NCBI RefSeq assembly: GCF_041260155.1
Contig: NC_091939.1
Coordinates: 23,835,744-23,899,743, forward strand
Source: Ptychodera flava
Taxonomy: Eukaryota
Direction of reading: 5' to 3'
DNA: 64,000 nucleotides
Shown here: positions 1 through 64,000 of the stretch, piece by piece
Numbering within the stretch: position 1 is the first letter of the stretch
Layout of the letters: each line of letters begins with the position of its first letter
The notes under the pieces: generated by a model
Told to the model about the DNA's origin: nothing
Seen by the model: only the letters and a program-made list of their open reading frames with translations
Databases searched by the model: none
Translations under genes and position numbers: made by a program

Positions 1-106
1 AAAACTTCTTTCATCAAGAATTTAAATTGAGCCCCCTAGTGGTACGTCAGAAGAGAATGGATAAGATTTGAAAGCCCGAATTTCTGTCCCCGAGGCGCGT
101 TCTACC
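1..106 (+). mobile_element. MITE family A, 3' part; the window begins inside the element.
   Basis: It ends ctgtccccgaggcgcgttctacc. Confidence 0.6.
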
Positions 107-2379
107 TTAAGCTTTTAAATCATGTTTTGTGAAAATTTCTTTCAGATTGATATCGGAAGAATCTCAGGATCCTACCATTGATATTCATCTGTTCATCCAA
201 AAAAATTATGACTTCCAACCAGTGACCATAGACGGATAAATTTTAGAGACAGACAGAGACACATGCAGACAGATAGACAGAGACATAGAGGGGGCACGAA
301 AAGGCATAACATTTGACAAAACAGGCTATGCCAAGTTATGACGAAATTGTCCATGGTCTGTGAGTAGACGGTATGGCGCCCTCTACTGGCAGATTAAAAT
401 TAAATTTTTCTTTGAAGAAGTACAGATAATTATGGGCTAGCTATCAGAGCTTATTTTGCCCCTTATGAAATATTATTCACCTGGCCAGTTTTCTCTATGG
501 TCGACCGATTACACACTGCAAGCCTCGAGACACATTAAACGATGTCATGGCGACAGGTTACTCTGGTCGACTAGTATAAACTTGCTAAAATGTCGCGGTT
601 GGTAACGGGATCTAGTAGCTATAGGACAGTGCTTCTTTTAATAACTGACCCGTCTCGGCAATTCCATATTTAAACTTTTTCTTATTACTTATTTGCTGCA
701 TATCAGCTCTATGCTTGGTTTTTATCACTAGCTAAATCCACTTTCCATCTACACCTGGCAAGGTCAAAAGTTCAATAGACGAGCATTCCCCATCCGCCCC
801 AGAAATAATCAGCTTAAATTGAGCACTCTCGCAGTGTATTCCAAGCTCCTCCAGGGGTTTGATTGAATACAAAAAAATATCTTAATGAAAAGTATGTTTT
901 GGCTTTACGTATTAACGAAACAGCAACAAAATTACACAAGGCTCGTCCTTTTATGATTTAATTATTGAAATTTTCTCCCCATTTTCTTTTCTTTTCTTTG
1001 ATATCATAGATGTTTTCTTTTGTATGTACAGATATTTTGCTATAATTACGTCAAAACAACTCACCTTACCTGCAAATCGTTCTCCTGTCCTGTCCTGCCA
1101 GGAGACTGGTGGTTGAAGGCAAAGTGCCACATGAACTTGCAGGCCCTAAAGCCTCGTTTGTAGGTTGCTTTATATTATCAACCTCGGTATGGTAAATGTA
1201 TTAAAATGTAATCTCGGTCGCAACATATCAAGAGATTCGAGATTTTTATGGAGTAGTTGCAACCCATCTAAAGAAACCTCACTGCCTAAGACTTCTGAAC
1301 AAAAATGCGCATTTCACCCTTACGACTATAAAGTGTTGTCAACACATAGCAGCGCAAACAAAAATGCCTATGGCGAACAACCACACTTATGGACTAGCTG
1401 CAATAATTTATAACCCTCGGGTCATGCAATGGTTTCTTTCGTGTTTACTTTCGTTGTGCCAGGGCCAAAAGGCTACGGTTATTGCAGATTGTTTAATTGG
1501 CAGGGGTGTACTTCCGACGTTTTCCTCTTTTTCTTAACTCTTTTTTTTCTGCTTTCAACGTCAGTAAAAAATACACGCATTAACCAAGACGGTTAAAAAC
1601 GAAAGGATGGAGACGCAAGACTGAAGAGGGCAGAAAACTAAGTTCGCTTTTATCACGATTGCCACAGCACTGAGCTGAGATGCAACTTTGTTCCCTCGTC
1701 TGTAGGTGAAGCAACGTAACCAAACTTAACAACGGGACGAGAAAGTCAGAGGTGGGTAGCCAGTAAGGTTATACACATAGTTCAGGTTTCCGTGTATCAG
1801 AGTGATGAATATTTTATATTTATTCATAATATTTCACCAATCAATTGCAATTCATTGCTTGATTTTTCCGTGGTTTGACAGCGTTTTTCAAAAGTTCTGA
1901 ATTCCCTGGCATGGAATCTAGCCCTGCTTCAAGAGTTTCTCCAAACCATAACATCAGCTTGAGCATCTGACTGAACTAATTTGCATTTTTATGACACCAT
2001 GTGATCAGTAATTGCCAATCAGGTACCTTATCATTTTAAATGTCACCATTGTTTACTTGAATTCCAACAAATTACCCAAAGCGTACAAACTGTTTTTGGC
2101 CAACTCTTGGACTGAAAGATCCGTTGCTTGAGGGCGCTCTCTACGTTCCCAACTCTCGATAGTGCTCTGGAGCGACGGATCTTTCAGTCTAGGCTCACTC
2201 CATGACTTGTAAGATTGTGCTGCTGAGGTAGCGTTTATCAATTGGAAATGACAAGATATATATAAGCATGTTATGATAATGATTATTTGTATTAAAAAAA
2301 TAATGCAAACTTCATGCATCCCTTGGTAAAGATGGCAGGGTACATGTTTATGGCAAAATGGCTTACAGTGTTTTGTGTA

Positions 2380-2772
2380 GAACCGTTGGCAATAGTGAAC
2401 TTGTCATATTGTCTAAATTGAGGAGTTGCCAACAATGTCATGTGCAGCTATCATCTACGCAGTAATATGAGTTGATTACATGGAAATGCACTCTGTGAGA
2501 GTTGAAATATTGTCTTGAAGGAGCTCATGTGTTGTCAAAACGACACACATCCACCATATCTGAAATGCTTCGGTCGCAAAAGAGCGCTGATTGTGCTGAC
2601 CTGGTGACATTGTTTTTACTGCATCTGGCCTCTTTCAATACAATGTTCCAACTTTTGCAGAGTTGATTTCTTTGTTATTGACTGATATTAGCGCCTAGAT
2701 GATAGTCACACTTGACAGCGTTGGCTGCTCCTCAATTTAGACAGTATGTCTAGTTCTCATATTGCCAACGGT
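2380..2772. repeat. Candidate MITE of about 390 bp with about 55-bp TIRs (gaaccgttggcaatagtgaacttgtcatattgtctaaattgaggag...).
   Basis: 2380-2435 is the reverse complement of 2715-2772. Confidence 0.5.
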
Positions 2773-3138
2773 TCAACGCAAACCATTGTAATCCCAACAA
2801 GGTCATGGTAATAGATGCTTTACATTTAATTTAGTCTTTAATACACACATAACTACCATTGTAGTTAATTTGGTTATCAAGTTATCAATTTACTGAGGTG
2901 CAGGTGATATTAAACAGCCCGCCTTACAGTTTTGTCTGAAACTGATTCATTGAGTTTTCTGCATTTCCATTCTGTTGTTGAATTCCTTTGAAAACAATTT
3001 TTTTGTAAATTCTGGGGCCACTGTGCAGCTCTTACATTGGGTAAACCAGCTAGGCTCTATCATAAACACACTTGGTGCACAGCTGGTCGCAAACTGCAGT
3101 AAAACTGCAGTACACCACTAAAACTGTGTGGACAAATT

Positions 3139-3144
3139 TTTATT
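3139..3144 (-). promoter_or_regulatory. DPH1: Candidate DPH1 poly(A) signal (AATAAA on the minus strand), about 200 nt downstream of the stop codon.
   Basis: The plus strand reads TTTATT here. It is the only canonical hexamer in the first about 200 nt after the stop. Confidence 0.3.
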
Positions 3145-3350
3145 TGCACAAACGCGAAATAAACTTGTAAGGAACAGAGAGACTGGGGGAAAAGAGAGAC
3201 TTGTGGCAGCTACTTTCTCTTTCACATCATTTGTCACGGTATTTGTCATGGTATTTGTCCTGGATGATTGACATTTAGAAAATGACAACTGCTCAGCTCA
3301 ACACTTTGCCACACAGTTTTGAATCTCAAGTTGTGTACGCTGGTTTGAAA

Positions 3351-3668
3351 TCAATAGGTATCACTGCATTTTTCTGACTTTTCCTTTTCAAGTCTTTTCT
3401 CACAGGAACACCCCTCTTTACACGGAGACACATCCCTCCCTGAAAGCTTGGATATTTCCTCCGCAGTGCCAACAGATGCACTGTCAGCTGACTTCTCTAC
3501 CCGGGAATCAGCACTGGAAGTTAATTTCACAGCTCTGTCTTTAGTCCTCCTCGGCCTGACGGGCCGATGCCGTTCATTATTCACTGTCCAGGGCCCGAGT
3601 GAGTCATTTGCATAGAAATCCATGGGATAGGTCGATTGCCAGTCTATCTGTTGTAAAGCAACAGATGC
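3351..3668 (-). CDS. DPH1: DPH1 exon 12 (last), encoding [34 protein letters not shown]...[23 protein letters not shown] followed by the stop codon.
   Basis: This matches human [32 protein letters not shown]. The acceptor is ttctctctctctttaatag|GCA in phase 0. The stop TGA is at 3353-3351 on the minus strand. Confidence 0.88.
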
Positions 3669-4087
3669 CTATTAAAGAGAGAGAGAAAAAAAAGAAATGT
3701 GACTGAGATTTGAGTGCCAGACTTGATGATAAAGTAGTACTGACACCAGCTGTCAGTATTTCATAACCCACTTTAGTTAGTTTGCACCTCCTTGATTCCA
3801 TTGAGATGGAAGAACATGAATACTGTTGAAATGGGGCGTCAAGGTTAAAAAGGTCCACAGGTCCCAAACTTCTTACCCTTAGGTATCTGCACTCAGGCCT
3901 ATTCATTGAAAACACTTGAACTACAGAAAATTATGGCCAGGTGGGTGTTACGTGAACCTGTCTCTCTCCAGTTAATTTGATGTGACAAAGTCATTCAATG
4001 GCATCATCTTTGCTTGTGCTTTGACACTGTGCTCATACTTGCAGCAAAGAAAGCAATACTTTCTGAGAGTAAATTGATTTGAAGTAA

Positions 4088-6718
4088 TATGCGTCTCGAA
4101 AGTGAGACTTAAACTTTTGCTCAAACTTTTTTCTATGAAACTTTCAACCATTCTCTTACCAAATCAAGATTAAAAATCGGGGGTCACCTGGCAAAGTTTT
4201 GTACCAGAGACAGGCTCGAAAATTCTCGCCGCCCGACGCCCGTGACAAGTGAATTTTGAGTCCGGGCAAGTGAAAACAACATTCTCCCAGCCCGACGGAC
4301 AAGTGAATTTCAATGAGGCCACTGTACATACGCGCTGCCACTCTCTAGTTGTTTGAGTGTACCGCTTTCGATATGGCCGGCCGATAAAATAGCTCTGTTC
4401 TGCTTGGCTACAAAATGGCAAAATATTGACGTCTTTGCACGCTCTTATGTTTTTTTTCTTCTCATGAAATCATGTCACGGTGTCTCCTCAACAGAAAACT
4501 ACAGCTTACAATAAAATGTTGTAGGGTGTTGAAACAATTTACCCTCCTTCCTACAAAGTTACAATGTATTGAAACACTTTACTCTCCTTTCTACAAAGTT
4601 ACAAATTCCCTGGTACGTGAAGCAAACATTGTTGCTGTTCGATACTGCAATCAGGTCCCTCAGTCCCTCATGGACGGACCGTGCTACAATACATCATGGA
4701 CGTGTAACGACCATGAATACACTGAGGCTTGGCTTTGCCTCTGGGAGTCCCGCGTACCGGTCGTCCTTTTTAGTCAAAGTTCTACCTACTTTGCTTGAAT
4801 CAAAATTTGGCCTGCAATTACTCAGTTTGATAGTAAAATCCATTATTTCAAAGGAAACTTTCACAAACAGAGTCAGAATACAAGGGAAAAGGAGAAAAAC
4901 TTGAGGTTTTCTGAAAGGTCAAATCTGGGTCATCTTATGTGATGTCAGGAATGAAAACCCCTTAAGTACACAATTATGGTTCAAAAGAAACCACCAGGAA
5001 GGTCTAATAGGTACAATCTTATGATAAAAGGTAATTTCTTGGTGCTTTCCAATTTAATGGCATTTAGCTTGACTGTCAGTTTAAATTAAATTTTATTAAC
5101 AGTTATGGCAAAGGGAAATTGTCAACAGTAGTTGCAGTAAGCATATCCATTTCAAATCATCACATTAATATTTCTGCAGATTCCTCCAGTTTAATGATGT
5201 AATAGTGAACATCACTAGACATTTCTTGATGATATCAAAATATCAAATGAAAATGTTCCTGGGCTACAATGTTATCATTATCATTAAAACTATTATTACT
5301 CTTTAAAACATTGGGAAATGAATTGAACAATATCATTGTGTCTTGTTTTAAAGGATTTTGACCTGACCCTTTTTGTCTCAAGAAAAATACTGATGCTGAA
5401 GATGCTATTGAGCCTGCTTGATCACAACTATGACACAACACCACAATACTTGTATCTACACTATCGCTATGCTACCAAATGCTTTCTTCTGCATGGAAAA
5501 TTTGTATGTGCGTGGCTAACAAAACCACATAGGGAACTTGTCGTGTATGTATGATAAGTTGTCATACTGTGAACACTGACTCAATGCTGCAGAAGTATTC
5601 TGTATCTGTGGTAATATACACTTCACATTGCTACCTGATTTTTAGAATTGCCACCTAATTATTTCTTGTGGCAAAAGTTTACCACTAGAAATGAAAAAGT
5701 ATTTCAATCCCTTCAATGTCATAAAAAACACAGATAATTAATGTAATAAAAACTAAACAAATATTTCTTTAATGTAAAAACTATCATGAAGAACATACAA
5801 AACATCTTGATTTGTAAATTAGGAACTCCTGAATGCCGAGAAAGCTGTTGCTGCACTTGAGATCATAAACTATTTAAAAGTTGCTCAAAGTGGCCACAAG
5901 ATTTTTGATTTGGCTAATGAGTTGGCTAATCATTTTGGTGACTTGGGGAAACCCTGCAGTTTATGCACATACCACGTGGTAGCAGTAAACTAAATGATAC
6001 TGAAAGTTTCACATGGGCACAATTTGACACAACACCGGTGGCCTATTATATACTTACCCTACGTGCACCTACCTGACTTGCCTATTTAACACAAGGTACC
6101 AGGTCATGATGACACACAATGACAATGTACCGGTGTTGTTTTATTGAAATACATTACATGTCCCCCCAAAATTTAATTTGTCCGGTCCCAATTAAGACCT
6201 ACTATGGGCTACTGTGTCCCCATGCTAGCAAAAGCTGGCTGAAACACTGTGCATGTATACGTTACATAAGATATTATTTTTGATACACAGAATAAGGACA
6301 AAAATTTATCAGTAAGTTACAGCTACTGTTCTTTACAATGACATGAATAAAACAATACATATTTACTCCTTAAATCATCTGAATTCAGGGCAAGTGAATT
6401 TTTCTTCCGGACAAGTGAAACTGAAAATTCACTTGCCCTGTGGCAAGTGAATTTTTAAAAAATTTTCGAGCCCTGAGAGAAACGGATTACATACACTTGA
6501 CATTTATTGATACATTGTATTTGAAATTCAAAATGCCCACTATCCCCGTGTTAACTCCACAGGGAAAAATAAAATTTTTGAATTTTGAAAATATTAGACA
6601 ATGAGTTTTTTATTTCTCAAGGGGCTTTTGGATGAGCCCCAACCAGTGGTAGATCAAAAAAGAATTGTAAAAATCTGAGTTTAAATATTTGCCATTGAGG
6701 CGCATTCTACACCTTTGG
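4088..6718 (+). mobile_element. Composite element: a MITE-A 5' half (4088-4207) and a MITE-A 3' half (6500-6718) in colinear orientation, separated by 2.3 kb with inverted caagtgaattt-rich subterminal repeats (4210-4320 versus 6378-6480).
   Basis: The halves match the corresponding halves of the full copies. The inner blocks are reverse complements of each other. There is no long ORF inside, so it is not obviously autonomous. Confidence 0.45.
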
Positions 6719-7272
6719 TGGAGTTTACATGGAGAAAAGTGCTGAGAAACTCCCAAACATCAACAATTTATCCAGGAATATATCAGAGAGGGCTATTTGC
6801 AAATGATGCCACTGTTTTCTCATTTATTTATGATAATGAATATTTGTCAGCAAATCTGGATAACACTTTTGGAAATCACACATTAAAGAACCACAAAAAT
6901 GTAAATTTATAAAAGTGACTGCTTATGTTACAATGTACACTGAAAGACGTGTTAACGGCTCAGACCGCAGGCTGCAACCACACCTACAAAATCTGTCTGC
7001 ATTTCAAGCAGGGGTGTCCAATGTCTAATGTGTGCAGCTGTATTTAGTTACAAACCTGTGACCACGAACACTGCTATTGCTCACTCTGTTAAATTCAAAT
7101 TATACAGCCAAATATTTTCTTGTTCAGTAGAAAATAGTTTTTAGACATTGGCTAGGTGAATAAATAAACTGTTTAAAAATCGCAAAAACAATGCAGTTGT
7201 TGGCAGAGTGTCAGAGGCAGTAAGTGAAATTAAGTGAAACAATTTCAAAATATGATAAGAAATTTTACTCAC

Positions 7273-7351
7273 TTCATACGGCGTTAATAATGGCTTTTCG
7301 AATGCTGCACCCCAATCAATAGAGAGACGTGGGCAAGCTACTTGTATCCAC
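7273..7351 (-). CDS. DPH1: DPH1 exon 11, encoding (A)[26 protein letters not shown].
   Basis: This matches human [27 protein letters not shown], including the third cysteine motif QVACP. The acceptor is ttctgtttttgtag|G and the donor is TATGAA|gtgagt. Confidence 0.92.
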
Positions 7352-10229
7352 CTACAAAAACAGAAGACAGGGAATCTTACATATATCATGGTACAAGTTG
7401 TGCAATGACCTCTTTTGAATACCCTCTACTTGAAGACACTCTTGAGACACTTGATGAAGATGGAAGAGTTAAGTGATATAATTGACTGTCAGGCTTAATT
7501 GCTGTCACGCTCATTTGGACTGTTACATGTACTGCCATTATTGACACTAAAAGAAATGCACTTTGACTTATGCTTGTCTATTCAGTTCACAATAAATGAC
7601 ACCAATCAACAAGACTACCATATGGTCCTTATCTCTTTTCCTTTCAGGACCTGCTGTTCACAAGAGACTAGAGTACAATGTCTTGGAAACTCAACAGGAA
7701 ACAGTCGTCGGAACTGCGCCTGTGCGAGTTTCTTGTTTAACAAACAATGTATATCGTGCATGATACTAGATGCACCTCATCATCATAGCTGCAACATTTA
7801 AATTACACGATGTAGATTATGACAGACATGTTTTAACTTTCATCAATCACCATCGTACCTTGGATACAGTGTTTACATCGGGTGTATGGGTCCCATACGA
7901 CCTTTAAGCACAGTTCCGACAACTGTATCCCTTTAAAGTATGCACCTTGAAAGTGTAAGACTTAGACTTACACCAAAGCTTTCCTCTATAAAGCTGTCAA
8001 CCGTTCTCTTACCAATTCAAAAATAACAAGTCACTGACAATGACATAGTCCCCACTTGTAATTGGGAATCTGTCAGTAGAAGTAACTAAATTGAAGTTGA
8101 TACAATGCGCATGAAAAAGAGAAATGAGGGTACCTGTCTCTGACTGACGGCCAGATTGGATTGGATTGTAAACAAGTAGACATTAGTATAAATGGCATAG
8201 GGTTATGTCCTTTGACCAAGTTAAACAGAAATAGGTTTGTCATGTTCTGGCTCTTGAAATGTCAAAATTCAACTAATCACCAAAAAAGTGGTCCACGCAT
8301 GTCTGTGTAATGGCTCTTGACATAAAAAATCAGAAGGTCAAATGTGAACCAAAAATGCTCAAGTGTTCATGACAGAAGAGGCTTACAATAATTAGTCATT
8401 GATACTGCTAAATGTCTTTCTTGATTGTTAAATCTTTGTATGATAAACATCTGCAGGAAGTTTCATCAGATTTATTAGTGCAGTCATTCAGGATATAGAT
8501 CTTTAATTACGAACATTCTTTTCCCGCTTAGAGGCCAAACTTTACTTCAGAAACAATGGGGTTGGTCCATACCATGATCACGTGGTGAAAATGTAAAGCC
8601 AATCTTGGTTGCCACCCTATTACAAAAGGTCATTAAGGTAGTGACTCAGTTTGGTTGACACATATTTTCAATCAAAAGTTTCACATAGAAAACAGGGTCT
8701 CACACCCAACATGTGGTACATTTTCTAATAGGTCTATATTTGAAAAGGTAAAAATTTTGTTTAGTTGTCAAAACATGCATTGGTATGTTTGTTTAAGTCA
8801 AAAACATGTGATTTTGAATTTTTTCACTTAAAAGAGTATAAGTAAGAATTGGCAGCACCCCTAAGTGATCTGTTAACGGCACTAGACAGCTGGATATACA
8901 GGGGGAAAAACCGTGTTTTGGATTTTTGAAATTCGCTTTTGTTTCTGCACAGTGAGCCTTCGAAGTGTGAACTGTCGGATTTTCGCATAAATTATCGGCT
9001 TTTGTTCACGTTTGTCAAGTTATCGTCACTTCAGGGGGTTTATCAAAAATCTAAGACACGGTTTTTCAGGTCTATTCATGAAGTGTTAGCATGCGAAGAA
9101 TCAGGGAAATCCGCCCACGCGTCGCCGACTTACACTCATTTGAAGGTGCGGATACATAGCAAAAATCGGAACTGAGAAAATCGACGATTTGTGTAAACGT
9201 CCCATTTTTCACACAAAATCGCCGAAAAAAGTCGGATTTTTGTGCGTTTCAAAAAAAATTATTCGATCTGGGTCTAGGTTAAATATTGGGCATCAGGTTA
9301 GAGAATTTCTGACAAGTCCTAAACATTAGTTCGCCTAAAAATGATGAAAATTGTGCTTAGAAACGTGAGGCTGGTCAGCGTAAGCGGTGGGTACTATTTA
9401 CACGATAAACACTAGAGAGATAATTCAGGGCATAATCTGTTTGTCAAATACGTATCTAGCTTATAATTATATTAACTGTACACTGTTTGGTAACGGTTAG
9501 AGTCTGGTTACAAGACGAGAAAAGTTTAAAAAAATCATACAGCCGGAATGGTTTACAGGTCTGCGTTCTGCCGACGACGCGCGCTCGCTCTCTCGCTAGC
9601 GCTCGACTTCCGGTCTCACAGCCCGTAATTTATGCACGTACCAAGTGTGAAATGGTTGCCCAGTTCATTTTAGTGCCGATTTTTGTGCCTATAGTACAAG
9701 ACGTCACTTGCTTGCTTGCTTGCTTTCGGAGATGAGACGACCAACTCTCAATGCTCTAAAAAATTCTGTAGTTGAGAAGTTCAAGGAATGCGGGAAAGTC
9801 GCACTTGTTTTTGTGGTTTTCACATGTGATCTGCTGCAATCCTTTTGCTCACCATAAAAAATGACCGGGTTTTCGTGCGCTATTTCGCTTTCCACTGTCT
9901 ATTTTTTACATCCATGCACTGTGACATGTACTATTATGGCCTCGGGTATAGTATGAAGCCAAAATCAACTTCAGTTACACGTAAAAGCGATTCTTCATGA
10001 CTTAAAATAAACGACTGAGGCGATACTCGACAGATTCACTCATTGTAAAATTGAAACGGCGACATATCGCGACACCCAGCGACACTCTCTTGACCACAAA
10101 TAGAAATTGACAGGCAACGATCGTGAAGCGACGTTTCACGTACGTTGCTGTGCTCTAGACCGACATAACAGTGTCGGATTGACAAATTGGACAAACCATG
10201 CTTCCTACATCCATGGACAACTAATCCAA

Positions 10230-10640
10230 CATGCGCAAAACTAAGTCCAAGACAGGTGCAGCCAACGGAGCTATTCATCGAAAAAGCTATTCCAGGAGCA
10301 ATTTTGAGGGCAGGGGAAATTTTAATTTTGCTAGGGCAGGGGACATGTTTTTAGGTGGTAGGGGAGCAAATTTTAGTTTGTTTTGTAGGGCAGGGCGGAT
10401 ATCGGTTGATTGTCCTGGGGACAGGGCTTGGCGAAAAATTTTTGAGGGGAATTGTTTCCAGGGCAGGGGAAATTGGCAATTTTTTTTTCGCCACAGGGCG
10501 AGGGAGCTTCAAAAATTCACAGTGGGAAGGGGAAACAGGCAAAAATAAGTGGGGAGTGGGTAAAAATGAAGTTTGAGAGTGGGAGAGTAAGTCGAAAAAT
10601 TTTCTGTGGGAGGGCAAATTATGAACAGCTAATTATTACC
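10230..10640 (+). repeat. G-rich degenerate tandem repeat (GGGCAGGGGAAATTTT-like units of about 30 bp), prone to forming G-quadruplexes.
   Basis: The motifs gggcagggg, gggcagggcgg and gggagggcaa recur at spacings of about 25-35 bp. Confidence 0.6.
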
Positions 10641-11837
10641 CTCTTGACTTAAATTTAGTCAGTTCACATTATTTGTCATGCACAATGTATCTTATCATAG
10701 TAAGGACCTTTTTCAAACTGCATTGTTCGTTGGCTGCACCTGTCCAAGATATGGGCTGCTGTTATAGAACCATATTTTCCAGTGAAGATAAATAGATTCT
10801 CTTTGGACGGCAGTGTAATCATGGATGTAAAAAAATAAAAATAAAAAAATGTTTTCCTCCTCGATGAGCCGCTTATCTATTTTTTACATCCATGGTGTAA
10901 TCTATAGCCCGGCGTACGATGCTATGTTTTCCGCTACAGCTAATCGCCTCGCTCACCACATGGATACTATTTTTTACATCCATGCTCACCACAACCCTGC
11001 AAAGACCCGTACGTAGGGTCGGTGACTTCAAATCCATTTGGGACTTGACGTAAAAAGCCAAATTACTGTCGAAATTCGGCGTTCTTGGGCCCAAGTCGTA
11101 TCCCTGCCGACCTCAGCTACTCGATCGCTTCCAAAAATGCCAGTCTTTTATTCACTTTTCGTAAATAACCGTCGATGTCAGCAACTCTCTTGCTAGCCCT
11201 GTGTACGATGCTGTGTGTTAGCTGTAGCGGCCAACACACAACATCGCGTCCATCAGCTTTCCATTTTGCTTCTTCGGCCCCCGTTTGCGTTTTCTACACT
11301 GCTTATACTGCCGGCAGTCATCAGCCATGTTGGATAGCGTCTCTTATGAAGACGTGCGCGCATGCGCAACATCGTGCGTAAAAATTTACATAATCTCCTC
11401 AAGGTATAACGATAACGCTGACAGTAATCCGGACCGTTAAAACAAAAAGAAAATAATAACTCGCGCAGTGGTTAGAAGGCCGTGTTTTCACTAAATTTAA
11501 GACATTTTCCAGTACAATGTTACCTCACAGTTTTCTCTAATAAAAAGATCATATTTCAGGGGTTCAGAATATGAAATAATCACAAAATCGCTAAATTTAC
11601 AAAGGAACCCAGTCACTACCTTAATAAGTCAATTAGTTATTAATCGTCAGGATGTTGCTAAACGTTTTTGCACCTTATTATAACACTGACAGATTATCAC
11701 CTGTACCAAAGTACACAAGGACGGATGGATTGAACCTAAACCATAAGTCCCCTGGACTTTGTCTGCAGGGACTAAAAATTAAGGGTCATCATACAAAGTG
11801 TGGAACTAGAGAAACCCATTGCCTAACATATATCAAT

Positions 11838-12037
11838 ATTTGAAATTAAAAATGGCCACCATCACTGTGTTAACTCTATGGGAAAAATAAAATTTCAACT
11901 TTTGACAAAATAAGACAATGAAACAATGAAATTTTTGTTTATTCCAAGAGTTTTAAAATGAGCCCCCCATAAGTAGTAAATCAGAAAATATTTGTAAAAA
12001 TTTGAGACTCAAAATATCTGTCCCTGAGCAGAGTGCG
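11838..12037 (+). mobile_element. MITE family A, 3' half (5'-truncated).
   Basis: It runs from aaaatggccaccatcactgtgttaactctatgggaaaaataaaattt to ctgtccctgagcagagtgcg. Confidence 0.6.
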
Positions 12038-14626
12038 AAATCAAGAAAAAATAGCTTCAGGTCATAAGGACGTTCACCAAGCCAAAGCTACAGGTCCTTA
12101 CAGAAAACTGCTGGCCATTACTAAATGCAGTTGTTACCAACCTCTATTACTATTAAAGTCAACCCTCTCTCCATCAATACTATGCTTTTGAATGTTGTAT
12201 GGAAATATATATTAAATCCTTTTAAACATACGGCAAAGAGATTGGAACTAATCCTTAATTCTCCATGTCCTTTTATCAATAGAGTCAGCAAGTATTCACT
12301 CCAAAGGAATATCATTTACATAGATTGCAGATAGAGTAGGTGGATGATCATGACTCATCCATCTACATTATCTGCAATCTCAAAAAGATCACAGCCCTCA
12401 TCATCCTCACTAATTGAAGTTTGAAGCACATGATTCATAGTCAGAAACACATCAGGGGTGAGCAAATCATTTTTTGAGTCACTAGCCCCCGGGCTAGTAG
12501 CCAAAACTATTTACTAGCCTAGCCACAGTCTCCACTAGCCTGTCAGTGACTTGTTGAGTTTTTTAAAGTTCATGGTTTCACTGCCTGCTCACAAACTGCA
12601 AAATCACAGTCCCTCTTTGTGTGGTGGAACTGCGGCAAAATGTACGGAAAAAATTGCGGTTGACATGAAGATTTTTTCCTCAATTAACAAAACTTGTGAA
12701 CCCAAAAATATAGCAAGATACCAATCAGTTCTTTTTAGTGTAGAGCATGACCATTCTTTAGAGGGCGATGCTCGCCAGAACGGTGCTCAAGGTCGCTACT
12801 GACCCCTATGACCAATATAAACACTGTATCAAAGCTATGCTGGCGATTGATGAAAGTTAAAATATGTTTGTCTTAGTGTACATGGTAAAATTTAAATGTT
12901 GCAGCTATTTTGACATGATGCATCTATATATAGTGCATGCATTACGTTGTTTGTAAACAAGAAAGTTGCAGATGTGCAGTTCCGATGACCACTTCCCTTT
13001 AAGCATATATGATATGACTGCACTGTGATACTTTTGTGATTCTGTTCAAGGGATTTCCTACTGTACTGTGATACCTTTGTGATTCCCTACCACGTCCATG
13101 TGAATAGCTCGGTAACCTCAATGACCCTATGCATGAGAAGAATTCAGTTCCTTGATACCCATGTAATAATTGCGGAAATGAAAGAAATTACAACAAAACA
13201 CATTAAATAGCATTGCATGCACATGCTTCCAAGTGATGTCGATCGCGATGTCCGATGGTAGTTGACTTTTCGATCCTCAAAGTGTTTTATGAAAAGTATT
13301 GCAAGACTATTTGTTGAAAAGGGGTGAGCGAATATCAGGAAGGTTTACAAATTCATAACGTTTGATAAGATTGCCTTGGCTTATTGATGAAAGAAAGCAA
13401 TAAAGGATAACAAAATAATGTAGGCCAGAAGTTCAAGTGACCGAACTGCAAGCACAGCCAAACTTTTTTGCAGTATTTTTAATCCTCTGTCCCCCTTCCC
13501 TAATAGAAGAGTCCTTTTGATGTCATATTTGGCATGCCAGCCTAGCTGACTCAACTCCGCGACAGATGTTTATTTTTCTGTCTTGACACAAGTGATTTCA
13601 TCTTTCATAGAAAGGTCCAAATGTGTTTTTTATTCAAGAATTTCACCAGTGACTACAAAGAATTTACTACCATATTGTTTTTTATTTTGATCTTTGAAAG
13701 GTCTGTGTTTTTACATCCTACAAAGGCTTTTACTGCATAGTGCATAAAATGGATCCACATCATTTGAATTTTTACATAGACGCTTGACGTTTTAGTGCAT
13801 AACTTTTGTCTCTTTTTTCAAATTAAATTCAAGCTGTAATTTCTCAGAACTGCAGTTTTCTTCATTCAAGTATTGCACACGTTCTTTAAATTTGAACCTG
13901 GTTGAAGAATTGTGTTCACTTTGCCCTTAGGCAATTCGGGTTCTCTATGTCGTTTGATGCCGATTCACTCCGATGCTCTCCTAATTTACGCAAGCCCATC
14001 AGAAAAGTAAACACCAAAAATACACCATTACTTGCCCTGCAGTAAAAACTACTAGTGGATTTGCTCACCCCTGTCAGATTCATAGACATCGTCTGCATTA
14101 GAACCTGTTACAGGTCTTGATGGAGAAATTTTCATCATTTATTCCAAATTCTAGTCAGTCACAAGGACCAACATGTTGCTAATCTTTCGGCCCGACCAGA
14201 AATCTGTTGGTCATTGACCGTCGGACGTACTGACGTTAATTCCGCACACTGTCCCTAAGGCGCATTCTACCCAAGACAAGGACATCAGATTGGAGCGTGT
14301 TAGTACATACATCCATGAACTAAACTTGTTTTTTGATGTGATGCCGTATGGTAGCCTTATCAAATTAAGGGAGGAGAGCTTCTTTATCCTACATGAAGAA
14401 GACCCCAGGTATAGGGCAACCAAAATAGATCCTGTCTCAAATATAGGAATACAAATTTTTAAAAATCTAAATAGGTAAACAAGCTTTGGGGAAAAAGAAT
14501 ACACACCAGACGTTAAGTATGTTAGCCAGTTTCACCCTTTCCCTGGGATTTTTATACTTGGCGTCCTGTCATCAGTGTGTTAGAGTGTCCTCTATGGCAC
14601 AACTTTTGAAAGTGATTTGTACTTAC

Positions 14627-14727
14627 GCATCAACATCTTGAAAACATTTGAGTTTATCAGGAAATATCTCTGACAGCAGGACACTGACATATTCACATCC
14701 GCATTCTGTTATCTTGGACTGTAAATG
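14627..14727 (-). CDS. DPH1: DPH1 exon 10, encoding HLQSKITECGCEYVSVLLSEIFPDKLKCFQDVD plus gc.
   Basis: This matches human [33 protein letters not shown]. The acceptor is ttgtgtttattccacag|CAT and the donor is GATGC|gtaagt. It ends in phase 2; gc plus g from the next exon gives Ala ahead of WIQVACP. Confidence 0.88.
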
Positions 14728-14759
14728 CTGTGGAATAAACACAACTGACACATTAAGAT

Positions 14760-15110
14760 AGTTTGCACCTTGAAAATGAAGGACTCAAACTTTTGCTCAA
14801 ACTTTCCTTGAGGAAATTTTCAACAAGTCTCTTTCAAAATTAAGAATCAAAATCGGGGGTCACTGTGCCAATTTTGGTACAAGAGAAACACATTACCCAA
14901 TATTCACCGATACTTAACATTCAAAATGGCCGCCACCCTTGCCTTATTCCTATTGGAGCAAATAAAACTTTCTACTTTTACAAAACTAAGCCGGTGAAAA
15001 AACTTCATTTATTCCATGAGTTTCAAAATGAGTCATCACAAATGATAGGCTAAAAAAAAAATTATGAAAGTTTTAGAGTCTGAATATCTGTCCCAGAAGC
15101 CATTCCACTC
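14760..15110 (+). mobile_element. MITE family A, full copy of about 350 bp. The TIR is GGTAGWATGCGCCTCG-like, with internal motifs aaaatcgggggtcac and caaaatggccgcc.
   Basis: It is full-length colinear with 19778-20131 and, in reverse complement, with 45871-46193, 62748-63097 and 63341-63670. Confidence 0.8.
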
Positions 15111-15409
15111 TAATTATAAGTAATCTGTGCCTTGAAACAGAGAGTTTTAAACTTTTGCCAAAACTACTATTTTCTTTCATGATTATGAATTGCAATTAGA
15201 GATCAACATGCAACGTTTGGATTAGATAACAATACTAGCAATTCAGCTTGATGGGGAATGATAAAATTTTCAATTTCAGAAAAACAAGGTGGTGATAATG
15301 TCACTCACTCCGCGGGCTTCAAAATGAGCTAACACAAGCGGCAGAGCAGAAAAATACAGCTAAAATTTGAGTGTCGGAAACAAATTGTCTCTGAGATTCA
15401 TTCTACTTT

Positions 15410-15640
15410 AAAGGGGAAGTTCACCAAGGCTGATTTTTACATATGTGCTGGCTTTGGAATCGCTTGTTTCGGAAAAGCCAGTTTTTGCAAAAACAGATAA
15501 AAATAGTGGCGGAAGTTGCAATTTAGGGCCCGGAGTAAACGTGAGTGAGTGGACAAAGGAGAGAAATGGCTTTTCCAGAATAAGTGACCCCAAAGCTAGC
15601 ACATATGTGAAAATTAGCCTTGGTGAACTTCCCGTTTATT
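15410..15640. repeat. Hairpin element of about 230 bp with about 50-bp inverted termini.
   Basis: aaggggaagttcaccaaggctgatttttacatatgtgctggctttgg is the reverse complement of ccaaagctagcacatatgtgaaaattagccttggtgaacttcccg. Listed ORFs 15408(-) and 15445(+) are mirror translations of it. Confidence 0.6.
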
Positions 15641-16620
15641 GAACTATTCAGGAACCACTTCCTTGAGGAACAATACTAGGATACTTACTACCAACTATGT
15701 AACAATGTTTTGCTCATCTACAGTGGGGACCTTGTCAAGTGTTGTGCAACAGAGCTTTCCCTCACAGACAGTACCATTATTTGGGGGGGGATGGCCGAGG
15801 GGCATGAGGGACTACAAAAAGGGTGTCAATGGAATGCTATGTTGGAACGTGAATGTTGAGAACTACCTGTTCATCGATGCCTGCTTAGAACTATGCACTT
15901 GTTCAACAAATACTATATTCTGTCTTTTAACGCATCACTTCACTGGCAGAAACAGAATGTTGTTTGATTAAAAAGTTGACAGTGGCCTATTTTAATTAAG
16001 TGTTCTGTTAAATTTCCATCATTTCAACTCAAGTTCTGCTTATTTTGGAATTGTGTTTAAAACATGAGTGTGGATTTTTCTCTAATTTACTCTAAACAGT
16101 TACTCAAATTGCAAACATTAGGCTTTATTCTGAATCAGAGGGATTTCATTTCAACATTGCTTTTTATCAGCAAGCACAATAAATGACAGCCCCTCACACC
16201 CCTCAGCCACCCCAACAAATAATGGTATAGTTTTTGTGGCAGCTCTGTGGCACGACACTTGACAAAGTCTGATCGATTTGAGACCTGTGAAGCAACTTTT
16301 CTTTTGACTATAATGTGTTTATTGTATGAATCAAAATTTTTCTGATACATTTCTTATATATTTAACAAAAAAGAATGGCAAAAATTTTGAATGTCAAATT
16401 TTCAGTTTATCTTATGTAAAATATTCAAATTTCCTCAAGAGCCAAGGTGAAACTCTAAAAACAGACTAAATATCAAGTATGAGAAATCTTAAGAGCCCAG
16501 GGGGAAAACCCTAATTGACCTATTATCTTCTCACTGCTTGAGGGAAACGCCCCCAATTTTTCTCACTGTTTTTTGTCTTCATAAACATAGTAAGTACTAC
16601 TAAAAACATTTGCAATTTAC

Positions 16621-16777
16621 CTCAAAAATTTTAGGAGATCCCTGTCTTCCGAGCGTTCCCAGAATAAGCCCAAACCTCTTCGCTTTGGAAGCTCTGGAAA
16701 TTGCGTCTCTTCTGACTTGGTGCATCTCCTTTGTTTCATAATATTCTCTGGAGAATACTTTACTGTAAGGGTCATAT
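16621..16777 (-). CDS. DPH1: DPH1 exon 9, encoding (R)[52 protein letters not shown].
   Basis: This matches human [52 protein letters not shown]. The acceptor is ctgtactttcag|A and the donor is TTTGAG|gtaaat, ending in phase 0. Confidence 0.92.
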
Positions 16778-18989
16778 CTGAAAGTACAGGGGGTGGGGGA
16801 GTGACTTGTTAAAGCTCTGTTTGGTGTAACTTCAGATGTGTTTTCAAGAATTGTTTTCCTGTTTGTAAAGTAGTTTCTTGTTCTATACAACTCATGTTAA
16901 AATGCCTCTGTCATGTTCAACTTGTCAAAAGACCTTATGAGTGTATCGTTGGTCTAACAATCTCCATCAACGTCGAGGTAGTGTCAGCAGGGATAATCCT
17001 TTGTATTTCATTGTACTTCAGGGCGATGAATATGAAAATGAGTTTCTCCAATGGGGCAAAGCGGTGAAACTATTGTGAAATAGTTATAGATATATCGTCT
17101 CTTTATAGTTGGCGACTGATTTGTTTTTGTGCAGTGAAATATTGACTGTGGACACATGTATGTATTGTCCCAGCACCATCCCTCCACCCACCGGTCTGGA
17201 AACAGCTCCTGTTTCTTTGTTCCGAGCCGCGTTGCGGGTAAACATATCAATTACAAAAAATCCGTGAATCCCTGACACCTTAAAGGTGACACGTATGTGA
17301 ATATGTATGAAAAATATGGTAATTCTAACCAAAATTACCAGAATGCACTGCGATATTCACTACAGCGATTTTGCTGAATAAACTTGTCGAGACCGAAATA
17401 TATTGTAACACAAACTTTTCGATCTTCAGGTGGGAGCCTCAAGGCTCTTTCACATTTTTATACATAATAATTCATTTCTTTTCAAAGCTGTTGCGTACCC
17501 TTTTGGCCTCCAAAACAGATTGAGCTTGCAAGGAATCGCCGCTGGACAACTGTGCGCGACTGTACCCCTAAGTCTTAAAACGGATAAACAAAGACACAAA
17601 CAAAATCACTATCCCAAAAATCATCGTTTCGGAAGAAAAAACATCAAAATAAGTGTCTCACCATTCGTAAAATACCGTAAATTTAATGTTCAATGACTGA
17701 AATATGCTGAGTTGGATTAGATTCAAACATGGAAGGGAGGAAAAAACTTCGTGACCGAAGAACCAACCTGCGCGATCAAAGTTTCATAATGTCGTCGCGG
17801 CAAACTCAACAGCATTCCGAAACATCGAATGCATTAACTTTGAGTAATGTTAGAATGAAAATTGATTCTAGAAAATAAGCTTTTAGGAAGGTTTACACCT
17901 CGAAAGTCGAATTTCAGGGGGAATTTTACAGGTTGATTGGCAATTTTCGTTGTTCAAAAAACGCATGGCCGACCTATGGTGGCCACCATCTTGATTTTTA
18001 ACAACAAATGCATAATCGAAAACTTGGGCATTTTTAAAAACAGAACAGAGTAAACGACAAAAACCACACTACTACCAATTTTTAAAACCCCATGGCTGAT
18101 TGATCACGCCAAAGTCATTTAGATTTCTTCTTATTTCTACAAGTGAAAGGGGGAGGAGTTTCGTAATATAAGGTGCCTCTTCCTACCTAGCAAGGTCAAA
18201 TTTGGTGGGTGAAAATCGATGGAAAAACACGGAAAATCATGGATGAAAATCTAAAAGAAATTCTCTCAATAAACAGTTTCTCAGTTGTATCAGAAATCCT
18301 GGCTATGGTAACAAAGTTACCTGAGGAGCAAAGACATGACAATAAATAAAATACTCCGCACCGCAAGATGTTGCCAAACGCTACTGATGGCGTCCCAAGC
18401 TAGCATTTACATCCGCAACATGCTTCGTACCTACAGTAGAGCAATTAACACCTTTAAAAAATAGCCCGCGTGTGGCATTTCAAGACCGGTGGGTGGAGGG
18501 ACTGTGTCCCAGCTTTCCTTGTGTATTTTGATTGGGTGCATTTCATGCATATTCATCTCAAATCACTCACTGCATCACTACCACAGGGTGGCAGCGCTTG
18601 GACAAAGGCTGAGATTGTTATCACCACTGACAGGCATGTCATAATTTTAAATACCACCTTTTTTACAAACCGAAAAGAAACCGAAAGGGTATTAGGATAT
18701 AATGTAAGGCTACATGCACATATTTTTCCCTAGCTTGTTATCCAAAACTGAAGAATGGGTGAATGTGCAGCATCTCGGAAGCTCTTATTCAATGGTTTTC
18801 TGAATCTTACCGTTATAATTGAATAATACAAAAAGACTCCCTATGTTGCTGTGAATAGTGACAATCGACCAATCAGATATAACCTTCCGAGCATGCTGCA
18901 CATCAGCATGGACGAATAAATGCAAAAGAATGTACAAATACCCAGGTACATATCATGCTTTGGAAAAACATCATGGACAAACGTTTCCT

Positions 18990-19260
18990 GTTTAACCCTT
19001 TGAGTGCCAAAGTCAATGTCTGTTGCCTTTATAGAATATAATGCCAACAATTTTTTTTCAGATTGAGACAATTTTTTACAGATTTTTTCCAAAATTTTGG
19101 TCAAAAACAGCAGCCAATGACAAGTTATGTCCACTTGGTAAAATAATATGAGAAAAATTACAGAAAAATTTTTTAAAATTGGTAAAATGTTGCATTGAAA
19201 TTTTGGTCGGAAAAAATAACTGCTTGTCAATGTCTCATGAGGCACGGAAATTCAGGATGC
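18990..19260 (+). repeat. Dispersed repeat family C of about 270 bp, copy 1.
   Basis: It is colinear with 32030-32300 (ctttgagtgccaaagtcaat...attttggtc.gaaaaaat). Confidence 0.55.
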
Positions 19261-19777
19261 TTTTTTTTTGTGGCAGCATAAGCCCTCCCTGACAGGATGC
19301 GACCACCACATGGAATGTGCATCATCCCTTGGTGATTTCTCTCACCAGGAAATCCCTTTGCTAAGGCACATAGATTTGACAACACATAGAGGATAATTCA
19401 TGTCTAGAATACTAATTGGCCAGTCCAGGTGTCACAAACTAAGATTTAGAAAACCTCTCATTTTACTTCAGAAGAACATGTACACACCCATTTTAGCTTG
19501 ATTGCACTACCTGTAATAAAAATTGGCATTCACGTGGAGTAATTTGAACATTTTTTAACATTTTTGAAAGGTAACAGTAGGTACACATTAGCAGTAAACC
19601 TTGAAAGCCTTATTTTGGGCTATTTTTACAATGGTACAAAATAAGACTCGGAAAATGACTTTGTCCTTTAATACAATGCCCTCAAATGTCAGTTGCATAC
19701 TGTAAGCCACTTTGCAATAGCTACATGCTTTTTTAGTGTTTTACTGCATTTGGCAGGTTTTATAATTTAAGGTACAT

Positions 19778-20131
19778 GTAGTTCGCGCCTCGGAAGTAAA
19801 AGACTTAAACTTTTGCTCAAACTTTTCTTAAGGAATCATTCAACCATTTACTTTCAAAATCAAGAATAAAAATCGGGGGTCACCGTGCAAAATTTTGGCA
19901 CTAGAGAAACAAATACATAACTCAAGATTTACCAATATTTGAAATTCAAAATGGCCGCCATTCCTGTGTTAACTCTATGAAGAAAAATGAAACTTTCGAA
20001 TTTCGAAAAACTAAGCCGATGAAAAGTTTTCTTTCACCAAGAGCTTTAAAATGAATCCCTACAAGTGGTATATCAGAAAAGAATGAAAAAGTTTGGGAGT
20101 CTGAATATCTGTCCCCTAGGTGCATTCTACC
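19778..20131 (+). mobile_element. MITE family A, full copy.
   Basis: Its ends are gtagttcgcgcctcgg and cctaggtgcattctacc, an inverted pair. Confidence 0.8.
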
Positions 20132-20454
20132 TTAACTAGAATGACATCTTAACCATGGTAAGTCTTTCCCTTTACAGATGCATACTACATGTACCTGAAG
20201 AGTAATTGAGCCACTTGATACGCCATTGGAAGAATGGTGCAGACGACAGCGATTGCTAACTTAACCTTGCAAAAAACAAACTATCCCAAATTCCTGTCAG
20301 AGTTCTCATCACGTAAATTAAGCCAGAAGGCTCTCCCGAGAGGATGTCAATGACGTCTTTTCATTGTCTCTGGTGAACTTCTCAAGGATGTACATGGTTG
20401 TCACAGATGTGAGTATGCCCGTGTGAGTTACACGACAGATGAAGACAAACCTAC

Positions 20455-20523
20455 CTGTACGCTGGTATCTCTGGGTTGGCTATCATAATGGATTCCAGGT
20501 GAAATCTTCCATCACCGATGTAA
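20455..20523 (-). CDS. DPH1: DPH1 exon 8, encoding (I)[22 protein letters not shown] plus ag.
   Basis: This matches human [23 protein letters not shown]. The acceptor is tttttaag|T and the donor is gtacag|gtaggt. Phases fit exons 7 and 9. Confidence 0.9.
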
Positions 20524-21707
20524 CTTAAAAATTAAGGAATAATGAAAAGGCAAATCAAATCTGTTACTATGGCTACACAGATAATTGGTGTTTCTACTGT
20601 CACTTCCCGATCTTCTTAATCGGTAGAAAGCAGTATTGTGCCCAAAACCTTTTATCTACTTGACATGGTACATTTCAACAGGCCTAGTCAGTAAACATCA
20701 TGTATACAGTACTGTATGTCGGTTGTCAAATGTTCTTCATGTCTTTGATAAATGTACATACGGACCTGCTATGCTACGCTGGATTTAATCAACTTGACCT
20801 GATGGTGACATGTGAACTTGGCAGGATAAGGGTTTATAGAGAGAGGTTTCCAAAGGAAAAATAAAAAAGAAATAACTATTTTTCAATGCGTTGAAGGACA
20901 CACAGCGTAACAGGTGACATTGATGCCTGTGATATCACCAGAATGCCACGTCTACGTGAAAGATCTGACATCTGTGATTCTTACAATTTGACATGACCGT
21001 TTTCAGTATATTAAAAGGGTTCATATCAAAAAAAATGTGGAATTGCTAGCTGTATTTCCTTATTGATCACAGTGGATCTCAAACTGTCATTTTGGAATTC
21101 AAAGCTCCCAGTTTGCATCTGGGCCTGATTTTGTCGACAAGTCATTACAGCCTTTGCAGTGCATTTGAAGAATACTTTTCACAAAGGTCGTGACAAGTCT
21201 TGCGTTTAAAGGGTCTTGAAGTTCTTATCCAAAAGAATAGAGTGTTCATTCATAGACAGATGGTAATCTTTTTATTCTAAAACAAGATAAGAACCAACGC
21301 ACACAGCTGAAGTGGAAATAACTCAACATGGATTTAAATCAAAAAGGTGAAATGAAATGAAGTCACAGCTGGAGCTGGCACAGCAGAAACATTTTATAAA
21401 AGCAATGCAAGCTATTTTTATCAATGTGAGAAGGGTCTTTTATCTAACCTTTATATAATACTTGACAATCCCTCTATTTCAAAAGGGTTTACAACTATTA
21501 AAGATGATGTCAAAAGAAGTTTCAGATCAGCTGGAGCTAACAGAACAGCTACACGTTACCATGATTGTGACCAATGTAGAGAGGGTTCTTGTTTGAAACC
21601 TATATCAATACTGCAGGATCCTTGCATGAAAGTCAATTCTGGTCTGGTTATGACTCCATAACATGACAGGCATATTACTCATATCGTAGATTGAAGATAT
21701 AACTTAC

Positions 21708-21826
21708 ATGATGACATCAACGTTTTGGAGATGTGGGGATGTACAGCCCAGAATTTCTCCCGGGGACAAGGGCTTACTCTGCGGAACCAAGATCTTGTAG
21801 TCACCACTCAACTCCTGGTGGGCAGC
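21708..21826 (-). CDS. DPH1: DPH1 exon 7, encoding [39 protein letters not shown] plus at.
   Basis: This matches human [31 protein letters not shown], including the GCTSP cysteine. The acceptor is tttattccacag|GCT and the donor is ATCAT|gtaagt. The upstream part of listed ORF 21704..21910 resembles a MITE and was excluded. Confidence 0.8.
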
Positions 21827-22597
21827 CTGTGGAATAAATTCATAATACACTGTTAACAAGTCACTGTCAATGACACAGTCCCCGCCAAATATAAACTTGT
21901 CAATGTGCAACTGTAAAAGTCTACAAATGTTATTGTAAATGCAGTGTCCAAGTCCAGAAATAGCAAATCTGCAAAAGATTGTTTCCTTTTTCTCTTTGAA
22001 TTAAAGTGATATATCCTGAAAGTACCTTGTCTTGCTTAACACAAATGGAGCAAGTCTAGTCTACTCGCTTTGTGCTCTAAGACACTATTGGGTTTTAGGG
22101 TCACCAGGTCAAACACCAGTGAGGACAAATTACATTTGACATCAACATTTTTTGAGATGGAGAGACGCACACACTCTAAAATAGGCACTACCGGTACATT
22201 GGACTAACTCTTGCATAACGGTGAGTTCCAGCATAGACAGTAGTGACAGTGGTGTCTATGGTTCCAGACCTCGGTACATGTATGGCCCGGGTAGCAGACT
22301 ACATTTAGCTATTTAAGGATGGTTAATTCAAGACTTAAGCATGGTGTTGTGCCCTGGAGCAAGCCAAATTAAGCCTCATTGCTCATATGGCTGGTTAGTT
22401 TGCTGTCTAGGTACTTCAACCTATATACGGGATTCAAAATGGATTAAATTGAACATGGAGTAACTGAAATTTTCTACTGCTTAACACGCTTCCTTGTGGG
22501 TGTAACCCTTCATTGTCATTATAGTTACACAAATACCTTGTCAATATATGTCGAAAATTTGTCTGACAAGTGATTGAGTCAAATGTATATTGCACAA

Positions 22598-24720
22598 TAG
22601 AAATAACGGGCGACGCGCTGACCATTAACGTTTATTTATGGGCAAGGGCGAGAGGAAAGCCAAAAATTAACGGGCGAGGCTTGCCGAGCCCGTTAATTTG
22701 GCTTTCCTTGAGCCCGCGCCCATAAATAAACGTTAATGGTCAGAGCGGAGTCTGTTATTTCCATTATATTATCAACGAACCGAAGAAAACCGTCAAAATT
22801 TGTGAAAATTTCCGGAGTGAACGACAACTGGGCCCCAGAACTGAGCAATATGCAACAAATGTCACGCGCGCTGTAAAAAATTGGCAAATCTCGAGATATT
22901 TTCAGAAAAAAGTATCTCAACTTGGCCCACAAGTGCTCCATTTTATTTGTGGATTGATTATGATTTACGTTTGAGCTGTAAAGTTACGATACTTTGAGTT
23001 GTTAATCTTATTATGCATATTCCACGGCATGTAAACAGACCATTACTGTGTATTTGTGGTCAGTCACCGTGTTTCAGCTCGCCAATCAAAATGCGACAGC
23101 CAGGCATGGTAATATAATGCACATTATATTACCATGCCCTGTCCATCGCGTTTTGATTGGTCGAGCTGAACCATGTGACTGCCCACAAATATACAGTAAT
23201 GGTTTGTTTTTCGTGAATATGAATAACATCGTAAACATAGTAACTTTACAGTTAAAATGAAAATTGTGATTTGTACAAAGATCATAATCAACCACAAAAT
23301 AAAATGGAGCATTTGTGGGCCAAGTTTAGACGCTGTTTTTCAAAAAATACCGCAATTATACGGTGTCGCTCAAATTTGATCAGAATTGGTATATACCAGT
23401 ATGGGTTACCAATGATCAACAATAAATGTTGTTTCTATCTGTTCAGTGGAGGAAAATTCTACGTTGATGTTATGGCATGATTTCTGCACAGTACAACCAG
23501 AAAAACAACAAGAAATATTTAAACCAGAAAACAAGAATGACAAAAGTAACTAGAAAGCATTTGCAAGCAAAAGCGAAGTTCCAGAGACCAGAGCAACGGA
23601 AGAAACAAGAGAATGTGTGACAAAGATAGGTGCAGAATGAAAGAGTGCTTTGGATTTTAATATTCAACTTCAAGCACGTACCTATAGTTAAGGGCTGATA
23701 GCAGTGAACAACCAGAATACAACTAAAAGCAAGGCAGTCCGGGGAATTACAGTACACAGATTACAATGCCTACATGTACAATAAAAACGCAACAGATACA
23801 TACTGGGGCGACAACGCACGGAAATGTATATCAGACGACATTCTCGCGAGCCAGAGCAATAATTTTCGCTCCGCTGACCTACGCAAAAATCAATCGCTTG
23901 ACGGGTAGCGCTGAGTTGTTGCCGTAAAGAGGCGCGTCGTTTACGACGATGATCAGACGAGAGGAAACATCGGACCTAGGCCGTTGAAATTGAAAACCGA
24001 GGCCACATGCATTTTCATTTGATTAAAAGCACAGAATAAAACAATTTTTATTGCTATGTCGCTGTTTTCACAAGATACTGACCGTTTGATCTTGGAAAGT
24101 TGAGTTGCTTTTACGTGCAGCCAACGCATGCTGGTGCGGTGACAGACAGTTGACTATGAATGCCTAGCTCTGCATGGCAGGGCTGTGTTACCGGCGTTAC
24201 TGTAAACGGCCTCGCAGACTGATATAGGAAAAACCGCTGGTGGCTCCTCAGAAATACGGCGGGCAGTTTCTCCGCCAAAACAGCCGATTTTGAATCCAAA
24301 TTTTGCATTGAACTTCGTTTTCGAGCACACCCACCTCGCCTAGGTACACGATGTGCCCAGCCACGCTTGTAAACTTACGGAAAGCCTAATTTTCTCTCTC
24401 TATGCGAGCGAAGCGATCGTACCGCCGCCATTGTTATCTCATTAGCATTCGGGCGAAACAGTATAGCCACGTACGGCGAGTATTTAGAGAAAATCATAAA
24501 GCAACAAAAACAAAGCGTAAGAAAGCTAGAATTATTAATAGCTGAACGCAATATGATAGTTGAGCAATGCAAAATAAAAATAAATAAATAAACACACAAG
24601 AAATGCCCGTAAAACCCGTCCGAGCTGAGCGATGACGTCATAAGCGTGTTGCAATGCATTCTGGGTAATTAAGGTAAAATTTGTGTATAGCATGTTCTAT
24701 GATAGTAATACCGGAAATAG

Positions 24721-24763
<43 letters not shown>

Positions 24764-25578
24764 AGGAAAGTGAGCAAAAACTAACAGTTCCAGAGCTGGT
24801 CTCTGGAACTAATTAAGGTCTGAAACTTTAGGTACTGGAGGTCAACTTTAGCAACATGCATAGCAGAAACAAGCCCCTCTTAGTTTAGTATAAACGGTCT
24901 TCCCCCATCTACTGTCTATGGTTGCAGCTGGTCTGTTAATATGTAACAGTTCATAAACAATGACAGGAAATGAGTCAAGATCAGTGGAGTTTGCCTGTTT
25001 CTCACTGGTATGCCTCCTGCACATTTGCAGACTTTCACTTTTCTTACCTCATTTGCACATTTTTGACACTGATGTGTTCATTTGAACAAATTCACATCTC
25101 AACCCCTGCATCTACACTGTACCTGTACACCAAATACTGAGATGGTAGCTTTGGCGGTATGGGAGCCTTTGTGTGTGACGGACATACATCCGCACATACC
25201 CACAAATATACAGACATACAGACATGCAAATCAGATGCAAATGAACTGATTCAGCTTATACGATAACCTCACATTGGTACACCAAATGTGAGCTAAAAAT
25301 CTCTGGATTTGCAAAATTTTAGCAGCGCGCGCACTACTCACTGACAGGTTCTGGGGCCCCGTTGTCGTTCGCACGGGAAATTTTCGTAAATTTTGACGGT
25401 TTTTCGGGGTTCGTTGATAATGTAATGTAAATAACAGACTCCGCGCTGACCATAAACGTTTATTTATGGGCGCGGGCTCGAGGAAAGCCAAATTAACGGG
25501 CGGGGCTTAATTTTTGGCTTTCCTCTCGCCCTTGCCCATAAATAACGTTAATGGTCAGCACGTCGTCCGTTATTTCTA
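22598..25578. mobile_element. Foldback-like element of about 3 kb with about 275-bp terminal inverted units. Each unit holds a 60-bp-arm hairpin (ccataaataaacgttaatggtcag...). A 166-bp perfect palindrome sits at 23040-23205, with diverged extensions out to about 22900-23340.
   Basis: 22598-22870 is the reverse complement of 25310-25578. The palindrome centre is at about 23123. Listed ORFs 22693..22941(-) and 23271..23480(+) share MEHLWAK..., showing mirror translation of the arms. Confidence 0.6.
24716..24770. repeat. (GAAA)n microsatellite.
   Basis: Read directly. Confidence 0.95.
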
Positions 25579-27018
25579 TAATAAAAAACTTATGTTTGTA
25601 CCTGCTGCATACATGTAGTCACATAATTGTGTTTTTCAAAGTAAAGCTATAAGCAAACTTAGCCAGTTATACAACATCGTCTCCATCAGCAACTGAGATA
25701 GTTAAGATATTATATAATCATTCACTTAATATATTCTTTTGTCATAGCTGTAAAAGAAATTTTTTCTGGAGCAACACTGGCGCAACTAGATTTCTTATTT
25801 TGCTGCAAAATGTTTCAGATGACTTGCTCAGATGTCTGTCTGTCTCTTTCATGGAGAAGCGATCATTTTTGATAAGTCTGATATTCAGAATGAGTGTTGC
25901 ATGAAGGCAAATTTAAATTATATGGCCATGGTGTTCCATTTTTGAAAAGATCTGCAACACTCCAAGCTTTGATATTTGAGTGTATATGTCATTCCGGGAC
26001 ATTTCACTTAATTTGCCTTGAATTTTCAATACAGGGGCTAAATTGTTGTCGTTTCGGCGTGCCCCAATTTTTCTGTTTGCAACAAATTATATTTTACCCA
26101 TAGGCCATGGGTGATTTCTATTCATCATCAGTACGGCAACAAATTTTGACCCTTGCAAAATTGAAGATGGCTTGTTTATTTTTTTTTTGGATAAAAATGT
26201 CAGAGTCCATCTCTTGAAATCAGACGGAAGTCTTTGCTCAAACCAGAGACGAGATGCATGCCATGTCTACAGTATGTTTGCTTTGCTCTTCCTGTGACAT
26301 GGTCAGTTACTGTCACTTGAAAAGCAAGCTATTTTAAGGTGGTCTGATCAAGCAGAGAAGTACAGTCAAACCTGGGTATTGTGGTCACAAAGGGGACCAA
26401 GGAAAAGTGACCGATGTACGGAGATAGCCCTTCTGTAAACGGTGGGTGTGGCATTGCTTTCAGTATAGGTGCTGAATTTCGGGAAAGATAACACTATTAA
26501 CGGCACGCATGGTGAAATTAAATATTGAAAATCTTTGAAAATCATGATAAATGATAATTTCTATTGTAATGCATCTATAAAAATGGTAAAAAAATAGTCA
26601 TTCCTTCATTTCACTGTATGAAATCTTTAACAGACGAGAGTCAGAGTTGCTAACCATTATATGCAGGTTTTTGTACCAAATTGGAGCAACACCATGTGGC
26701 CACTGACCACATAAGAGAGATGGCTGTTTTGTAGAGTGCCTTTAACATGTAAAATGTTACAGGACGTCCACAAGGCGACCACTATAGAGAGGTGACCACT
26801 CTATAAGGATGACCACTAAGACAGGTTTCATGTTGTAGAAAAACATGAAAAGTCATTTTGTAACATTTTACCAAACATCGACTTTTGCAAAGTGAAGCGT
26901 TTCTATCAATGCAGCTGCATGCAAATGGTCACATGGGATTCAATCTTGTGCTCACTCAAGGGAGAGCTGATGACCATACTAAAATTTGCTGACTCCGGTA
27001 GATTTTTTTTCAACTTAC

Positions 27019-27173
27019 CTGGAGGGCTGTTACAAACTGTATTGTGCTGACGAGAGCTATAGATGTGCCGGCCGTGAAGTTGTGCCTCACAGTCTCCGTC
27101 AAGTGCTGCGTGTCTATCTTGATGTCCACAAAGACATACAACATCTTAATGCCTTCGGTCGTGTCAATTGGTA
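27019..27173 (-). CDS. DPH1: DPH1 exon 6, encoding (V)[51 protein letters not shown].
   Basis: This matches human [27 protein letters not shown]...[15 protein letters not shown]. The acceptor is ctctatgtag|TA and the donor is ctccag|gtaagt, ending in phase 0. Confidence 0.9.
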
Positions 27174-28750
27174 CTACATAGAGGAAATGAGAGAAATTAC
27201 GTAATTACAATGTACGTTTACCATCGTCTCTAACTCTGTTGTTACACTTTCACTATTTTTGTCAAAATAGTTGAGTAAAAGAAAAAGGCAAATTATTTAA
27301 ACGCTGCCAAAAGTGAAGTTCAGAAACTATTATAGATGTAACAAAAATCTGTGTGTTTTCATTAACAAACCCTCAGGAAACAGGTAGGTCAGTTGGGAAC
27401 TTATTGTTTTTAATTTTTATATGAGTGTGACATCAAAAGAAAGCAAAATTTAGCAAAATCATGCACGATTTTTGAAAATGCGAGAAAAAGAAGTTCGGGA
27501 TTGGAGGGTTGTAAATAGGGTAGATTGGTTTACCAGAAACTAACATGTTTTTTTAAATTTGGTTTATGGTACTGATTGTACACTTTAGAAACACCTTTGC
27601 ACACACTTCAACTCTTTTACAGGTGCTACATGATGACACGTGCATTCGTAAAAGTTGTAGCCGATATATGTCCAAGGTAGGTGAAGAAGAAAAACATTTT
27701 GTTCAGGGGACTACCGTAATTGGTAAACCCAGAAAGCGCAGTGTCGGCACCAACACAAATTAAGAGCTCGCTGAAATGATTTGACTATCGAAGGAAAGGT
27801 CAGTGTGCAGTAAATGACCATGTCATACATGTACATGTAGTTCAAGACAAGGGTCACTATAATTTGTGTGAACAAGGGTCACTATACAGTATGTGAACAC
27901 AAACAGGACAGGCATGCAATGTGTGCATGTAAAATTTAATCGCACACTGAATGCTAAACTGCGAAACCCTATTTGGAATACGAAAGGAAAGAATGATCAG
28001 CGATACAAAAAAAGGCGACAATGGGGGAACAGTTTGCCAGCTGAGAACACAAAGGCGGCACCTGCCTGTGAGTCTGTTAAAGCTTTATACATCAAATCAA
28101 GACACTTGTGATGCTTTATGAATTTAATCTAAAAATTGGAATCCTTTGCACATTACAGCTGGGTCTCAGAAATCAAGAATTTCATGTCAAAAATAGGCTT
28201 TCCATCCTCAGTTATAATGACACAAAGGATAAATGAAAGCGGAAATGTGCGGCCATGAGAATTGTTCAGCAAATGAAACATTTTTTAACTAAAGTTGAAT
28301 TTTGTTTCATATCTCTTCTGTGTTAAGCACATCTCCAAAAACATGAGTTATCCAAATTAAAAACAACTATTGATCGTGACTGTACTTTTTGATATTACAA
28401 AAACAGGGATGACAGCACTAACATTCAGACTGTACATAAGCACTGAATAGATGGCTTATCAAATAGGGCTGTTTGCAAATGACGTCATTTTTCTTTCAAT
28501 AATATGCAAAACTAAATATTTGTCTGCATTTTCCGCAAGAACGACAAAAATAAATCCTGTTGGGGTTACATGTACAATGGATACTAAAAGTCACACTAAT
28601 TTATGGATACAAGCTACAACAACAGCCATACATAACTTTAAAATTTGTCTGAATTTCAAGCAGTAGTGTCTGATGTCACGTGCATGCTGCTCTATTTAGT
28701 AACAAACCTGAAATCGAGAACAGCGCTATTGATTGGACTGCTAGCTACTA

Positions 28751-28800
28751 CCCCCCTACCCCCCCCCCCCCCCCCCACCACCCAACCACCATCCAACCAA
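28751..28800. repeat. Poly-C and C-rich tract of about 30 C, 30-70 nt into DPH1 intron 5.
   Basis: Read directly. On the opposite strand it produces a PPPPPP/GGGGGG fake ORF. Confidence 0.9.
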
Positions 28801-28826
28801 CCCGGAGAAAAAAGGACCAAGCATAC

Positions 28827-28948
28827 CCAAGCAACTATGGCCATAGTGAACCATCAGGTCAGCTCCGAGGGCTTTAGCCGTATAATCATCCACACAACAT
28901 GCTCCATAGGTAACATCTCCCATTATCAAAGTGTCTGCATCCGTAAAC
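28827..28948 (-). CDS. DPH1: DPH1 exon 5, encoding (R)[40 protein letters not shown] plus g.
   Basis: [13 protein letters not shown]...HYGHSCL is the conserved DPH1 core containing the first Fe-S ligand cysteine motif. The acceptor is tttttttcttcacttctgcgcag|G and the donor is TTGG|gtatgc. It lies inside listed ORF 28756..29034(-). Confidence 0.9.
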
Positions 28949-30429
28949 CTGCGCAGAAGTGAAGAAAAAAATTTGAAGGGATTATGAAGACCTTCATCAT
29001 CAGTGTAATACACAAAATGCCTTCTGGGAAGCATTGCATTTATATTTTATGCCTTTTTAATTTAAGGTACAATGTAACTCATCAACATGGGCTCTAAAAA
29101 TTTTTCTCATACTTTGCTGTTTTGGTGTTGTGTGGATGTACTTTGCAATCTACAGAGTATCAAAATGAAGGTCTTATCAATGTTGTTTATGTGAGAATAA
29201 AAAAATTCTTAATTTTTTCCCCAGAAGTTAACGTTGGGAATGGCAGCCATTTTGAATTTCAAATTTTGGGCAGTTCAGCAAAACAAGGCAATACTGAAGT
29301 CCATTGGGCTTACACCAAACAATTTTATAAATCAACACAGGAAGACTGAAGACTCGTGGACACACCTTTCAAACTAAAACTGATTTTCTTGGGGGGCTCT
29401 AACTAATGAGTGATAGTATGACTGAACTACTTAGGTTACTAACAATTCAAACAAAATTTCTTGTACCCGCTACATGTAATCTTCAGTCTTGCCATCAACA
29501 CAAACCAAGGGGTTTAGGTGTTCTACAAAGCTAGCCTCCTGAGAAACATTTCTTCGTTAAAGAAGAATGGGTCTGGATTCCCTAGGGTGTACCCGAACCA
29601 CAAAGCATGTAAACAGTTTTTCTCAGATATTAATGTTTAGATCCTTGGAGGTGATGTTAGTCCTCCTGCACTCCAAGGCATTCTGATTGCTTCTGATTTG
29701 GGGAGTTTTTGTTTGATGTTCATGAGCTTTATTACAGCCAGAAGCAGCGTGTTCAAGCTATGTGCGGCACACTCCGGCAAACATCCGGATGGTTACAATA
29801 CTTGTTGGGGTTCGTTTTGAAAGCTCATGGAGTTAAGACAGTTTTCAATGGCTTATCTTTTTCAAATCATGAATTTTAATTTTTCCCCATGGAGTTAACA
29901 CAGAGATGGCAGCCATTTTGATTTTCAAGCGTCAGTGAATATCTGGCATTTGTTTCTCTACTAACACATTTTGCACAGTGGCCACTTGTTTAGACTAAAA
30001 GATTAGGTTGTGTGTGCATTCTCTGCCAACTAAAACCCAACTTCAAACAATGACTGAAGGCACAGTGTAGATTACTCGGAGAACTCACAGAAATGAGGTA
30101 TTGCTGAACAGGCTTCTCAAACATGCAAAACGCAGCTTTAACCCTTTCACCGCCATGGTTTGGTCCAAACCCATTGTTATCAATGGTAAGCGTGGACCTG
30201 TTTACAAGGAATTGGGGGTGTACAGGTTAACCTAAATATTAATGAAGCCCAGTTACATGATAACTTGGAGTCCTATCATCCTCTCTTGAAGCCTATATGC
30301 TGTTACATAAACTAAACTGTGAAATGTGATTGGTTCCGACAAGGTTTTATTGGAGAACGGACATTCAACACTGCGCCTTCGGTCATTGTTTAGGTTTGAG
30401 TTGGCAGAGACTCATACACAATTGAATCT

Positions 30430-30540
30430 TTCAGTCTAACCCTTATTTTTAGTCTTGATTTCGAGGCAAATAATTTAAAGTTTCCCCCACAGAAAATTTA
30501 TCAAAAGTTTTTTCTTTCAGTTGCAAGGCACATACTACCT
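30430..30540 (-). mobile_element. MITE family A, 5'-half fragment.
   Basis: It contains cgaggcaaataatttaaagtttccccc and ends gcacatactacc. Confidence 0.4.
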
Positions 30541-30623
30541 TATAATGTCACTGTGAGCAATTTTTGTCGGGGTGGTTCTCTCAGAGATGATTATAATCGA
30601 AGGGCATAACAATTACACCGTAC

Positions 30624-30687
30624 CTTTCTATAATATCAGCTATTGCGCATGCAAAGAGTAACAAGCCTTCTGGGAATTGAAGAGCCA
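30624..30687 (-). CDS. DPH1: DPH1 exon 4, encoding (V)[20 protein letters not shown] plus ag.
   Basis: This matches human [21 protein letters not shown](R). The acceptor is tctcttttgtcttacag|TG and the donor is AAAG|gtacgg. Phases are consistent with exons 3 and 5. Confidence 0.9.
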
Positions 30688-31125
30688 CTGTAAGACAAAA
30701 GAGATAGCATTTGACGTTCTTTCTGTGAGCTCAGCTGTTCATTATATTTGCAGTCCTGCAGAGGTGTCAGTGTTTTACACAGTTCAGAAAACCAGAGGGA
30801 CGACAAATCTACATAACAATATATAATTTGCATATTCTTTTGTGGTGGAATTGTATTTTTTGATACAGAGGGGTGGTCCAACACTCAAAATCCCCTTGTG
30901 ACTCTATAAGCTTGCATGAAAGCCACATGTATGTACCATGTGAGCTTATGTCAGGTAGGCATTTCTTTCGTAGGCTTTTACCATGATATTGAAGTACCGA
31001 TGTCATGAAAGTTCCATTAGCTATAACTTCTGATGCACTTTACAGGATATTTTTGTTCTGCCTGTGATGTGAAGTTAGCTGTTCAAATCCAAATACCCTT
31101 TTGAAATGCCTGATGTTCAAGTAGT

Positions 31126-31905
31126 CAACACTGCCTGCATGTGTGTGTGAGTAACGTCCAATGTGATTGGTGAGCAACACTGCCTGCATGTGTGTGTAAC
31201 ATCCGATGTGATTGGTGAGCAACACTGCCTGCATCTGTGTAATGTCCGATGTGATTGGTGAGCAACACTGCCTGCATGTGTGTAATGTCTGATGTGATTG
31301 GTGAGCAACACTGCCTGCATGTAATGTCCGATATGATTGGTGAGCAACACTGCCTGCATGTGTGTAATGTCCAATGTGATTGGTGAGCAACACTGCCTGC
31401 ATGTGTGGAATGTCTGATGTGATTGGTGAGCAACACTGCCTGCATGTGTGTAATGTCCGATGTAATTGGTGAGCAACACTGCCTGCATGTGTGTAATGTC
31501 TGATATGATTGGTGAGCATCACTGCCTGCATCTGTGTAATGTCCGATGTGATTGGTGAGCAACACTGCCTGCATGTGTGTAATGTCCGATGTGATTGGTG
31601 AGCAACACTGCCTGCATGTGTGTAATGTCTGATATGATTGGTGAGCATCACTGCCTGCATCTGTGTAATGTCCGATGTGATTGGTGAGCAACACTGCCTG
31701 CATGTGTGTAATGTCCGATGTAATCGGTGAGCAACACTGCCTGCATGTGTGTAATGTCTGATATGATTGGTGAGCAACACTGCCTGCATGTGTGTAATGT
31801 CCAATGTGATTGGTGAGCAACACTGCCTGCATGTGTGTAATGTCCGATGTAATCGGTGAGCAACACTGCCTGCATGTGTGTAATGTCTGATGTTATTGGT
31901 TACAA
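31126..31905. repeat. Minisatellite with an about 45-bp unit (TTGGTGAGCAACACTGCCTGCATGTGTGTAATGTCCGATGTGA) in about 17 copies.
   Basis: The periodicity is visible directly in the sequence. It produces several overlapping fake ORFs of 120-250 aa on the minus strand. Confidence 0.9.
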
Positions 31906-32029
31906 CTGAATTTCAGTCGAGACTAGAATTTATTTATCAACAATAATAATATTGCACATTGTACAAATGCTGCATCATGTTGTTAAGGCTTATATTTTGT
32001 TTGGGGACAAGGATAAGAAAGTGCATATG

Positions 32030-32300
32030 TTTAACTCTTTGGGTGCCAAGTCAATTTTTGTTGCATTTTACTCAGTGTAAATATAACACAGATAAGTTTT
32101 TTTTAGTTCAAGACAATTTCTTTTACCTTTTTTTCCCAAAAATTTGATCGAAAAATGTTGCCAACAAAAAGTTATGTCCATGTGATCCAAAATCATCAAA
32201 ATAATTGCAGGAAAGTTCATAAAAATTCGTAAACTGATACACCAAAATTTTGGCGGGAAAAATTACAGGACTCAAAGGTTTATACATCAGAAATGATGAA
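32030..32300 (+). repeat. Dispersed repeat family C, copy 2.
   Basis: See 18990-19260. Confidence 0.55.
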
Positions 32301-32783
32301 AAATCCAGTAACAATCAGAGTTTTGATAAAACTGAGTACATGTGCATGATGGCATTTGTTCAGTGAACATTACAGAAAAAATCTGGCACCATCATGAAAC
32401 AACATGAAACTTTGTGAAACAGCTGACATACATCCTACTAGTGTATTCTGAAATGACCTATAGTTATGATCAACTTTAAGGCTTTAAATTAACTGGTGAA
32501 AAAACTTTGCAACGAGTAACCTGTTGCACAGCCCCTAAAAGTGACCATGCAAATTGGCCAACCCCTGTCACCTTATTGAAATGACGAACAGAAACTGTCA
32601 TGAAATGTCATGAAATTACCAGTTTTTAACAATTCAATGAACCAACTTTTCATGTTGAAATGACAAATGGTTTACTTGCATATCGGTATGTAACTGGGGG
32701 AATTTTATGTAACTTAACATGTACATTGTCATGCACACCATTGACTGACTCTCAGCAGTCTGTTTGGAAATGTTTCACCTTAC

Positions 32784-32853
32784 CTCGTTTTGCACCAGTC
32801 ACTTGTATCCTCCAAATTGTCTTTGGTATTTCAAAATTGTAGTTTGATGGCAG
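32784..32853 (-). CDS. DPH1: DPH1 exon 3, encoding LPSNYNFEIPKTIWRIQVTGAKR plus 1 nt.
   Basis: LPSNYNFEIPKTIWRIQ is identical to human DPH1. The acceptor is tttacag|CTG and the donor is cgag|gtaagg. It starts in phase 0 and ends with 1 nt. Confidence 0.9.
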
Positions 32854-32989
32854 CTGTAAATCACAGACAGACTTAAGTGAACACAGCATGCCAAATGGAA
32901 TGCATTAGAAGCATGGTCTAGAAGCGAATACACACTGGTTAAACTTCCACCAAATCTGAAGTATTACCAATGTACTGGTACTGAGTACA

Positions 32990-35341
32990 TACCAAACCAA
33001 GTGGGTGAAAATACATATGGTTTTGGCCCAATACCGCTTTTCAATGACTTGGCAGATGGGGAAGCGACATGTCTGGCAGGTAAAGCGTTAAATGAGCAAA
33101 TAATTAACGATGAGCATATTATACTAGCCAAACTTTCACCGTAATTAACCCTTTTCCTACCAGACAGTAATAACTGTATCACTTCCCTATCAGCCAAGTC
33201 AGTAAAAATAGCGCCAATGGCACTTGATCACAACTGGCACATTGTGAAACTACTCTATCTCTGGGTACACCTGTACATGAAATACTGAATGGGTAGGTGC
33301 TGCGGTTTGGAGTTTGTCAGTAAATGCACACAAAAACAAAGTCCCGAAGTAGCGAATTCCAGCCATTTTCAAACCACACTGTTTGTCAGTGGGGTAAGCA
33401 ATATTCACAAAAATCACATTTCCAGGCTAATAGACTATGTTTTACGAAATCACACGTCCTTATCACAAAATAAAACAATCTTTGTCTTTAAATCAATGCG
33501 CCAGTAAACAGGTCCAGCAGCTAGTTATGTCATCAAGTCTGTAATGTTAAGGTACTAACAAATGTGAGAAATCTAAAACATTAAATATGTTGATTTTTAT
33601 CAATTTTATTACCAAAAGCGCATGAAATCTCTGATACTTTGAATCAGCCATCCTGCATATTTCTAACATTCATCAAAACTCATTTCTGTTCCACAACTCA
33701 TTAATAGTCCACAATGCAGGATTGGTGTACATTCCAAAACTACATATATGAAAGACCCCTAAAATCAATTAGTTAAAGGGGGGTTAGAAATTTCCCAAAA
33801 CTATATAACCGCTGCTCCGTTTGGCTCCATTTTCGGAATCGGAACCTTGGAACCAGTCTGAATATCTGTACCAAATATCAATGCAGTCTGTTCAGCGGTT
33901 TTTTGACTTTTTGTCGTTTACGGAAAATGGACACTGTCCAAACACCGGTTGAAGCTAACCCTATATCACAACTTCCAGATGTGATAATGACCTATGGTCA
34001 TTATGTTAAAAATATACCGCCAATGGCGCATGGACATAATGACCGCCTAGTATTATTGGCATTTATCAACAACCACACTCACTGTGAATTAGACAGACCA
34101 CGAAGTCAATGAGCAACATATAGCTGAAAGACTATTTTTCACATTGCGATGTTAAGCTCATTTTTATGAGAAAAGAGACATGTATATGTATATGGAGAAA
34201 AAGCAGAAGACATATTTGTAAATTGTTTGTTAAGTGACAATCATATATGCATCTCTTGAAATTTTGTGGTTATAAGGTATAACACTAGTGTAAGAATAAT
34301 GAGGTTAGAATAAGTTAGTAAAGCTAAGTTGACAGTAATTAAGATTACAAATTATACACTAAGCTGGGTAAATCTGAATGAAATAAATGTTGAAAAGTAG
34401 CAAAGTCATGGTCATCTTTTGTCTAATACCTTGTGTAAGTTCATGAACTTTACATAAATCTTGCTGTAGATTTGTTGCTAATGGGCAATAACTGTGTTTC
34501 AGATCATTTGAGAGCAATCCATCCATGACAGCTTTAAATTGTTATGTACTTCTATTTAAAGGACAGAAACTTCTCAAATAATTTTTTTCCCTGTAATTTG
34601 CTGTGAGAACACATGGACAGATGCTCAGGACTCTATGCTGGTGCTACCTGATAACTAACCTACAACTTGTAACGTCATTGTCTAACCTGTTCACCCCCAA
34701 TTTCCTGTAGACAGGTCCACACTCTCCATTGATAACAATGGGTTTGGCCATACCATTGTAGTGAAAGACTGTAACATGTGAGGTTGTGGATACTTAATCT
34801 CTGGAATGTCAAAGTCTGTATATTGACTCAAGGATGTTTACTTAACAAATGCCTAGGGTCATCTCAAAAGTGAGAATCTAAACTATGAAATATGTTTTTT
34901 TTAATGCTTTTGATGCCCAAAAGAGCATAGAAATCTCTTATACTTCGAATCAGCCATCCTGCATATTTCTAACATTCATCAAAACCTCATTTCTGTTCCA
35001 CAACTCATAAAACAGTCCACAATGCAGGATTGGTGTACATTCCAAAACTACATATATGAAAGACCCCTAAAATCAATTAGTTAAAAAGGGGGGTTAGAAA
35101 TTTCCCAAAACTATATAACCGCTGCTCCGTTTGGCTCCATTTTTCCGAATTGGAACCTTGGAACCAGTCTACGTATCAGCATCAAATATCAACGCAGTCT
35201 GTTCAGCAGTTTTTGACTTTTTGTCGTTTACGGAAATGGACGACATCAAACACCGGTTGAAACCGTCTCTATATCACAACTTCCAGTTGTGATAAAAAGC
35301 GGTATTGAGCCAAAACATGACGTACCCACTTGGCTTGGTAT
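32990..35341. mobile_element. Element of about 2.35 kb with about 45-bp TIRs (cataccaaaccaagtgggt... / ...acccacttggcttggtatg). It contains a 430-bp internal direct duplication (33560-34000 and 34860-35300).
   Basis: 32990-33040 is the reverse complement of 35298-35341. The duplicated blocks are over 90% identical by eye. Confidence 0.45.
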
Positions 35342-36114
35342 GTTATATCATCTTTTGTCCAAAAAAAATCAACTTTACAGTATTGTTTTCAACAGCCTTC
35401 AAATGTACAGTATTATGTTAAAATACATCATATGGAATACGTTGTCTTTCATTAATTTTAACCATCTTGACCTGGTGGTGAAATATGGACTTGGCAGGAA
35501 AAGGGTTAAAACTTAGCATGATCAATGTACCCAAGAAGTTAGGCTGATCAATTTTGTTGCGTTTAGTTTTGATACATGGCTCAGTTCAGAAATTTTTAAA
35601 TATGCAAATACGCTAATCCTGATATGTCACAACAAAAAAACTGTAAATATAATTAAAATGTTCTCCCAAGAACAATTAAGCATAGTGGCCATTGCTCTTC
35701 AATTTTTTTATGAAACAATGGAAGCTCATTGATACAACAATTATTTATGCAAATTTGTCACTCAGAAATTCTTGGGGAGACACTGCTGAATCTAAATGTA
35801 AGAAGTCCGTAAATTCAGCATAATCAGTTTTGCAGGCCAAAAGAGATTTTATGATGAATGGGTTGTGCACCAGCCTAAATCAATCACATTGTACACATGA
35901 GAAATAAGTACACATTTAGATACATGTACCAGTATTCACAAGAGAGAGTACTCAACGCTATTGCATGAAAAATAGTCGCTGAACAACCTGAACATCCTTG
36001 CAGGCCAAATCACGGACAGCCACGTTCACTGAAGCAAAATCTTGAGATGATACTAGCAAGGAAAGTCGTAGCAAGTGGCTGAAAAGTTGATCTTGTAACA
36101 AGGGTAGATATCCT

Positions 36115-36235
36115 TTGTGCTTTAACCTGTTCACCCAATTCCCTGTAAACAGGTCCACACTCACCATCGATAACAATGGGTTTGGGTCAAACCATTGTGG
36201 GGAAAGGGTTAAAGGTGCGATACACATTTGATTGG
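36115..36235. repeat. Short dispersed repeat family B (aaccctttcaccaccatggt...cccattgttatcgatggtgagtgtggacctgtttacagggaattgggtgaacaggtt). Other copies are at about 30140-30235, 34675-34760 and 8522-8600, with a fragment at 36595-36640.
   Basis: Blocks of 80-100 bp recur in both orientations. Confidence 0.5.
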
Positions 36236-36843
36236 ATTTATAGAAAGCAAACCACAGCACTAATTCCTTTGGGGACAAATTAATCATGGAATGAAAATTT
36301 ACAAATCTTTTTATTAAAAAAGGTGGGAGGCAGTTGAAGTATTAGAGCTTTTGCAGTATTGGAACATTGATGTGATGTGGTGGATGGGGCAGTAAAAGAG
36401 ATTTTATGATGAATGGGTTGTGCACCAGCCTAAATCAATCACATTGTACACATGAGAAATAAGTACACATTTAGATACATGTACCAGTATTCACAAGAGA
36501 GAGTACTCAACGCTATTGCATGAAAAATAGTCGCTGAACAACCTGAACATCCTTAATCGTTTCAAACCCCCCACCCCCCCTCCCCCCTCCCTAGAAAATA
36601 TTGGAATTGGTTCGGTACCATGGTGGTGAAAGGGTTAAAGGTATACAGTCACCTGTAATCTAAATATGCCCATATATGGTCAAAGGGACATTAATTGGTA
36701 TTCAAAATGCCCATGTGAGGGCGCTGTTTTTAAAAAGAGGCCACCGGCTTAAAATCTATGATTGGTTAGAGTTTATCTTTCCATGGCAACTGTGGCAAAA
36801 TTGGAACAGGTGACAGTATACCTTTAAAGCATTGGGTATTTAC

Positions 36844-36923
36844 CTGCTTGATTGCATTTTGAAGTTCTGTATTCTCCAGTATATCATTTGGTACTTGACT
36901 GGCAACCCTGAGATTTCTTCTCT
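36844..36923 (-). CDS. DPH1: DPH1 exon 2, encoding (E)RRNLRVASQVPNDILENTELQNAIKQ.
   Basis: The minus-strand translation matches human DPH1 [22 protein letters not shown]. The acceptor is ctttgtcaaacag| and the donor is cag|gtaaat, ending in phase 0. Confidence 0.8.
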
Positions 36924-39900
36924 CTGTTTGACAAAGGGAAAAAAAGTTGTCAATGATATGAAAAATAGTACCGTTACCAGACTGTCATGTTTTTCCAGGA
37001 AGTGAACAATTTCCGAAGAACATCTCAAGCTCTGAAGCAGTCATTTACAGTACATGTAATGTACAGCCACATGCTGAATTAGAGCGAATATTGTGATAAT
37101 TTAAGAATTTAAATTTTATATTCATTCTTGTAACATTCATCTATAAAGACACAACATAGTCATCTTAAAAGAAGAGCTGACAGTTGTTATTCTTAACAGA
37201 AAAAGTTGAACTTGTTGAAGAATCTTGACCATGACTGCAAATCAGTGTGCCCTCTAACAAACTTGTCTTTTTGGAAACTTTGCGTCATCTTGGGCAATTG
37301 TGGAAAATTCTTTGTGTCAGCCGTATATCTTTACATATAAACAAAAAAAATTGCTTGCGTCACAGGCAATTTGTTTGCATCAAGGCGAATCATATTGCCT
37401 TAGATGTACACTGCTGCAAATGTACACTATTGAGATTTTGATGACTGACTATGGACCAAAGTTTGGATCTGTGTGAGATTGTTGTATACGACCTGGGTGA
37501 CTGAAACTTGCTACACGTGTATGGCCATGTGCCGCAGCTCTCTCCTGGAGGATGCAATTTTACTGTTGTGAAAAACATGAAGCTGACACATGTTATATAA
37601 CAAATTCCCAGGCCACTTAATTAATGAGCAACACTTTTTCCTAGTTGCACAACAGACAGGAATAACACACTTCGCTGAACTGTACATCTACACTTTTATA
37701 ACAAGCTACCTAACAGCCGATACAGCTTGGCTACTACTAAATATTATATATTGTGCAATTATGATGAAATCTGCAATTTTGTATTTTGGGGCAATTTTTG
37801 CCATTTCGACAGCGAAGCGAAAATAACCTGACCTTTTCCAGGAGGGCCTCTGCATCTTTTATACATTTTGAAACAACCATTGATGCAAGAATAAAAACAA
37901 AACAGGATTCTACCTATCCAAAGTTTCCTTCAATGCTGTGCTACTTACACTTTTACAGCTAGCTGTGTTGTGCATTTCTTGTAAAAACTGACTGTGTCAC
38001 AATACAAGAGAAAAGATGGTGTTCAAATCTTGTGCTCTGCAGGAGTCAATTAGGTTGCATTATACGATATTTCTGTAATCCAAGACAAACGGTGGTTGTA
38101 ATTCTCTTTCTGACCAGTCAGCTGTTCTGGCCGATGCACAAGATTTGGGCGCAATCTTCTGTGTCACTGGGTCAGACCATGGAGCTACCAAAAAGTCTTT
38201 TGGTAGCTCTGTGGTCAGATGTACTATGTAGTGAGGCAACTGCCAGTAAACGAGAATGGCAAAGAACAAGCAAATGTGGAAATGTCACCAACTCTACACC
38301 TGAATTTAAGTAAGGTGGATTTGTAAATGTACAAAAAGTGTGAATAAGCCCCTTAGTACAGAATTTACCCTCAGTGGTAACATTTGGCCATCAGAGAGAT
38401 TTCCATGCACTATTCCGCATATTAACTCTATATTTCTTGACAATATCCAGCATCAAACTATCCTCATCAAACATTCACTCACTGGTTTTCATCTTGTACG
38501 TGTCAGTGGAAGTGAGGAAGTGATGCAGCGTTGTATGATAGCAGATGGCAGAGCTAACAACTACGGTACATCCTTCAAGCAATCAATTCGTCAAGGATAG
38601 CAGAATCCTCTCTTTTGAGTAGCTGATGACGCATGAGAGTTCCTGCACACTCCAAGCAGCAAAGACTCTGTACTGCTGGCCTTGAACATTTCAACGTCAC
38701 TGTTTTTACAGTCCTGAAGAAGAGCTGCGTATCTACGTATTATATGTTATTACTGCATAATATGGGCCTCCGGCCCTTATATGTTTACCAAATACAGTGT
38801 CAATCAGTCATACAAAACAAGTTTGAAAAGATTATTGAAGTGCAACAAATTTTCTCGTAAACAGACTTTGTCTCTAATTTTGAAGGCGTGAAAAATAAAT
38901 AATGCTAAATTCTTAATCAAAGACTTGTCATTTGTTTTCATTAATATGTTGAATTGATAATGTGATGGTAATCTACAAAATTTCTTTGGAAGGTACTTTT
39001 CTCTTCAGTTATCCCATGCCGAACAAATAAAAAGAAAGTGACATTCATCTTCTATTTCTTTACAACATAATTTACAAAGCCTATATTCTTTATCAATTCC
39101 TCTGTGTCGTCCAGTTTCTATTTCCAATGGATGACTAAGTCTTTGGATGTAAACATTTCAAGTTATTAGTTAGCGTAAATGAGAAAACCAGTTACTACAG
39201 GAATTTTAAAACAGAGCTAAATTTAGAAATGTATCTTTGATGTATTGATTTATATAAATATTGTAGAGCATTGTCTAGATCCAGATGAAACATTTGTATG
39301 TCCAATGTTGACACATGCCATACCGCTCCCTGTTGTGATAGCAAGTCTAATGTCAGAACACAGCGGAAGACCCTTCACAGCAAATGTCACAAAGAAATTC
39401 CATGTGAACCAAAGAAAATAAGACCATCTACTGATAAAGAAGAGCTAGATGAATATCATCCACTTCTACATTCACCTGGCGTGGAATTCAAACCTACTTG
39501 GATGCATACAGCCACCACCTCTTCTATGCGCGATAACCACCACAGAATAGTTAGCCCGGAGTTCTATGTGTTACTCCATGAGCAGGTTAGTTGCAATAAT
39601 TGTAGCTCACAGGCTGTGTGCTGGCTTTTTCTGTTGTGTACATTGGCTGTGTACCCAGCCTGTCATGTTGGCTGTGTAACGCTGGCCCGTAGGCACTACA
39701 CAACATGATAGAAAAAGCAGGCGAACGACCTATGGACTATAATTATTGCAGCTACAGTACTTAAACAGGTAGTTTCTTGGTAAGCTCTTTGACGTGCACT
39801 GTCTGTTTGATACAATCTTTTGAACATATTATGTCGTATTGATACAATATTAATAGTGCAAAGATCTAGGCCTAAATGCTTTTGCTGCATGTTTTGTAAA

Positions 39901-39989
39901 TATGTGAGAGAGATTTTCTGATCATTGGCTCAAGGGGCCTTGGTCCTCTCGTCTCGGGCCGGGTTTTCCAGTGAGCCAGGTACTAGCCT

Positions 39990-40270
39990 ACGGGCTTGGC
40001 CAGCCATACTTTTGGTACAAGCAGTGGGTAAGTGAACCAGGGAATGCGCTAGTTATCTTCTTCAGGTTCTAGCTAGTGAGTTAATGAAACAGAGGCTGGG
40101 CGAGCCATCTTTTTTTGGGTACCAGCCAGGGGGGCTATGATACAGAGGTTGTGTCTGTCTTACGTGGATATGATACACGCCACTGGACTAGTGAACTAGG
40201 AGGGGCTGAGCCAGCCATTTTTGGGGTACCAGCTGGTGGGCTAATGAAAGAGAGACTGGATACTGATCCA
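39990..40270. repeat. Tandem repeat of about 105 bp in about 2.7 copies (gccagccat.cttttggt.ccagc.gtggg...ctgg).
   Basis: Copies start at about 40003, 40103 and 40213. Confidence 0.5.
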
Positions 40271-41084
40271 ATTGACTGTTGATCTAAATGCCTATGATCT
40301 GCTATCTTGTCTGCTATCAACAGGCATAAGGATTAGGGCGAGATTCTTAGATTGGTTATATCATGGATGTACAATTTGTACATTCATGGGTCATATGGAA
40401 GATGTGTGTACACTCACAGTTTTTGGATAGGGTAGTGAATTTCGCCCAGAGCCATTTCATAAATGACAACTAGTGCGATATCTTTCATAAATGACGACCA
40501 GTACGAAATCTTATTACCATACCCTTCGAAACTTTATTGTGTTTATCCTCAAACTGTTAACACGACGGAAGTGGTATTTAGGGGGTCAAAGTTGTCAAAT
40601 CGTTGACCCCATGTTGAGTGCGTAGTAATCGGACTGCTATCGCAGTAATCGGACGTCGTATTTGGAATGTGATTATAGGGGCTAAATATTGATATTTTGA
40701 AACTTCAAACCCCCTATTTTCAATTTCGATGTGATCAGAAAACTGTTTATAAAAATTTTGTGATAAATCAGTTACGTTTAATCCATGGACGCGCAACTAT
40801 ATTTCGACGTGTATAGCTCAGATATCGGACATTGTCTCTCTGTGTTGCGTTTGACACCTTGTATCGTACGGTGTTGTTAACTTCGCCAAGTTTGTAGTGC
40901 CCGAAATAGCTTCTACCGAAAAAATAACTATTCAAAACGGGACAGCACCGTCACCTAACTTAGTATGCGGTAACATGACTTGTAAAACGCTATCAATACG
41001 GAGCGAAGTGAGTACAACGAACAGCATGTCATTAAATGTCCAAAAACTGAGGTCGTCCGAAAACTGTCACACTGAGTATACGGC

Positions 41085-42140
41085 CATATAATCTTATGGA
41101 AATCTGGTCACGACATGCGACATGCGACCTGCGACTTCAAAACTGCGACCTGCATCCTGCGAGTTTGAAACATGCGACCTGCTACTTCGGCATTTAGACC
41201 TAGGTGTAACCTGCGACTTCACAACAGCGACCTGCGTCCTGCGTGTTTGTCAAACTGTGACCTGCGACTTCACAACTGGTACATGCGACCTGCGTGTTTG
41301 TCAATGTAAAGGAAAAGTTCAGATAATCGATTGAAATGCCTTAAACAAACTAATCGTTGTCAGATTAGTACAACATTTACTGTTAACATAACGAGCACTA
41401 GCAACGCTCAAAATATGCCCTAAAACAAAAATCCTTATAAGCGTCCAGAAACACCGGATCGCTCACTATAGAGTCAGTCAATAGTGGCCAACTCTCTCAA
41501 TAATGAATCTGGCTTCTCCTCCTCAAGGACGAAGATGACTTCATCACACAACCAAGCAGAGGGGATACAAAACAAGAAAGCGACTGATGAAGGAACCCCA
41601 TTTTTTGTTCCGAAACACCGTTAAGACGAATCACTCAATCAACAAACCGGTTTACCAGGGACCCAGATATGACTAGGGTCAAAGCACTATCGATTCACCG
41701 GTGTCTCGCCATGTATTCCACACAAAATAAATGCAATGATCCTTTTATTCACCATATCGTAATATTAAACAATCTTGGTAGAGCCAATGTGTGGAGTTGC
41801 CCTCAATTTCCTTTATATTAAACCGGACTTTGAAAGCAACCGAACAACACGTAAGCCAACACAGCTGTGTTATCGAAGCTCATCTCTTTCCTAAATGACA
41901 CCACCTATCACTGATATTACTTAACTTGTGACTGCTTTTCATACTCTCAATAAACACCAAATACCTAAAGGCTAAAATCATGGATCAGGTCGTGATCTCG
42001 CAGGTCGCAATTTCAAACTCGCAGGTGGCAGCTAGGCCAGAGCACCCGGAAGTCGCAGGTTGCAGTTTGACAAACACGCAGGCCGCAGGTCGCAGTTTTG
42101 AAGTCGCAGGTCGCATGTCGTGACCGGATTTCCATATAAT
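41085..42140. mobile_element. Non-autonomous DNA transposon or MITE of about 1.05 kb with 150-230-bp TIRs built from CTGCGACYTGCGA subrepeats. It has a candidate 8-bp target-site duplication TATAATCT.
   Basis: 41100-41320 is the reverse complement of 41985-42135. The flanks are ccaTATAATCT|tatggaaatc on the left and gatttcca|TATAATCTcc on the right. It lies in DPH1 intron 1. Confidence 0.6.
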
Positions 42141-42448
42141 CTCCATGCACATACAAAATATTTGGTACAAATCACTACAGACCTAGTAGGGAGCCAAATA
42201 GGATAAGTTTAATGGTAGTAGCAACAGCCTTCCAGAACACCCATTTTAGTTCGCATCCAAATGTTTTGTGTCAACCTTTCTTTCCTTGGGCCGGAATAAG
42301 GACACGTGTGATGGGACGAACGGCTCGGGAAAACAAGATATGTTTCAAGAGCCTCGATCGTGTGTGTGAACTTGTGAAGTCAAGGCAATGATTTAAATAG
42401 AATGTAACTCTAACGTACCGGAAGCGTTGCCTTCTTTCCTAATCTTAC

Positions 42449-42545
42449 CCTTGGACCCAACAAAGCGTTTCTTGGGAGCATTTTTGGCTGAGACTACCAC
42501 TGGTTGGCTGTGTGGACGTAGCTCGGCAGATGGTAGATCCGCCAT
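42449..42545 (-). CDS. DPH1: DPH1 exon 1 (first coding exon). Encodes MADLPSAELRPHSQPVVVSAKNAPKKRFVGSK plus 1 nt; the 5' UTR extends upstream to an unknown point.
   Basis: On the minus strand an ATG sits in aaacATGG context at 42545-42543. The donor G|gtaaga follows base 42449. The exon ends in phase 1, which matches the 2-nt start of exon 2 (g+ag=Glu). This N-terminus is poorly conserved, so the call depends on phase match and context. Confidence 0.55.
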
Positions 42546-42760
42546 GTTTTGATGATGTCATTGTGCGCAAAGTGTTTGCGCAGAGATATTTCTGCGCAGC
42601 TGCTCCAAGACGTACGTGCTCCAAACCACCGTCCCTTCACCCACGTGTGTGGAGGGATGGTGTCCAAACCAATGAAAACATAGCGTATAGCGAATATGTC
42701 CGTCCCTAGGGGGGTGGTGGAGGGATGCATTGGTCCCAGCACAGGTTTCTTCTTGCTATT
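42546..42760 (-). promoter_or_regulatory. DPH1: Putative DPH1 5' UTR and core promoter region. It is CpG-containing and has a CACGTG E-box and a CCAAT motif.
   Basis: It sits immediately upstream of the exon-1 ATG on the minus strand. Local CpG density (cgcagctgctccaagacgtacgtg, cacgtgtg) is higher than the surrounding AT-rich repeats. No TSS evidence is available. Confidence 0.25.
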
Positions 42761-42844
42761 GTTTATTTTATTTTGACACGTTTGACTATAATATGTAGCC
42801 TACAGAGCCTAGTGCCACTAGGCCTAAAGATTTACACCATCATC

Positions 42845-43100
42845 TGTGTTCTATTCCGGTCTGTATCTATCCCGGGGTGTCTATGCAGGTCACAGTCACC
42901 TGTGGTCGGTCTATTCCGCTCGGCGGCCTCTATGACCCCATAGACGTGTGTACACACGTCTATAGGCATAGACGCCCAGCGAAATAGAACGACCACAGGT
43001 GACTGTGATGCAGTCTATGCCCCCTGTAGACGTGTGTACATACACAGTCACCTGTGGTCTATTCCACTCTGTGTCTATGCGCCCCATACGTGTGTGGGGC
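42845..43100. repeat. Two adjacent or nested copies of a roughly 135-bp perfect-hairpin repeat with termini CACAGTCACCTGTGG...CCACAGGTGACTGTG.
   Basis: The hairpin is self-complementary around tgtgtacaCAcgtcta. Related palindromes occur at 44340-44450 and 44740-44960. Confidence 0.55.
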
Positions 43101-43384
43101 TACTAATAATAATTTATAATAATAATAATAATTTTATTGAGCTCTACGACCCCTTTCGAGGTATGAGAGTACATTTACATCAAAATCTCTGAACAGGAGA
43201 TAAATAAATCGAAAAAAAATTCTGAAAAAAGACTTTTAAATGTATTAAAAAATAGCACTAGAAGTAGAACAATTACATGCACATACGGAAAAATACATAA
43301 AGCAGAAAAAAACTACTTAAACTTGTTCATAATGAGGTTGGCGAATTTCGCTAATTTTGAGAGCTCATGCATGCTGGTTCTTCT

Positions 43385-44445
43385 CTGGCATATGTACACA
43401 CGTCTAGGGGGCGCATAGACGCAGAGCGCAATAGATCACCAGTCCGGGTCAGCTCCAAAATTGGAGACTCATTATGATAATGTATTCCGGCATTCAGCCA
43501 ATCATCGACCAGATTACATCATTAATACAGTACAGGTCACGCTGGGTCACAAATTACCCACCAAGTGTGATCGGCAGTTTTGGGCCGCTTATTAAGCCCC
43601 TGTCTTGTGAATTTCGACGAATTTCGACAATCAACATAATCCACGTGTTCTGCAGAAGGTATGTCCAACAAGGAGTCCGATTAGTGAACAAATATTCGAA
43701 ATATTGACAATTCATTTCTACCCCAGTTTATCGATTTCGCTCAAGTACCGAGAATCATTTTGTGGATATTCGTCATCTCTATTAGAAATACTGTTATAAA
43801 GGTTATTTGTGTAGGTACGCGTATAACATTTTGCAAGGAAGAAGAGCAATGTCAGAGCTTTAAAACGATACCTGTTTTGTAGTTGTCAAACGCAGACTAA
43901 AAATGGTACGCGTTTTTGAAAATGTGTTGACAGAGTGGCCACACAACTGTTCCCCATACGGTGAATTTGTATCGCTGCCATCACCGATACAAATGGGGTA
44001 TTCTGAACGATCTGTGTAGGTACACGATTTATATTTCGCAGGACTTCAAGCCAGAGTCTAGGAATCACAGCGATATATGGGTTTGGTTGTCTTAGCCAGA
44101 ATAAAACTGGTACGCGCTTTTGAAATTGTGTTTTGACAGAGTGGCCACACAACTGTACGACATTATGACAGAATACGGCGCGGGAGTTCGACACAGTATG
44201 GCGTACGTAACGAAGGACGCATGTGGAGGTTGCCAGGAAATACAATTTTTACTGATGGCGCGCTGGCCGTTGATTGGCTAATGGGAGTGGGGAAATATTA
44301 TGGTATAGCGCTCCAATTTTGGAGCTGACCCGGATTGATCACAGGTGACTGTGGTACATATGCCTGAGAAGGTTCTTCTCAGGCATATGTACACAAGTCT
44401 ACCATAGACGCAGAGCGGAATAGAACACAGGTGACTGTGCTTACA
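43385..44445. mobile_element. Element with about 80-bp inverted termini (gtcagctccaaaattggagac... / ...gtctccaattttggagctgac) and an internal 120-bp direct repeat.
   Basis: 43400-43470 is the reverse complement of 44290-44340. The direct repeats are at 43880-43990 and 44090-44160 (tggtacgcg.ttttgaaa.tgtgtt..gacagagtggccacacaactgt). Confidence 0.4.
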
Positions 44446-44739
44446 CCACCAACCTTTGATGCCTTAACTTGGTCTCATCATGGAGGTAGTAGGCCTACAT
44501 GGTCTCATCATGGAGCACAGTGACAAAACATTGAGTCGGTATAGACTATAAGACTGTCAAAGGACAAATACACGAAACAATGGAGGAGGCAAAGAAATTT
44601 TTACAAAACCAGTCTCCTCCATAGCACTGGTTTTTTAAAGATTTCTTTGTCTCCTCCACTGTTTCGTGTATTTGTCCTTTGATAGTCTTACGCGAAGTTT
44701 TGTCACTGTGTTGGCCGGGTCTATTATCTAACGCGTTTC

Positions 44740-44960
44740 ATTGCCCGATGCACAGTCACTCGTGAGCTATTCAGCTCTGGGACTATTCGCCCCATAGACG
44801 AGTGTACATAAGCGAGAAAAAAACCAGCTCTGGGACTATTCGCCAGATAGACGTGTGTACATAAGCGCTTATGTACACTCGTCTATGGGGCGAATAGTCC
44901 CAGAGCTGGGTTTTTTTCTCGCTTATGTACACTCGTCTATGGGAGGAATAGTCCCAGAGC
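44740..44960. repeat. 220-bp near-perfect palindrome (cacagtcactcgtgagc...gctcacgagtgactgtg), the same CACAGTCAC-ended family.
   Basis: The reverse-complement symmetry is centred at about 44868. Confidence 0.55.
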
Positions 44961-45870
44961 TGAATAGCTCACGAGTGACTGTGCCTGATGCGCCAAAGCA
45001 AGCAAGGGTAAGTTACTAATCCGTGGACTCTGCTGTCACCAGATTATCACCGGATTAACTTTGACACAGTCAACAACGAACGCAACAGCATGGTATCCAC
45101 AGCATGTACAGGAACTCTGACTGAATAATAGTAAACAAGTAAATAAAAAATAGAAAAATAAAAATAAAATAGAAAACAAGGTCAAAAAAGAAAAAAAGCA
45201 TCAAAAACAAACAAGTAAACAAAACAAACAAGTAAACAAGTAAAGAAACAATAGACTGACAGATCAATCGTGAGATTTCCATGAAACAGACTAGATTCAT
45301 CTTGCTATGGTCCTAGCAATGTGAATCTAGTTTGTTCAAGGTCTAGACGCAACGACCGATCATCCTGCGAGTAATGTGCCCAATCAGCTTGAAGATGTCT
45401 TGCCGATAACAGGATATTACATTCTAAATTAAATTATTTACTAATATTAAAAAGGCCTCGTTGACCGGCAAATTTTAAGGTCATAGAAATAAGCGGTTCA
45501 GCCGTCATTCACTGTGTCGTGGTCTCAGCTACCGGCCGAACACACGCATGCAAATTACGTTGTTCACATAGAAACCGCATGCAGCATAGCCAAAAGCAAG
45601 AAAAAAAATTGAAATTTTAGCATCTGGTCCTCGCTTTCCTAAATATATGAACCAATCTATACAAAGTGTATTGATGAGCGATGTGTGAGTACACAGATAA
45701 ACAGGTAATGAGTCATTATTCAGCTCAGTCCGATTCGAAAAGGTATGGATAGTACAACTCGTTGAGCCGATATATCGGTCGTATTGGTAGTTTGTGCATG
45801 CTGCTGGCTTTGATTAGGCAATCTGGTAAACTGTTCTACAGGCTGACCAACCCCGGTGTTATACATATAA

Positions 45871-46193
45871 GGTAGAACGCGCCTCGGGGACAGATATTCG
45901 GGCTTTCAAATTTTATCGATTCTCTTCTGATCTACCGCTTGTGGTGGCTCATTTAAAGCTACTGGTTTAAGAAAAGTTTTCACCTCCTTTTTTTGTAAAA
46001 TAGAAAATTTTATTTTTCTCCATAGAGTTAACACAGGGAATCATGGGTAAGTTGTCTCTCGTACCAAATTTTGCGGGGTGACCCTAGATTTTTATCCTTG
46101 TTTAAATTTGGTCAGGGATCCGTAATGGTCGAAAGTTTCATTGAGGAAAGCTTGAGCAAAAGTTTGTCTTTCACTTTCGAGGCGCATACTACC
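45871..46193 (-). mobile_element. MITE family A, full copy in inverted orientation.
   Basis: Its ends are ggtagaacgcgcctcgggg and cgaggcgcatactacc. Confidence 0.8.
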
Positions 46194-46322
46194 TCAATGA
46201 AAATGTTCATGTTTTTTTTGAAAAATTGAATCGAACGCTTCGTATGCATACTCGAGCAAATTTATGGTCTGTATATACGTGTACGTACACATTAAATATT
46301 TCTAAAAAATCCTGATGTCACA

Positions 46323-46381
46323 TGTATGTATGTATGTATGTATGTATGTATGTATGTATGTATGTATGTATTATGTGTACG
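46323..46381. repeat. (TGTA)n microsatellite in the DPH1-opsin intergenic region.
   Basis: Read directly. Confidence 0.95.
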
Positions 46382-47140
46382 TGTTTGCGTGTGTGCGTGG
46401 ACGCACACACATATTTATGCCGTAGGCCTACATACCTTCCATTTACAATATTCTCGTGTCACATTCACGTGACCTCATTGAACAGATAGCCGTTATGAGA
46501 CCGAGGTAAAACAAAGAAGGTAGTCTTTTTCTTGCACTTTAGTTCCCGCCCCCGGCAGCAGCTTCATTTTGCAACTTTGAGTTTTGTAATTTTTGCCTTA
46601 CCGCACTCCCTGAGGCTAAGTGTGTTGTTGAGCAAATAAAGTAAATTTTAAATTATTCACCCTTCATTGGTAAAAGAAATGCTACACATGTAACATGCCC
46701 GGACAAATAGGACGGCTCAGTCGAAAGAAGCTTTTCTGTTAAGTCGTAGAGACTCAAATAATGTACAGTTGTGTAAATTCAGGGTTGCTTTTTGAAAGTG
46801 AGAAGAAAAATGATTGAGAGAACTGAGCAGAGTAGGGTTGATCCACAGTGACTGTACGTGGAGCCTGGTCGTATAGGTTTCAAGTTCTGTGTATAATATA
46901 TGCTATAGGTTACACAAGACTCGTTTAATTGGTGAAGAAAATAGCATAAGTGCGCAGGAAATGTTCAACATTTTCTGGACTGCTCAGGCGTTGTCAAGCA
47001 CTTTCGGGGGGAAATACGTCGGCACGGTCCTTGACGTAGATAGTCTTCCGTGCTGTTGGTTATTCAAACGGCGACGTGGACGTGGCCAAATAGGCAAGCG
47101 AATTAGGAGTGCATCCCCTCACGAACTGAGACTAATAAAG

Positions 47141-47222
47141 ATGCTACACTGGAACATTATCATTCCAGTCTCCCTCTCTTTCCTGGGGACAAACCAACAT
47201 GCAAGCATCTACTCTCTTGTCG
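47141..47222 (+). CDS. Opsin-like GPCR candidate exon 1, encoding MLHWNIIIPVSLSFLGTNQHASIYSLV plus g (N-terminus and the start of TM1).
   Basis: The ATG is in aaagATGc context. The donor TCG|gtaaat is in phase 1, which matches the phase of the acceptor at 48223/48225. Splicing yields a continuous TM1 (ASIYSLVGTFSVLGNGFVILHYAI). The N-terminus is short and has no N-glycosylation site, so this exon or its start codon may be wrong. Confidence 0.4.
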
Positions 47223-48224
47223 GTAAATCAAAGCACTGCGACGGACACAGTTGAAGATTTGGTTTTGGGGGAAACAAAAGAAAACAAAATCGTCTCTGGT
47301 TACCTTCTGTTAGTATGTGAGTAAACATTCTTTTTTTTGTATGTGTTTCATATGCTGAAATTTACTGTGTGACGTGATGTTATGTTCTTGTACATTGACG
47401 GCCGAATCCAAGAGTTCGATTGGATGTGTCCAAATGTAGCAAATTAATCGGCAGTTCAATGTGCTCATTAACTTATCGTACTGTGATGCGCGTCGTTAAT
47501 AGCCCTCATAAAAAACAAGAATGCGCGAATACGTTTTGAATGAACAACCCGAAAAGATGCTGGAATATTGTGATATTATAAAAGACGTGCCCCATTGATG
47601 GCTCAAAGTCGCTATTTTCTGGCATGTGAAGGAGAATGAAGTATCTTTCCTTATAATTTCCGCGTGAGCGTCGAAATTTAACCTCGGTGTGCCCACAGTC
47701 CCTCTATGTGTGCCGTATATTTCGAGTAGATTTGCAACGCGTTAGAAATTAGTCATTTATGGCGCGCTGATACTACAGAAATTACAGCAATTTGCCGTCC
47801 AAACAGGATAAGGTCTTTTGACATTGCTCTGACATTTACATGAGCTTGTAACAAGAATCAGCGACTTCCAAGATTGTCTGAGACTGGCAGCTCCCGTCAT
47901 CATGGAAAATATCAAGGGCAGGATTTACCAGACTTGTATATCAATTGTACATTCACACTCCAAAATCCATTACACATCCCAAAAGTACCCTGAAACAGGG
48001 CTGTGTGTGAGATCTGTAACGAAGCGAGTTTTCATGAAGATGTAAGCTTACACGTTTTATGTAGCAATATGAATGAAAAATTATCAAGCTCGCACCGATT
48101 TTACCTTAAATTATGATTGGTTGAAATAATGTTTAAACATAGTGACTTCATGTGTTATTACAAGTTTCCGAACGTAAAAAATAATGCATGCATGTGCCTT
48201 ACATTGGTTTTGCCGTCTATGCAG

Positions 48225-48518
48225 GTACGTTCAGTGTGTTGGGGAACGGCTTTGTCATTCTGCACTACGCAATCGCTCGGCCGAAGGTGATCAAACCGAT
48301 CGAGAAATACATCGTCAACCTGGCCTTTTCTGACATCGGCGTGTCGGTGTTAGGGTATCCCATCGTCGCCCTCAGCAACCTCTTTAGTACCCGTCACAAG
48401 AGCACTTTCGTCTGCTTTTGGGACGGCTTCAGTGGTTTTGTGTTCGGCATCGTGAACATCTGGACGGTGACGGCCATTGCGTGCTCTACATACCTGGCGT
48501 TACGCAAGCCCGGATTTG
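48225..48518 (+). CDS. Opsin-like GPCR exon, encoding (G)TFSVLGNGFVILHYAI...NLAFSDIGVSVLGYPIV...VCFWDGFSGFVFG...IACSTYLALRKPGF plus g (TM1 to the end of TM3).
   Basis: Class A hallmarks are present: GN in TM1, NLAxxD in TM2 and the TM3 disulfide Cys. An in-frame stop at 48182 prevents upstream extension, so the acceptor ctatgcag|GT at 48223 is proposed. The donor is TTTG|gtaaga at 48518/48519, in phase 1. An alternative 5' end is Met 48188. Confidence 0.8.
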
Positions 48519-48785
48519 GTAAGATGAACTTTGAATTCTTGGCGAATAATGTACCGAAACATGAAGTATTACATCATGATTTTTGCCTTTTTGTACGTGT
48601 TTTACGTTTTCCCGAATATTTTCTGACTTTGGGGGTTCTGGGTAGATGTTTTCATGAGCAGTTCGGGTTTTTTGATGACTTCGTTCGGACCCCGTGTGCC
48701 ATGGAAGATTAATGTCTTATTGGAAAAAAGATGTAGAAACATGGGTTATTTATGTTTCAATTTAAATGATATGAACGAATAAATT

Positions 48786-48870
48786 GATGAATGAATGAAT
48801 GAATGAATGAATGAATGAATGAATGAATGAATGAATGAATGAATGAATGAATGAATGAATGAATGAATGA
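48786..48870. repeat. (GAAT)n microsatellite of about 21 units, in opsin intron 2.
   Basis: Read directly. It produces the fake FIHS-repeat ORFs 48746 and 48762 (-). Confidence 0.95.
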
Positions 48871-50384
48871 ACAAACGAAAGAACGAATACATATCTAAAA
48901 TTACGCCTGTCCAAAACCACATGCAAAACATAGCCCAGACAGAAGTCTATCAATTAAACGTAGACATACGGAAGCAGGAATAATATTGATTTGTTTTCTA
49001 TTTCTATTTCGGATCAATTGGTTTATAACTTTTCACGGCAAGTTATACCAAAATGTGTTATACCGAGCGAGGAAGAAATAGTTTGTAAATTTATCTATCG
49101 AAAGAGGTTTTCTGTTTATTTTTCTCCGCCGATTTTACTTTGTGATAAATATTTCCTGACATGTTTGATCCTCTGTGTGAAATTAAGGCAATACGCGCCT
49201 TTAGGCATCCATGGCTATACGACGACATCATTGCAATGTGTGGGAAGTGAGAGTTGAGAAGGAAAATATGGAAGAGGATACGGGTTCAGGCATTTTAGAC
49301 TAAATGTAAAATGCACAAGAGATAAGAGTTGTATCAGAAATCGTCGGGTAAGGATACTAGTACGTAAGAGGCATTCACAGATTTACAAGGTGACGAAATG
49401 TGGGCGGCTGCAAGTAAATGTCACGTGATTCGCGTAATTCGTGACTAATAAAACTGTGATGGAAGAACATGCGAACGTGACGAAGACGTCAATTCTTCAT
49501 TTTGAAAGAATAGAAGTTTTCGGGGCGAGGGGAGGGGGGGGGCGCTACTACCATAGCGTAATAAAACAACTGGACCCCCCCCCCCCCCAAGGATTGAGCT
49601 GATTTATAAATTGTTCAGTGGTGGGCGTCTCGTTTAGCCTTCCTGAATTTTAAAATCGTAGCATTCATTCAGAGCGCGGCGCTCATATTTTACGATTTGG
49701 AACCTAAAACTGCTTCGCGAAGGACTATTTGTTGACCTTTTTGCACGGTAAGCTGGACGTTTTAAAACCTGTGAGGGTGTCTTTGCACCTTAGGAGTAGA
49801 CATGATGACGAATGATAATCATATGTATGATGAATGTACACTTGAAGTACCTCGGTAACTTCGAAAATCGATCCGACGCGGTTTAGACACTGGGTCTCAA
49901 CAGGGGCAAATATATTCAGAAACGCATCACAGTTTTTACTTGTATTTTCAAAGTTGCTTGAAAATGATAAGACTATTCTATTTACGCTTTGTAAATATCT
50001 TAGTGTCTTCTGAAGTGCACTTTAAGCATTTAATTTTGTGTCAAGCTATAAGCATCTTCGCTTGTCTAGGTCTCTTGTCCGGGCAACTTGATGCTCCCCG
50101 GAAACAGAGACTGTAGTCGAACTAACGATCCGCGCGAGCGGACGATTCGGCTAACTCTTAAACGTAGGTCGCAAAACACTTGTGCTTGCCTATTAGCAAG
50201 ACTTATGGGTTACACAAGTTAAACTTCTTCCGCACGGATTCTATTTCTGCGCCATCAGAGTTGGCTGCAGCTTACAGAAATTAATCTCCAGGGCTTCCAG
50301 AGTTGATCGCTGGCAACGGTCTGAATACCCGCTGAAGTTGTTGATTCACTGCTATTTTCTCGTTGATATTAGTGATTGACGTCC

Positions 50385-52110
50385 ATTTAGGGAGCGTTCA
50401 GTTATTAGGGGGGGGGGCGGCAAATTCTTCCTGCGCATCAGTCAAAATAAGTGAACCCCCTACCAATTGTACCAAAAAATTGATGACCCCCCTTTTGAGA
50501 TGTCAAAAATTTCATGACCCCCCACATTGCTTGAGTAAAGCTGCACACACAAACACCTGGGGGGTATGGAGCGATAGAATCCAAACAAAAAGAGCTTAGA
50601 TTTTTTTAAATATTCCTTACAAACTCACAAGGTGTTAATGCTCAGATTTCCCCTTCTGACTTGCTATAATTTTGAAATTACCCTTCAAAGGGGTTGGACA
50701 CACACTACAGGTGGATTGCAATATTTTTGCGTAAGCATGTGTGTACAAAATTTTGATATTTGGATTTAATTGATAATTAGCTGTTGATAATGTTGATTCA
50801 CTATACATAGTAATCTATGAGAAAACTATGTAATACTTTTTCAATGCAAAACTATTTCTATGCATAGATATTTGATAATTTATATAAATGTACTAAATGA
50901 AATAGGGTAATACCGTTGTTACAACTGGCATGTGGACAAAAAGTTTGACTTTAGAATTTCACCAAAAATGTTCATCCACTATACATGGGAATCAATGATA
51001 AAATTGTGAATAATTTTTTTTCTAATGAAAAACTTGGTATACTTATGCATATACAGACGTTCAATAATTAAAATAATTGTACTTGATTAGAATATGATGC
51101 ATATTATGTGTATAAGAAATCTAGTTATGGAATTTCACTGAAAATGTTCATCCACTACACATGGGAGTCTATGAGGAAAGTATGAATAATTTTTTTCCAA
51201 TACAAAAATAGGTTAACCCGTGTATTTATGTACTCGATTATTGATATTAATGTACTTGATTAGATTAGGGTGGTAACAAATGGGTGTGTTCGCCAGAAAT
51301 TGGATTTTGGAATTATACTAAAATGTAGATTCACTGTACATGGGAGTCTATGAGGAAACTATGAATAATTTTTTTCCAATACAAAAATATCAAAATCTGT
51401 GTATTTGTAGACATTTGATAATTCGTTTTAAAGTACTTAGTTAGCCTAGGATGGTTAAAGGTTGATATGTGTGCAAGAAATCGGATTTTGGAATTTCACC
51501 GAAATGTTGATTCACTGTACATTGGAGTCTATGAGAAAACTAAGAATAATTTTTTACAATGCTAAACTAAATTAATTTGTGCTTTAATAGGTGTTTGATA
51601 ATTGGTCATACAAATGTACTTGATTCAAATAGGGTATTTGAAAGTTCAATGGATGAGGACAACATTTATGATATTGGAATTTCACCTAAAAGTATTTTTC
51701 ATGGTACTAGTAGTCTCAGTACAGGTAACTGTTAAATAATTTCCCTGGCAAAACTTGCTATACCTCTAATATGTAAGTAATAGGAATTGTTCATTGCCCT
51801 CAGTGAGCTCGATTTACAATAAGACTGGCCTCAGAGTTGCCTAGTCAAGATGTGACGGATAATTATACTTTTGTTCAGATTTACAGTTAAATGACTTCAG
51901 AGAATGAAATCATGCAGCGAATCATTTTTATCTCCCAGAATATTTCTGAACATTGAAACTGCTTTTTGACGGGATGTATACTTAGGAAAATTAAGTGACC
52001 CCCCCTCTGAGCTGTTTGAAAAATACATGACCCCCATTTGCAGTTTTCAAATTTGAGGTGACCCCCCTGGATTTTGCCGGCCTACCCCGGCCATAATAAC
52101 TGAACGCTCC
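50385..52110. mobile_element. TIR element of about 1.7 kb inside the opsin intron. It has about 40-bp TIRs (agggagcgttcagttattagg...) and subterminal GTGACCCCCC triplets, and encloses a 215-bp tandem satellite.
   Basis: 50388-50425 is the reverse complement of 52072-52110. The flanks are TA-rich, so a TA target-site duplication is possible. Confidence 0.55.
50740..51720. repeat. Tandem satellite with an about 215-bp unit in about 4.5 copies (ggaatttcac[ct]aaaaatgttcatccactatacatgg...).
   Basis: Consecutive units are spaced about 215 bp apart, for example at 50945, 51135, 51320 and 51495. Confidence 0.7.
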
Positions 52111-52777
52111 CTTATGTACACCAGTTCTGGACATCTGGTTAAGAATAGAAAATGTGAAATACATTCATAGCTTATTCACGATACTGTTTTCACACTTTAA
52201 AATTGAAAATTTGAAATTCCTATACGACAACTGACATGTCAACTATTTCACTAAAACACAGAATGGTAGAATGTTGAAAATTTAACTATATATAACCATA
52301 TATAACTAATAACTATATTTAACTATATATAACTATATATAATTATAACTATATAATTTATATTTCACCTTTTCGTTTTACCTTAATCTTTGTCTTTTCT
52401 CGGGGGCGGTTCACCCTGTTTTCGAAAGTTGGAATGGAAGGGGGAGGTTTCACTTTTTTATGTTTCGACAAAAAATTATTCAGCGGCCCCAAGGCCGAAG
52501 AACTGACCCGTCCCTTATGTCTGTCTGTATGTCAGTGTCTCTTCACATCTGTTATTGGTCTGCCTTTCCTCTCTTTCTGTCACGGTCTATCTCAGTCACT
52601 GTCGGCCTGTCTCTTTATCTCTGTCTCTCTCTCCATCTACATGTATCTATCTCTCTTGATTCGCACTTTTGGATGATACATACGCAGGGAGCCCAAAAGC
52701 AACTTATTTTGAAAGAAAACACATACTAAGAATATCAAAAATATTCATGTAGATTTTCCTTATCACTTTCCCTCTAG

Positions 52778-53529
52778 GTAAACGCTTCCAAACGGGGCTA
52801 GTTCTCGTTCTCATTTGGATTTTAGCCCTTCTGTGGAGCGCATTGCCAATGTTCGGGTTTGGTTCCTTCAGAGTAGAAATAAACGACCTCTTCTGCTCGT
52901 TAGACTGGAGTGGGCGACATCCGTTGAACGTCACCTACAACGCCGTCTCTGTAGTGATGTGCTACGTCGTACCGCTGACCTTGACAGTCACAGCTCACAC
53001 TCTGACGTACCGATATCTGGCAAAAGCACGCGCGGTCATCTATTTGGATGTCGATTTAGCCAGTGGTAGGGTGCAGGCAAAAAAGGAATCGACTGATATA
53101 GGTACGCCTAACGCACAACCACGCCCTTGCGTGCGTTCTGCCCGCAGGGCTACTCTCAAAAGTCACGAGAGGGCTATCAGGAAAGCCAGCATGGCCGTGT
53201 CTGCCGCGCTCTTCATCGCCTGGACGCCATACGCAGTGTTGGCAATATACACAAGCTTGGCCCGAGTGGTTAATTTTTCCTTTATTGGCGTTACCCTACC
53301 AGCTCTTTTCGCCAAGACAACATGTGCGGTGAACCCGATCACGTACCTCATCTTCGATCGCCAATTCCGTCTGCGAGCAGCGACCAAGACTTGTGCATAC
53401 ATCCTGACTTGGCGGAAACCACAGTCATCCAACGCAAAGACGAGCACAAGATCAGTTGTGAACGGCGTCATGTATCAATGTAGCGAGAGCGTCTTGAAAT
53501 ATCAACCGAGTGCTACAGCAGATAAGTGA
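52778..53529 (+). CDS. Opsin-like GPCR terminal exon (TM4-TM7 plus C-terminus), ending KTTCAVNPITYLIFDRQFR...SATADK followed by the stop codon.
   Basis: The acceptor cctctag|GT at 52776-77 joins the exon-2 g to give Gly-Lys-Arg. The translation carries the ECL2 Cys (DLFCSLDW), Glu at the E181-equivalent position, AWTPY in TM6 and FAKTTCAVNPITY with the retinal Schiff-base Lys in TM7. It aligns along its length with rhodopsin and melanopsin. The stop TGA is at 53527-29. Confidence 0.85.
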
Positions 53530-54989
53530 CCAATTTTTTCAACTATTTAACATCCAGTAATTATCCTATGGAAGGACATTTGGAAGAGAGAATCTGCTCC
53601 ACAGTTGACAACGACGGCACGAAACCTAGCGCACACATCGAACAGTGCAGTGATTCGGAATCCATGCGGTCTGTTTTAAAAGTGTGAGTGTAAATAGGTG
53701 TATGTTGGTTGCTGATTTCCGCGGAAAAGCGAGAACATGCTCTCCAGTTTCTATTTGTAATATTTTTTTAAAAATTATATCGAAACTGTAAGGATTTTTG
53801 AAATTGTATTACCTTCTACAATGCAGGGCATAAAGTATCTTGGAGCGAAAAACATGAATGAAAGAATGAAAGAACCGCGCATAATATTTAAACTTTCAAT
53901 TTTCGTTATTATTGTCAACTAGCAATTGTGACATCACTTGTAAGCTTAGTCACTGCAAGAAAATGTTCGTATCAGCGAATGAACCGCTGAAAAGAAATAC
54001 TGAAAAAGATTGCCAGATTGAACTGAACAGAGAGAAACAGAGTAACTGCATCGAACTTCAACGAGCTCCACGAACAAGAAGCTGAACCCAAACTTCCTCA
54101 AGAAGCACAGAATTACCTTACGAACAAACGTAAAGACATTTCGTTGGTGCGATAAGAACCATTAGAAGATTATATAACTCAAGAAGCACAAACTCACAAT
54201 GAACGCTTGGACAAAAAAAAAATTACATAGTTAAGTGTACATTTGTTATCCACTTTCTAGTTTCGTGCAAATTTTAGAAGAGCGTTTAAGTTACTGTAAG
54301 CGTTCTTTTGTCGATCATTTTCAGAACATATCTTTCCGCCTCAGTCAAACCACTAGATTCTATATGACGATCATTGATCACCACTAGTGACAATTCGAAT
54401 ATGCTTTTCTCATAGAAAGTTCTTTGTCCGAAATCCCAAATGTTTTGCTTTCGCTGGAAAGCAGAGACTCACGTTTTGTTTCGTTCTAAACCCGCTATCC
54501 TGCACATACATGTAGGAATAAACTGTTGTACATACTGTAGGTCATATACTTTCTCTCTTGAATGTGAGAATAGAGTTTAGGAACACCACTGTTGGTCTCT
54601 ATTTGGGTTTAATGCTAAGCCAGCGTGTTTTTAGTAAGATTTACGAATAGGTTCTACTTTATTTAATATAGAGCTGACGGCAAGCCAAGAAATGGTAACA
54701 AGAAGATGCACAAAATCCGCCATCCATATGCCTACACGCTATTTACTATTATTTCCAGAGGCGAAACGAGCCCAATTATTCCACGCCAAAGACGCGAGGA
54801 TTATGTAGGTTAATAGCGATCATGCGTTTTACGATTTTGAATCACACGTGAATCAAACTTTCTTTTAAAGAAACATATTTTGTCATAATCCTAAACTCCA
54901 AGGGAACCGACGAACTATTTAAAACACAGGGCCAAAGTCCCTGAAGCTACTATAGACATGGATACAAAATTAAGTATTTCCTGACTGTT

Positions 54990-55085
54990 TGAAATTATCT
55001 CACTAAGGTCATGCTAGGGATATGTAAACCAAATATTAAAGCTGTCTGATCAGCGGTTTTGAAAAAACAAGCGACTCAACAGTTG
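54990..55085 (+). repeat. Partial third copy of the SINE-like body.
   Basis: The block aaagctgtctgatcagcggtt and its flanks resemble 55275-55330. Confidence 0.4.
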
Positions 55086-55221
55086 ACAGAGCTCTGCTGT
55101 GTTATGTAGAGAATAACCTTTTGTGACACATCTAGTGATGAAGAAGGTGGATATCTTTGATAGCTCATTTCAGGATGGCCTGACCAAAAATGAAAAAAAA
55201 AAATTCCGTAAAAATACAGAT

Positions 55222-55530
55222 TTGCATATTTCATCACAATTTTAACAAATCTAAGTTGGGTTATCCCTAGGGACCTGTATACCAAATAACAAAGCTGTCT
55301 GACCAGTGGTTATGAAGAAGAAGATTTTTTACCAAAAACGCCTTTTTTGGTGCTAATTTGCCTATTTTCAACAATATCAAAAATTAATAAAAAGAGTTTC
55401 TCAAAATCATGTATTTTATCCACACAACAAATCTCAAATCAGTAACTACTGCAGTTCTCAAGATATTTGACGGACACCTCACAAACGGACATACATACAT
55501 ACATACATACATACATACATACTACATACA
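55222..55530 (+). repeat. SINE-like 280-bp unit plus (ACAT)10, immediately 5' of the LINE fragment.
   Basis: It is near-identical to 58507-58790 (ttgcatatttcatcacaattttaacaaatctaagttggg...ctcacaaacggacatacatac). Confidence 0.7.
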
Positions 55531-56216
55531 TACATTCCATAGCAGGCAGTAGCAATAATGCCACGGCTATCTGGCGTGTTTACAACAATTTGATCAATGT
55601 AAATAACTTTAAGGATCCTACATTTATATCGAATGGGGTTTGCTTTGAAAACCACTCTGAGATTGCTGACGCTTTCAATAAGCATTTTGTAGGTATCAGT
55701 CACTGTACTGATGATTCCAATGAACCTGTTAATCTGGAGTCATTACGTAAGTTTATAAATACGGTATTATGTGATGTACCGTCTTTCAGTTTTCCTTTAC
55801 TGAAGAATGATTTTGTTTGTAAATCTTTACAAGAAGCCAAATGCACGGGTATTGACAATGTTAACTGTAAGCTCTTAAGAATTGCTGCACCTGTAATTTC
55901 AGCTACTCTTACTTACCTTTTCAATAAGAGCTTGGATCATGCTATTTTCCCCAGAGTCTTTAAATGTGCTAGAGTTGTTCCCATTTACAAAGGGACTGGT
56001 AACATCAGTGATATGTCTAACTATCGTCCTATTTCAATTTTACCAGCTCTTTCGAAAATCATTGAAAGACATGTGTACAACTCTTTTTTTGAATATTTAT
56101 CTATGTTTAATCTTCTTTTCGATACTCAGTCTGGTTTTAGAAAGAACTACTCATGCCAAACAGCCCTAATCCGTTTAACAGATAAATTTTGTGTAATGTT
56201 GACAGTGGTTATTTGA
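55467..56216 (+). pseudogene. LINE reverse-transcriptase fragment (N-terminal RT domains); a disrupted ORF beginning inside a microsatellite.
   Basis: See the mobile element above. The first about 20 codons are a translation of (ATAC)n. Confidence 0.75.
55489..55535. repeat. (ACAT)n of about 10 units, at the LINE 5' junction.
   Basis: Read directly. Confidence 0.95.
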
Positions 56217-56328
56217 ATAGTGTACTCCTGCTTGATCTATCAAAGGCATTTGATCTTATAGATCATGAAATTTTGCTTGCTAAACTACATGTTTATGGGC
56301 TATCTGATGGAGTGATTAACTGGTTTAG

Positions 56329-57348
56329 ATGTTATCTCTCAAATCGTCACAGATTGTAGATTACATGGGTAGTAGATCGACTATTTGTCGTGTTACCACA
56401 GGTGTGCCGCAAGGGTCTATTTTAGGACCTTTACTTTTCATGATATTTATTAATGATATGACATTGTCTGTTGATTCCTCCACCCTCCACATGTATGCTG
56501 ATGATCAGACACTACTTACAAAGGGAAAGTGTATTAGTGAAGTCAATGATGCTGTAAATCGTGATATTTTACCAATTTCTAATTGGATAACCAATAATCA
56601 TATGCGTATAAACGCAAGGAAAACTAAGTGCATTTTGATAACTTCACCTTTTATGTTGGGTCATTTGAATAATTCCGATGTTTCATTGTCTATAGAGATA
56701 GCTGATACCAAGATCCCCAAAGTTATTTCAGGGGAGATTTTAGGTATATCTTTAGATGAAACCTTATCCTGGGATGTTCATATTGATAATTTATGCAAGA
56801 AATTGAGTATGCGCATTGGATTTTTACGTAAACTTCGTACTTACATTCCTTTTGATCAGCGGTTAGTACTGTACTATGGTCTATTCCAGAGTATTCTTGA
56901 TTATTGCTGTGTAGTTTGGGGAAACACAACAGTTAAGAATATTGATAAAGTGTTTATACTTCAGAAACGAGCTCTACGCACGCTTTTTGAACTTCCGTTT
57001 GATTTCCCTTCAGTGGATTTATTTTCATTACTTAATGTCATGTCTGTCAGACAAAGAATATTTTACTTCACCGCAATTGAAACATTTAAATGTTTGAAAG
57101 GGTATGGTCCACAGTATTTATCTGATTTGTTTACCGCTCAGAGTGATGTACATAGTCATCATACACGGTCTACTTCTCGCCAGGATTCTTATGTACCTAG
57201 ATGCTTCTCTAAATATGGTCAACGTAGCTTTCAATACCGTGCTGCCAAACTGTGGAATGCTTTACCAATTGAAATCAAACAAACTACTGTTCTGTACACC
57301 TTTAAATCTGACTTGAAAGATTATGTGAAAATGAATGTTCCTTTGTAG
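56329..57348 (+). pseudogene. LINE reverse-transcriptase fragment (RT domains 4-7 plus the C-terminal domain).
   Basis: GVPQGSILGPLLF and YADDQTL are present. It is in a different frame from the upstream part. Confidence 0.75.
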
Positions 57349-57433
57349 ATGTAATTATTGTTATTTTGCTTGAGCCCCGATGAAAATTACTGTACAAGTA
57401 ACTCGGCCGCTCAATAAAAGTGTAAATAATAAA

Positions 57434-57592
57434 TACATACATACATACATACATACATACATACATACATACATACATACATACATACATACATACATAC
57501 ATACATACATACATACATACATACATACATACATACATACATACATACATACATACATACATACATACATACATACATACATACATACATAC
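57434..57592. repeat. (ATAC)n microsatellite of about 40 units, at the LINE 3' end.
   Basis: Read directly. Confidence 0.95.
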
Positions 57593-58506
57593 TGACAGTG
57601 CACGCCGGACAGATACCCATCCCAATAGCTTCTATAGACTATATTAGTCTATAGTAGCTAATAAACGAGAGTTAATTACATTCTAATTAAAGTAAACAAG
57701 ACTTGCTTAAATCAAGATTTTCATCATAAAAAACAGCATATCTGTCAGGTTATAAAGAATCTTCAGCTGGTTATCTTTTTATCAGTATTTTCATCCTATT
57801 AACCAAGCACATTTTAACTTTCAAATTAACATAGTAAGTTCTGTTGAATAAGTTGAGACTGTACGTACTCAGAGAAAGCACACTGAAGAGACAAATGTTT
57901 GAAACGTAAGAAGTTCAAGGTCATCAAAAGCATCATGTAACACTTTTAATTGCACTGTTTACACAGATTGCATAATTGCTATAAATAGAACATGAGGAAT
58001 CTTACAGCCCAGCTTTACCATAAAAAATCCTATCACTTTGACCACTCTTTTAATTGATCACTCTATTTTTTTCCTCAAAGAGTAATTTTATTTTATCCTT
58101 ACCAAGTCAACCATGAATGGAAATTAGAACTTTCTCTATCTCTATTTATTTGACCACCCTATCATGACAAACTATTTTGAGCAATTTCTTTTAGATAACA
58201 TACAGGGCACAATAAATGACGGTTCAGAATATGTCAAAGTTGGGATTCAGGAAAGTTGCCTTTACATGTTTTAATCCTCCAAGGTGGTAAGCATTTCACT
58301 ATGAACTGTCAAAAAAAGTTGAACTTTCTGATAATTCTACACTAAAATTATTTTGGCTTTGATGATTTCCTAATTAATTCAATTATTTAAAATCATATTA
58401 ATTATTTTTTCTGGGTGAATTGATAGGGTTTATACAGTACAAGAATTACATACAATGTAAGTCAAATTTTGATCAAAAATGACAAAGCAAATTCCTTAAT
58501 ACACAT

Positions 58507-58920
58507 TTGCATATTTCATCACAATTTTAACAAATCTAAGTTGGGTTGTCCCTAGAGACCTGTATACCAAATAACAAAGCTGTCTGACCAGCGGTTATGA
58601 AGAAGAAGATTTTTTACCAAAAACGCCTTTTTTGGCATTAATTTGCCTATTTTCAACAATATCAAAAAATTAAAAAAAAAAAGTTTCTCAAAATCATATT
58701 TTACGTCTTCACAACAAATATCAAATCAGAAAGTACTGCGGTTCTCAAGATATTTGAGTGGACGGACGCCTCACAAACGGACATACATACATACATACAT
58801 ACATACATACATACATACATACATACATACATACATACATACATACATACATACATACAGACTGACGACGGACGCCGGACGGATACCCATCCAAATAGCT
58901 TCTATAGACTATAGTCTATA
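58507..58920 (+). repeat. Second copy of the SINE-like unit: 280-bp body, (ACAT)20 and a 65-bp tail shared with the LINE 3' end. This is the empty-site paralogue.
   Basis: The body is the same as 55222-55490. After the microsatellite, the tail gacgccggacggatacccatccaaatagcttctatagactatagtctatagtagcta matches 57595-57660. Confidence 0.7.
58782..58858. repeat. (ACAT)n of about 19 units, in the empty-site paralogue.
   Basis: Read directly. Confidence 0.95.
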
Positions 58921-61900
58921 GTAGCTAAAAATGATCGAGGTCATTTCCTATTTTGAAATTCGCCAATATCATAATCCTCAAAAAGTAAAATTTCACCCTC
59001 CTTAGTTTTCATTATTGTCATGTCTCTATTGTTCTGCCTTGCTGGTACTGATTCATATTCTAACATTTCAACGATTTCCGAGAAATTGGCTTCCTTCAAA
59101 GCAACATATCCCACGCAATTTCACTCGATTGAGACAAAAACAATAGAGGCGCCATAAAATACCAGCACAGGGGCAACAGCTCGTTTACTCATTTAAAAAC
59201 CCACCAAATACCTTTAACTTCTCATGGAGGAAATCTTCATACCTTCATGTCTAACTTTATCTTATTGAGCTAGCTATTAACATCGTTAAATTCATTCATG
59301 GCGTGGGTTTGAAACGATAGAATTGTGGCATGCCGCGTACTGGCAAGTACGTTTATAATTTTCAATTCTTCAACACATCGTCCATTCGTATCACAAACTA
59401 GTGGTAACAGTGGGTTTTAGGCACGGCCAAAGAGTTCCCCCTTTCACACTTGTTTTATTCTGTGATGCATTTTGGTAGTTTCTTCAGTATTTCAATATTG
59501 CTTATTGTACAATTTTCAACTTTGAAGAAATGTTTTATTCACATTCGTCTTTACCTTCTCCATCGCCCGTTTGTACCTTTGCTACCAGTTGTTACCCCGA
59601 AGAAGGCAACCAGTGGGTTGCCGAAATGGCGGTGTTTTATCAATAAAATTTTGAAGTTCGAACCTTCCGGTTGCAGTCTCATTTTTACCATACCTACTGT
59701 CACGGTGATTTCATTTCATTTTATTTGTTGCCTTTCTCCCAAATTTGAGATATGACACCTGATTTGGTTCTTGCTTCATACAAAAAGTATTGCATAAATT
59801 TTCCATGAGGAAAGTTTGAGAAAGAGTTTGTTTCGAGGGCTGCCAGCAAATTACAAAGTTGGTCAAAATATGTATTACTATACCTGGAGTCAACGCTTTG
59901 GTTAAATATACCAGTGCAAAAACAGGCCCCTCAACTAGCATAGAATTTTAACGTCGAAATATATGGCATAAAATGGAAACGGCGTTATCGAAACCAATTA
60001 AATGACTAAATACACGGAGGCAATTGAAAGCGCATCTTAAACGCCTTTCAGTTTGCTTCTAAGACTGCCTTTGATTATGAGACCATTTTAATGAGCGGTA
60101 CGCCAAACCAGTGCGACGTTGCGTTTGTCACTTCCACTGCACCCTTTTTGCTCGAAAATACTCCATGTGGGTACTATACGCTCCATCTAGCCCCGCGCAT
60201 ACAGCTGGTGGTGTATGCCTAGGGAGCTCAGGACCAGCAGTTGTCGTACAATGAACAAGAAAAGAAACAAAAAGTACGATTATTATTTGCACACTGTAAG
60301 ATTTAACATCCACAGACCTAGTTAAAACCTCCCCATGGTTTCGCTCAGTACGCCATAGTACTATCTGCACTTATACATATGACAAAACCCAATGGCGAGA
60401 TAGTGCAAATGCGACGTCCTCGAGATCTGTGCACCCTGGGTTCGCACGAGGGCTTGCGTAGTATCCTGTGGCCGTCCCCGCACGTACGTCGAGCGAGTAC
60501 GGCTAAATAATTATTATTCAGGTAAGTACCAATCGTTCTCATTGTTGCATGTTGAGATATTTCGTTAACTCATAGGAAATAACCAGAAAATAACAATGAA
60601 TGGCAAATACAATAATATTGCATTTGCCGATTGACAGGGGAGGGGACGGGGTAGAGACAATGTGTTCCACCATAGACCCTCGCGAAGGTCCATGGTTCCA
60701 CCCATGTTTCCCCACCCTAGCGGCAATTTCGCTATGTAGAGTACTAAATACATACGAGATAAAATGTCCTCCCCTTTTTCCTCTGGCGCTCGGATCGATT
60801 TAGATCACGCTCGAAAAAGGCATACTTTATATCGGCGTTTGTTTGTTTCGGAATAAAATTGTAAGGGACCGCATATCTAATTTGTTACCGTCTGTTATAA
60901 TTTATCAACATTCTAAAATATCAATCTCGATGTTACCACGAAATGTTTTCTGTAACAGGACTTTGCTCTATCACAATTCAGTGGCAGTACGTTTTCGACG
61001 ATTTCATAAGCCAATACGGTCTTTTTTGACAGGTGTTTTGATCGTTTCAGACTGTTTCCGTACTATTTTTTTGGACCGTTTATTGTTCGTTTTGGCTCGT
61101 TTGAACTTTACCAATTTATAGCCAATTAGAATTTTTTGGCACACGCTTTGCCATATAATACAAAATCTTTAGTTACTTAATTTTGTCGTCTGCTGGATTT
61201 CCGCAGCTATTCACTTCGGCTACACGTCACATTTAGTTTCTCCTTTTTGGGTACCTAAGCTGCAAACCCCTTACAGTGAAAGGAACAGCCATGATAGGAC
61301 ATTCGCTTTTTGGTGCAAATTGCTCCACATTGCATGAGTCGCTACCTGTCTGCCGTGGAGGCTATTGCTTGATAGAAACCATCGGAAGATTGAAAAAAAT
61401 CCTGAAAAATCTTCACATGCAAATGTCCGCAAATGATAACAAATCTCATCAAATATATTCCTTAAAACAGACGCACATAGTGACTGGACCAGTTCCTGCT
61501 TTTTCCCTTGTTTTAAATCTTCTTTGCATATTGTTGAGACTGGCAAATTTGTTTGGACAAATTTCGAGCTAGAACCAATAACATCTTCAGAACAAATGGT
61601 AAGGTGATAAATACCAGAGTTTGAGTGTTGTGAAAAAAATGTACAAGCATGCATGCATACTTACAGACAGACATCCAGACCAGCGACAATGACTGGTCCT
61701 TATAGCTCCAAATTCTATACATATATCTAGATAATGCCAGTTAAATAGACAACAAGCAACTTAAACATTTTAAGAAATATTTTATTTGGAAATAACAATT
61801 GCTTGAAAATGCAGATGTATGTACTTCTTCAGTAATATGACATAATCTATTTATAAAGATTGCATACTTTACAATTCTCTTGTAACAAGAACTATCTACA

Positions 61901-62747
61901 TATGATCAAATGGTAAAACTTATAACTTGAAATCTCAGTCTATATCTGAGAGAATATGCAAGGTTAAGGATGAAGAGATATTTCTGTTTAAATCAAACTG
62001 ACTAAATGGAATTCATTCTCTGTCATTGATGTACATGAAGTGTATTGTACAGCTGCAATTATGCAACAACCCCCTTCCCTAATGTGTGCTGATGACTATG
62101 AAGTTGGAAATTCACGCCGCACTACACCTAGTGACTACACCCTGATTCAGAAAAATGTGATTACTTGAGAGGCAATTATGAAAACAACGATAATGCCATC
62201 GCCAAAAATGCAATGAGGGCTTGTTTGTGTCACCATTCATGAAGTGAAGAACGCAGATTTCAATCTAAGTTATTAGCCAATGAAAATGTGGTTACCTTCG
62301 AGTGCTGTAATTTTTCCCGCAAAAATTTTAGTGCAACATTTTACCACATTTTAAATGTTTTCTGTAATTCTTTTGATAATTTTGGACAAAATGGATATCA
62401 CATTTCATTGGCTAACGTTTTTTAATCAAAATTATGTCAAAAATCCGAAAAAAATTGACTGGGGTACATTTTATATAAGTGACAAAACTTGACTTTGGCG
62501 CTCAAAGCGTAAATGCTTACTTCAATGGGCCACCAAGATAAGATTGAGATAATAAGATAAGACGTGCAGATGCGCGCTGCCAATAGAATGTAAATTCTAT
62601 GTTCACTATCAGAGGAGACTGGGCAGCAGATATTGAATGGCATAATGCAGTGAACGGAGTCCAAAATCGTGCATATCTCTGTATCATCTTCTTTTAATCT
62701 CATTCTGGGGCCATGGATGGTTAAATCATGCAAACTGACTGCATTAA

Positions 62748-63097
62748 GGTAGAATGCACCTCGGAGACAGATACTCGGACTCCAAAACTTTTTCAATTTT
62801 TTTCTGATATACAACAAGTGGGGGTTCATTTTAAAGCTCTTGGAGTAAGAAAACTTTTTACTGGCTTAGTTTTTCGAAACTCGAAAATTTATTTTTCTCC
62901 ATCGAGTTAACACATGGATGGTGGCCATTTTGAATTTCAAATATCGGAAAATCTTGGGTTATTTGTTTCCCTAGTGCCAAAATTTGCACGGTGACCCCCG
63001 ATTTTTATTCTTAATTTTGAAAGTAAATGGTTGAAAGATTCCTTAGGGAAAGTTTGAGCAAAAGTTTAAGTCTTTTACTTTCGAGGTGCGAACTACC
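62748..63097 (-). mobile_element. MITE family A, full copy in inverted orientation.
   Basis: Its ends are ggtagaatgcacctcgg and cgaggtgcgaactacc. Confidence 0.8.
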
Positions 63098-63340
63098 CTA
63101 AGGGGAGTAGATTAGAACTAATTTTGATAAAAGTTTCAAAAGTGGTACTTTCCCTACAACAGTGATGCAAAAGAAACACTGCATATGTGAAATACTCGTT
63201 GTTTAGATTTTGTTTTGTAATGTTTATTGTTCAAAAACTTGTAAGAAGTTTCAAAATCCTATTGCTGCCGTTCATCATGTTTAACTGAAACTCAAATTTT
63301 GTCGTTACATTTTTGTGCCTTCTAAATATTCCATTTGTGA

Positions 63341-63670
63341 GGTAGAATGCGCCTTGGGGACAAACATTCAGGCTCTTAACAATTCTTTTCTGATATACCG
63401 CTTGTGGGGGTATTTTAAAGCTCTTGGTGGGAGAAAACTTTTCACTGGCTCAAAAATGTTATTTTTCTCTGTTGAGTTAACACAGGGATGGCGGCCATTT
63501 TGAATTTTAAATATCAGTACATCTTGGGTTATTTGTTTCTTCTCTAGTACCAAAATTTGCACAATGACGCCCGATTTTAATTCTTGTTTTTGAAAGAGAA
63601 TGGTTGAAAAATTCCTTAAGGAAAGTTTGACCAAAAGTTTAAGTCTTTCACTTTTAAAGCACATACTACC
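63341..63670 (-). mobile_element. MITE family A, full copy in inverted orientation.
   Basis: Its ends are ggtagaatgcgccttgggg and aaagcacatactacc. It lies 250 bp from the previous copy. Confidence 0.8.
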
Positions 63671-64000
63671 TTAAGAGAGGGGTTTCTGTCAAAGCGTAAT
63701 GGATGTCATTTGCCACATTCGTGTTATCCACAGTCTTGTCTACGGGAACTAACATGACAGAGTTCATAGTACATAAAACTCAAAATTTCAAAAATCTTTA
63801 ATATCTTTTTATGTGCATATGACAACAAATGTTTGACAAGTTATTCCTGAAATGAGCAAATTCAAAGATATTTCACTGTCACTATTACTGTGATTTTATG
63901 ACTGAGATTTTGAAAAAATAAGCGAAATATGAATGTCACCTTAACTGATCTTTGTTCTACATATATTTGAATTGAATGATACCTTAAGCCTGGAATATTG

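Follow-up and report, generated by a model that had tools for sequence, protein, structure and literature searches.

A hairpin-ended inverted-repeat structure in DPH1 intron 6 of the acorn worm Ptychodera flava: possible remnant of a non-autonomous DNA transposon

An intron of the DPH1 gene of Ptychodera flava contains a stretch of DNA whose two ends are inverted copies of each other and whose parts can fold into long hairpins. The question raised by this locus is whether the stretch is, or once was, a single mobile element, and if so, to which of the known classes it is closest. The first-pass annotation of the window (the whole 64,000-nt stretch of genomic DNA analysed here) had described it as a Foldback-type transposon or a long inverted-repeat hotspot without coding capacity, carrying a perfect palindrome whose presumed instability was taken as a sign of recent formation.

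The host gene was identified from its exons. Pfam placed Diphthamide_syn exons on the minus strand of the window, and a protein search with a DPH1 query matched DPH1-like proteins of P. flava. (The query included two short joiner stretches; the exon mapping is independent of both.) Mapping of DPH1 isoform X1 (XP_070572751.1) located 12 coding exons in the window with identity at or near 100%. The structure is flanked by coding exon 6 (27177 to ~27015) and coding exon 7 (21829-21707), which confirms the earlier placement in intron 6 of DPH1. Its coordinates run along the strand opposite to the coding strand of the gene. At least eight further hairpin or inverted-repeat structures are present in the same window, and objects of such kind are common in the P. 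flava genome. Inverted repeat copies located near one another were also seen in other families (7690-7904 versus 12789-13003, and three copies in 30131-36219). The LINE reverse transcriptase of the window, used as a query, detected no P. flava loci (best match 61% identity, 1-kb contigs).

Comparison of the two ends of the structure showed that the inverted terminal units are real, but longer than the 275 bp originally assigned to them (Table 1). BLASTN (word size 9) aligned 22598-22901 with the inverted 25295-25578 at 81.9% identity over 304 columns (E 6e-83), and the complementarity reaches one base beyond on each side, to 22597 and 25579. In a global alignment of the two units 255 of the 308 columns were identical (83%) and 26 were gap columns. 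The units are separated by 27 substitutions (11 transitions and 16 transversions), corresponding to a K2P distance of ~0.10. Identity between the left and the right unit is 88% in the hairpin part, and 77% in the extension of ~136 nt. Homology between the ends past 22901 and 25295, into or after the inner palindrome, was insignificant when compared with shuffled sequences (z 1.2-2.0); a continuation of the alignment including a 15-mer exact match, plausible by eye, was dropped because of these values.

Table 1. Positions of the structure in DPH1 intron 6 and of its parts, in window coordinates
Feature	Position	Strand	Length	Remarks
Whole element	22597-25579		2,983 bp	
Left terminal unit	22597-22901	+	305 nt	Terminal hairpin, then 136-nt non-palindromic extension
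Right terminal unit	25295-25579	-	285 nt	Inverted copy of left unit
Left terminal hairpin	22597-22765		169 nt	Arms ~69-84 nt, very small loop at ~22679-22682
Right terminal hairpin	25425-25579		155 nt	12-nt deletion at hairpin centre relative to left unit
Inner imperfect palindrome	22897-23349		453 nt	Adjoins inner edge of left terminal unit
Non-coding middle region	23350-25294			Compositional mosaic
(GAAA)n / (AGAA)n microsatellite	24721-24770	+		12.5 units, period 4, 95% matches, score 93 (Tandem Repeats Finder)
13-nt motif AAWTAACGGGCGA	22601-22613	+	13 nt	One of five copies in terminal units
13-nt motif, other copies	22665-22677 (+), 22686-22698 (-), 25491-25503 (+), 25563-25575 (-)		13 nt	
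25-nt core motif GACCATTAnnGTnTATTTrTGGGCA	22620-22644	+	25 nt	One of six copies
25-nt core motif, other copies	22717-22741 (-), 23038-23062 (+), 23180-23204 (-), 25448-25472 (+), 25533-25556 (-)		25 nt	Copy at 25533-25556 with 1-nt deletion

As had been proposed, each terminal unit contains a hairpin of its own. The arms of the left hairpin (22596-22664 and 22697-22765, 69 nt) are 84% complementary, and the DNA fold of this hairpin has a free energy of -68.5 kcal/mol (z -16.2), a value equalled by none of 200 shuffled sequences. The right hairpin folds with -49.5 kcal/mol (z -11). Both terminal hairpins face outward. The outer hairpin arms read GGGCAAGGGCGAGAGG and the inner arms GGGCGCGGGCTCRAGG, identically at both ends of the element. 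This matching asymmetry of the arms indicates that the ends are copies of one already-imperfect unit and not fresh foldbacks.

The hairpins also contain recurring short motifs. A 24-mer pointed out in the first-pass annotation occurs three times with at most one mismatch (0.00 expected by chance), and a fourth copy carries a 1-nt deletion. Each terminal hairpin has the 13-nt motif at its outer tip and again close to its centre, and the 25-nt core motif lies between these two sites; when two mismatches were allowed, the 13-nt motif had eight matches in the window against 1.68 expected, five of them inside the terminal units. The 25-nt core motif is common to all four arms of the terminal hairpins and, unexpectedly, to the two arms of the inner palindrome as well. 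When the core motif was aligned locally between terminal hairpins and palindrome, 20 of 25 positions were identical (z 5.3-5.7; at most one of 1000 shuffled sequences scored as well). No copy of this motif was detected outside the element by pattern scanning.

The inner palindrome begins exactly at the end of the homology between the ends. Folding (-139 kcal/mol, z -22) left no doubt about its existence; its alleged perfection is another matter. The arms are identical in 181 of 250 aligned columns (72.4%), with 47 gap columns. The segment 23040-23205, described as a perfect 166-bp palindrome, had mismatches at 128 of its 166 positions when it was compared without gaps with its own reverse complement. 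Aligned with gaps, its two 83-nt halves were identical in 70 of 88 columns (8 mismatches, 10 gap columns), and the longest perfect palindrome measures 36 nt (23103-23138; two 17-bp arms around a 2-nt spacer). Instability and recent formation had both been argued from the perfection of the palindrome, and since there is no perfect palindrome, these arguments fall: the arms at this locus are 72-84% identical and differ by many indels. The useful outcome of this part of the analysis is therefore negative, because the special-looking feature, a perfect 166-bp and thus recent or unstable palindrome, is absent from the sequence. The homology between the ends does not significantly resume beyond the inner palindrome, thus its nesting is at most putative. 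Most simply, the palindrome is a related hairpin module, which belongs to the element or is nested within it.

Palindrome fragility needs near-identical arms and a short spacer. The inverted repeats described here resemble those of fragile sites in being hundreds of bases long, but differ from them in that their arms are 72-84% identical, or 82% identical with a 2.4-kb spacer. For this reason the structure is unlikely to act as a long inverted-repeat hotspot, as had been proposed. The same arm identities and the 36-nt length of the longest perfect palindrome show that it is no unstable perfect palindrome, and speak strongly against an assembly foldback artefact.

No coding capacity had been noticed in the structure, and this held. 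An open reading frame scan found none over 97 codons in the element, a six-frame Pfam search of the whole element gave no match at E<=1 and no transposase remnant, and a protein-style search with the 96-codon open reading frame spanning the left unit yielded no candidate. Scanning for a tRNA or SINE origin detected no tRNA. Compared with the rest of the window, the middle region had no significant similarity except for microsatellite-like stretches; the (GAAA)n tract reported in it was found again, with slightly corrected limits (Table 1).

At the symmetric boundaries of the element the only perfect direct repeat is 2 bp long, TA or AT. TA occupies 22598-22599 and 25577-25578; being self-complementary and part of the inverted repeat, it is inseparable from the tip of the repeat. 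AT is equally possible as a duplication and is likewise inseparable from the palindromic tip. The outer flanks read ..CACA/ATAG and CTAT/AATA (the slash marks the boundary). A target duplication of 8-10 bp was not found at symmetric boundaries, the best flanks matching at 4-6 positions only, and a 7- or 8-bp direct repeat was absent from them as well (2-5 of 7 and 1-4 of 8 positions matching). When longer duplications (3-11 bp) were sought at all boundary offsets, solely A-rich near-matches were obtained, and the boundaries that these require are asymmetric and in conflict with the inverted repeat.

Within the 64-kb window no second copy of any module was detected, either by BLASTN (word size 9) or with nhmmer profiles, which were built for each of the four hairpin arms, for both terminal units and for both arms of the palindrome. 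Two metagenome pattern scans returned no match in one case and a single match in the other; this match had only 26 nt in common with the pattern and was rejected as a chance match.

The best local evidence for an inserted origin of the terminal units is the CpG boundary. The observed/expected CpG ratio rises from 0.39 in the 2 kb of intron next to the left unit to 1.52 within this unit, and from 0.53 in the 2 kb next to the right unit to 1.60 within the latter. The step coincides exactly with the outer limits of the inverted repeat, indicating that the units differ in history from the intron, i.e. that they are inserted DNA. Inside the element the ratio is 0.84 in the palindrome, and two CpG-poor stretches, 23350-23790 (0.59) and 24701-25294 (0.25), lie on either side of a CpG-rich block (23791-24700, 1.35). 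In the aligned terminal units 17 of 28 CpG positions are shared, so that CpG decay since the divergence of the two ends has been modest. Because of this, the age of the insertion is unreadable from the 10% divergence of the ends alone, and nothing supports a 'recent' insertion.

Taking these results together, we give about even chances to the interpretation that a non-autonomous cut-and-paste (TIR-class) DNA transposon was once inserted in DPH1 intron 6 and has left 22597-25579 as its decayed remnant. This interpretation is suggested by the inverted ends (E 6e-83) and the three hairpins (z -11 to -22), which are far beyond chance, and by the outward orientation of the two terminal hairpins, which fits a single element. 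It is also consistent with the CpG step at the outer edges, the recurring 13-nt and 25-nt motifs, the lack of coding capacity, the TA or AT at both outer junctions and the richness of the window in hairpin and inverted-repeat elements. The repeated motifs would then be putative binding sites of a transposase that an autonomous relative at another genomic site may have provided in trans. Such an enzyme would have brought both ends together and cut the element out, and would then have inserted it again, probably at a TA dinucleotide. The present copy is presumably inert intronic DNA, whose only likely activity would be the formation of double-stranded stems in the DPH1 pre-mRNA. Against this interpretation stands that no second copy was seen in the 64-kb window, multi-copy status being the hallmark of a transposon.

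The two CpG-poor internal stretches, which look like ordinary intron, speak against a single element, and two separate insertions fit them equally. It is possible, if less probable than the single transposon, that one element of ~290-305 bp was inserted twice, independently, 2.4 kb apart and in opposite orientation, and that the stretch between the copies is ordinary intron. The palindrome, and the CpG-rich block in the centre, would in this case have been inserted separately as well, and the whole would never have moved as a unit. The CpG ratios of 23350-23790 and 24701-25294 are indeed like those of the flanking intron (0.39-0.53), and the terminal units, the palindrome and the central block are CpG-rich by contrast. 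Other repeat families of the window also occur as nearby inverted copies, and a TA dinucleotide (25293-25294) adjoins the right unit on its inner side. On the other hand, a hairpin followed by a 136-nt tail, with no inverted repeat between its own ends, is not a self-sufficient TIR element, and both hairpins would come to lie outermost in only one of the four possible orientations. Moreover, there is no third copy in the remaining 61 kb, thus the arrival of two copies within 3 kb is unlikely by chance.

A local inverted duplication of a ~300-bp segment, produced within the intron by replication template switching or hairpin-primed repair, would account for a pair that has never transposed. Just two copies were seen in the 64-kb window, both at this locus, and there is no clear target-site duplication. 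We regard this origin as unlikely: the units are CpG-rich in a CpG-poor intron, which means that the founder copy, at least, did not come from the intron itself, the copies contain organised repeated motifs, and their symmetric outward-facing layout is exactly that of transposon ends.

That the hairpins are functional RNA elements, i.e. stems of the DPH1 pre-mRNA which are edited or give rise to small RNAs (miRNA-like or endo-siRNA), appears very unlikely. The stems are very stable (z -11 to -22), and the centre of the palindrome has weak, miRNA-hairpin-like Rfam matches to long-hairpin miRNA families (E 9e-4). These matches are sub-threshold, reaching one third of the gathering thresholds (33 bits versus a gathering score of 100), and a similar likeness to those models is to be expected of any long hairpin.

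Palindromes are known as a source of failure in long-read libraries. The published chromosome-level assembly of P. flava is PacBio-based and Pilon-polished (PMC11175523), but an origin of the inverted structures from chimeric long reads or assembly mis-joining is extremely improbable, as artefactual foldbacks would have near-identical arms of local unique sequence, whereas the arms found here differ by 16-28% with many indels and the terminal units are unlike their flanks in composition.

If the structure is a single transposon, its closest relatives can be sought among the elements with inverted ends. Foldback elements (Drosophila FB, Tetris, nematode Tm1, sea urchin TU) have ends composed of tandem subrepeats and are flanked by 8-10-bp target duplications, typically of 9 bp (PMC4079207, PMC3169594); nested insertions are common in them (PMC3169594). 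Foldback families are also dispersed and multi-copy, and some of their copies encode a MULE-type transposase. Like these elements, the structure in DPH1 has long inverted ends that enclose a variable non-coding middle domain, and it can fold back on itself. It differs from them in that Tandem Repeats Finder detected no array of tandem subrepeats in 22597-22901 or 25295-25579, the repeated motifs being few and mostly in inverted orientation, in the absence of an 8-10-bp duplication, and in terminal units that make up only about 20% of the element length. Thus, of the transposon-derived, foldback-like architecture proposed earlier, the long inverted ends, the hairpin modules, the non-coding middle and the intronic location stand; membership of the Foldback family has to be given up, the ends having no tandem subrepeats and the element no 7-10-bp target-site duplication.

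Galileo, a foldback-like member of the P superfamily (PMC3573991, PMC3688188), has long ends with several copies of a putative transposase-binding motif, and is similar to our structure in this respect. The ends of Galileo measure 0.6-1.2 kb, and its full copies encode a THAP transposase; neither feature was seen here. Galileo target duplications are 7 bp long, and the 7-8-bp duplication of Galileo/P elements is absent from the present structure too. An octamer (GAAATAAC) of the tip in common with the end of the Drosophila P element is not extended by the right end, and is probably a coincidence.

The inverted ends, the lack of coding capacity, the intronic location and the hairpin modules of 155-453 nt are reminiscent of TIR elements and MITEs. 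Tc1/mariner-derived, TA-flanked elements have two binding sites per inverted repeat (IR/DR layout). The likeness to TIR elements or MITEs with a TA target extends to the short motif that recurs at the tip and in the inner part of the arms and to the possible TA duplication. The terminal bases (TA/GAAATAACGG) are presumably unlike the usual Tc1/mariner or Stowaway termini, and the whole structure, at 2,983 bp, exceeds the size of MITEs (< about 800 bp), in contrast to its hairpin modules. Another mark of MITEs is a high copy number; the 64-kb window contains no other copy of the present structure. Helitrons and Helentrons have asymmetric ends, a hairpin near the 3' end only, insertion between A-T or T-T and no inverted termini of hundreds of bases; they are excluded by the 300-bp inverted-repeat ends and by the flanking sequences given above.

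The 25-nt core shared by the three modules and the 13-nt tip motif of the two terminal ones suggest a further idea, which we consider a long shot: the three hairpin modules could define an undescribed family of hemichordate mobile elements, whose ends are recognised as folded single-strand hairpins. The recogniser could be an HUH-type or other hairpin-handling enzyme, instead of one recognising duplex inverted repeats. If true, this would account for the lack of a visible target duplication above 2 bp.

If the interpretation as a decayed TIR-class remnant is correct, the structure in DPH1 would be one more copy of a non-autonomous DNA transposon in a repeat-rich invertebrate genome, residing harmlessly in an intron of a housekeeping gene. 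Its 13-nt and 25-nt motifs, together with the sharp CpG boundary, are possible handles for defining the family in the curation of P. flava repeats.

The middle region of the transposon-like element in DPH1 intron 6 contains a perfect 15-nt inverted repeat (positions 23577-23591 and 24796-24810, AGTTCCAGAGACCAG / CTGGTCTCTGGAACT), with the CpG-rich block of the middle region and also the (GAAA)n tract between its arms. By chance, 2 kb should contain about 0.002 perfect inverted pairs of this length. The right arm is included in a local hairpin (24788-24810), and no target duplication was seen at the repeat. The two arms may represent the ends of a nested element of 1.23 kb.

Within the CpG-rich block, the minus strand of the region 24400-24645 looks, by its sequence, like a promoter followed by a first exon, which may have been captured or may be in situ. 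The protein-family search gave no match. A CRE-like TGACGTCA site is located at approximately 24634-24641, and a Kozak-like ATG (AACAATGGCGGCGGTACGATCG) lies downstream of this site when the minus strand is read.

A metagenome pattern scan matched a 2.1-kb, eukaryote-looking contig (Ga0049107_10095766). The similarity to the hairpin arm was limited to 26 nt (AGGAAAGCCAAATGTTAACGGGCGAG, contig positions 1851-1876), and the match is treated as due to chance. Several other hairpins or short-spacer inverted repeats were detected in the window (see the table), with arms of 43-145 nt and complementarity of 75-100%. These are presumably MITE-like elements, and the tip and core motifs of the element studied were found in none of them.

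Repeats and neighbouring genes in the window (window positions)
Feature	Position	Strand	Location or domain
Hairpin or short-spacer inverted repeat	2397-2756
Hairpin or short-spacer inverted repeat	15409-15638
Hairpin or short-spacer inverted repeat	41095-42136
Hairpin or short-spacer inverted repeat	43054-43439
Hairpin or short-spacer inverted repeat	44549-44690
Hairpin or short-spacer inverted repeat	44750-44984
Interspersed repeat, inverted copies	7690-7904 vs 12789-13003		DPH1 introns
Interspersed repeat copies, inverted orientation	30131-30229, 34683-34747, 36134-36219		DPH1 introns
Rhodopsin-family GPCR gene, two exons	48185-48709 and 52753-53526	+	7tm_1
LINE-type reverse-transcriptase remnant	55446-57345	+	RVT_1

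The GPCR gene and the LINE remnant both lie downstream of the 5' end of DPH1; the nearest reverse transcriptases in the database are only 61% identical to the remnant. In the annotated DPH1-like isoform X2 (XP_070572752.1) the exon 36843-36923 is read in a frame different from that of isoform X1, and two exons, one at 32.8 kb and one at 30.6 kb, are skipped. As these changes leave X2 without the conserved N-terminal portion of Diphthamide_syn, the isoform is, judged from its sequence, probably non-functional or mis-modelled.

One DPH1 intron also carries a long tandem repeat (31043-31912), in which several minus-strand frames are open and read as the repeated peptide HTCRQCCSPITSDITHMQAVLLTNHI.... 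The inverted copies of interspersed repeats in DPH1 introns are spaced a few kb apart and show that one family can have close inverted copies here that do not constitute a single element.

Follow-up and report, generated by a model that had tools for sequence, protein, structure and literature searches.

Neuropsins make up the Opn5 family of the tetraopsins, and those of ambulacrarians are the 'opsin 8' proteins of sea urchins, starfish and hemichordates. Canonical neuropsins keep Arg3.50 (within an xRY motif) and Tyr5.58; position 6.34 is occupied by a small residue, position 113 by Tyr or some other non-acidic residue, and position 188 by Thr. In rhodopsin, Arg3.50 and Tyr5.58 lend stability to the active state and make contact with the G protein, and mutagenesis of rhodopsin predicts poor canonical G protein activation when both are lost. 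Opn5L1, the photocyclic 'reverse' neuropsin of non-mammalian vertebrates, has VCC or VCF for DRY, and Tyr at both 5.58 and 113. Although VCC stands in place of DRY, Opn5L1 activates G protein with all-trans retinal, and Cys188, which forms the retinal adduct, is essential for its photocycle (PMC12579811). In human OPN5, Lys91 governs UV sensitivity (PMC12457702).

The opsin of the acorn worm Ptychodera flava described here shares with the ambulacrarian neuropsins Glu181, Lys296, a TM6 motif of the AWTPY type, Tyr91 (the position of the UV-related Lys in human OPN5), and phase 1 introns at rhodopsin positions 48 and 145. It departs from the canonical neuropsin pattern in its cytoplasmic motifs and at positions 113 and 188. 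Like Opn5L1, it is an Opn5-type opsin without Arg3.50, but it differs in having Ser188, His5.58, Asp113 and Arg6.34.

An intact opsin gene in P. flava

The window, the whole stretch of 64,000 nucleotides of P. flava DNA that we analysed, contains a real, intact opsin gene of three exons on the forward strand (Table 1). Every splice site is canonical GT..AG, and the encoded protein of 387 aa matches the NCBI/UniRef protein 'rhodopsin, G0-coupled-like [Ptychodera flava]', an automatic NCBI model, from end to end with 100% identity. A preliminary description had begun the gene at position 47141 and arrived at a 375-aa protein. The ATG found there opens a frame closed by a stop after 37 codons; translation in fact begins at the ATG at 47199. 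Intron 2 holds a (GAAT)n microsatellite as well as a transposon-like insertion flanked by terminal inverted repeats. The neighbouring gene matches Pfam Diphthamide_syn with E = 1.2e-76 (concatenated tblastx blocks).

Table 1. Features of the P. flava opsin locus, in window positions; residue names on the left of each equation follow bovine rhodopsin
Feature	Positions	Strand	Remarks
Diphthamide-synthesis gene (Pfam PF01866)	3474..42584	-	Neighbour, head to head with the opsin; collinear tblastx blocks against annotated Glandiceps locus L001
Coding exon 1	47199..47316	+	Met1 to first base of codon 40; N-terminus with NQS glycosylation sequon, start of TM1; exact spliced mapping and translation, NCBI protein identity
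Intron 1	47317..48224	+	GT..AG, phase 1, rhodopsin position 48
Coding exon 2	48225..48518	+	TM1 to beginning of ICL2; carries Cys110, Asp113 and the Ser-Thr-Tyr replacing E/DRY
Cys110 = C103	48413-48415	+	Exon 2
Asp113 = D106	48422-48424	+	Within VCFWDG, exon 2
Ser-Thr-Tyr for Glu134-Arg135-Tyr136 = S127-T128-Y129	48485-48493	+	Within IACSTYLALRKP, exon 2
Intron 2	48519..52777	+	GT..AG, phase 1, rhodopsin position 145 (ICL2)
Coding exon 3	52778..53529	+	ICL2 to stop; Glu181, Cys187, His5.58, Arg6.34, AWTPY, Lys296, NPITY, DRQ, helix 8, Ser/Thr-rich tail
Glu181 = E171	52876-52878	+	Within RVEINDLFC, exon 3
Cys187 = C177	52894-52896	+	Exon 3
His at 5.58	52996-52998	+	Exon 3
Arg at 6.34	53179-53181	+	Exon 3
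Lys296 = K317	53314-53316	+	Within FAKTTCAVNPITY, exon 3; Schiff-base position, TM7
NPITY	53332-53346	+	Exon 3
DRQ	bovine rhodopsin residues 310-312	+	Exon 3
Stop codon TGA	53527-53529	+	End of exon 3

Residues were numbered after bovine rhodopsin, using a HMMER alignment to 1f88 and a MAFFT alignment of 194 sequences. Pfam 7tm_1 matches residues 46-327 of the P. flava protein (E = 2.9e-32). Opsin chains fill the first 31 places among the PDB matches (E = 6e-20 to 5.5e-15), and non-opsin GPCRs begin only at 6e-13, so this is not a chance match. Judged by sequence, the protein is an animal (type II) opsin, a class A seven-transmembrane protein closer to opsins than to other GPCRs. The preliminary description had reported an opsin with a Schiff-base lysine, and K317 does align to Lys296, a residue present in 143 of the 150 profile matches listed (the remainder have Pro or Arg or are fragments). 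The motifs it quoted (the Cys pair, Glu181, AWTPY in TM6, Asp113 in VCFWDG, and DRQ) are all present in the sequence. It had also considered that the best matches might be non-opsin GPCRs; they are opsins in the PDB, BLAST and profile searches.

Placement in the neuropsin family

Exhaustive searches (1.84 billion representatives, 5.8 billion clusters) returned a single relative, the 'opsin-5-like' protein of Glandiceps talaboti (P0002), with 37% identity, and none in Saccoglossus or echinoderms. The Glandiceps gene has the same two introns at the same positions and phases. It also lies head to head with a diphthamide-synthesis gene, and this common neighbour supports orthology. The two species span two acorn-worm families, Ptychoderidae and Spengelidae, and each also has a canonical neuropsin (P0075 in Glandiceps, Pflava_ops8 in P. 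flava).

Neuropsin was the best group in the BLASTP and HMM searches and in the likelihood placement. The best BLAST match of both acorn-worm proteins is the hemichordate neuropsin Sbra_ops8, and for P0002, the less derived orthologue, the first five places go to the five neuropsin references. Ten of the 15 best profile matches after the pair itself are neuropsin-type. Among group HMMs (bits for P0002/P0001), neuropsin scored best with 280/212, followed by Go with 238/193, PER with 199/170, RGR with 133/115, chaopsin with 122/110 and bathyopsin with 113/90. The margins of 42 and 19 bits over the next group agree with leave-subfamily-out controls. Likelihood placement, computed under a home-made Gonnet-derived substitution model on a fixed neighbour-joining backbone, assigned about 1.00 of the likelihood weight to positions within the neuropsin clade or on its stem (RELL 99.5%), with a likelihood weight ratio (LWR) of 0.51 for a sister-group relationship to the ambulacrarian neuropsins. 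Identity between the pair and canonical neuropsins is 27-33%.

Gene structure was compared as well. With alignment column and phase as the measure, intron 1 recurs in the Glandiceps orthologue, in neuropsins, in a Go-opsin and in an amphioxus c-type opsin. By the same measure, intron 2 recurs in a Diadema neuropsin, zebrafish opn9, an amphioxus opsin-5-like gene and a Patiria Go-opsin, while neither the amphioxus c-type opsin nor a Dreissena 'peropsin' has it. Canonical neuropsins have three further introns that the P. flava gene is without, including the tetraopsin intron at rhodopsin 252, which has been lost.

By the placement evidence as a whole, the pair belongs to the neuropsin/Opn5 family, inside the clade or on its stem. 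The missing Arg3.50 does not exclude membership, since the Opn5L1 subfamily is also without it. Placing the pair within the Opn5L1 clade itself cost about 11.5 lnL units relative to the best position, which argues that the arginine was lost independently; the VCC/VCF cluster among the profile matches carries Cys188, and both acorn-worm proteins have Ser188. The preliminary description had suggested an under-described opsin subgroup. This holds in that the two-member clade is effectively undescribed: PMC6233551 reproduces a curated set of ambulacrarian opsins that does not include it, and its names are automatic only. It does not hold for a new major subgroup: as placed here, the pair is an unusual variant of the known neuropsin family.

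A remodelled cytoplasmic switch and its possible explanations

The TM3-TM5-TM6 cytoplasmic switch is remodelled in both species. Arg3.50 is replaced by Thr in P. flava (STY), as the preliminary description had noted, and by Ser in Glandiceps (LSY), while Tyr5.58 is replaced by His and Thr/Ala6.34 by Arg identically in the two. Among 191 other opsins, 94% have Arg135 and 93% have Tyr223, and three have Arg or Lys at 6.34. The combination of no Arg3.50 with His5.58 and Arg6.34 was found in none of the 191 and is confined to the pair. Alternative splicing cannot restore DRY, because the STY codons lie at least 25 nt inside exon 2 with conserved in-frame sequence on either side and the orthologue has LSY there. 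The preliminary description had taken the combination of motifs to suggest an atypical opsin rather than a standard visual pigment. The TM3 end is indeed atypical, but the closest DRY-less precedent, Opn5L1, still activates G protein (PMC12579811).

We considered whether the pair belongs to another opsin group, either the Go-opsins or a novel major lineage of bilaterian opsins (a chaopsin or bathyopsin of hemichordates, for example), and regard this as highly improbable. The NCBI product name points to Go, as do the second-best group HMM, the second-best BLAST match of P0001 (a scallop Go-opsin) and the ICL2 intron, which occurs in a Go-opsin too. Neighbour-joining bootstraps for the placement of the pair, which sits on a long branch, are at most 18%. 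The TM3 motif CxWDGFSGxxFGIV resembles human OPN3 (CVWDGFSGSLFGIVSI, compared with CFWDGFSGFVFGIVNI in P. flava), and Asp113 is common to the P. flava opsin, human OPN3 and vertebrate opn6. However, OPN3 has ERY and belongs to the c-type opsins, and its BLAST score is 82-103 bits where the hemichordate neuropsin reaches 140-167; opn6 has Arg181 and keeps xRY. Go was the best non-neuropsin placement at 18.9 lnL units worse (SE 9.8, z = 1.9, RELL 0.5%), a weak rejection. The penalties were larger for chaopsin (45.7) and for the branch containing bathyopsin (45.4), the former echinopsins B and A (echinoderm opsin 5/opsin 2 groups), whose HMM scores are also low. Placements with c- and r-opsins fell in the range of 40-46 lnL units worse, with c-opsin/Opn3 at about 40 or more, and the P. 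flava gene has none of the c-type introns that the amphioxus c-type gene carries at rhodopsin 121, 232 and 312. The less derived P0002, moreover, places neuropsins first.

We weighed two further explanations. The protein might be a signalling-dead photoisomerase or retinal-binding protein that, like RGR and retinochrome, regenerates or stores chromophore and does not activate G protein; we consider this unlikely, yet a serious rival, because the double loss of Arg3.50 and Tyr5.58 predicts poor canonical activation. Both residues are replaced in both species. RGR, retinochrome and peropsin are likewise tetraopsins with Lys296 and Glu181 (Asp in mouse peropsin), and neither retinochrome (Ile) nor a starfish RGR (Leu, and Lys instead of Arg3.50) has Tyr5.58. 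Conservation extends to the whole retinal pocket, every hallmark of which is unchanged between the two acorn-worm proteins in the alignment. Still, placements with RGR, retinochrome and peropsin were 27-44 lnL units worse, with the RGR and PER HMMs below neuropsin. The inference of a photoisomerase-like protein in the preliminary description does not follow from the missing arginine, as the reference vertebrate RGR, squid retinochrome and peropsins keep Arg135. In the RGR references, NPxxY is degenerate (NAxxY and similar) and the protein ends soon after TM7, whereas the P. flava opsin retains NPITY, Phe8.50, Glu6.30, helix 8, a conserved cysteine in the tail and a C-terminal tail of 44 residues rich in Ser and Thr. 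The gained and conserved Arg6.34 suggests that the cytoplasmic face is still in use. Alternatively, the gene could be a relic drifting towards loss, or be co-opted for a retinal-free, light-independent role, its motif changes reflecting relaxed constraint. The long branch (1.15 substitutions per site against 0.70 for a canonical neuropsin in comparable lineages, about 1.6 times), the highly divergent loops and tail and the lack of a Saccoglossus or echinoderm orthologue in our searches would fit this reading, which we nevertheless find improbable. Both genes have intact ORFs and canonical splice sites. The two proteins are 47% identical in the TM helices and helix 8 (62% in TM3) against 20% in loops and termini, and Lys296, Glu181, Trp265, Tyr268, NPxxY, the Cys110-Cys187 disulfide and Asn1.50/Asp2.50 are invariant. 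Change at the same three switch positions in both species, two of them identical, argues for selection rather than decay.

Proposed function

The explanation that we lean towards is a fast-evolving neuropsin restricted to enteropneust hemichordates that signals without DRY, in the manner of Opn5L1. Such a protein would still bind retinal and absorb light, with Glu181, the ancestral counterion residue, predicted to serve as counterion in both acorn-worm opsins. Absorbance would probably lie in the visible range, because there is a second acidic residue at 113 and Tyr91 replaces the UV-conferring Lys. As the cytoplasmic surface is conserved, cytoplasmic partners may still be engaged through the rewired interface. 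By analogy with Opn5L1, signalling could differ in efficiency or in the choice of partner, or include activity in the dark, and would resemble neither a standard bistable neuropsin nor a signalling-dead photoisomerase of the RGR type. The Opn5L1 photocycle itself would not be possible, since position 188 is Ser rather than Cys. We note the counter-point that Opn5L1 keeps Tyr5.58 whereas the P. flava opsin is without both Arg3.50 and Tyr5.58, which predicts poor canonical G protein activation. The proposed mode has its precedent in Opn5L1, which shows that retinal binding and G protein activation are open to an Opn5-type opsin without DRY (PMC12579811).

Gene structure, opsin hallmarks and surroundings

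The opsin under study, P0001, is encoded by three exons with GT..AG at all splice sites, in a eukaryotic window of ~39% G+C. The preliminary description had started the gene at an ATG at position 47141 and given it 375 residues. The frame from that ATG runs into a stop after 37 codons, and the earliest ATG in frame with the opsin is the one at 47199. The resulting product has 387 residues and is identical, end to end, to an automatic NCBI/UniRef protein, 'rhodopsin, G0-coupled-like [Ptychodera flava]'. Its ICL3 is 12 residues longer than that of the Glandiceps talaboti protein P0002 (see below). We considered a hidden small intron in ICL3 and rejected it: GT at 53063, 53066 or 53102 with AG at 53146-53147 would give introns of 85, 82 and 46 nt, all out of frame, and exon 3 is unbroken in the NCBI model and in Glandiceps. 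No second opsin or paralogue of P0001 is encoded within the 64-kb window.

Features of the window, with positions counted from its first nucleotide
Feature	Position	Strand	Details
Diphthamide-synthesis gene	3474-42584	-	Pfam PF01866, E = 1.2e-76, concatenated blocks
Opsin exon 1	47199-47316	+	spliced mapping
Opsin exon 2	48225-48518	+	spliced mapping
TM3 motif	48413-48460		
STY codons	48485-48493		within exon 2
Opsin exon 3	52778-53529	+	spliced mapping; TGA at end
(GAAT)n microsatellite	48783-48872		opsin intron 2; ~22 units
Element bounded by inverted repeats	50389-52112		opsin intron 2; 1.7 kb; 33-nt terminal inverted repeats, 85% complementary (AGGGAGCGTTCAGTTATTAGG...)
Tandem repeat within this element	50789-51700		five copies of a ~178-bp unit
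Two adjacent ORFs, reverse-transcriptase domain	55467-57348	+	RVT_1, E = 2.6e-13, YADD
Tetranucleotide microsatellite	57302-57625, 58643-58921		inside the first RVT_1 ORF and just downstream; YIHT/CMYV repeats in translation

Pfam 7tm_1 matched residues 46-327 of P0001 (E = 2.9e-32), and the top 31 PDB matches were all opsin chains (E = 6e-20 to 5.5e-15), with non-opsin GPCRs appearing from 6e-13. Residue equivalences were taken from an alignment with bovine rhodopsin, whose numbering we use, and from a 194-sequence alignment. All the motifs quoted in the preliminary description were recovered: Cys at both 110 and 187, Asp at 113, Glu at 181, AWTPY in TM6, Lys at 296, NPITY for NPxxY, DRQ at 310-312, and Ser-Thr-Tyr in place of Glu134-Arg135-Tyr136. 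Alternative splicing cannot restore a DRY motif, because the STY codons lie well inside exon 2 with conserved in-frame sequence on both sides.

The opsin stands head to head with the diphthamide-synthesis gene, which extends over ~39 kb in at least 12 exon blocks; ~4.6 kb separate its last mapped 5' block from the start codon of the opsin. The corresponding pair of genes in Glandiceps occupies ~13 kb in all, with ~1.1 kb between them, and the P. flava locus has thus expanded several-fold by intron growth. The element in opsin intron 2 resembles a non-autonomous terminal-inverted-repeat transposon, and the reverse-transcriptase ORFs, ~2 kb downstream of the opsin, belong to a degenerate non-LTR retrotransposon.

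Orthologue and family placement

Relatives were sought in 5.8 billion protein clusters, using a word-indexed search with P0001 and then with a two-sequence profile, and by an exhaustive HMMER search over 1.84 billion representatives. Together these searches returned P0002, the 387-residue 'opsin-5-like [Glandiceps talaboti]', as the sole close relative (37-39% identity). All remaining matches were ≤ 33% identical, and the profile score dropped from ~750 to 172 bits. P0017 (E = 6.6e-66) was rejected as a third member of the clade: two vertebrate opn8-like opsins, both with xRY, are fused in tandem in this protein, and its score adds up the two domains.

The P0002 gene, on OZ203282.1, is likewise divided into three exons, and its introns fall in identical alignment columns and phases. 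Its head-to-head neighbour is a diphthamide-synthesis gene, the exons of which are collinear on the - strand of the window. Given the shared introns and neighbour, P0001 and P0002 are orthologues, conserved between Ptychoderidae and Spengelidae. Their identity is 47% in the TM helices and helix 8 (62% in TM3, the best-conserved segment), against 20% for loops and termini, as is typical of a receptor under purifying selection. Over a comparable split, the lineage has evolved ~1.6 times faster than the canonical neuropsin (1.15 vs 0.70 substitutions per site).

The preliminary description had proposed a search of opsin sets followed by phylogenetic placement; BLAST, group HMMs and likelihood all led to neuropsin, the Opn5 family. 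The named, curated opsins used for comparison came from PMC6233551 (supplementary file 1), comprising the ambulacrarian set and standard references. The best BLAST match of both orthologues was the hemichordate neuropsin Sbra_ops8 (140 and 167 bits), and the top five matches of P0002, the less derived of the two, were the five neuropsin references. The neuropsin HMM scored P0002 and P0001 at 280 and 212 bits, followed by those of Go (238 and 193), r-opsin (226 and 163), c-opsin (206 and 178), peropsin (199 and 170), RGR (133 and 115), chaopsin (122 and 110) and bathyopsin (113 and 90). As controls, one whole neuropsin subfamily was taken out before the neuropsin HMM was built; each left-out subfamily was still assigned to neuropsin, with margins of 32-100 bits. 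The ICL2 intron of P0001 (rhodopsin 145, phase 1) is common to Diadema neuropsin, zebrafish opn9, amphioxus opsin-5-like and Patiria Go-opsin, and is found neither in an amphioxus c-type opsin (introns at 121, 184, 232 and 312) nor in the Dreissena 'peropsin'. The TM1 intron (rhodopsin 48, phase 1) is more widespread among opsins and non-diagnostic.

Neighbour-joining bootstraps with Kimura and scoredist distances supported the pair at 100% and its placement at ≤ 18%. This left its position unsettled, and we therefore performed likelihood placement (Gonnet-derived rate matrix, four gamma categories, alpha 1.36). The backbone was a neighbour-joining tree of 60 labelled sequences, with all major groups monophyletic and branch lengths optimised. 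The likelihood weight of the pair was 0.92 inside the neuropsin clade and 0.08 on its stem, with none appreciable elsewhere. The top placement was sister to the ambulacrarian 'opsin 8' neuropsins (0.51) and the second sister to vertebrate opn8 (0.29); RELL bootstrap for neuropsin, inside or stem, was 99.5%. The best non-neuropsin placement, the Go branch, was 18.9 lnL units worse (SE 9.8), and the RGR/peropsin, c-, r-, chaopsin and bathyopsin placements were 27-46 units worse. BLAST, group HMMs, gene structure and phylogeny together argue that P0001 is very probably a divergent neuropsin-family paralogue.

Each species has a canonical neuropsin as well: Glandiceps has P0075, and P. flava has Pflava_ops8. 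The contigs reported for P0075 (TRY, Tyr113) and P0002 have the same length, 23,477,501 bp, and the two genes thus probably share a chromosome, as an origin by local duplication would lead one to expect. The Pflava_ops8 model, as published, is chimeric and combines an acyl-CoA-oxidase-like protein, a neuropsin and a further C-terminal region.

The cytoplasmic switch and possible function

No residue of class A GPCRs is more conserved than Arg3.50, which forms, with Tyr5.58, the core of the activation switch; in rhodopsin both the active state and the interface with the G protein are stabilised by these residues, Arg135 and Tyr223. We compared the pair with the 191 other opsins in the alignment. 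Position 3.50 is Arg in 94% of them, Thr in P. flava and Ser in Glandiceps, and 5.58 is Tyr in 93% and His in both orthologues. At 6.34, where Thr, Ala, Leu or Ser is usual and Arg or Lys occurs in 3 of the 191, both have Arg. None of the 191 other opsins compared combines the three changes. The pair retains Glu6.30, Asn1.50, Asp2.50, Trp6.48, Tyr268, NPxxY, Phe8.50 and the tail cysteine.

Asp113 is rare (4% of compared opsins) and is also found in vertebrate opn6 and human OPN3. The TM3 motif of P0001, CFWDGFSGFVFGIVNI, is nearly identical to that of human OPN3, CVWDGFSGSLFGIVSI, Asp113 included, despite low overall similarity (82 bits), and may reflect either convergence or a retained ancestral motif. 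Among 150 listed matches, P0070 (ESY, with Glu113 and Gln181) and P0126 (ETC), both from ENA/Logan assemblies, also lack Arg3.50 and keep Lys296, and may be further independent DRY-less opsins.

Because the retinal site is complete and conserved, P0001 is most likely a retinal pigment. Decay or a light-independent role appears highly improbable. Glu181 and Asp113, with Tyr rather than Lys at 91, would imply that the Schiff base is protonated and that absorbance lies in the visible range; human OPN5 owes its UV sensitivity to Lys91 (PMC12457702). Since Arg135 and Tyr223 are both replaced, canonical G-protein activation should be impaired. We favour, at close to even chances, a light-sensitive neuropsin derivative whose cytoplasmic switch has been rewired and which would still engage partners non-canonically. 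The main rival, a non-signalling, photoisomerase-like pigment, we consider rather unlikely. Arg135 is retained by vertebrate RGR, retinochrome and peropsins in the reference set, and in the RGR references NPxxY is degenerate and the tail short, whereas P0001 has kept NPITY and helix 8 and ends in a Ser/Thr-rich tail of 44 residues. The new Arg at 6.34 is, moreover, fixed beside the retained Glu6.30.

The DRY-less vertebrate branch of the same family, Opn5L1, is a reverse, self-regenerating photoreceptor. It has VCC in place of DRY, yet becomes able to activate G protein when it binds all-trans retinal, and it acts as a photocyclic receptor that is active in the dark (PMC12579811), which also speaks against a signalling-dead role. 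Its exact mode of working is impossible for P0001, since the Opn5L1 photocycle requires Cys188 and P0001 has Ser188; Tyr5.58, too, is kept in Opn5L1 and replaced by His in P0001. A bolder form of the rewired-switch reading, which we hold to be improbable, would see in the triple change (loss of Arg3.50, Tyr5.58 to His, gain of Arg6.34) a G-protein-contacting arginine moved from TM3 to TM6, with the interface rewired and the acidic 113 acquired independently of vertebrate visual pigments. The outcome could be, for example, signalling in the dark, reverse signalling or another choice of partner. If true, this would be a second, mechanistically distinct DRY-less signalling solution in the Opn5 family, after Opn5L1.

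Naming and significance

The preliminary description had suggested an under-described opsin subgroup. The gene carries only generic automatic names in public annotation, and neither the searchable literature, within its limited coverage, nor the curated ambulacrarian set of PMC6233551 yielded a description of it. It is no new kind of opsin but a lineage-restricted neuropsin-family variant with an unprecedented combination of switch substitutions. The orthologues are named inconsistently ('rhodopsin, G0-coupled-like' in P. flava, 'opsin-5-like' in Glandiceps), and 'G0-coupled-like' is a misnomer. We found NCBI product names unreliable for classification: a Patiria 'peropsin', judged by its similarity to Sp_ops3, is a Go-opsin.

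With both switch residues, 3.50 and 5.58, replaced and the chromophore site, NPxxY and tail kept, P0001 represents a natural experiment on how far the switch can be rebuilt. Its lineage is a second independent DRY-less lineage among neuropsins, after Opn5L1. If P0001 signals, its properties could interest optogenetics; if it does not, it would be a photoisomerase-like protein that arose outside the RGR/peropsin clade. The hemichordate opsin repertoire, which is used to reconstruct the photoreceptors of the deuterostome ancestor, gains an unlisted opsin.

Follow-up and report, generated by a model that had tools for sequence, protein, structure and literature searches.

In a 64,000-nt stretch of the Ptychodera flava genome (GCF_041260155.1, NC_091939.1:23835744-23899743; hereafter the window, with positions counted from its first nucleotide), a LINE fragment lies between two ACAT/ATAC tracts, while a second repeat with the same body, microsatellite, and tail, free of LINE sequence, sits 0.8 kb away. 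This raises the question of which element the microsatellite and the tail belong to, and how the LINE came to lie between them. The explanation that we favor, with good though not full confidence, is that the repeated unit is a Helentron-associated, non-autonomous DNA transposon (HINE type) on the minus strand, which was later hit by a CR1/L2-type LINE within its microsatellite. The attractive reading of the locus as a LINE/SINE pair would be corrected accordingly, with the microsatellite and the tail probably being parts of a DNA transposon that lies on the opposite strand.

Two copies of the unit

The unit is composed of a ~308-bp body, an (ACAT)n tract, and a ~69-bp tail, and occurs twice in the window, at positions 55181–57661 (copy 1) and 58474–58928 (copy 2), with 87–89% identity between the copies. 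All of the parts described in the first-pass annotation (RT fragment, ACAT/ATAC junctions, body, tail, and LINE-free copy) are present, with small corrections to their coordinates. The body, given there as 280 bp, is indeed common to both copies, but is larger (~308 bp), with the starts of 55222 and 58507 placed too far to the right. Its homology extends over 55181/55185–55488 and 58470/58474–58780 (~308 bp, 88.6–88.8% identity, E ~1e-93), and that of the tail over 57593–57661 and 58860–58928 (86–87% identity). Both tails finish in GTCTATAGTAGCT-AA, beyond which the flanks diverge. The sequence outside the two copies is unrelated on both sides, indicating two separate insertions and no segmental duplication.

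The body of copy 1 (55185–55488, minus strand) consists of ~1.6 degenerate tandem monomers (55185–55375 and 55376–55488) with a conserved core, ACCAAATAACAAAGCTGTCTGACCAGYGGTTATGAAG, which is found again in other repeats of the window (family D10). Copy 1 alone carries an extra, diverged central repeat unit (54962–55184, minus strand), in which 54962–55066 is homologous to positions 55214–55319 of the body (72% identity, z 17–19 against shuffles; a multiple alignment was made). Using Tandem Repeats Finder, we located (ACAT)12.0 at 55489–55535 and (ATAC)41.0 at 57429–57592 (99% matches) in copy 1, and (ACAT)19.8 at 58781–58859 in copy 2. In copy 2 the microsatellite, (ACAT)20, is uninterrupted; in copy 1 it is split by a 1.9-kb LINE fragment (55536–57428), such that the proximal (ACAT)12 forms the left LINE junction, set by protein alignment to the related LINE protein P0001, and the distal (ATAC)41 the right one.

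A LINE-bearing copy could also have given rise to copy 2 if its two ATAC tracts recombined or slipped against each other and so removed the LINE; as direct tracts on either side of the LINE, they are a plausible substrate for such a deletion. This origin, raised at first pass, would require the unit to have been copied beforehand to a new site together with the LINE, yet the flanks of the copies share nothing on either side, body and tail differ by ~11% from those of copy 1, and the LINE has the look of a typical 5′-truncated, one-off product generated by target-primed reverse transcription (TPRT). We consider a deletion origin very unlikely.

The LINE fragment and its 3′ end

The LINE fragment lies on the plus strand and encodes a reverse transcriptase (RT; Pfam RVT_1, E = 4.8e-30). 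Its ORF2 remnant (55536–57348) covers some of the linker together with the RT and C-terminal domains, is spread over three frames by two frameshifts, and reaches its stop at 57348, after which comes an 80-nt 3′ UTR (57349–57428). The fragment aligns to residues ~327–917 of P0001, a 926-aa APE+RT protein, with 61–69% identity. Given that the alignment begins only at about residue 327, the fragment is 5′-truncated and lacks the endonuclease; the full-length relatives P0001 and P0002 display both Exo_endo_phos and RVT_1 domains. The RT matches of the fragment include Pinctada and lucinid-symbiont MAG contamination, pointing at first sight to a bivalve host, which the opsin gene in the window disproves.

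The earlier label of 'CR1/L2-like' is reasonable for this LINE; our own assignment draws on a C-terminal motif (...RSFxYxAxKLWNxLP) that we take to be a mark of the CR1/L2 type. Further points of likeness to the CR1/L2-type 'stringent' LINEs are the APE and RT domains of the full-length relatives, a covarying 3′ UTR stem-loop, and a tail of (TAAA)n or (TAA)n in place of poly(A), the P. flava copy itself being truncated and decayed. UnaL2 is an example of a CR1/L2-type LINE with a 3′ stem-loop and a short tandem-repeat tail.

The 3′ UTR contains a conserved stem-loop (GAGCCCCGA...TCGGCCGCTC), an AATAAA, and a short A/T-rich tail of its own, TAAATAATAA, a TAAA/TAA-type run that separates the ATAC tract from the conserved UTR. 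It is homologous to the 3′ UTRs of three related LINEs (L002, L004, and L005), and the stem-loop consensus has five pairs with compensatory changes. The UTRs of these relatives end at once in (TAAA)3, (TAA)7, and at least six TAAA units, respectively; unrelated, non-microsatellite DNA follows the tail in L002 and L004, and the L005 contig stops inside its tail. None of the three 3′ ends carries (ATAC)n or the tail of the unit. Searches for further LINE 3′ ends, with GAGCCCCGATGAANATTACT in viral contigs and with a gapped pattern of the UTR in contigs of prokaryote genomes, returned no match. Since three related LINEs share the 3′-UTR stem-loop and have neither (ATAC)n nor the tail, the ~69-bp tail is, by sequence comparison, not LINE-derived, and the view of (ATAC)41 plus a 65-bp tail as the LINE's own 3′ end would not hold. 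The ACAT microsatellite, likewise, would be a module of the small transposon and not of the LINE.

The same comparison bears on the suggestion that the unit is a SINE, with a microsatellite and 65-bp tail borrowed from the LINE, and mobilized by the LINE RT. In copy 1, (ATAC)n and the tail do lie directly downstream of the LINE 3′ UTR. However, the relatives with that UTR have no such 3′ end to lend, the LINE 3′ UTR is not similar to any part of the unit, and no Pol III head was found (no tRNA by ARAGORN, and no 5S or 7SL head by Rfam). Moreover, T6 runs in the body would terminate Pol III, and the tail forms one half of a pair of inverted repeats, with a hairpin typical of DNA-transposon ends. 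The SINE reading is thus refuted as far as it is testable, and we give it next to no credence. The only Rfam matches on the unit, to mir-297 and far below the gathering score, are the (GTAT)n repeat itself.

The idea of a LINE within the microsatellite of a pre-existing unit has fared better, though the tail-directed targeting attached to it is unsupported, given the LINE's own TAAA/TAA tail and the non-microsatellite surroundings of L002 and L004. In its broader form, non-random landing would involve a P. flava LINE subfamily with an (AUAC)n RNA tail, or with an endonuclease preferring ACAT repeats, that homes to the (GTAT)n strand through tail-to-target base pairing in TPRT, HINE-borne microsatellites included. 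Several APE-type LINEs are known to target microsatellites, namely Waldo (ACAY), Mino (AC), Kibi (TC), Koshi (TTC), and Dong (TAA), which insert in their own repeat as a rule (PMC3812793). The P. flava LINE resembles the APE-type Waldo in lying inside an ACAY-class microsatellite, with both of its junctions within the tract, and the distal tract at its 3′ end is long and perfect (41 units, 99% matches, versus 12 and 20 units elsewhere). In contrast to Waldo-type LINEs, it is a single instance, its tail is (TAAA)-like and not ACAT, and its relatives with a visible flank sit in ordinary DNA. The possible microhomology amounts to just ~3 nt (ATA), and a preference cannot follow from one insertion. 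We regard non-random landing as improbable, and consider it quite improbable that a P. flava LINE subfamily favors the (ACAT)n microsatellites scattered by HINEs, whether through a 3′ end compatible with (AUAC)n or through a preference of its endonuclease. Were such a preference true, one transposon family would be providing another with 'safe-harbour' landing pads, and the 41-unit tract would in part stem from the LINE, through synthesis during integration.

Architecture and class of the unit

With the LINE set aside, the best interpretation of the tail is as the 5′ end of an element on the minus strand. On this strand, copy 1 displays, in order, a TT, a 13-nt subterminal inverted repeat (subTIR), a hairpin repeat, a GTCY-type microsatellite, tandem repeats, an inverted 13-nt repeat, and a candidate palindrome. 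HINEs are defined by a left flank of 5′ subTIR, inverted repeat (IR), and 4-nt microsatellite (often GTCY), followed by tandem repeats and a right flank of 3′ subTIR and palindrome (PMC7492417), and HLE2 elements by 11–18-nt TIRs, a T-T insertion site, and a 3′ stem-loop (PMC11417382).

The 5′ end of copy 1 (57627–57661, minus strand) consists of the TT, the 13-nt subTIR AGCTACTATAGAC (57659–57647), a 7-nt loop, and the inverted repeat GTCTATAGAAGCT (57639–57627), and folds as DNA into a 13-bp hairpin that contains a single mismatch (z −4.0). In the tail of copy 2 (58860–58928, minus strand), a degenerate ACAG/ACTG/ACGG tract (58860–58896) is followed by a hairpin (58897–58926; 13-bp arms and a 4-nt loop, fold z −5.3) and the terminal AA, which is TT on the element strand. 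The inverted repeat AGCTtCTATAGAC, complementary to the 5′ subTIR, is thereby 4 nt away from it in copy 2 and 7 nt in copy 1 (1–22 nt expected for the class). The homology between the copies ends 2 nt past the subTIR, at the TT, where a 5′ subTIR should lie 2–4 nt from the terminus. Both copies, together with a second family described below, start with TTAGCT after a T-rich flank (...GTTTA, ...CATTT, and ...GATTT), much like published HINE 5′ junctions, in which TT or TTT plus the subTIR follows a T-run (PMC4067079, Additional file 2).

Next on the element strand comes the microsatellite, reading GTCC GGC GTCC GTC GTCA GTCT and then (GTAT)n, such that a degenerate ACGG/ACTG/ACAG tract flanks (ACAT)n on the plus strand. 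The corresponding stretch of copy 1, including a spacer, lies at 57593–57626 (minus strand; TGAC AGTGC ACGCC GGAC AGAT ACCC..., GTCY-like on the element strand). The central tandem repeats, an optional feature in the HINE family, comprise three degenerate units in copy 1 (245, 191, and 113 bp).

At the other end of copy 1, the 3′ subterminal inverted repeat (54945–54957; the element being on the minus strand) is the exact 13-mer AGCTACTATAGAC on the plus strand and the reverse complement of 57647–57659, yielding a 13/13 pair within the 11–18 nt expected. In the 64 kb, exact matches to this 13-mer occur on the plus strand at 54945 and on the minus strand at 57647 and 58914 (both tails) and nowhere else, with a chance expectation of 0.84 matches at ≤2 mismatches. 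One nucleotide past it lies a candidate 3′ palindrome, read directly from the sequence (CAGGG-7 nt-CCCTG, 54927–54943, minus strand), with TGTTTT next on the element strand; folded as DNA, the region gives a 5-bp stem that is no more stable than shuffles (z −0.4). No direct repeat that could represent a target-site duplication adjoins the 13-nt repeat pair of copy 1, and its 3′ terminus is taken as unmapped. Alternatively, the segment 54945–55184 could belong to an older piece of the same family lying next to copy 1. Copy 2 has the 5′ repeat only; its body (58474–58780, minus strand) lacks the left-hand inverted repeat, and homology to copy 1 ends at 58470–58474. We considered the left end of the body as a degenerate 3′ subTIR region, which would make the copy 2 boundary a natural terminus, and dropped this candidate, as the local alignment stops short of the region.

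A second family in the window (25121–25296, minus strand) shows the same architecture: it opens with TTAGCT and a 10-bp hairpin, continues with a degenerate (GTNN)n tract, and includes a core-like segment. We count this shared architecture as support for the HINE assignment, which is thus drawn from two copies of the unit and one fragment of a second family within 64 kb. Taken together, the unit is probably a small, non-coding Helentron-type transposon; the 'SINE-like' label of the first-pass annotation gives way to a Helentron-associated, non-autonomous element on the opposite strand. By analogy, its mobility would be of the rolling-circle type. A protein-database search with the concatenated six-frame 'spurious ORFs' of the unit returned nothing at E ≤ 10. 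The pattern CTATAGAC-N2-9-GTCTATAGTAGCT was not found in viral contigs, and its sole JGI metagenome match (L003), on an unrelated AT-rich contig, was rejected as a chance match.

With the LINE nesting unchanged, the unit could instead belong to another class, such as a cut-and-paste MITE or a piece of a larger, unclassified repeat with a microsatellite. Copy 2 without the second inverted repeat, the weak 3′ palindrome, and the lack of a Helentron partner in view would sit well with this, and the DTC84 and pearl elements of similar layout were themselves first described as MITEs (PMC3879986), before their reassignment to HINEs (PMC4067079). Against it, the 13-nt repeats of copy 1 have no adjoining target-site duplication, the modules come in the order set by the HINE definition, point by point (TT, subTIR, IR hairpin, 4-nt microsatellite, tandem repeats, subTIR), and the second family repeats the TTAGCT-hairpin-microsatellite start. 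We judge another class to be unlikely.

Order of events and known relatives

Under the HINE-type assignment, the most likely course is that an element was already present when the LINE entered its microsatellite, and the arrangement is an ordinary nesting of mobile elements. A HINE-type unit carrying a (GTAT)n microsatellite would have been in place first, and a CR1/L2-type LINE would then have entered this microsatellite by TPRT, using a 3′ end made up of the conserved stem-loop and the short (TAAA)-like tail. The product would have been a 5′-truncated, dead-on-arrival copy, which has presumably acquired its two frameshifts since. With a tandem repeat as the target, an ACAT tract stands at either junction, and a duplication of the target site, if one was made, would be invisible. 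The 41 perfect units of the distal tract may reflect either a long array present before insertion or later expansion by slippage. Copy 2 would be a family member that inserted independently and was never hit by the LINE, and may lack the 3′ inverted repeat as a 3′-truncated transposition product or through later deletion. The locus would thus be one clear case in which microsatellites carried by transposons serve as nesting sites and lengthen, here to (ACAT)20–53.

Among described elements, Cg_HINE of the oyster Crassostrea gigas (Vojvoda Zeljko et al. 2020, PMC7492417) has the same module order as the P. flava unit. It features a 5′ subTIR of 11–12 nt with a complementary IR 1–12 nt away, a tetranucleotide microsatellite (GTCY, GTCC, GTCK), short and eroded, that closes the left flank, central tandem repeats, a ~60-bp right flank with a 3′ subTIR and palindrome, and T-rich insertion sites without target-site duplication. 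The P. flava unit differs in its host (a hemichordate and not a mollusc), in a microsatellite that has moved to (GTAT)n with 20–53 units instead of a short tract, in central repeats that are few and degenerate, and in a 3′ flank known from one copy; the likeness is one of architecture, sequence homology not being established. We claim no homology of the body to the oyster Cg170/Cg_HINE monomers, with only a ~20-nt GAAGAAGATTTTT patch aligning (z 3.6–4.4; other comparisons z < 2.2).

The plus-strand layout is exactly that of the bivalve pearl (CvA, CvE, and CvG) and DTC84 'MITEs' (Gaffney et al. 2003; Satovic and Plohl 2013, PMC3879986). DTC84/pearl elements consist of an L flank, core repeats, (ACGG/ACGA/ACTG)n, and a ~50-bp R flank, with AA at the termini (PMC3879986), and the unit shares with them the L flank, core repeats, an (ACGG/ACTG/ACAG-type)n tract, a ~50-bp R flank with inverted repeats, and the final AA. 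Here, the dominant motif is instead ACAT, and the likeness is one of layout, the sequence having been compared with Cg170 alone. DINE-1/INE-1 of Drosophila and the HINEs of mite and mosquito (Thomas et al. 2014, PMC4067079) have 13-bp subTIRs and an IR 3–22 bp from the 5′ subTIR, and, like the unit, contain a microsatellite internally and, optionally, central repeats, begin with TT(T) at the 5′ end behind a T-run, and target TT. Unlike DINE-1, the unit has no DINE-1 core sequence and only a weak 3′ stem-loop, and its subTIR seems to lie nearer to the putative 3′ end (an unmapped terminus) than the 38–60 bp published for DINE-1/HINEs.

A literature search for the sequence strings of the unit and for hemichordate HINEs found nothing, the hemichordate precedent in the literature searched being Helentron proteins alone, reported in Saccoglossus (PMC4067079). 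The P. flava unit documents a HINE/pearl-type architecture in a hemichordate, with a hairpin-bearing 5′ end, a GTCY-derived microsatellite, and tandem repeats. For microsatellite markers and repeat annotation in Ptychodera, this means that ACAT loci may have common flanks by way of a mobile carrier element. As to the host, Ptychodera flava, a hemichordate, the opsin exons in the window are 94–100% identical to the P. flava 'rhodopsin, G0-coupled-like' gene.

Two insertions of a microsatellite-bearing unit

The arrangement of body, microsatellite and tail described in the first-pass annotation was recovered at 54.9-58.9 kb using Tandem Repeats Finder and pairwise homology. The unit is present as copy 1 (55181-57661), in which the microsatellite is split by a LINE fragment into (ACAT)12 (55489-55535) and (ATAC)41 (57429-57592), and as the LINE-free copy 2 (58474-58928), with a single (ACAT)19.8 tract (58781-58859). 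The body that precedes the first tract in copy 1 recurs ahead of the third tract in copy 2 (55181/55185-55488 versus 58470/58474-58780; 88.6-88.8% identity, E ~1e-93), as annotated, although the homology extends to ~308 bp rather than 280 bp. The second and third tracts are each followed by a homologous tail of ~69 nt (57593-57661 versus 58860-58928; 86-87% identity).

The copies lie 0.8 kb apart in identical orientation and, given that their flanks are unrelated on both sides beyond these limits, they represent separate insertions as opposed to a duplicated block. The proposal that copy 2 is a deletion derivative of a LINE-bearing copy, formed through recombination between the two tracts, is unparsimonious for the same reason and given the ~11% divergence. 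The left ACAT tract is interrupted once (ATAC-T-ACAT, window 55520-55535), at a distance of three units from the 5′ junction of the LINE; the interruption may be a trace of the integration event or of the boundary of a target-site duplication (TSD).

The LINE fragment and its 3′ end

The inserted fragment (55536-57428) encodes a reverse transcriptase (RT; Pfam RVT_1, E=4.8e-30) across three successive reading frames separated by two frameshifts, with a stop codon at 57346-57348. Closest to it are P0001 (926 aa, 67% identity) and P0002 (897 aa, 59%), proteins from marine metagenomes that both carry an Exo_endo_phos (APE) domain N-terminal to the RT; more distant RT matches were found in Pinctada and lucinid-symbiont MAGs. 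The protein alignment spans only residues ~327-917 of P0001; the LINE in the window is therefore 5′-truncated and lacks the endonuclease, as is usual for dead-on-arrival copies made by target-primed reverse transcription. Its provisional placement as CR1 or L2 is based on domain order, C-terminal motif and 3′-end type.

The 3′ UTR of the window LINE (57349-57428) is alignable at the nucleotide level with that on L002, the contig encoding P0002, with the shared pattern TGAGCCCCGATGAA.ATTACT...TCGG.CGCTC.ATAAAAGTGTAAATAA; the L002 element terminates in ...AAATAAATAAATAAAA, followed by unrelated DNA. The same stem-loop module occurs in two more distant relatives: on contig L004 it precedes (TAA)7, beyond which the DNA is unrelated, and on contig L005 it precedes at least six TAAA units, the contig terminating within the tail. 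Consensus folding of all four 3′ UTRs (L002 3024-3098, L004 2276-2352, L005 1902-1976, window 57362-57432) revealed compensatory double changes in 5 of the 14 stem pairs, and the stem-loop is kept across the four elements at protein identities as low as 44%. In this lineage, AATAAA comes after the stem-loop, and the tail itself is (TAAA)n or (TAA)n. Judged from these termini, the 3′ end of the LINE lineage consists of a recognised stem-loop with a short tandem tail rich in A/T behind it, and the window copy's own tail is TAAATAATAA, immediately 5′ of the ATAC tract. Given that (ATAC)n and the 65-bp tail are both absent from L002, L004 and L005, and that the LINE UTR shows no similarity to the repeated unit, we assign the microsatellite and the 65-bp tail, by sequence comparison, to the unit and not to the LINE.

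The suggestion that the unit is a SINE borrowing the LINE 3′ tail fails on both defining features: the LINE relatives lack the tail, and no tRNA-like or other Pol III head was found in the unit by ARAGORN or Rfam (E<=1), where the GTAT repeat gave mir-297 matches below threshold and nothing else. The unit also contains internal T6 runs, a further reason that it is not a SINE, and the idea of a LINE/SINE pair is not supported.

Architecture and class of the unit

A degenerate tetranucleotide array (ACAG ACTG ACG ACGG ACGCC GGAC GG) separates (ACAT)n from a 13-bp hairpin in the tail (AGCTtCTATAGAC-loop-GTCTATAGtAGCT), which is nearly perfect and has AA after it; folded as single-stranded DNA, it is far more stable than shuffled sequences (z -4.0 and -5.3). 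Across the 64-kb window there are three exact occurrences of the 13-mer AGCTACTATAGAC: one within each tail, on the minus strand, and a plus-strand one at 54945-57, which lies 228 bp to the left of where the two copies cease to resemble each other (the chance expectation for an exact 13-mer within one kilobase is about 1e-5 to 1e-4). Copy 1 thus has a 13/13 inverted-repeat pair (54945-54957 and 57647-57659), and no direct repeat adjoins the pair. Copy 1 alone carries an additional diverged repeat unit (54962-55184), of which 54962-55066 matches body positions 55214-55319 at 72% identity (z 17-19); the degenerate tandem monomers of the body measure ~245, 191 and 113 bp and have the common core ACCAAATA.CAAAGCTGTCTGA.CAG.GGTT.TGAAGA. 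The 3′ subterminal inverted repeat (subTIR) is absent from copy 2, which may be a 3′-truncated transposition product or have suffered a later deletion.

Read on the minus strand, the unit comprises TT, a 13-nt subTIR, a 4-7-nt loop, the complementary inverted repeat (IR) and GTCC/GTCA/GTCT...(GTAT)n, followed by tandem repeats, the reverse-complemented 13-nt subTIR, a short palindrome (in copy 1, a weak candidate, CAGGG-N7-CCCTG at 54927-54943) and TGTTTT. From TT to the second subTIR, these modules agree one by one with the published definition of non-autonomous Helentron-associated elements (HINEs). Cg_HINE has a left flank of an 11-12-nt 5′ subTIR, an IR 1-12 nt away and a 4-nt microsatellite, often GTCY, then tandem repeats and a ~60-bp right flank with 3′ subTIR and palindrome, and inserts at TT without a TSD (PMC7492417); DINE-1/HINE elements have 13-bp subTIRs, an IR 3-22 bp away, a microsatellite and a 3′ stem-loop (PMC4067079). 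The 5′ junctions of the unit (...GTTTA/TTAGCT in copy 1, ...CATTT/TTAGCT in copy 2) resemble the published form, host ...TT/TT(T)-subTIR. On the plus strand, the unit fits the formula of pearl/DTC84, namely L, core repeats, (ACGG/ACGA/ACTG)n and ~50-bp R, with AA at the ends (PMC3879986). Similarity to the oyster Cg170 repeats was not established.

Most likely, the unit belongs to the HINE/pearl/DINE-1 kind, as a hemichordate member not described before. Helentron Rep/helicase proteins are reported from the hemichordate Saccoglossus (PMC4067079), whereas hemichordate HINEs were not described in any paper that our literature search found. Patterns of the unit and the LINE, scanned against collections of viral, metagenome and prokaryote sequences, returned nothing or one chance match, and a protein search with spurious ORFs of the unit gave no match.

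A second HINE-like family, unrelated to the unit, begins alike at 25296 on the minus strand (25121-25296; ...GATTT/TTAGCTCACATTTGG-loop-AATGTGAGGT), with the same terminal hexamer TTAGCT and a 10-bp hairpin (AGCTCACATTTGG / AATGTGAGGT), beyond which lie a degenerate (GTNN)n tract and the core-like CCTGTACACCAAATAC; no 3′ inverted repeat was found for it. This fragment sits just inside the right arm of a pair of 159-nt inverted repeats (22683-22841 and 25348-25506, 89% complementary) that enclose ~2.8 kb and are probably those of a TIR DNA transposon. Two copies of another, ~400-bp repeat (33600-33990 and 34900-35300) carry the same ~40-nt core (ACCAAATATCAA.GCAGTCTGTTCAGCGGTTTT) as the body, a core thus common to otherwise different repeat families.

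Probable order of insertion and neighbouring features

The whole arrangement is one of ordinary nested transposons. In the history that we favour, a HINE-type element carrying its own ACAT/GTAT microsatellite would have inserted at both loci, its architecture suggesting rolling-circle transposition with a Helentron acting in trans. Reverse transcription of a CR1/L2-type LINE RNA with a (UAAA)-like tail would then have started from a nick on the GTAT strand of the copy 1 microsatellite, with at most ~3 nt of microhomology available (AUA/TAT), and aborted about a third into ORF2, the resulting copy decaying afterwards. Insertion into a tandem repeat would leave ACAT tracts at both junctions and render any TSD undetectable, and the 12+41 units, versus 20 in copy 2, may reflect a long pre-insertion allele or later slippage. 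Entry of the LINE into the microsatellite of a pre-existing unit, as first proposed, stands, but neither the LINE's own tail nor the insertion sites of its relatives support the accompanying proposal of tail-directed targeting, which we consider, judging from a single instance, improbable.

A Go-coupled rhodopsin-like GPCR is encoded nearby, and the locus begins 1.4 kb and ends 5.4 kb downstream of its last exon. Its three plus-strand exons (47199-47318, 48206-48523 and 52774-53526) are 100%, 94% and 99.6% identical, respectively, to the NCBI protein "rhodopsin, G0-coupled-like [Ptychodera flava]", so that the host is a hemichordate and not a bivalve, as the distant RT matches might have suggested. 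A satellite-like tandem repeat with units of 176-186 bp, in approximately five copies, lies in an intron of this opsin gene (50789-51693; TRF consensus period 181 bp), and oyster HINEs carry short satDNA-like arrays of similar size. Further tetranucleotide microsatellites occur at 24716-24765 (GAAA)n, 46314-46373 (ATGT)n and 48795-48870 (TGAA)n, the (ATGT)n tract having palindromes nearby (GTGTACGTACAC) but no match to the unit. A 43-bp tandem repeat (TGTGTGTAATGTCCGATGTGATTGGTGAGCAACACTGCCTGCA...), present in ~20 copies, forms a minisatellite at 31146-32029, and a high-copy interspersed repeat containing GAGTTAACACAGGGATGGCGGCCATTTTGAATTT is present in at least 10 copies across the 64 kb, on both strands (4083, 6518, 7936, 11837, 14759, 19779, 29858, 45991, 62870 and 63440).
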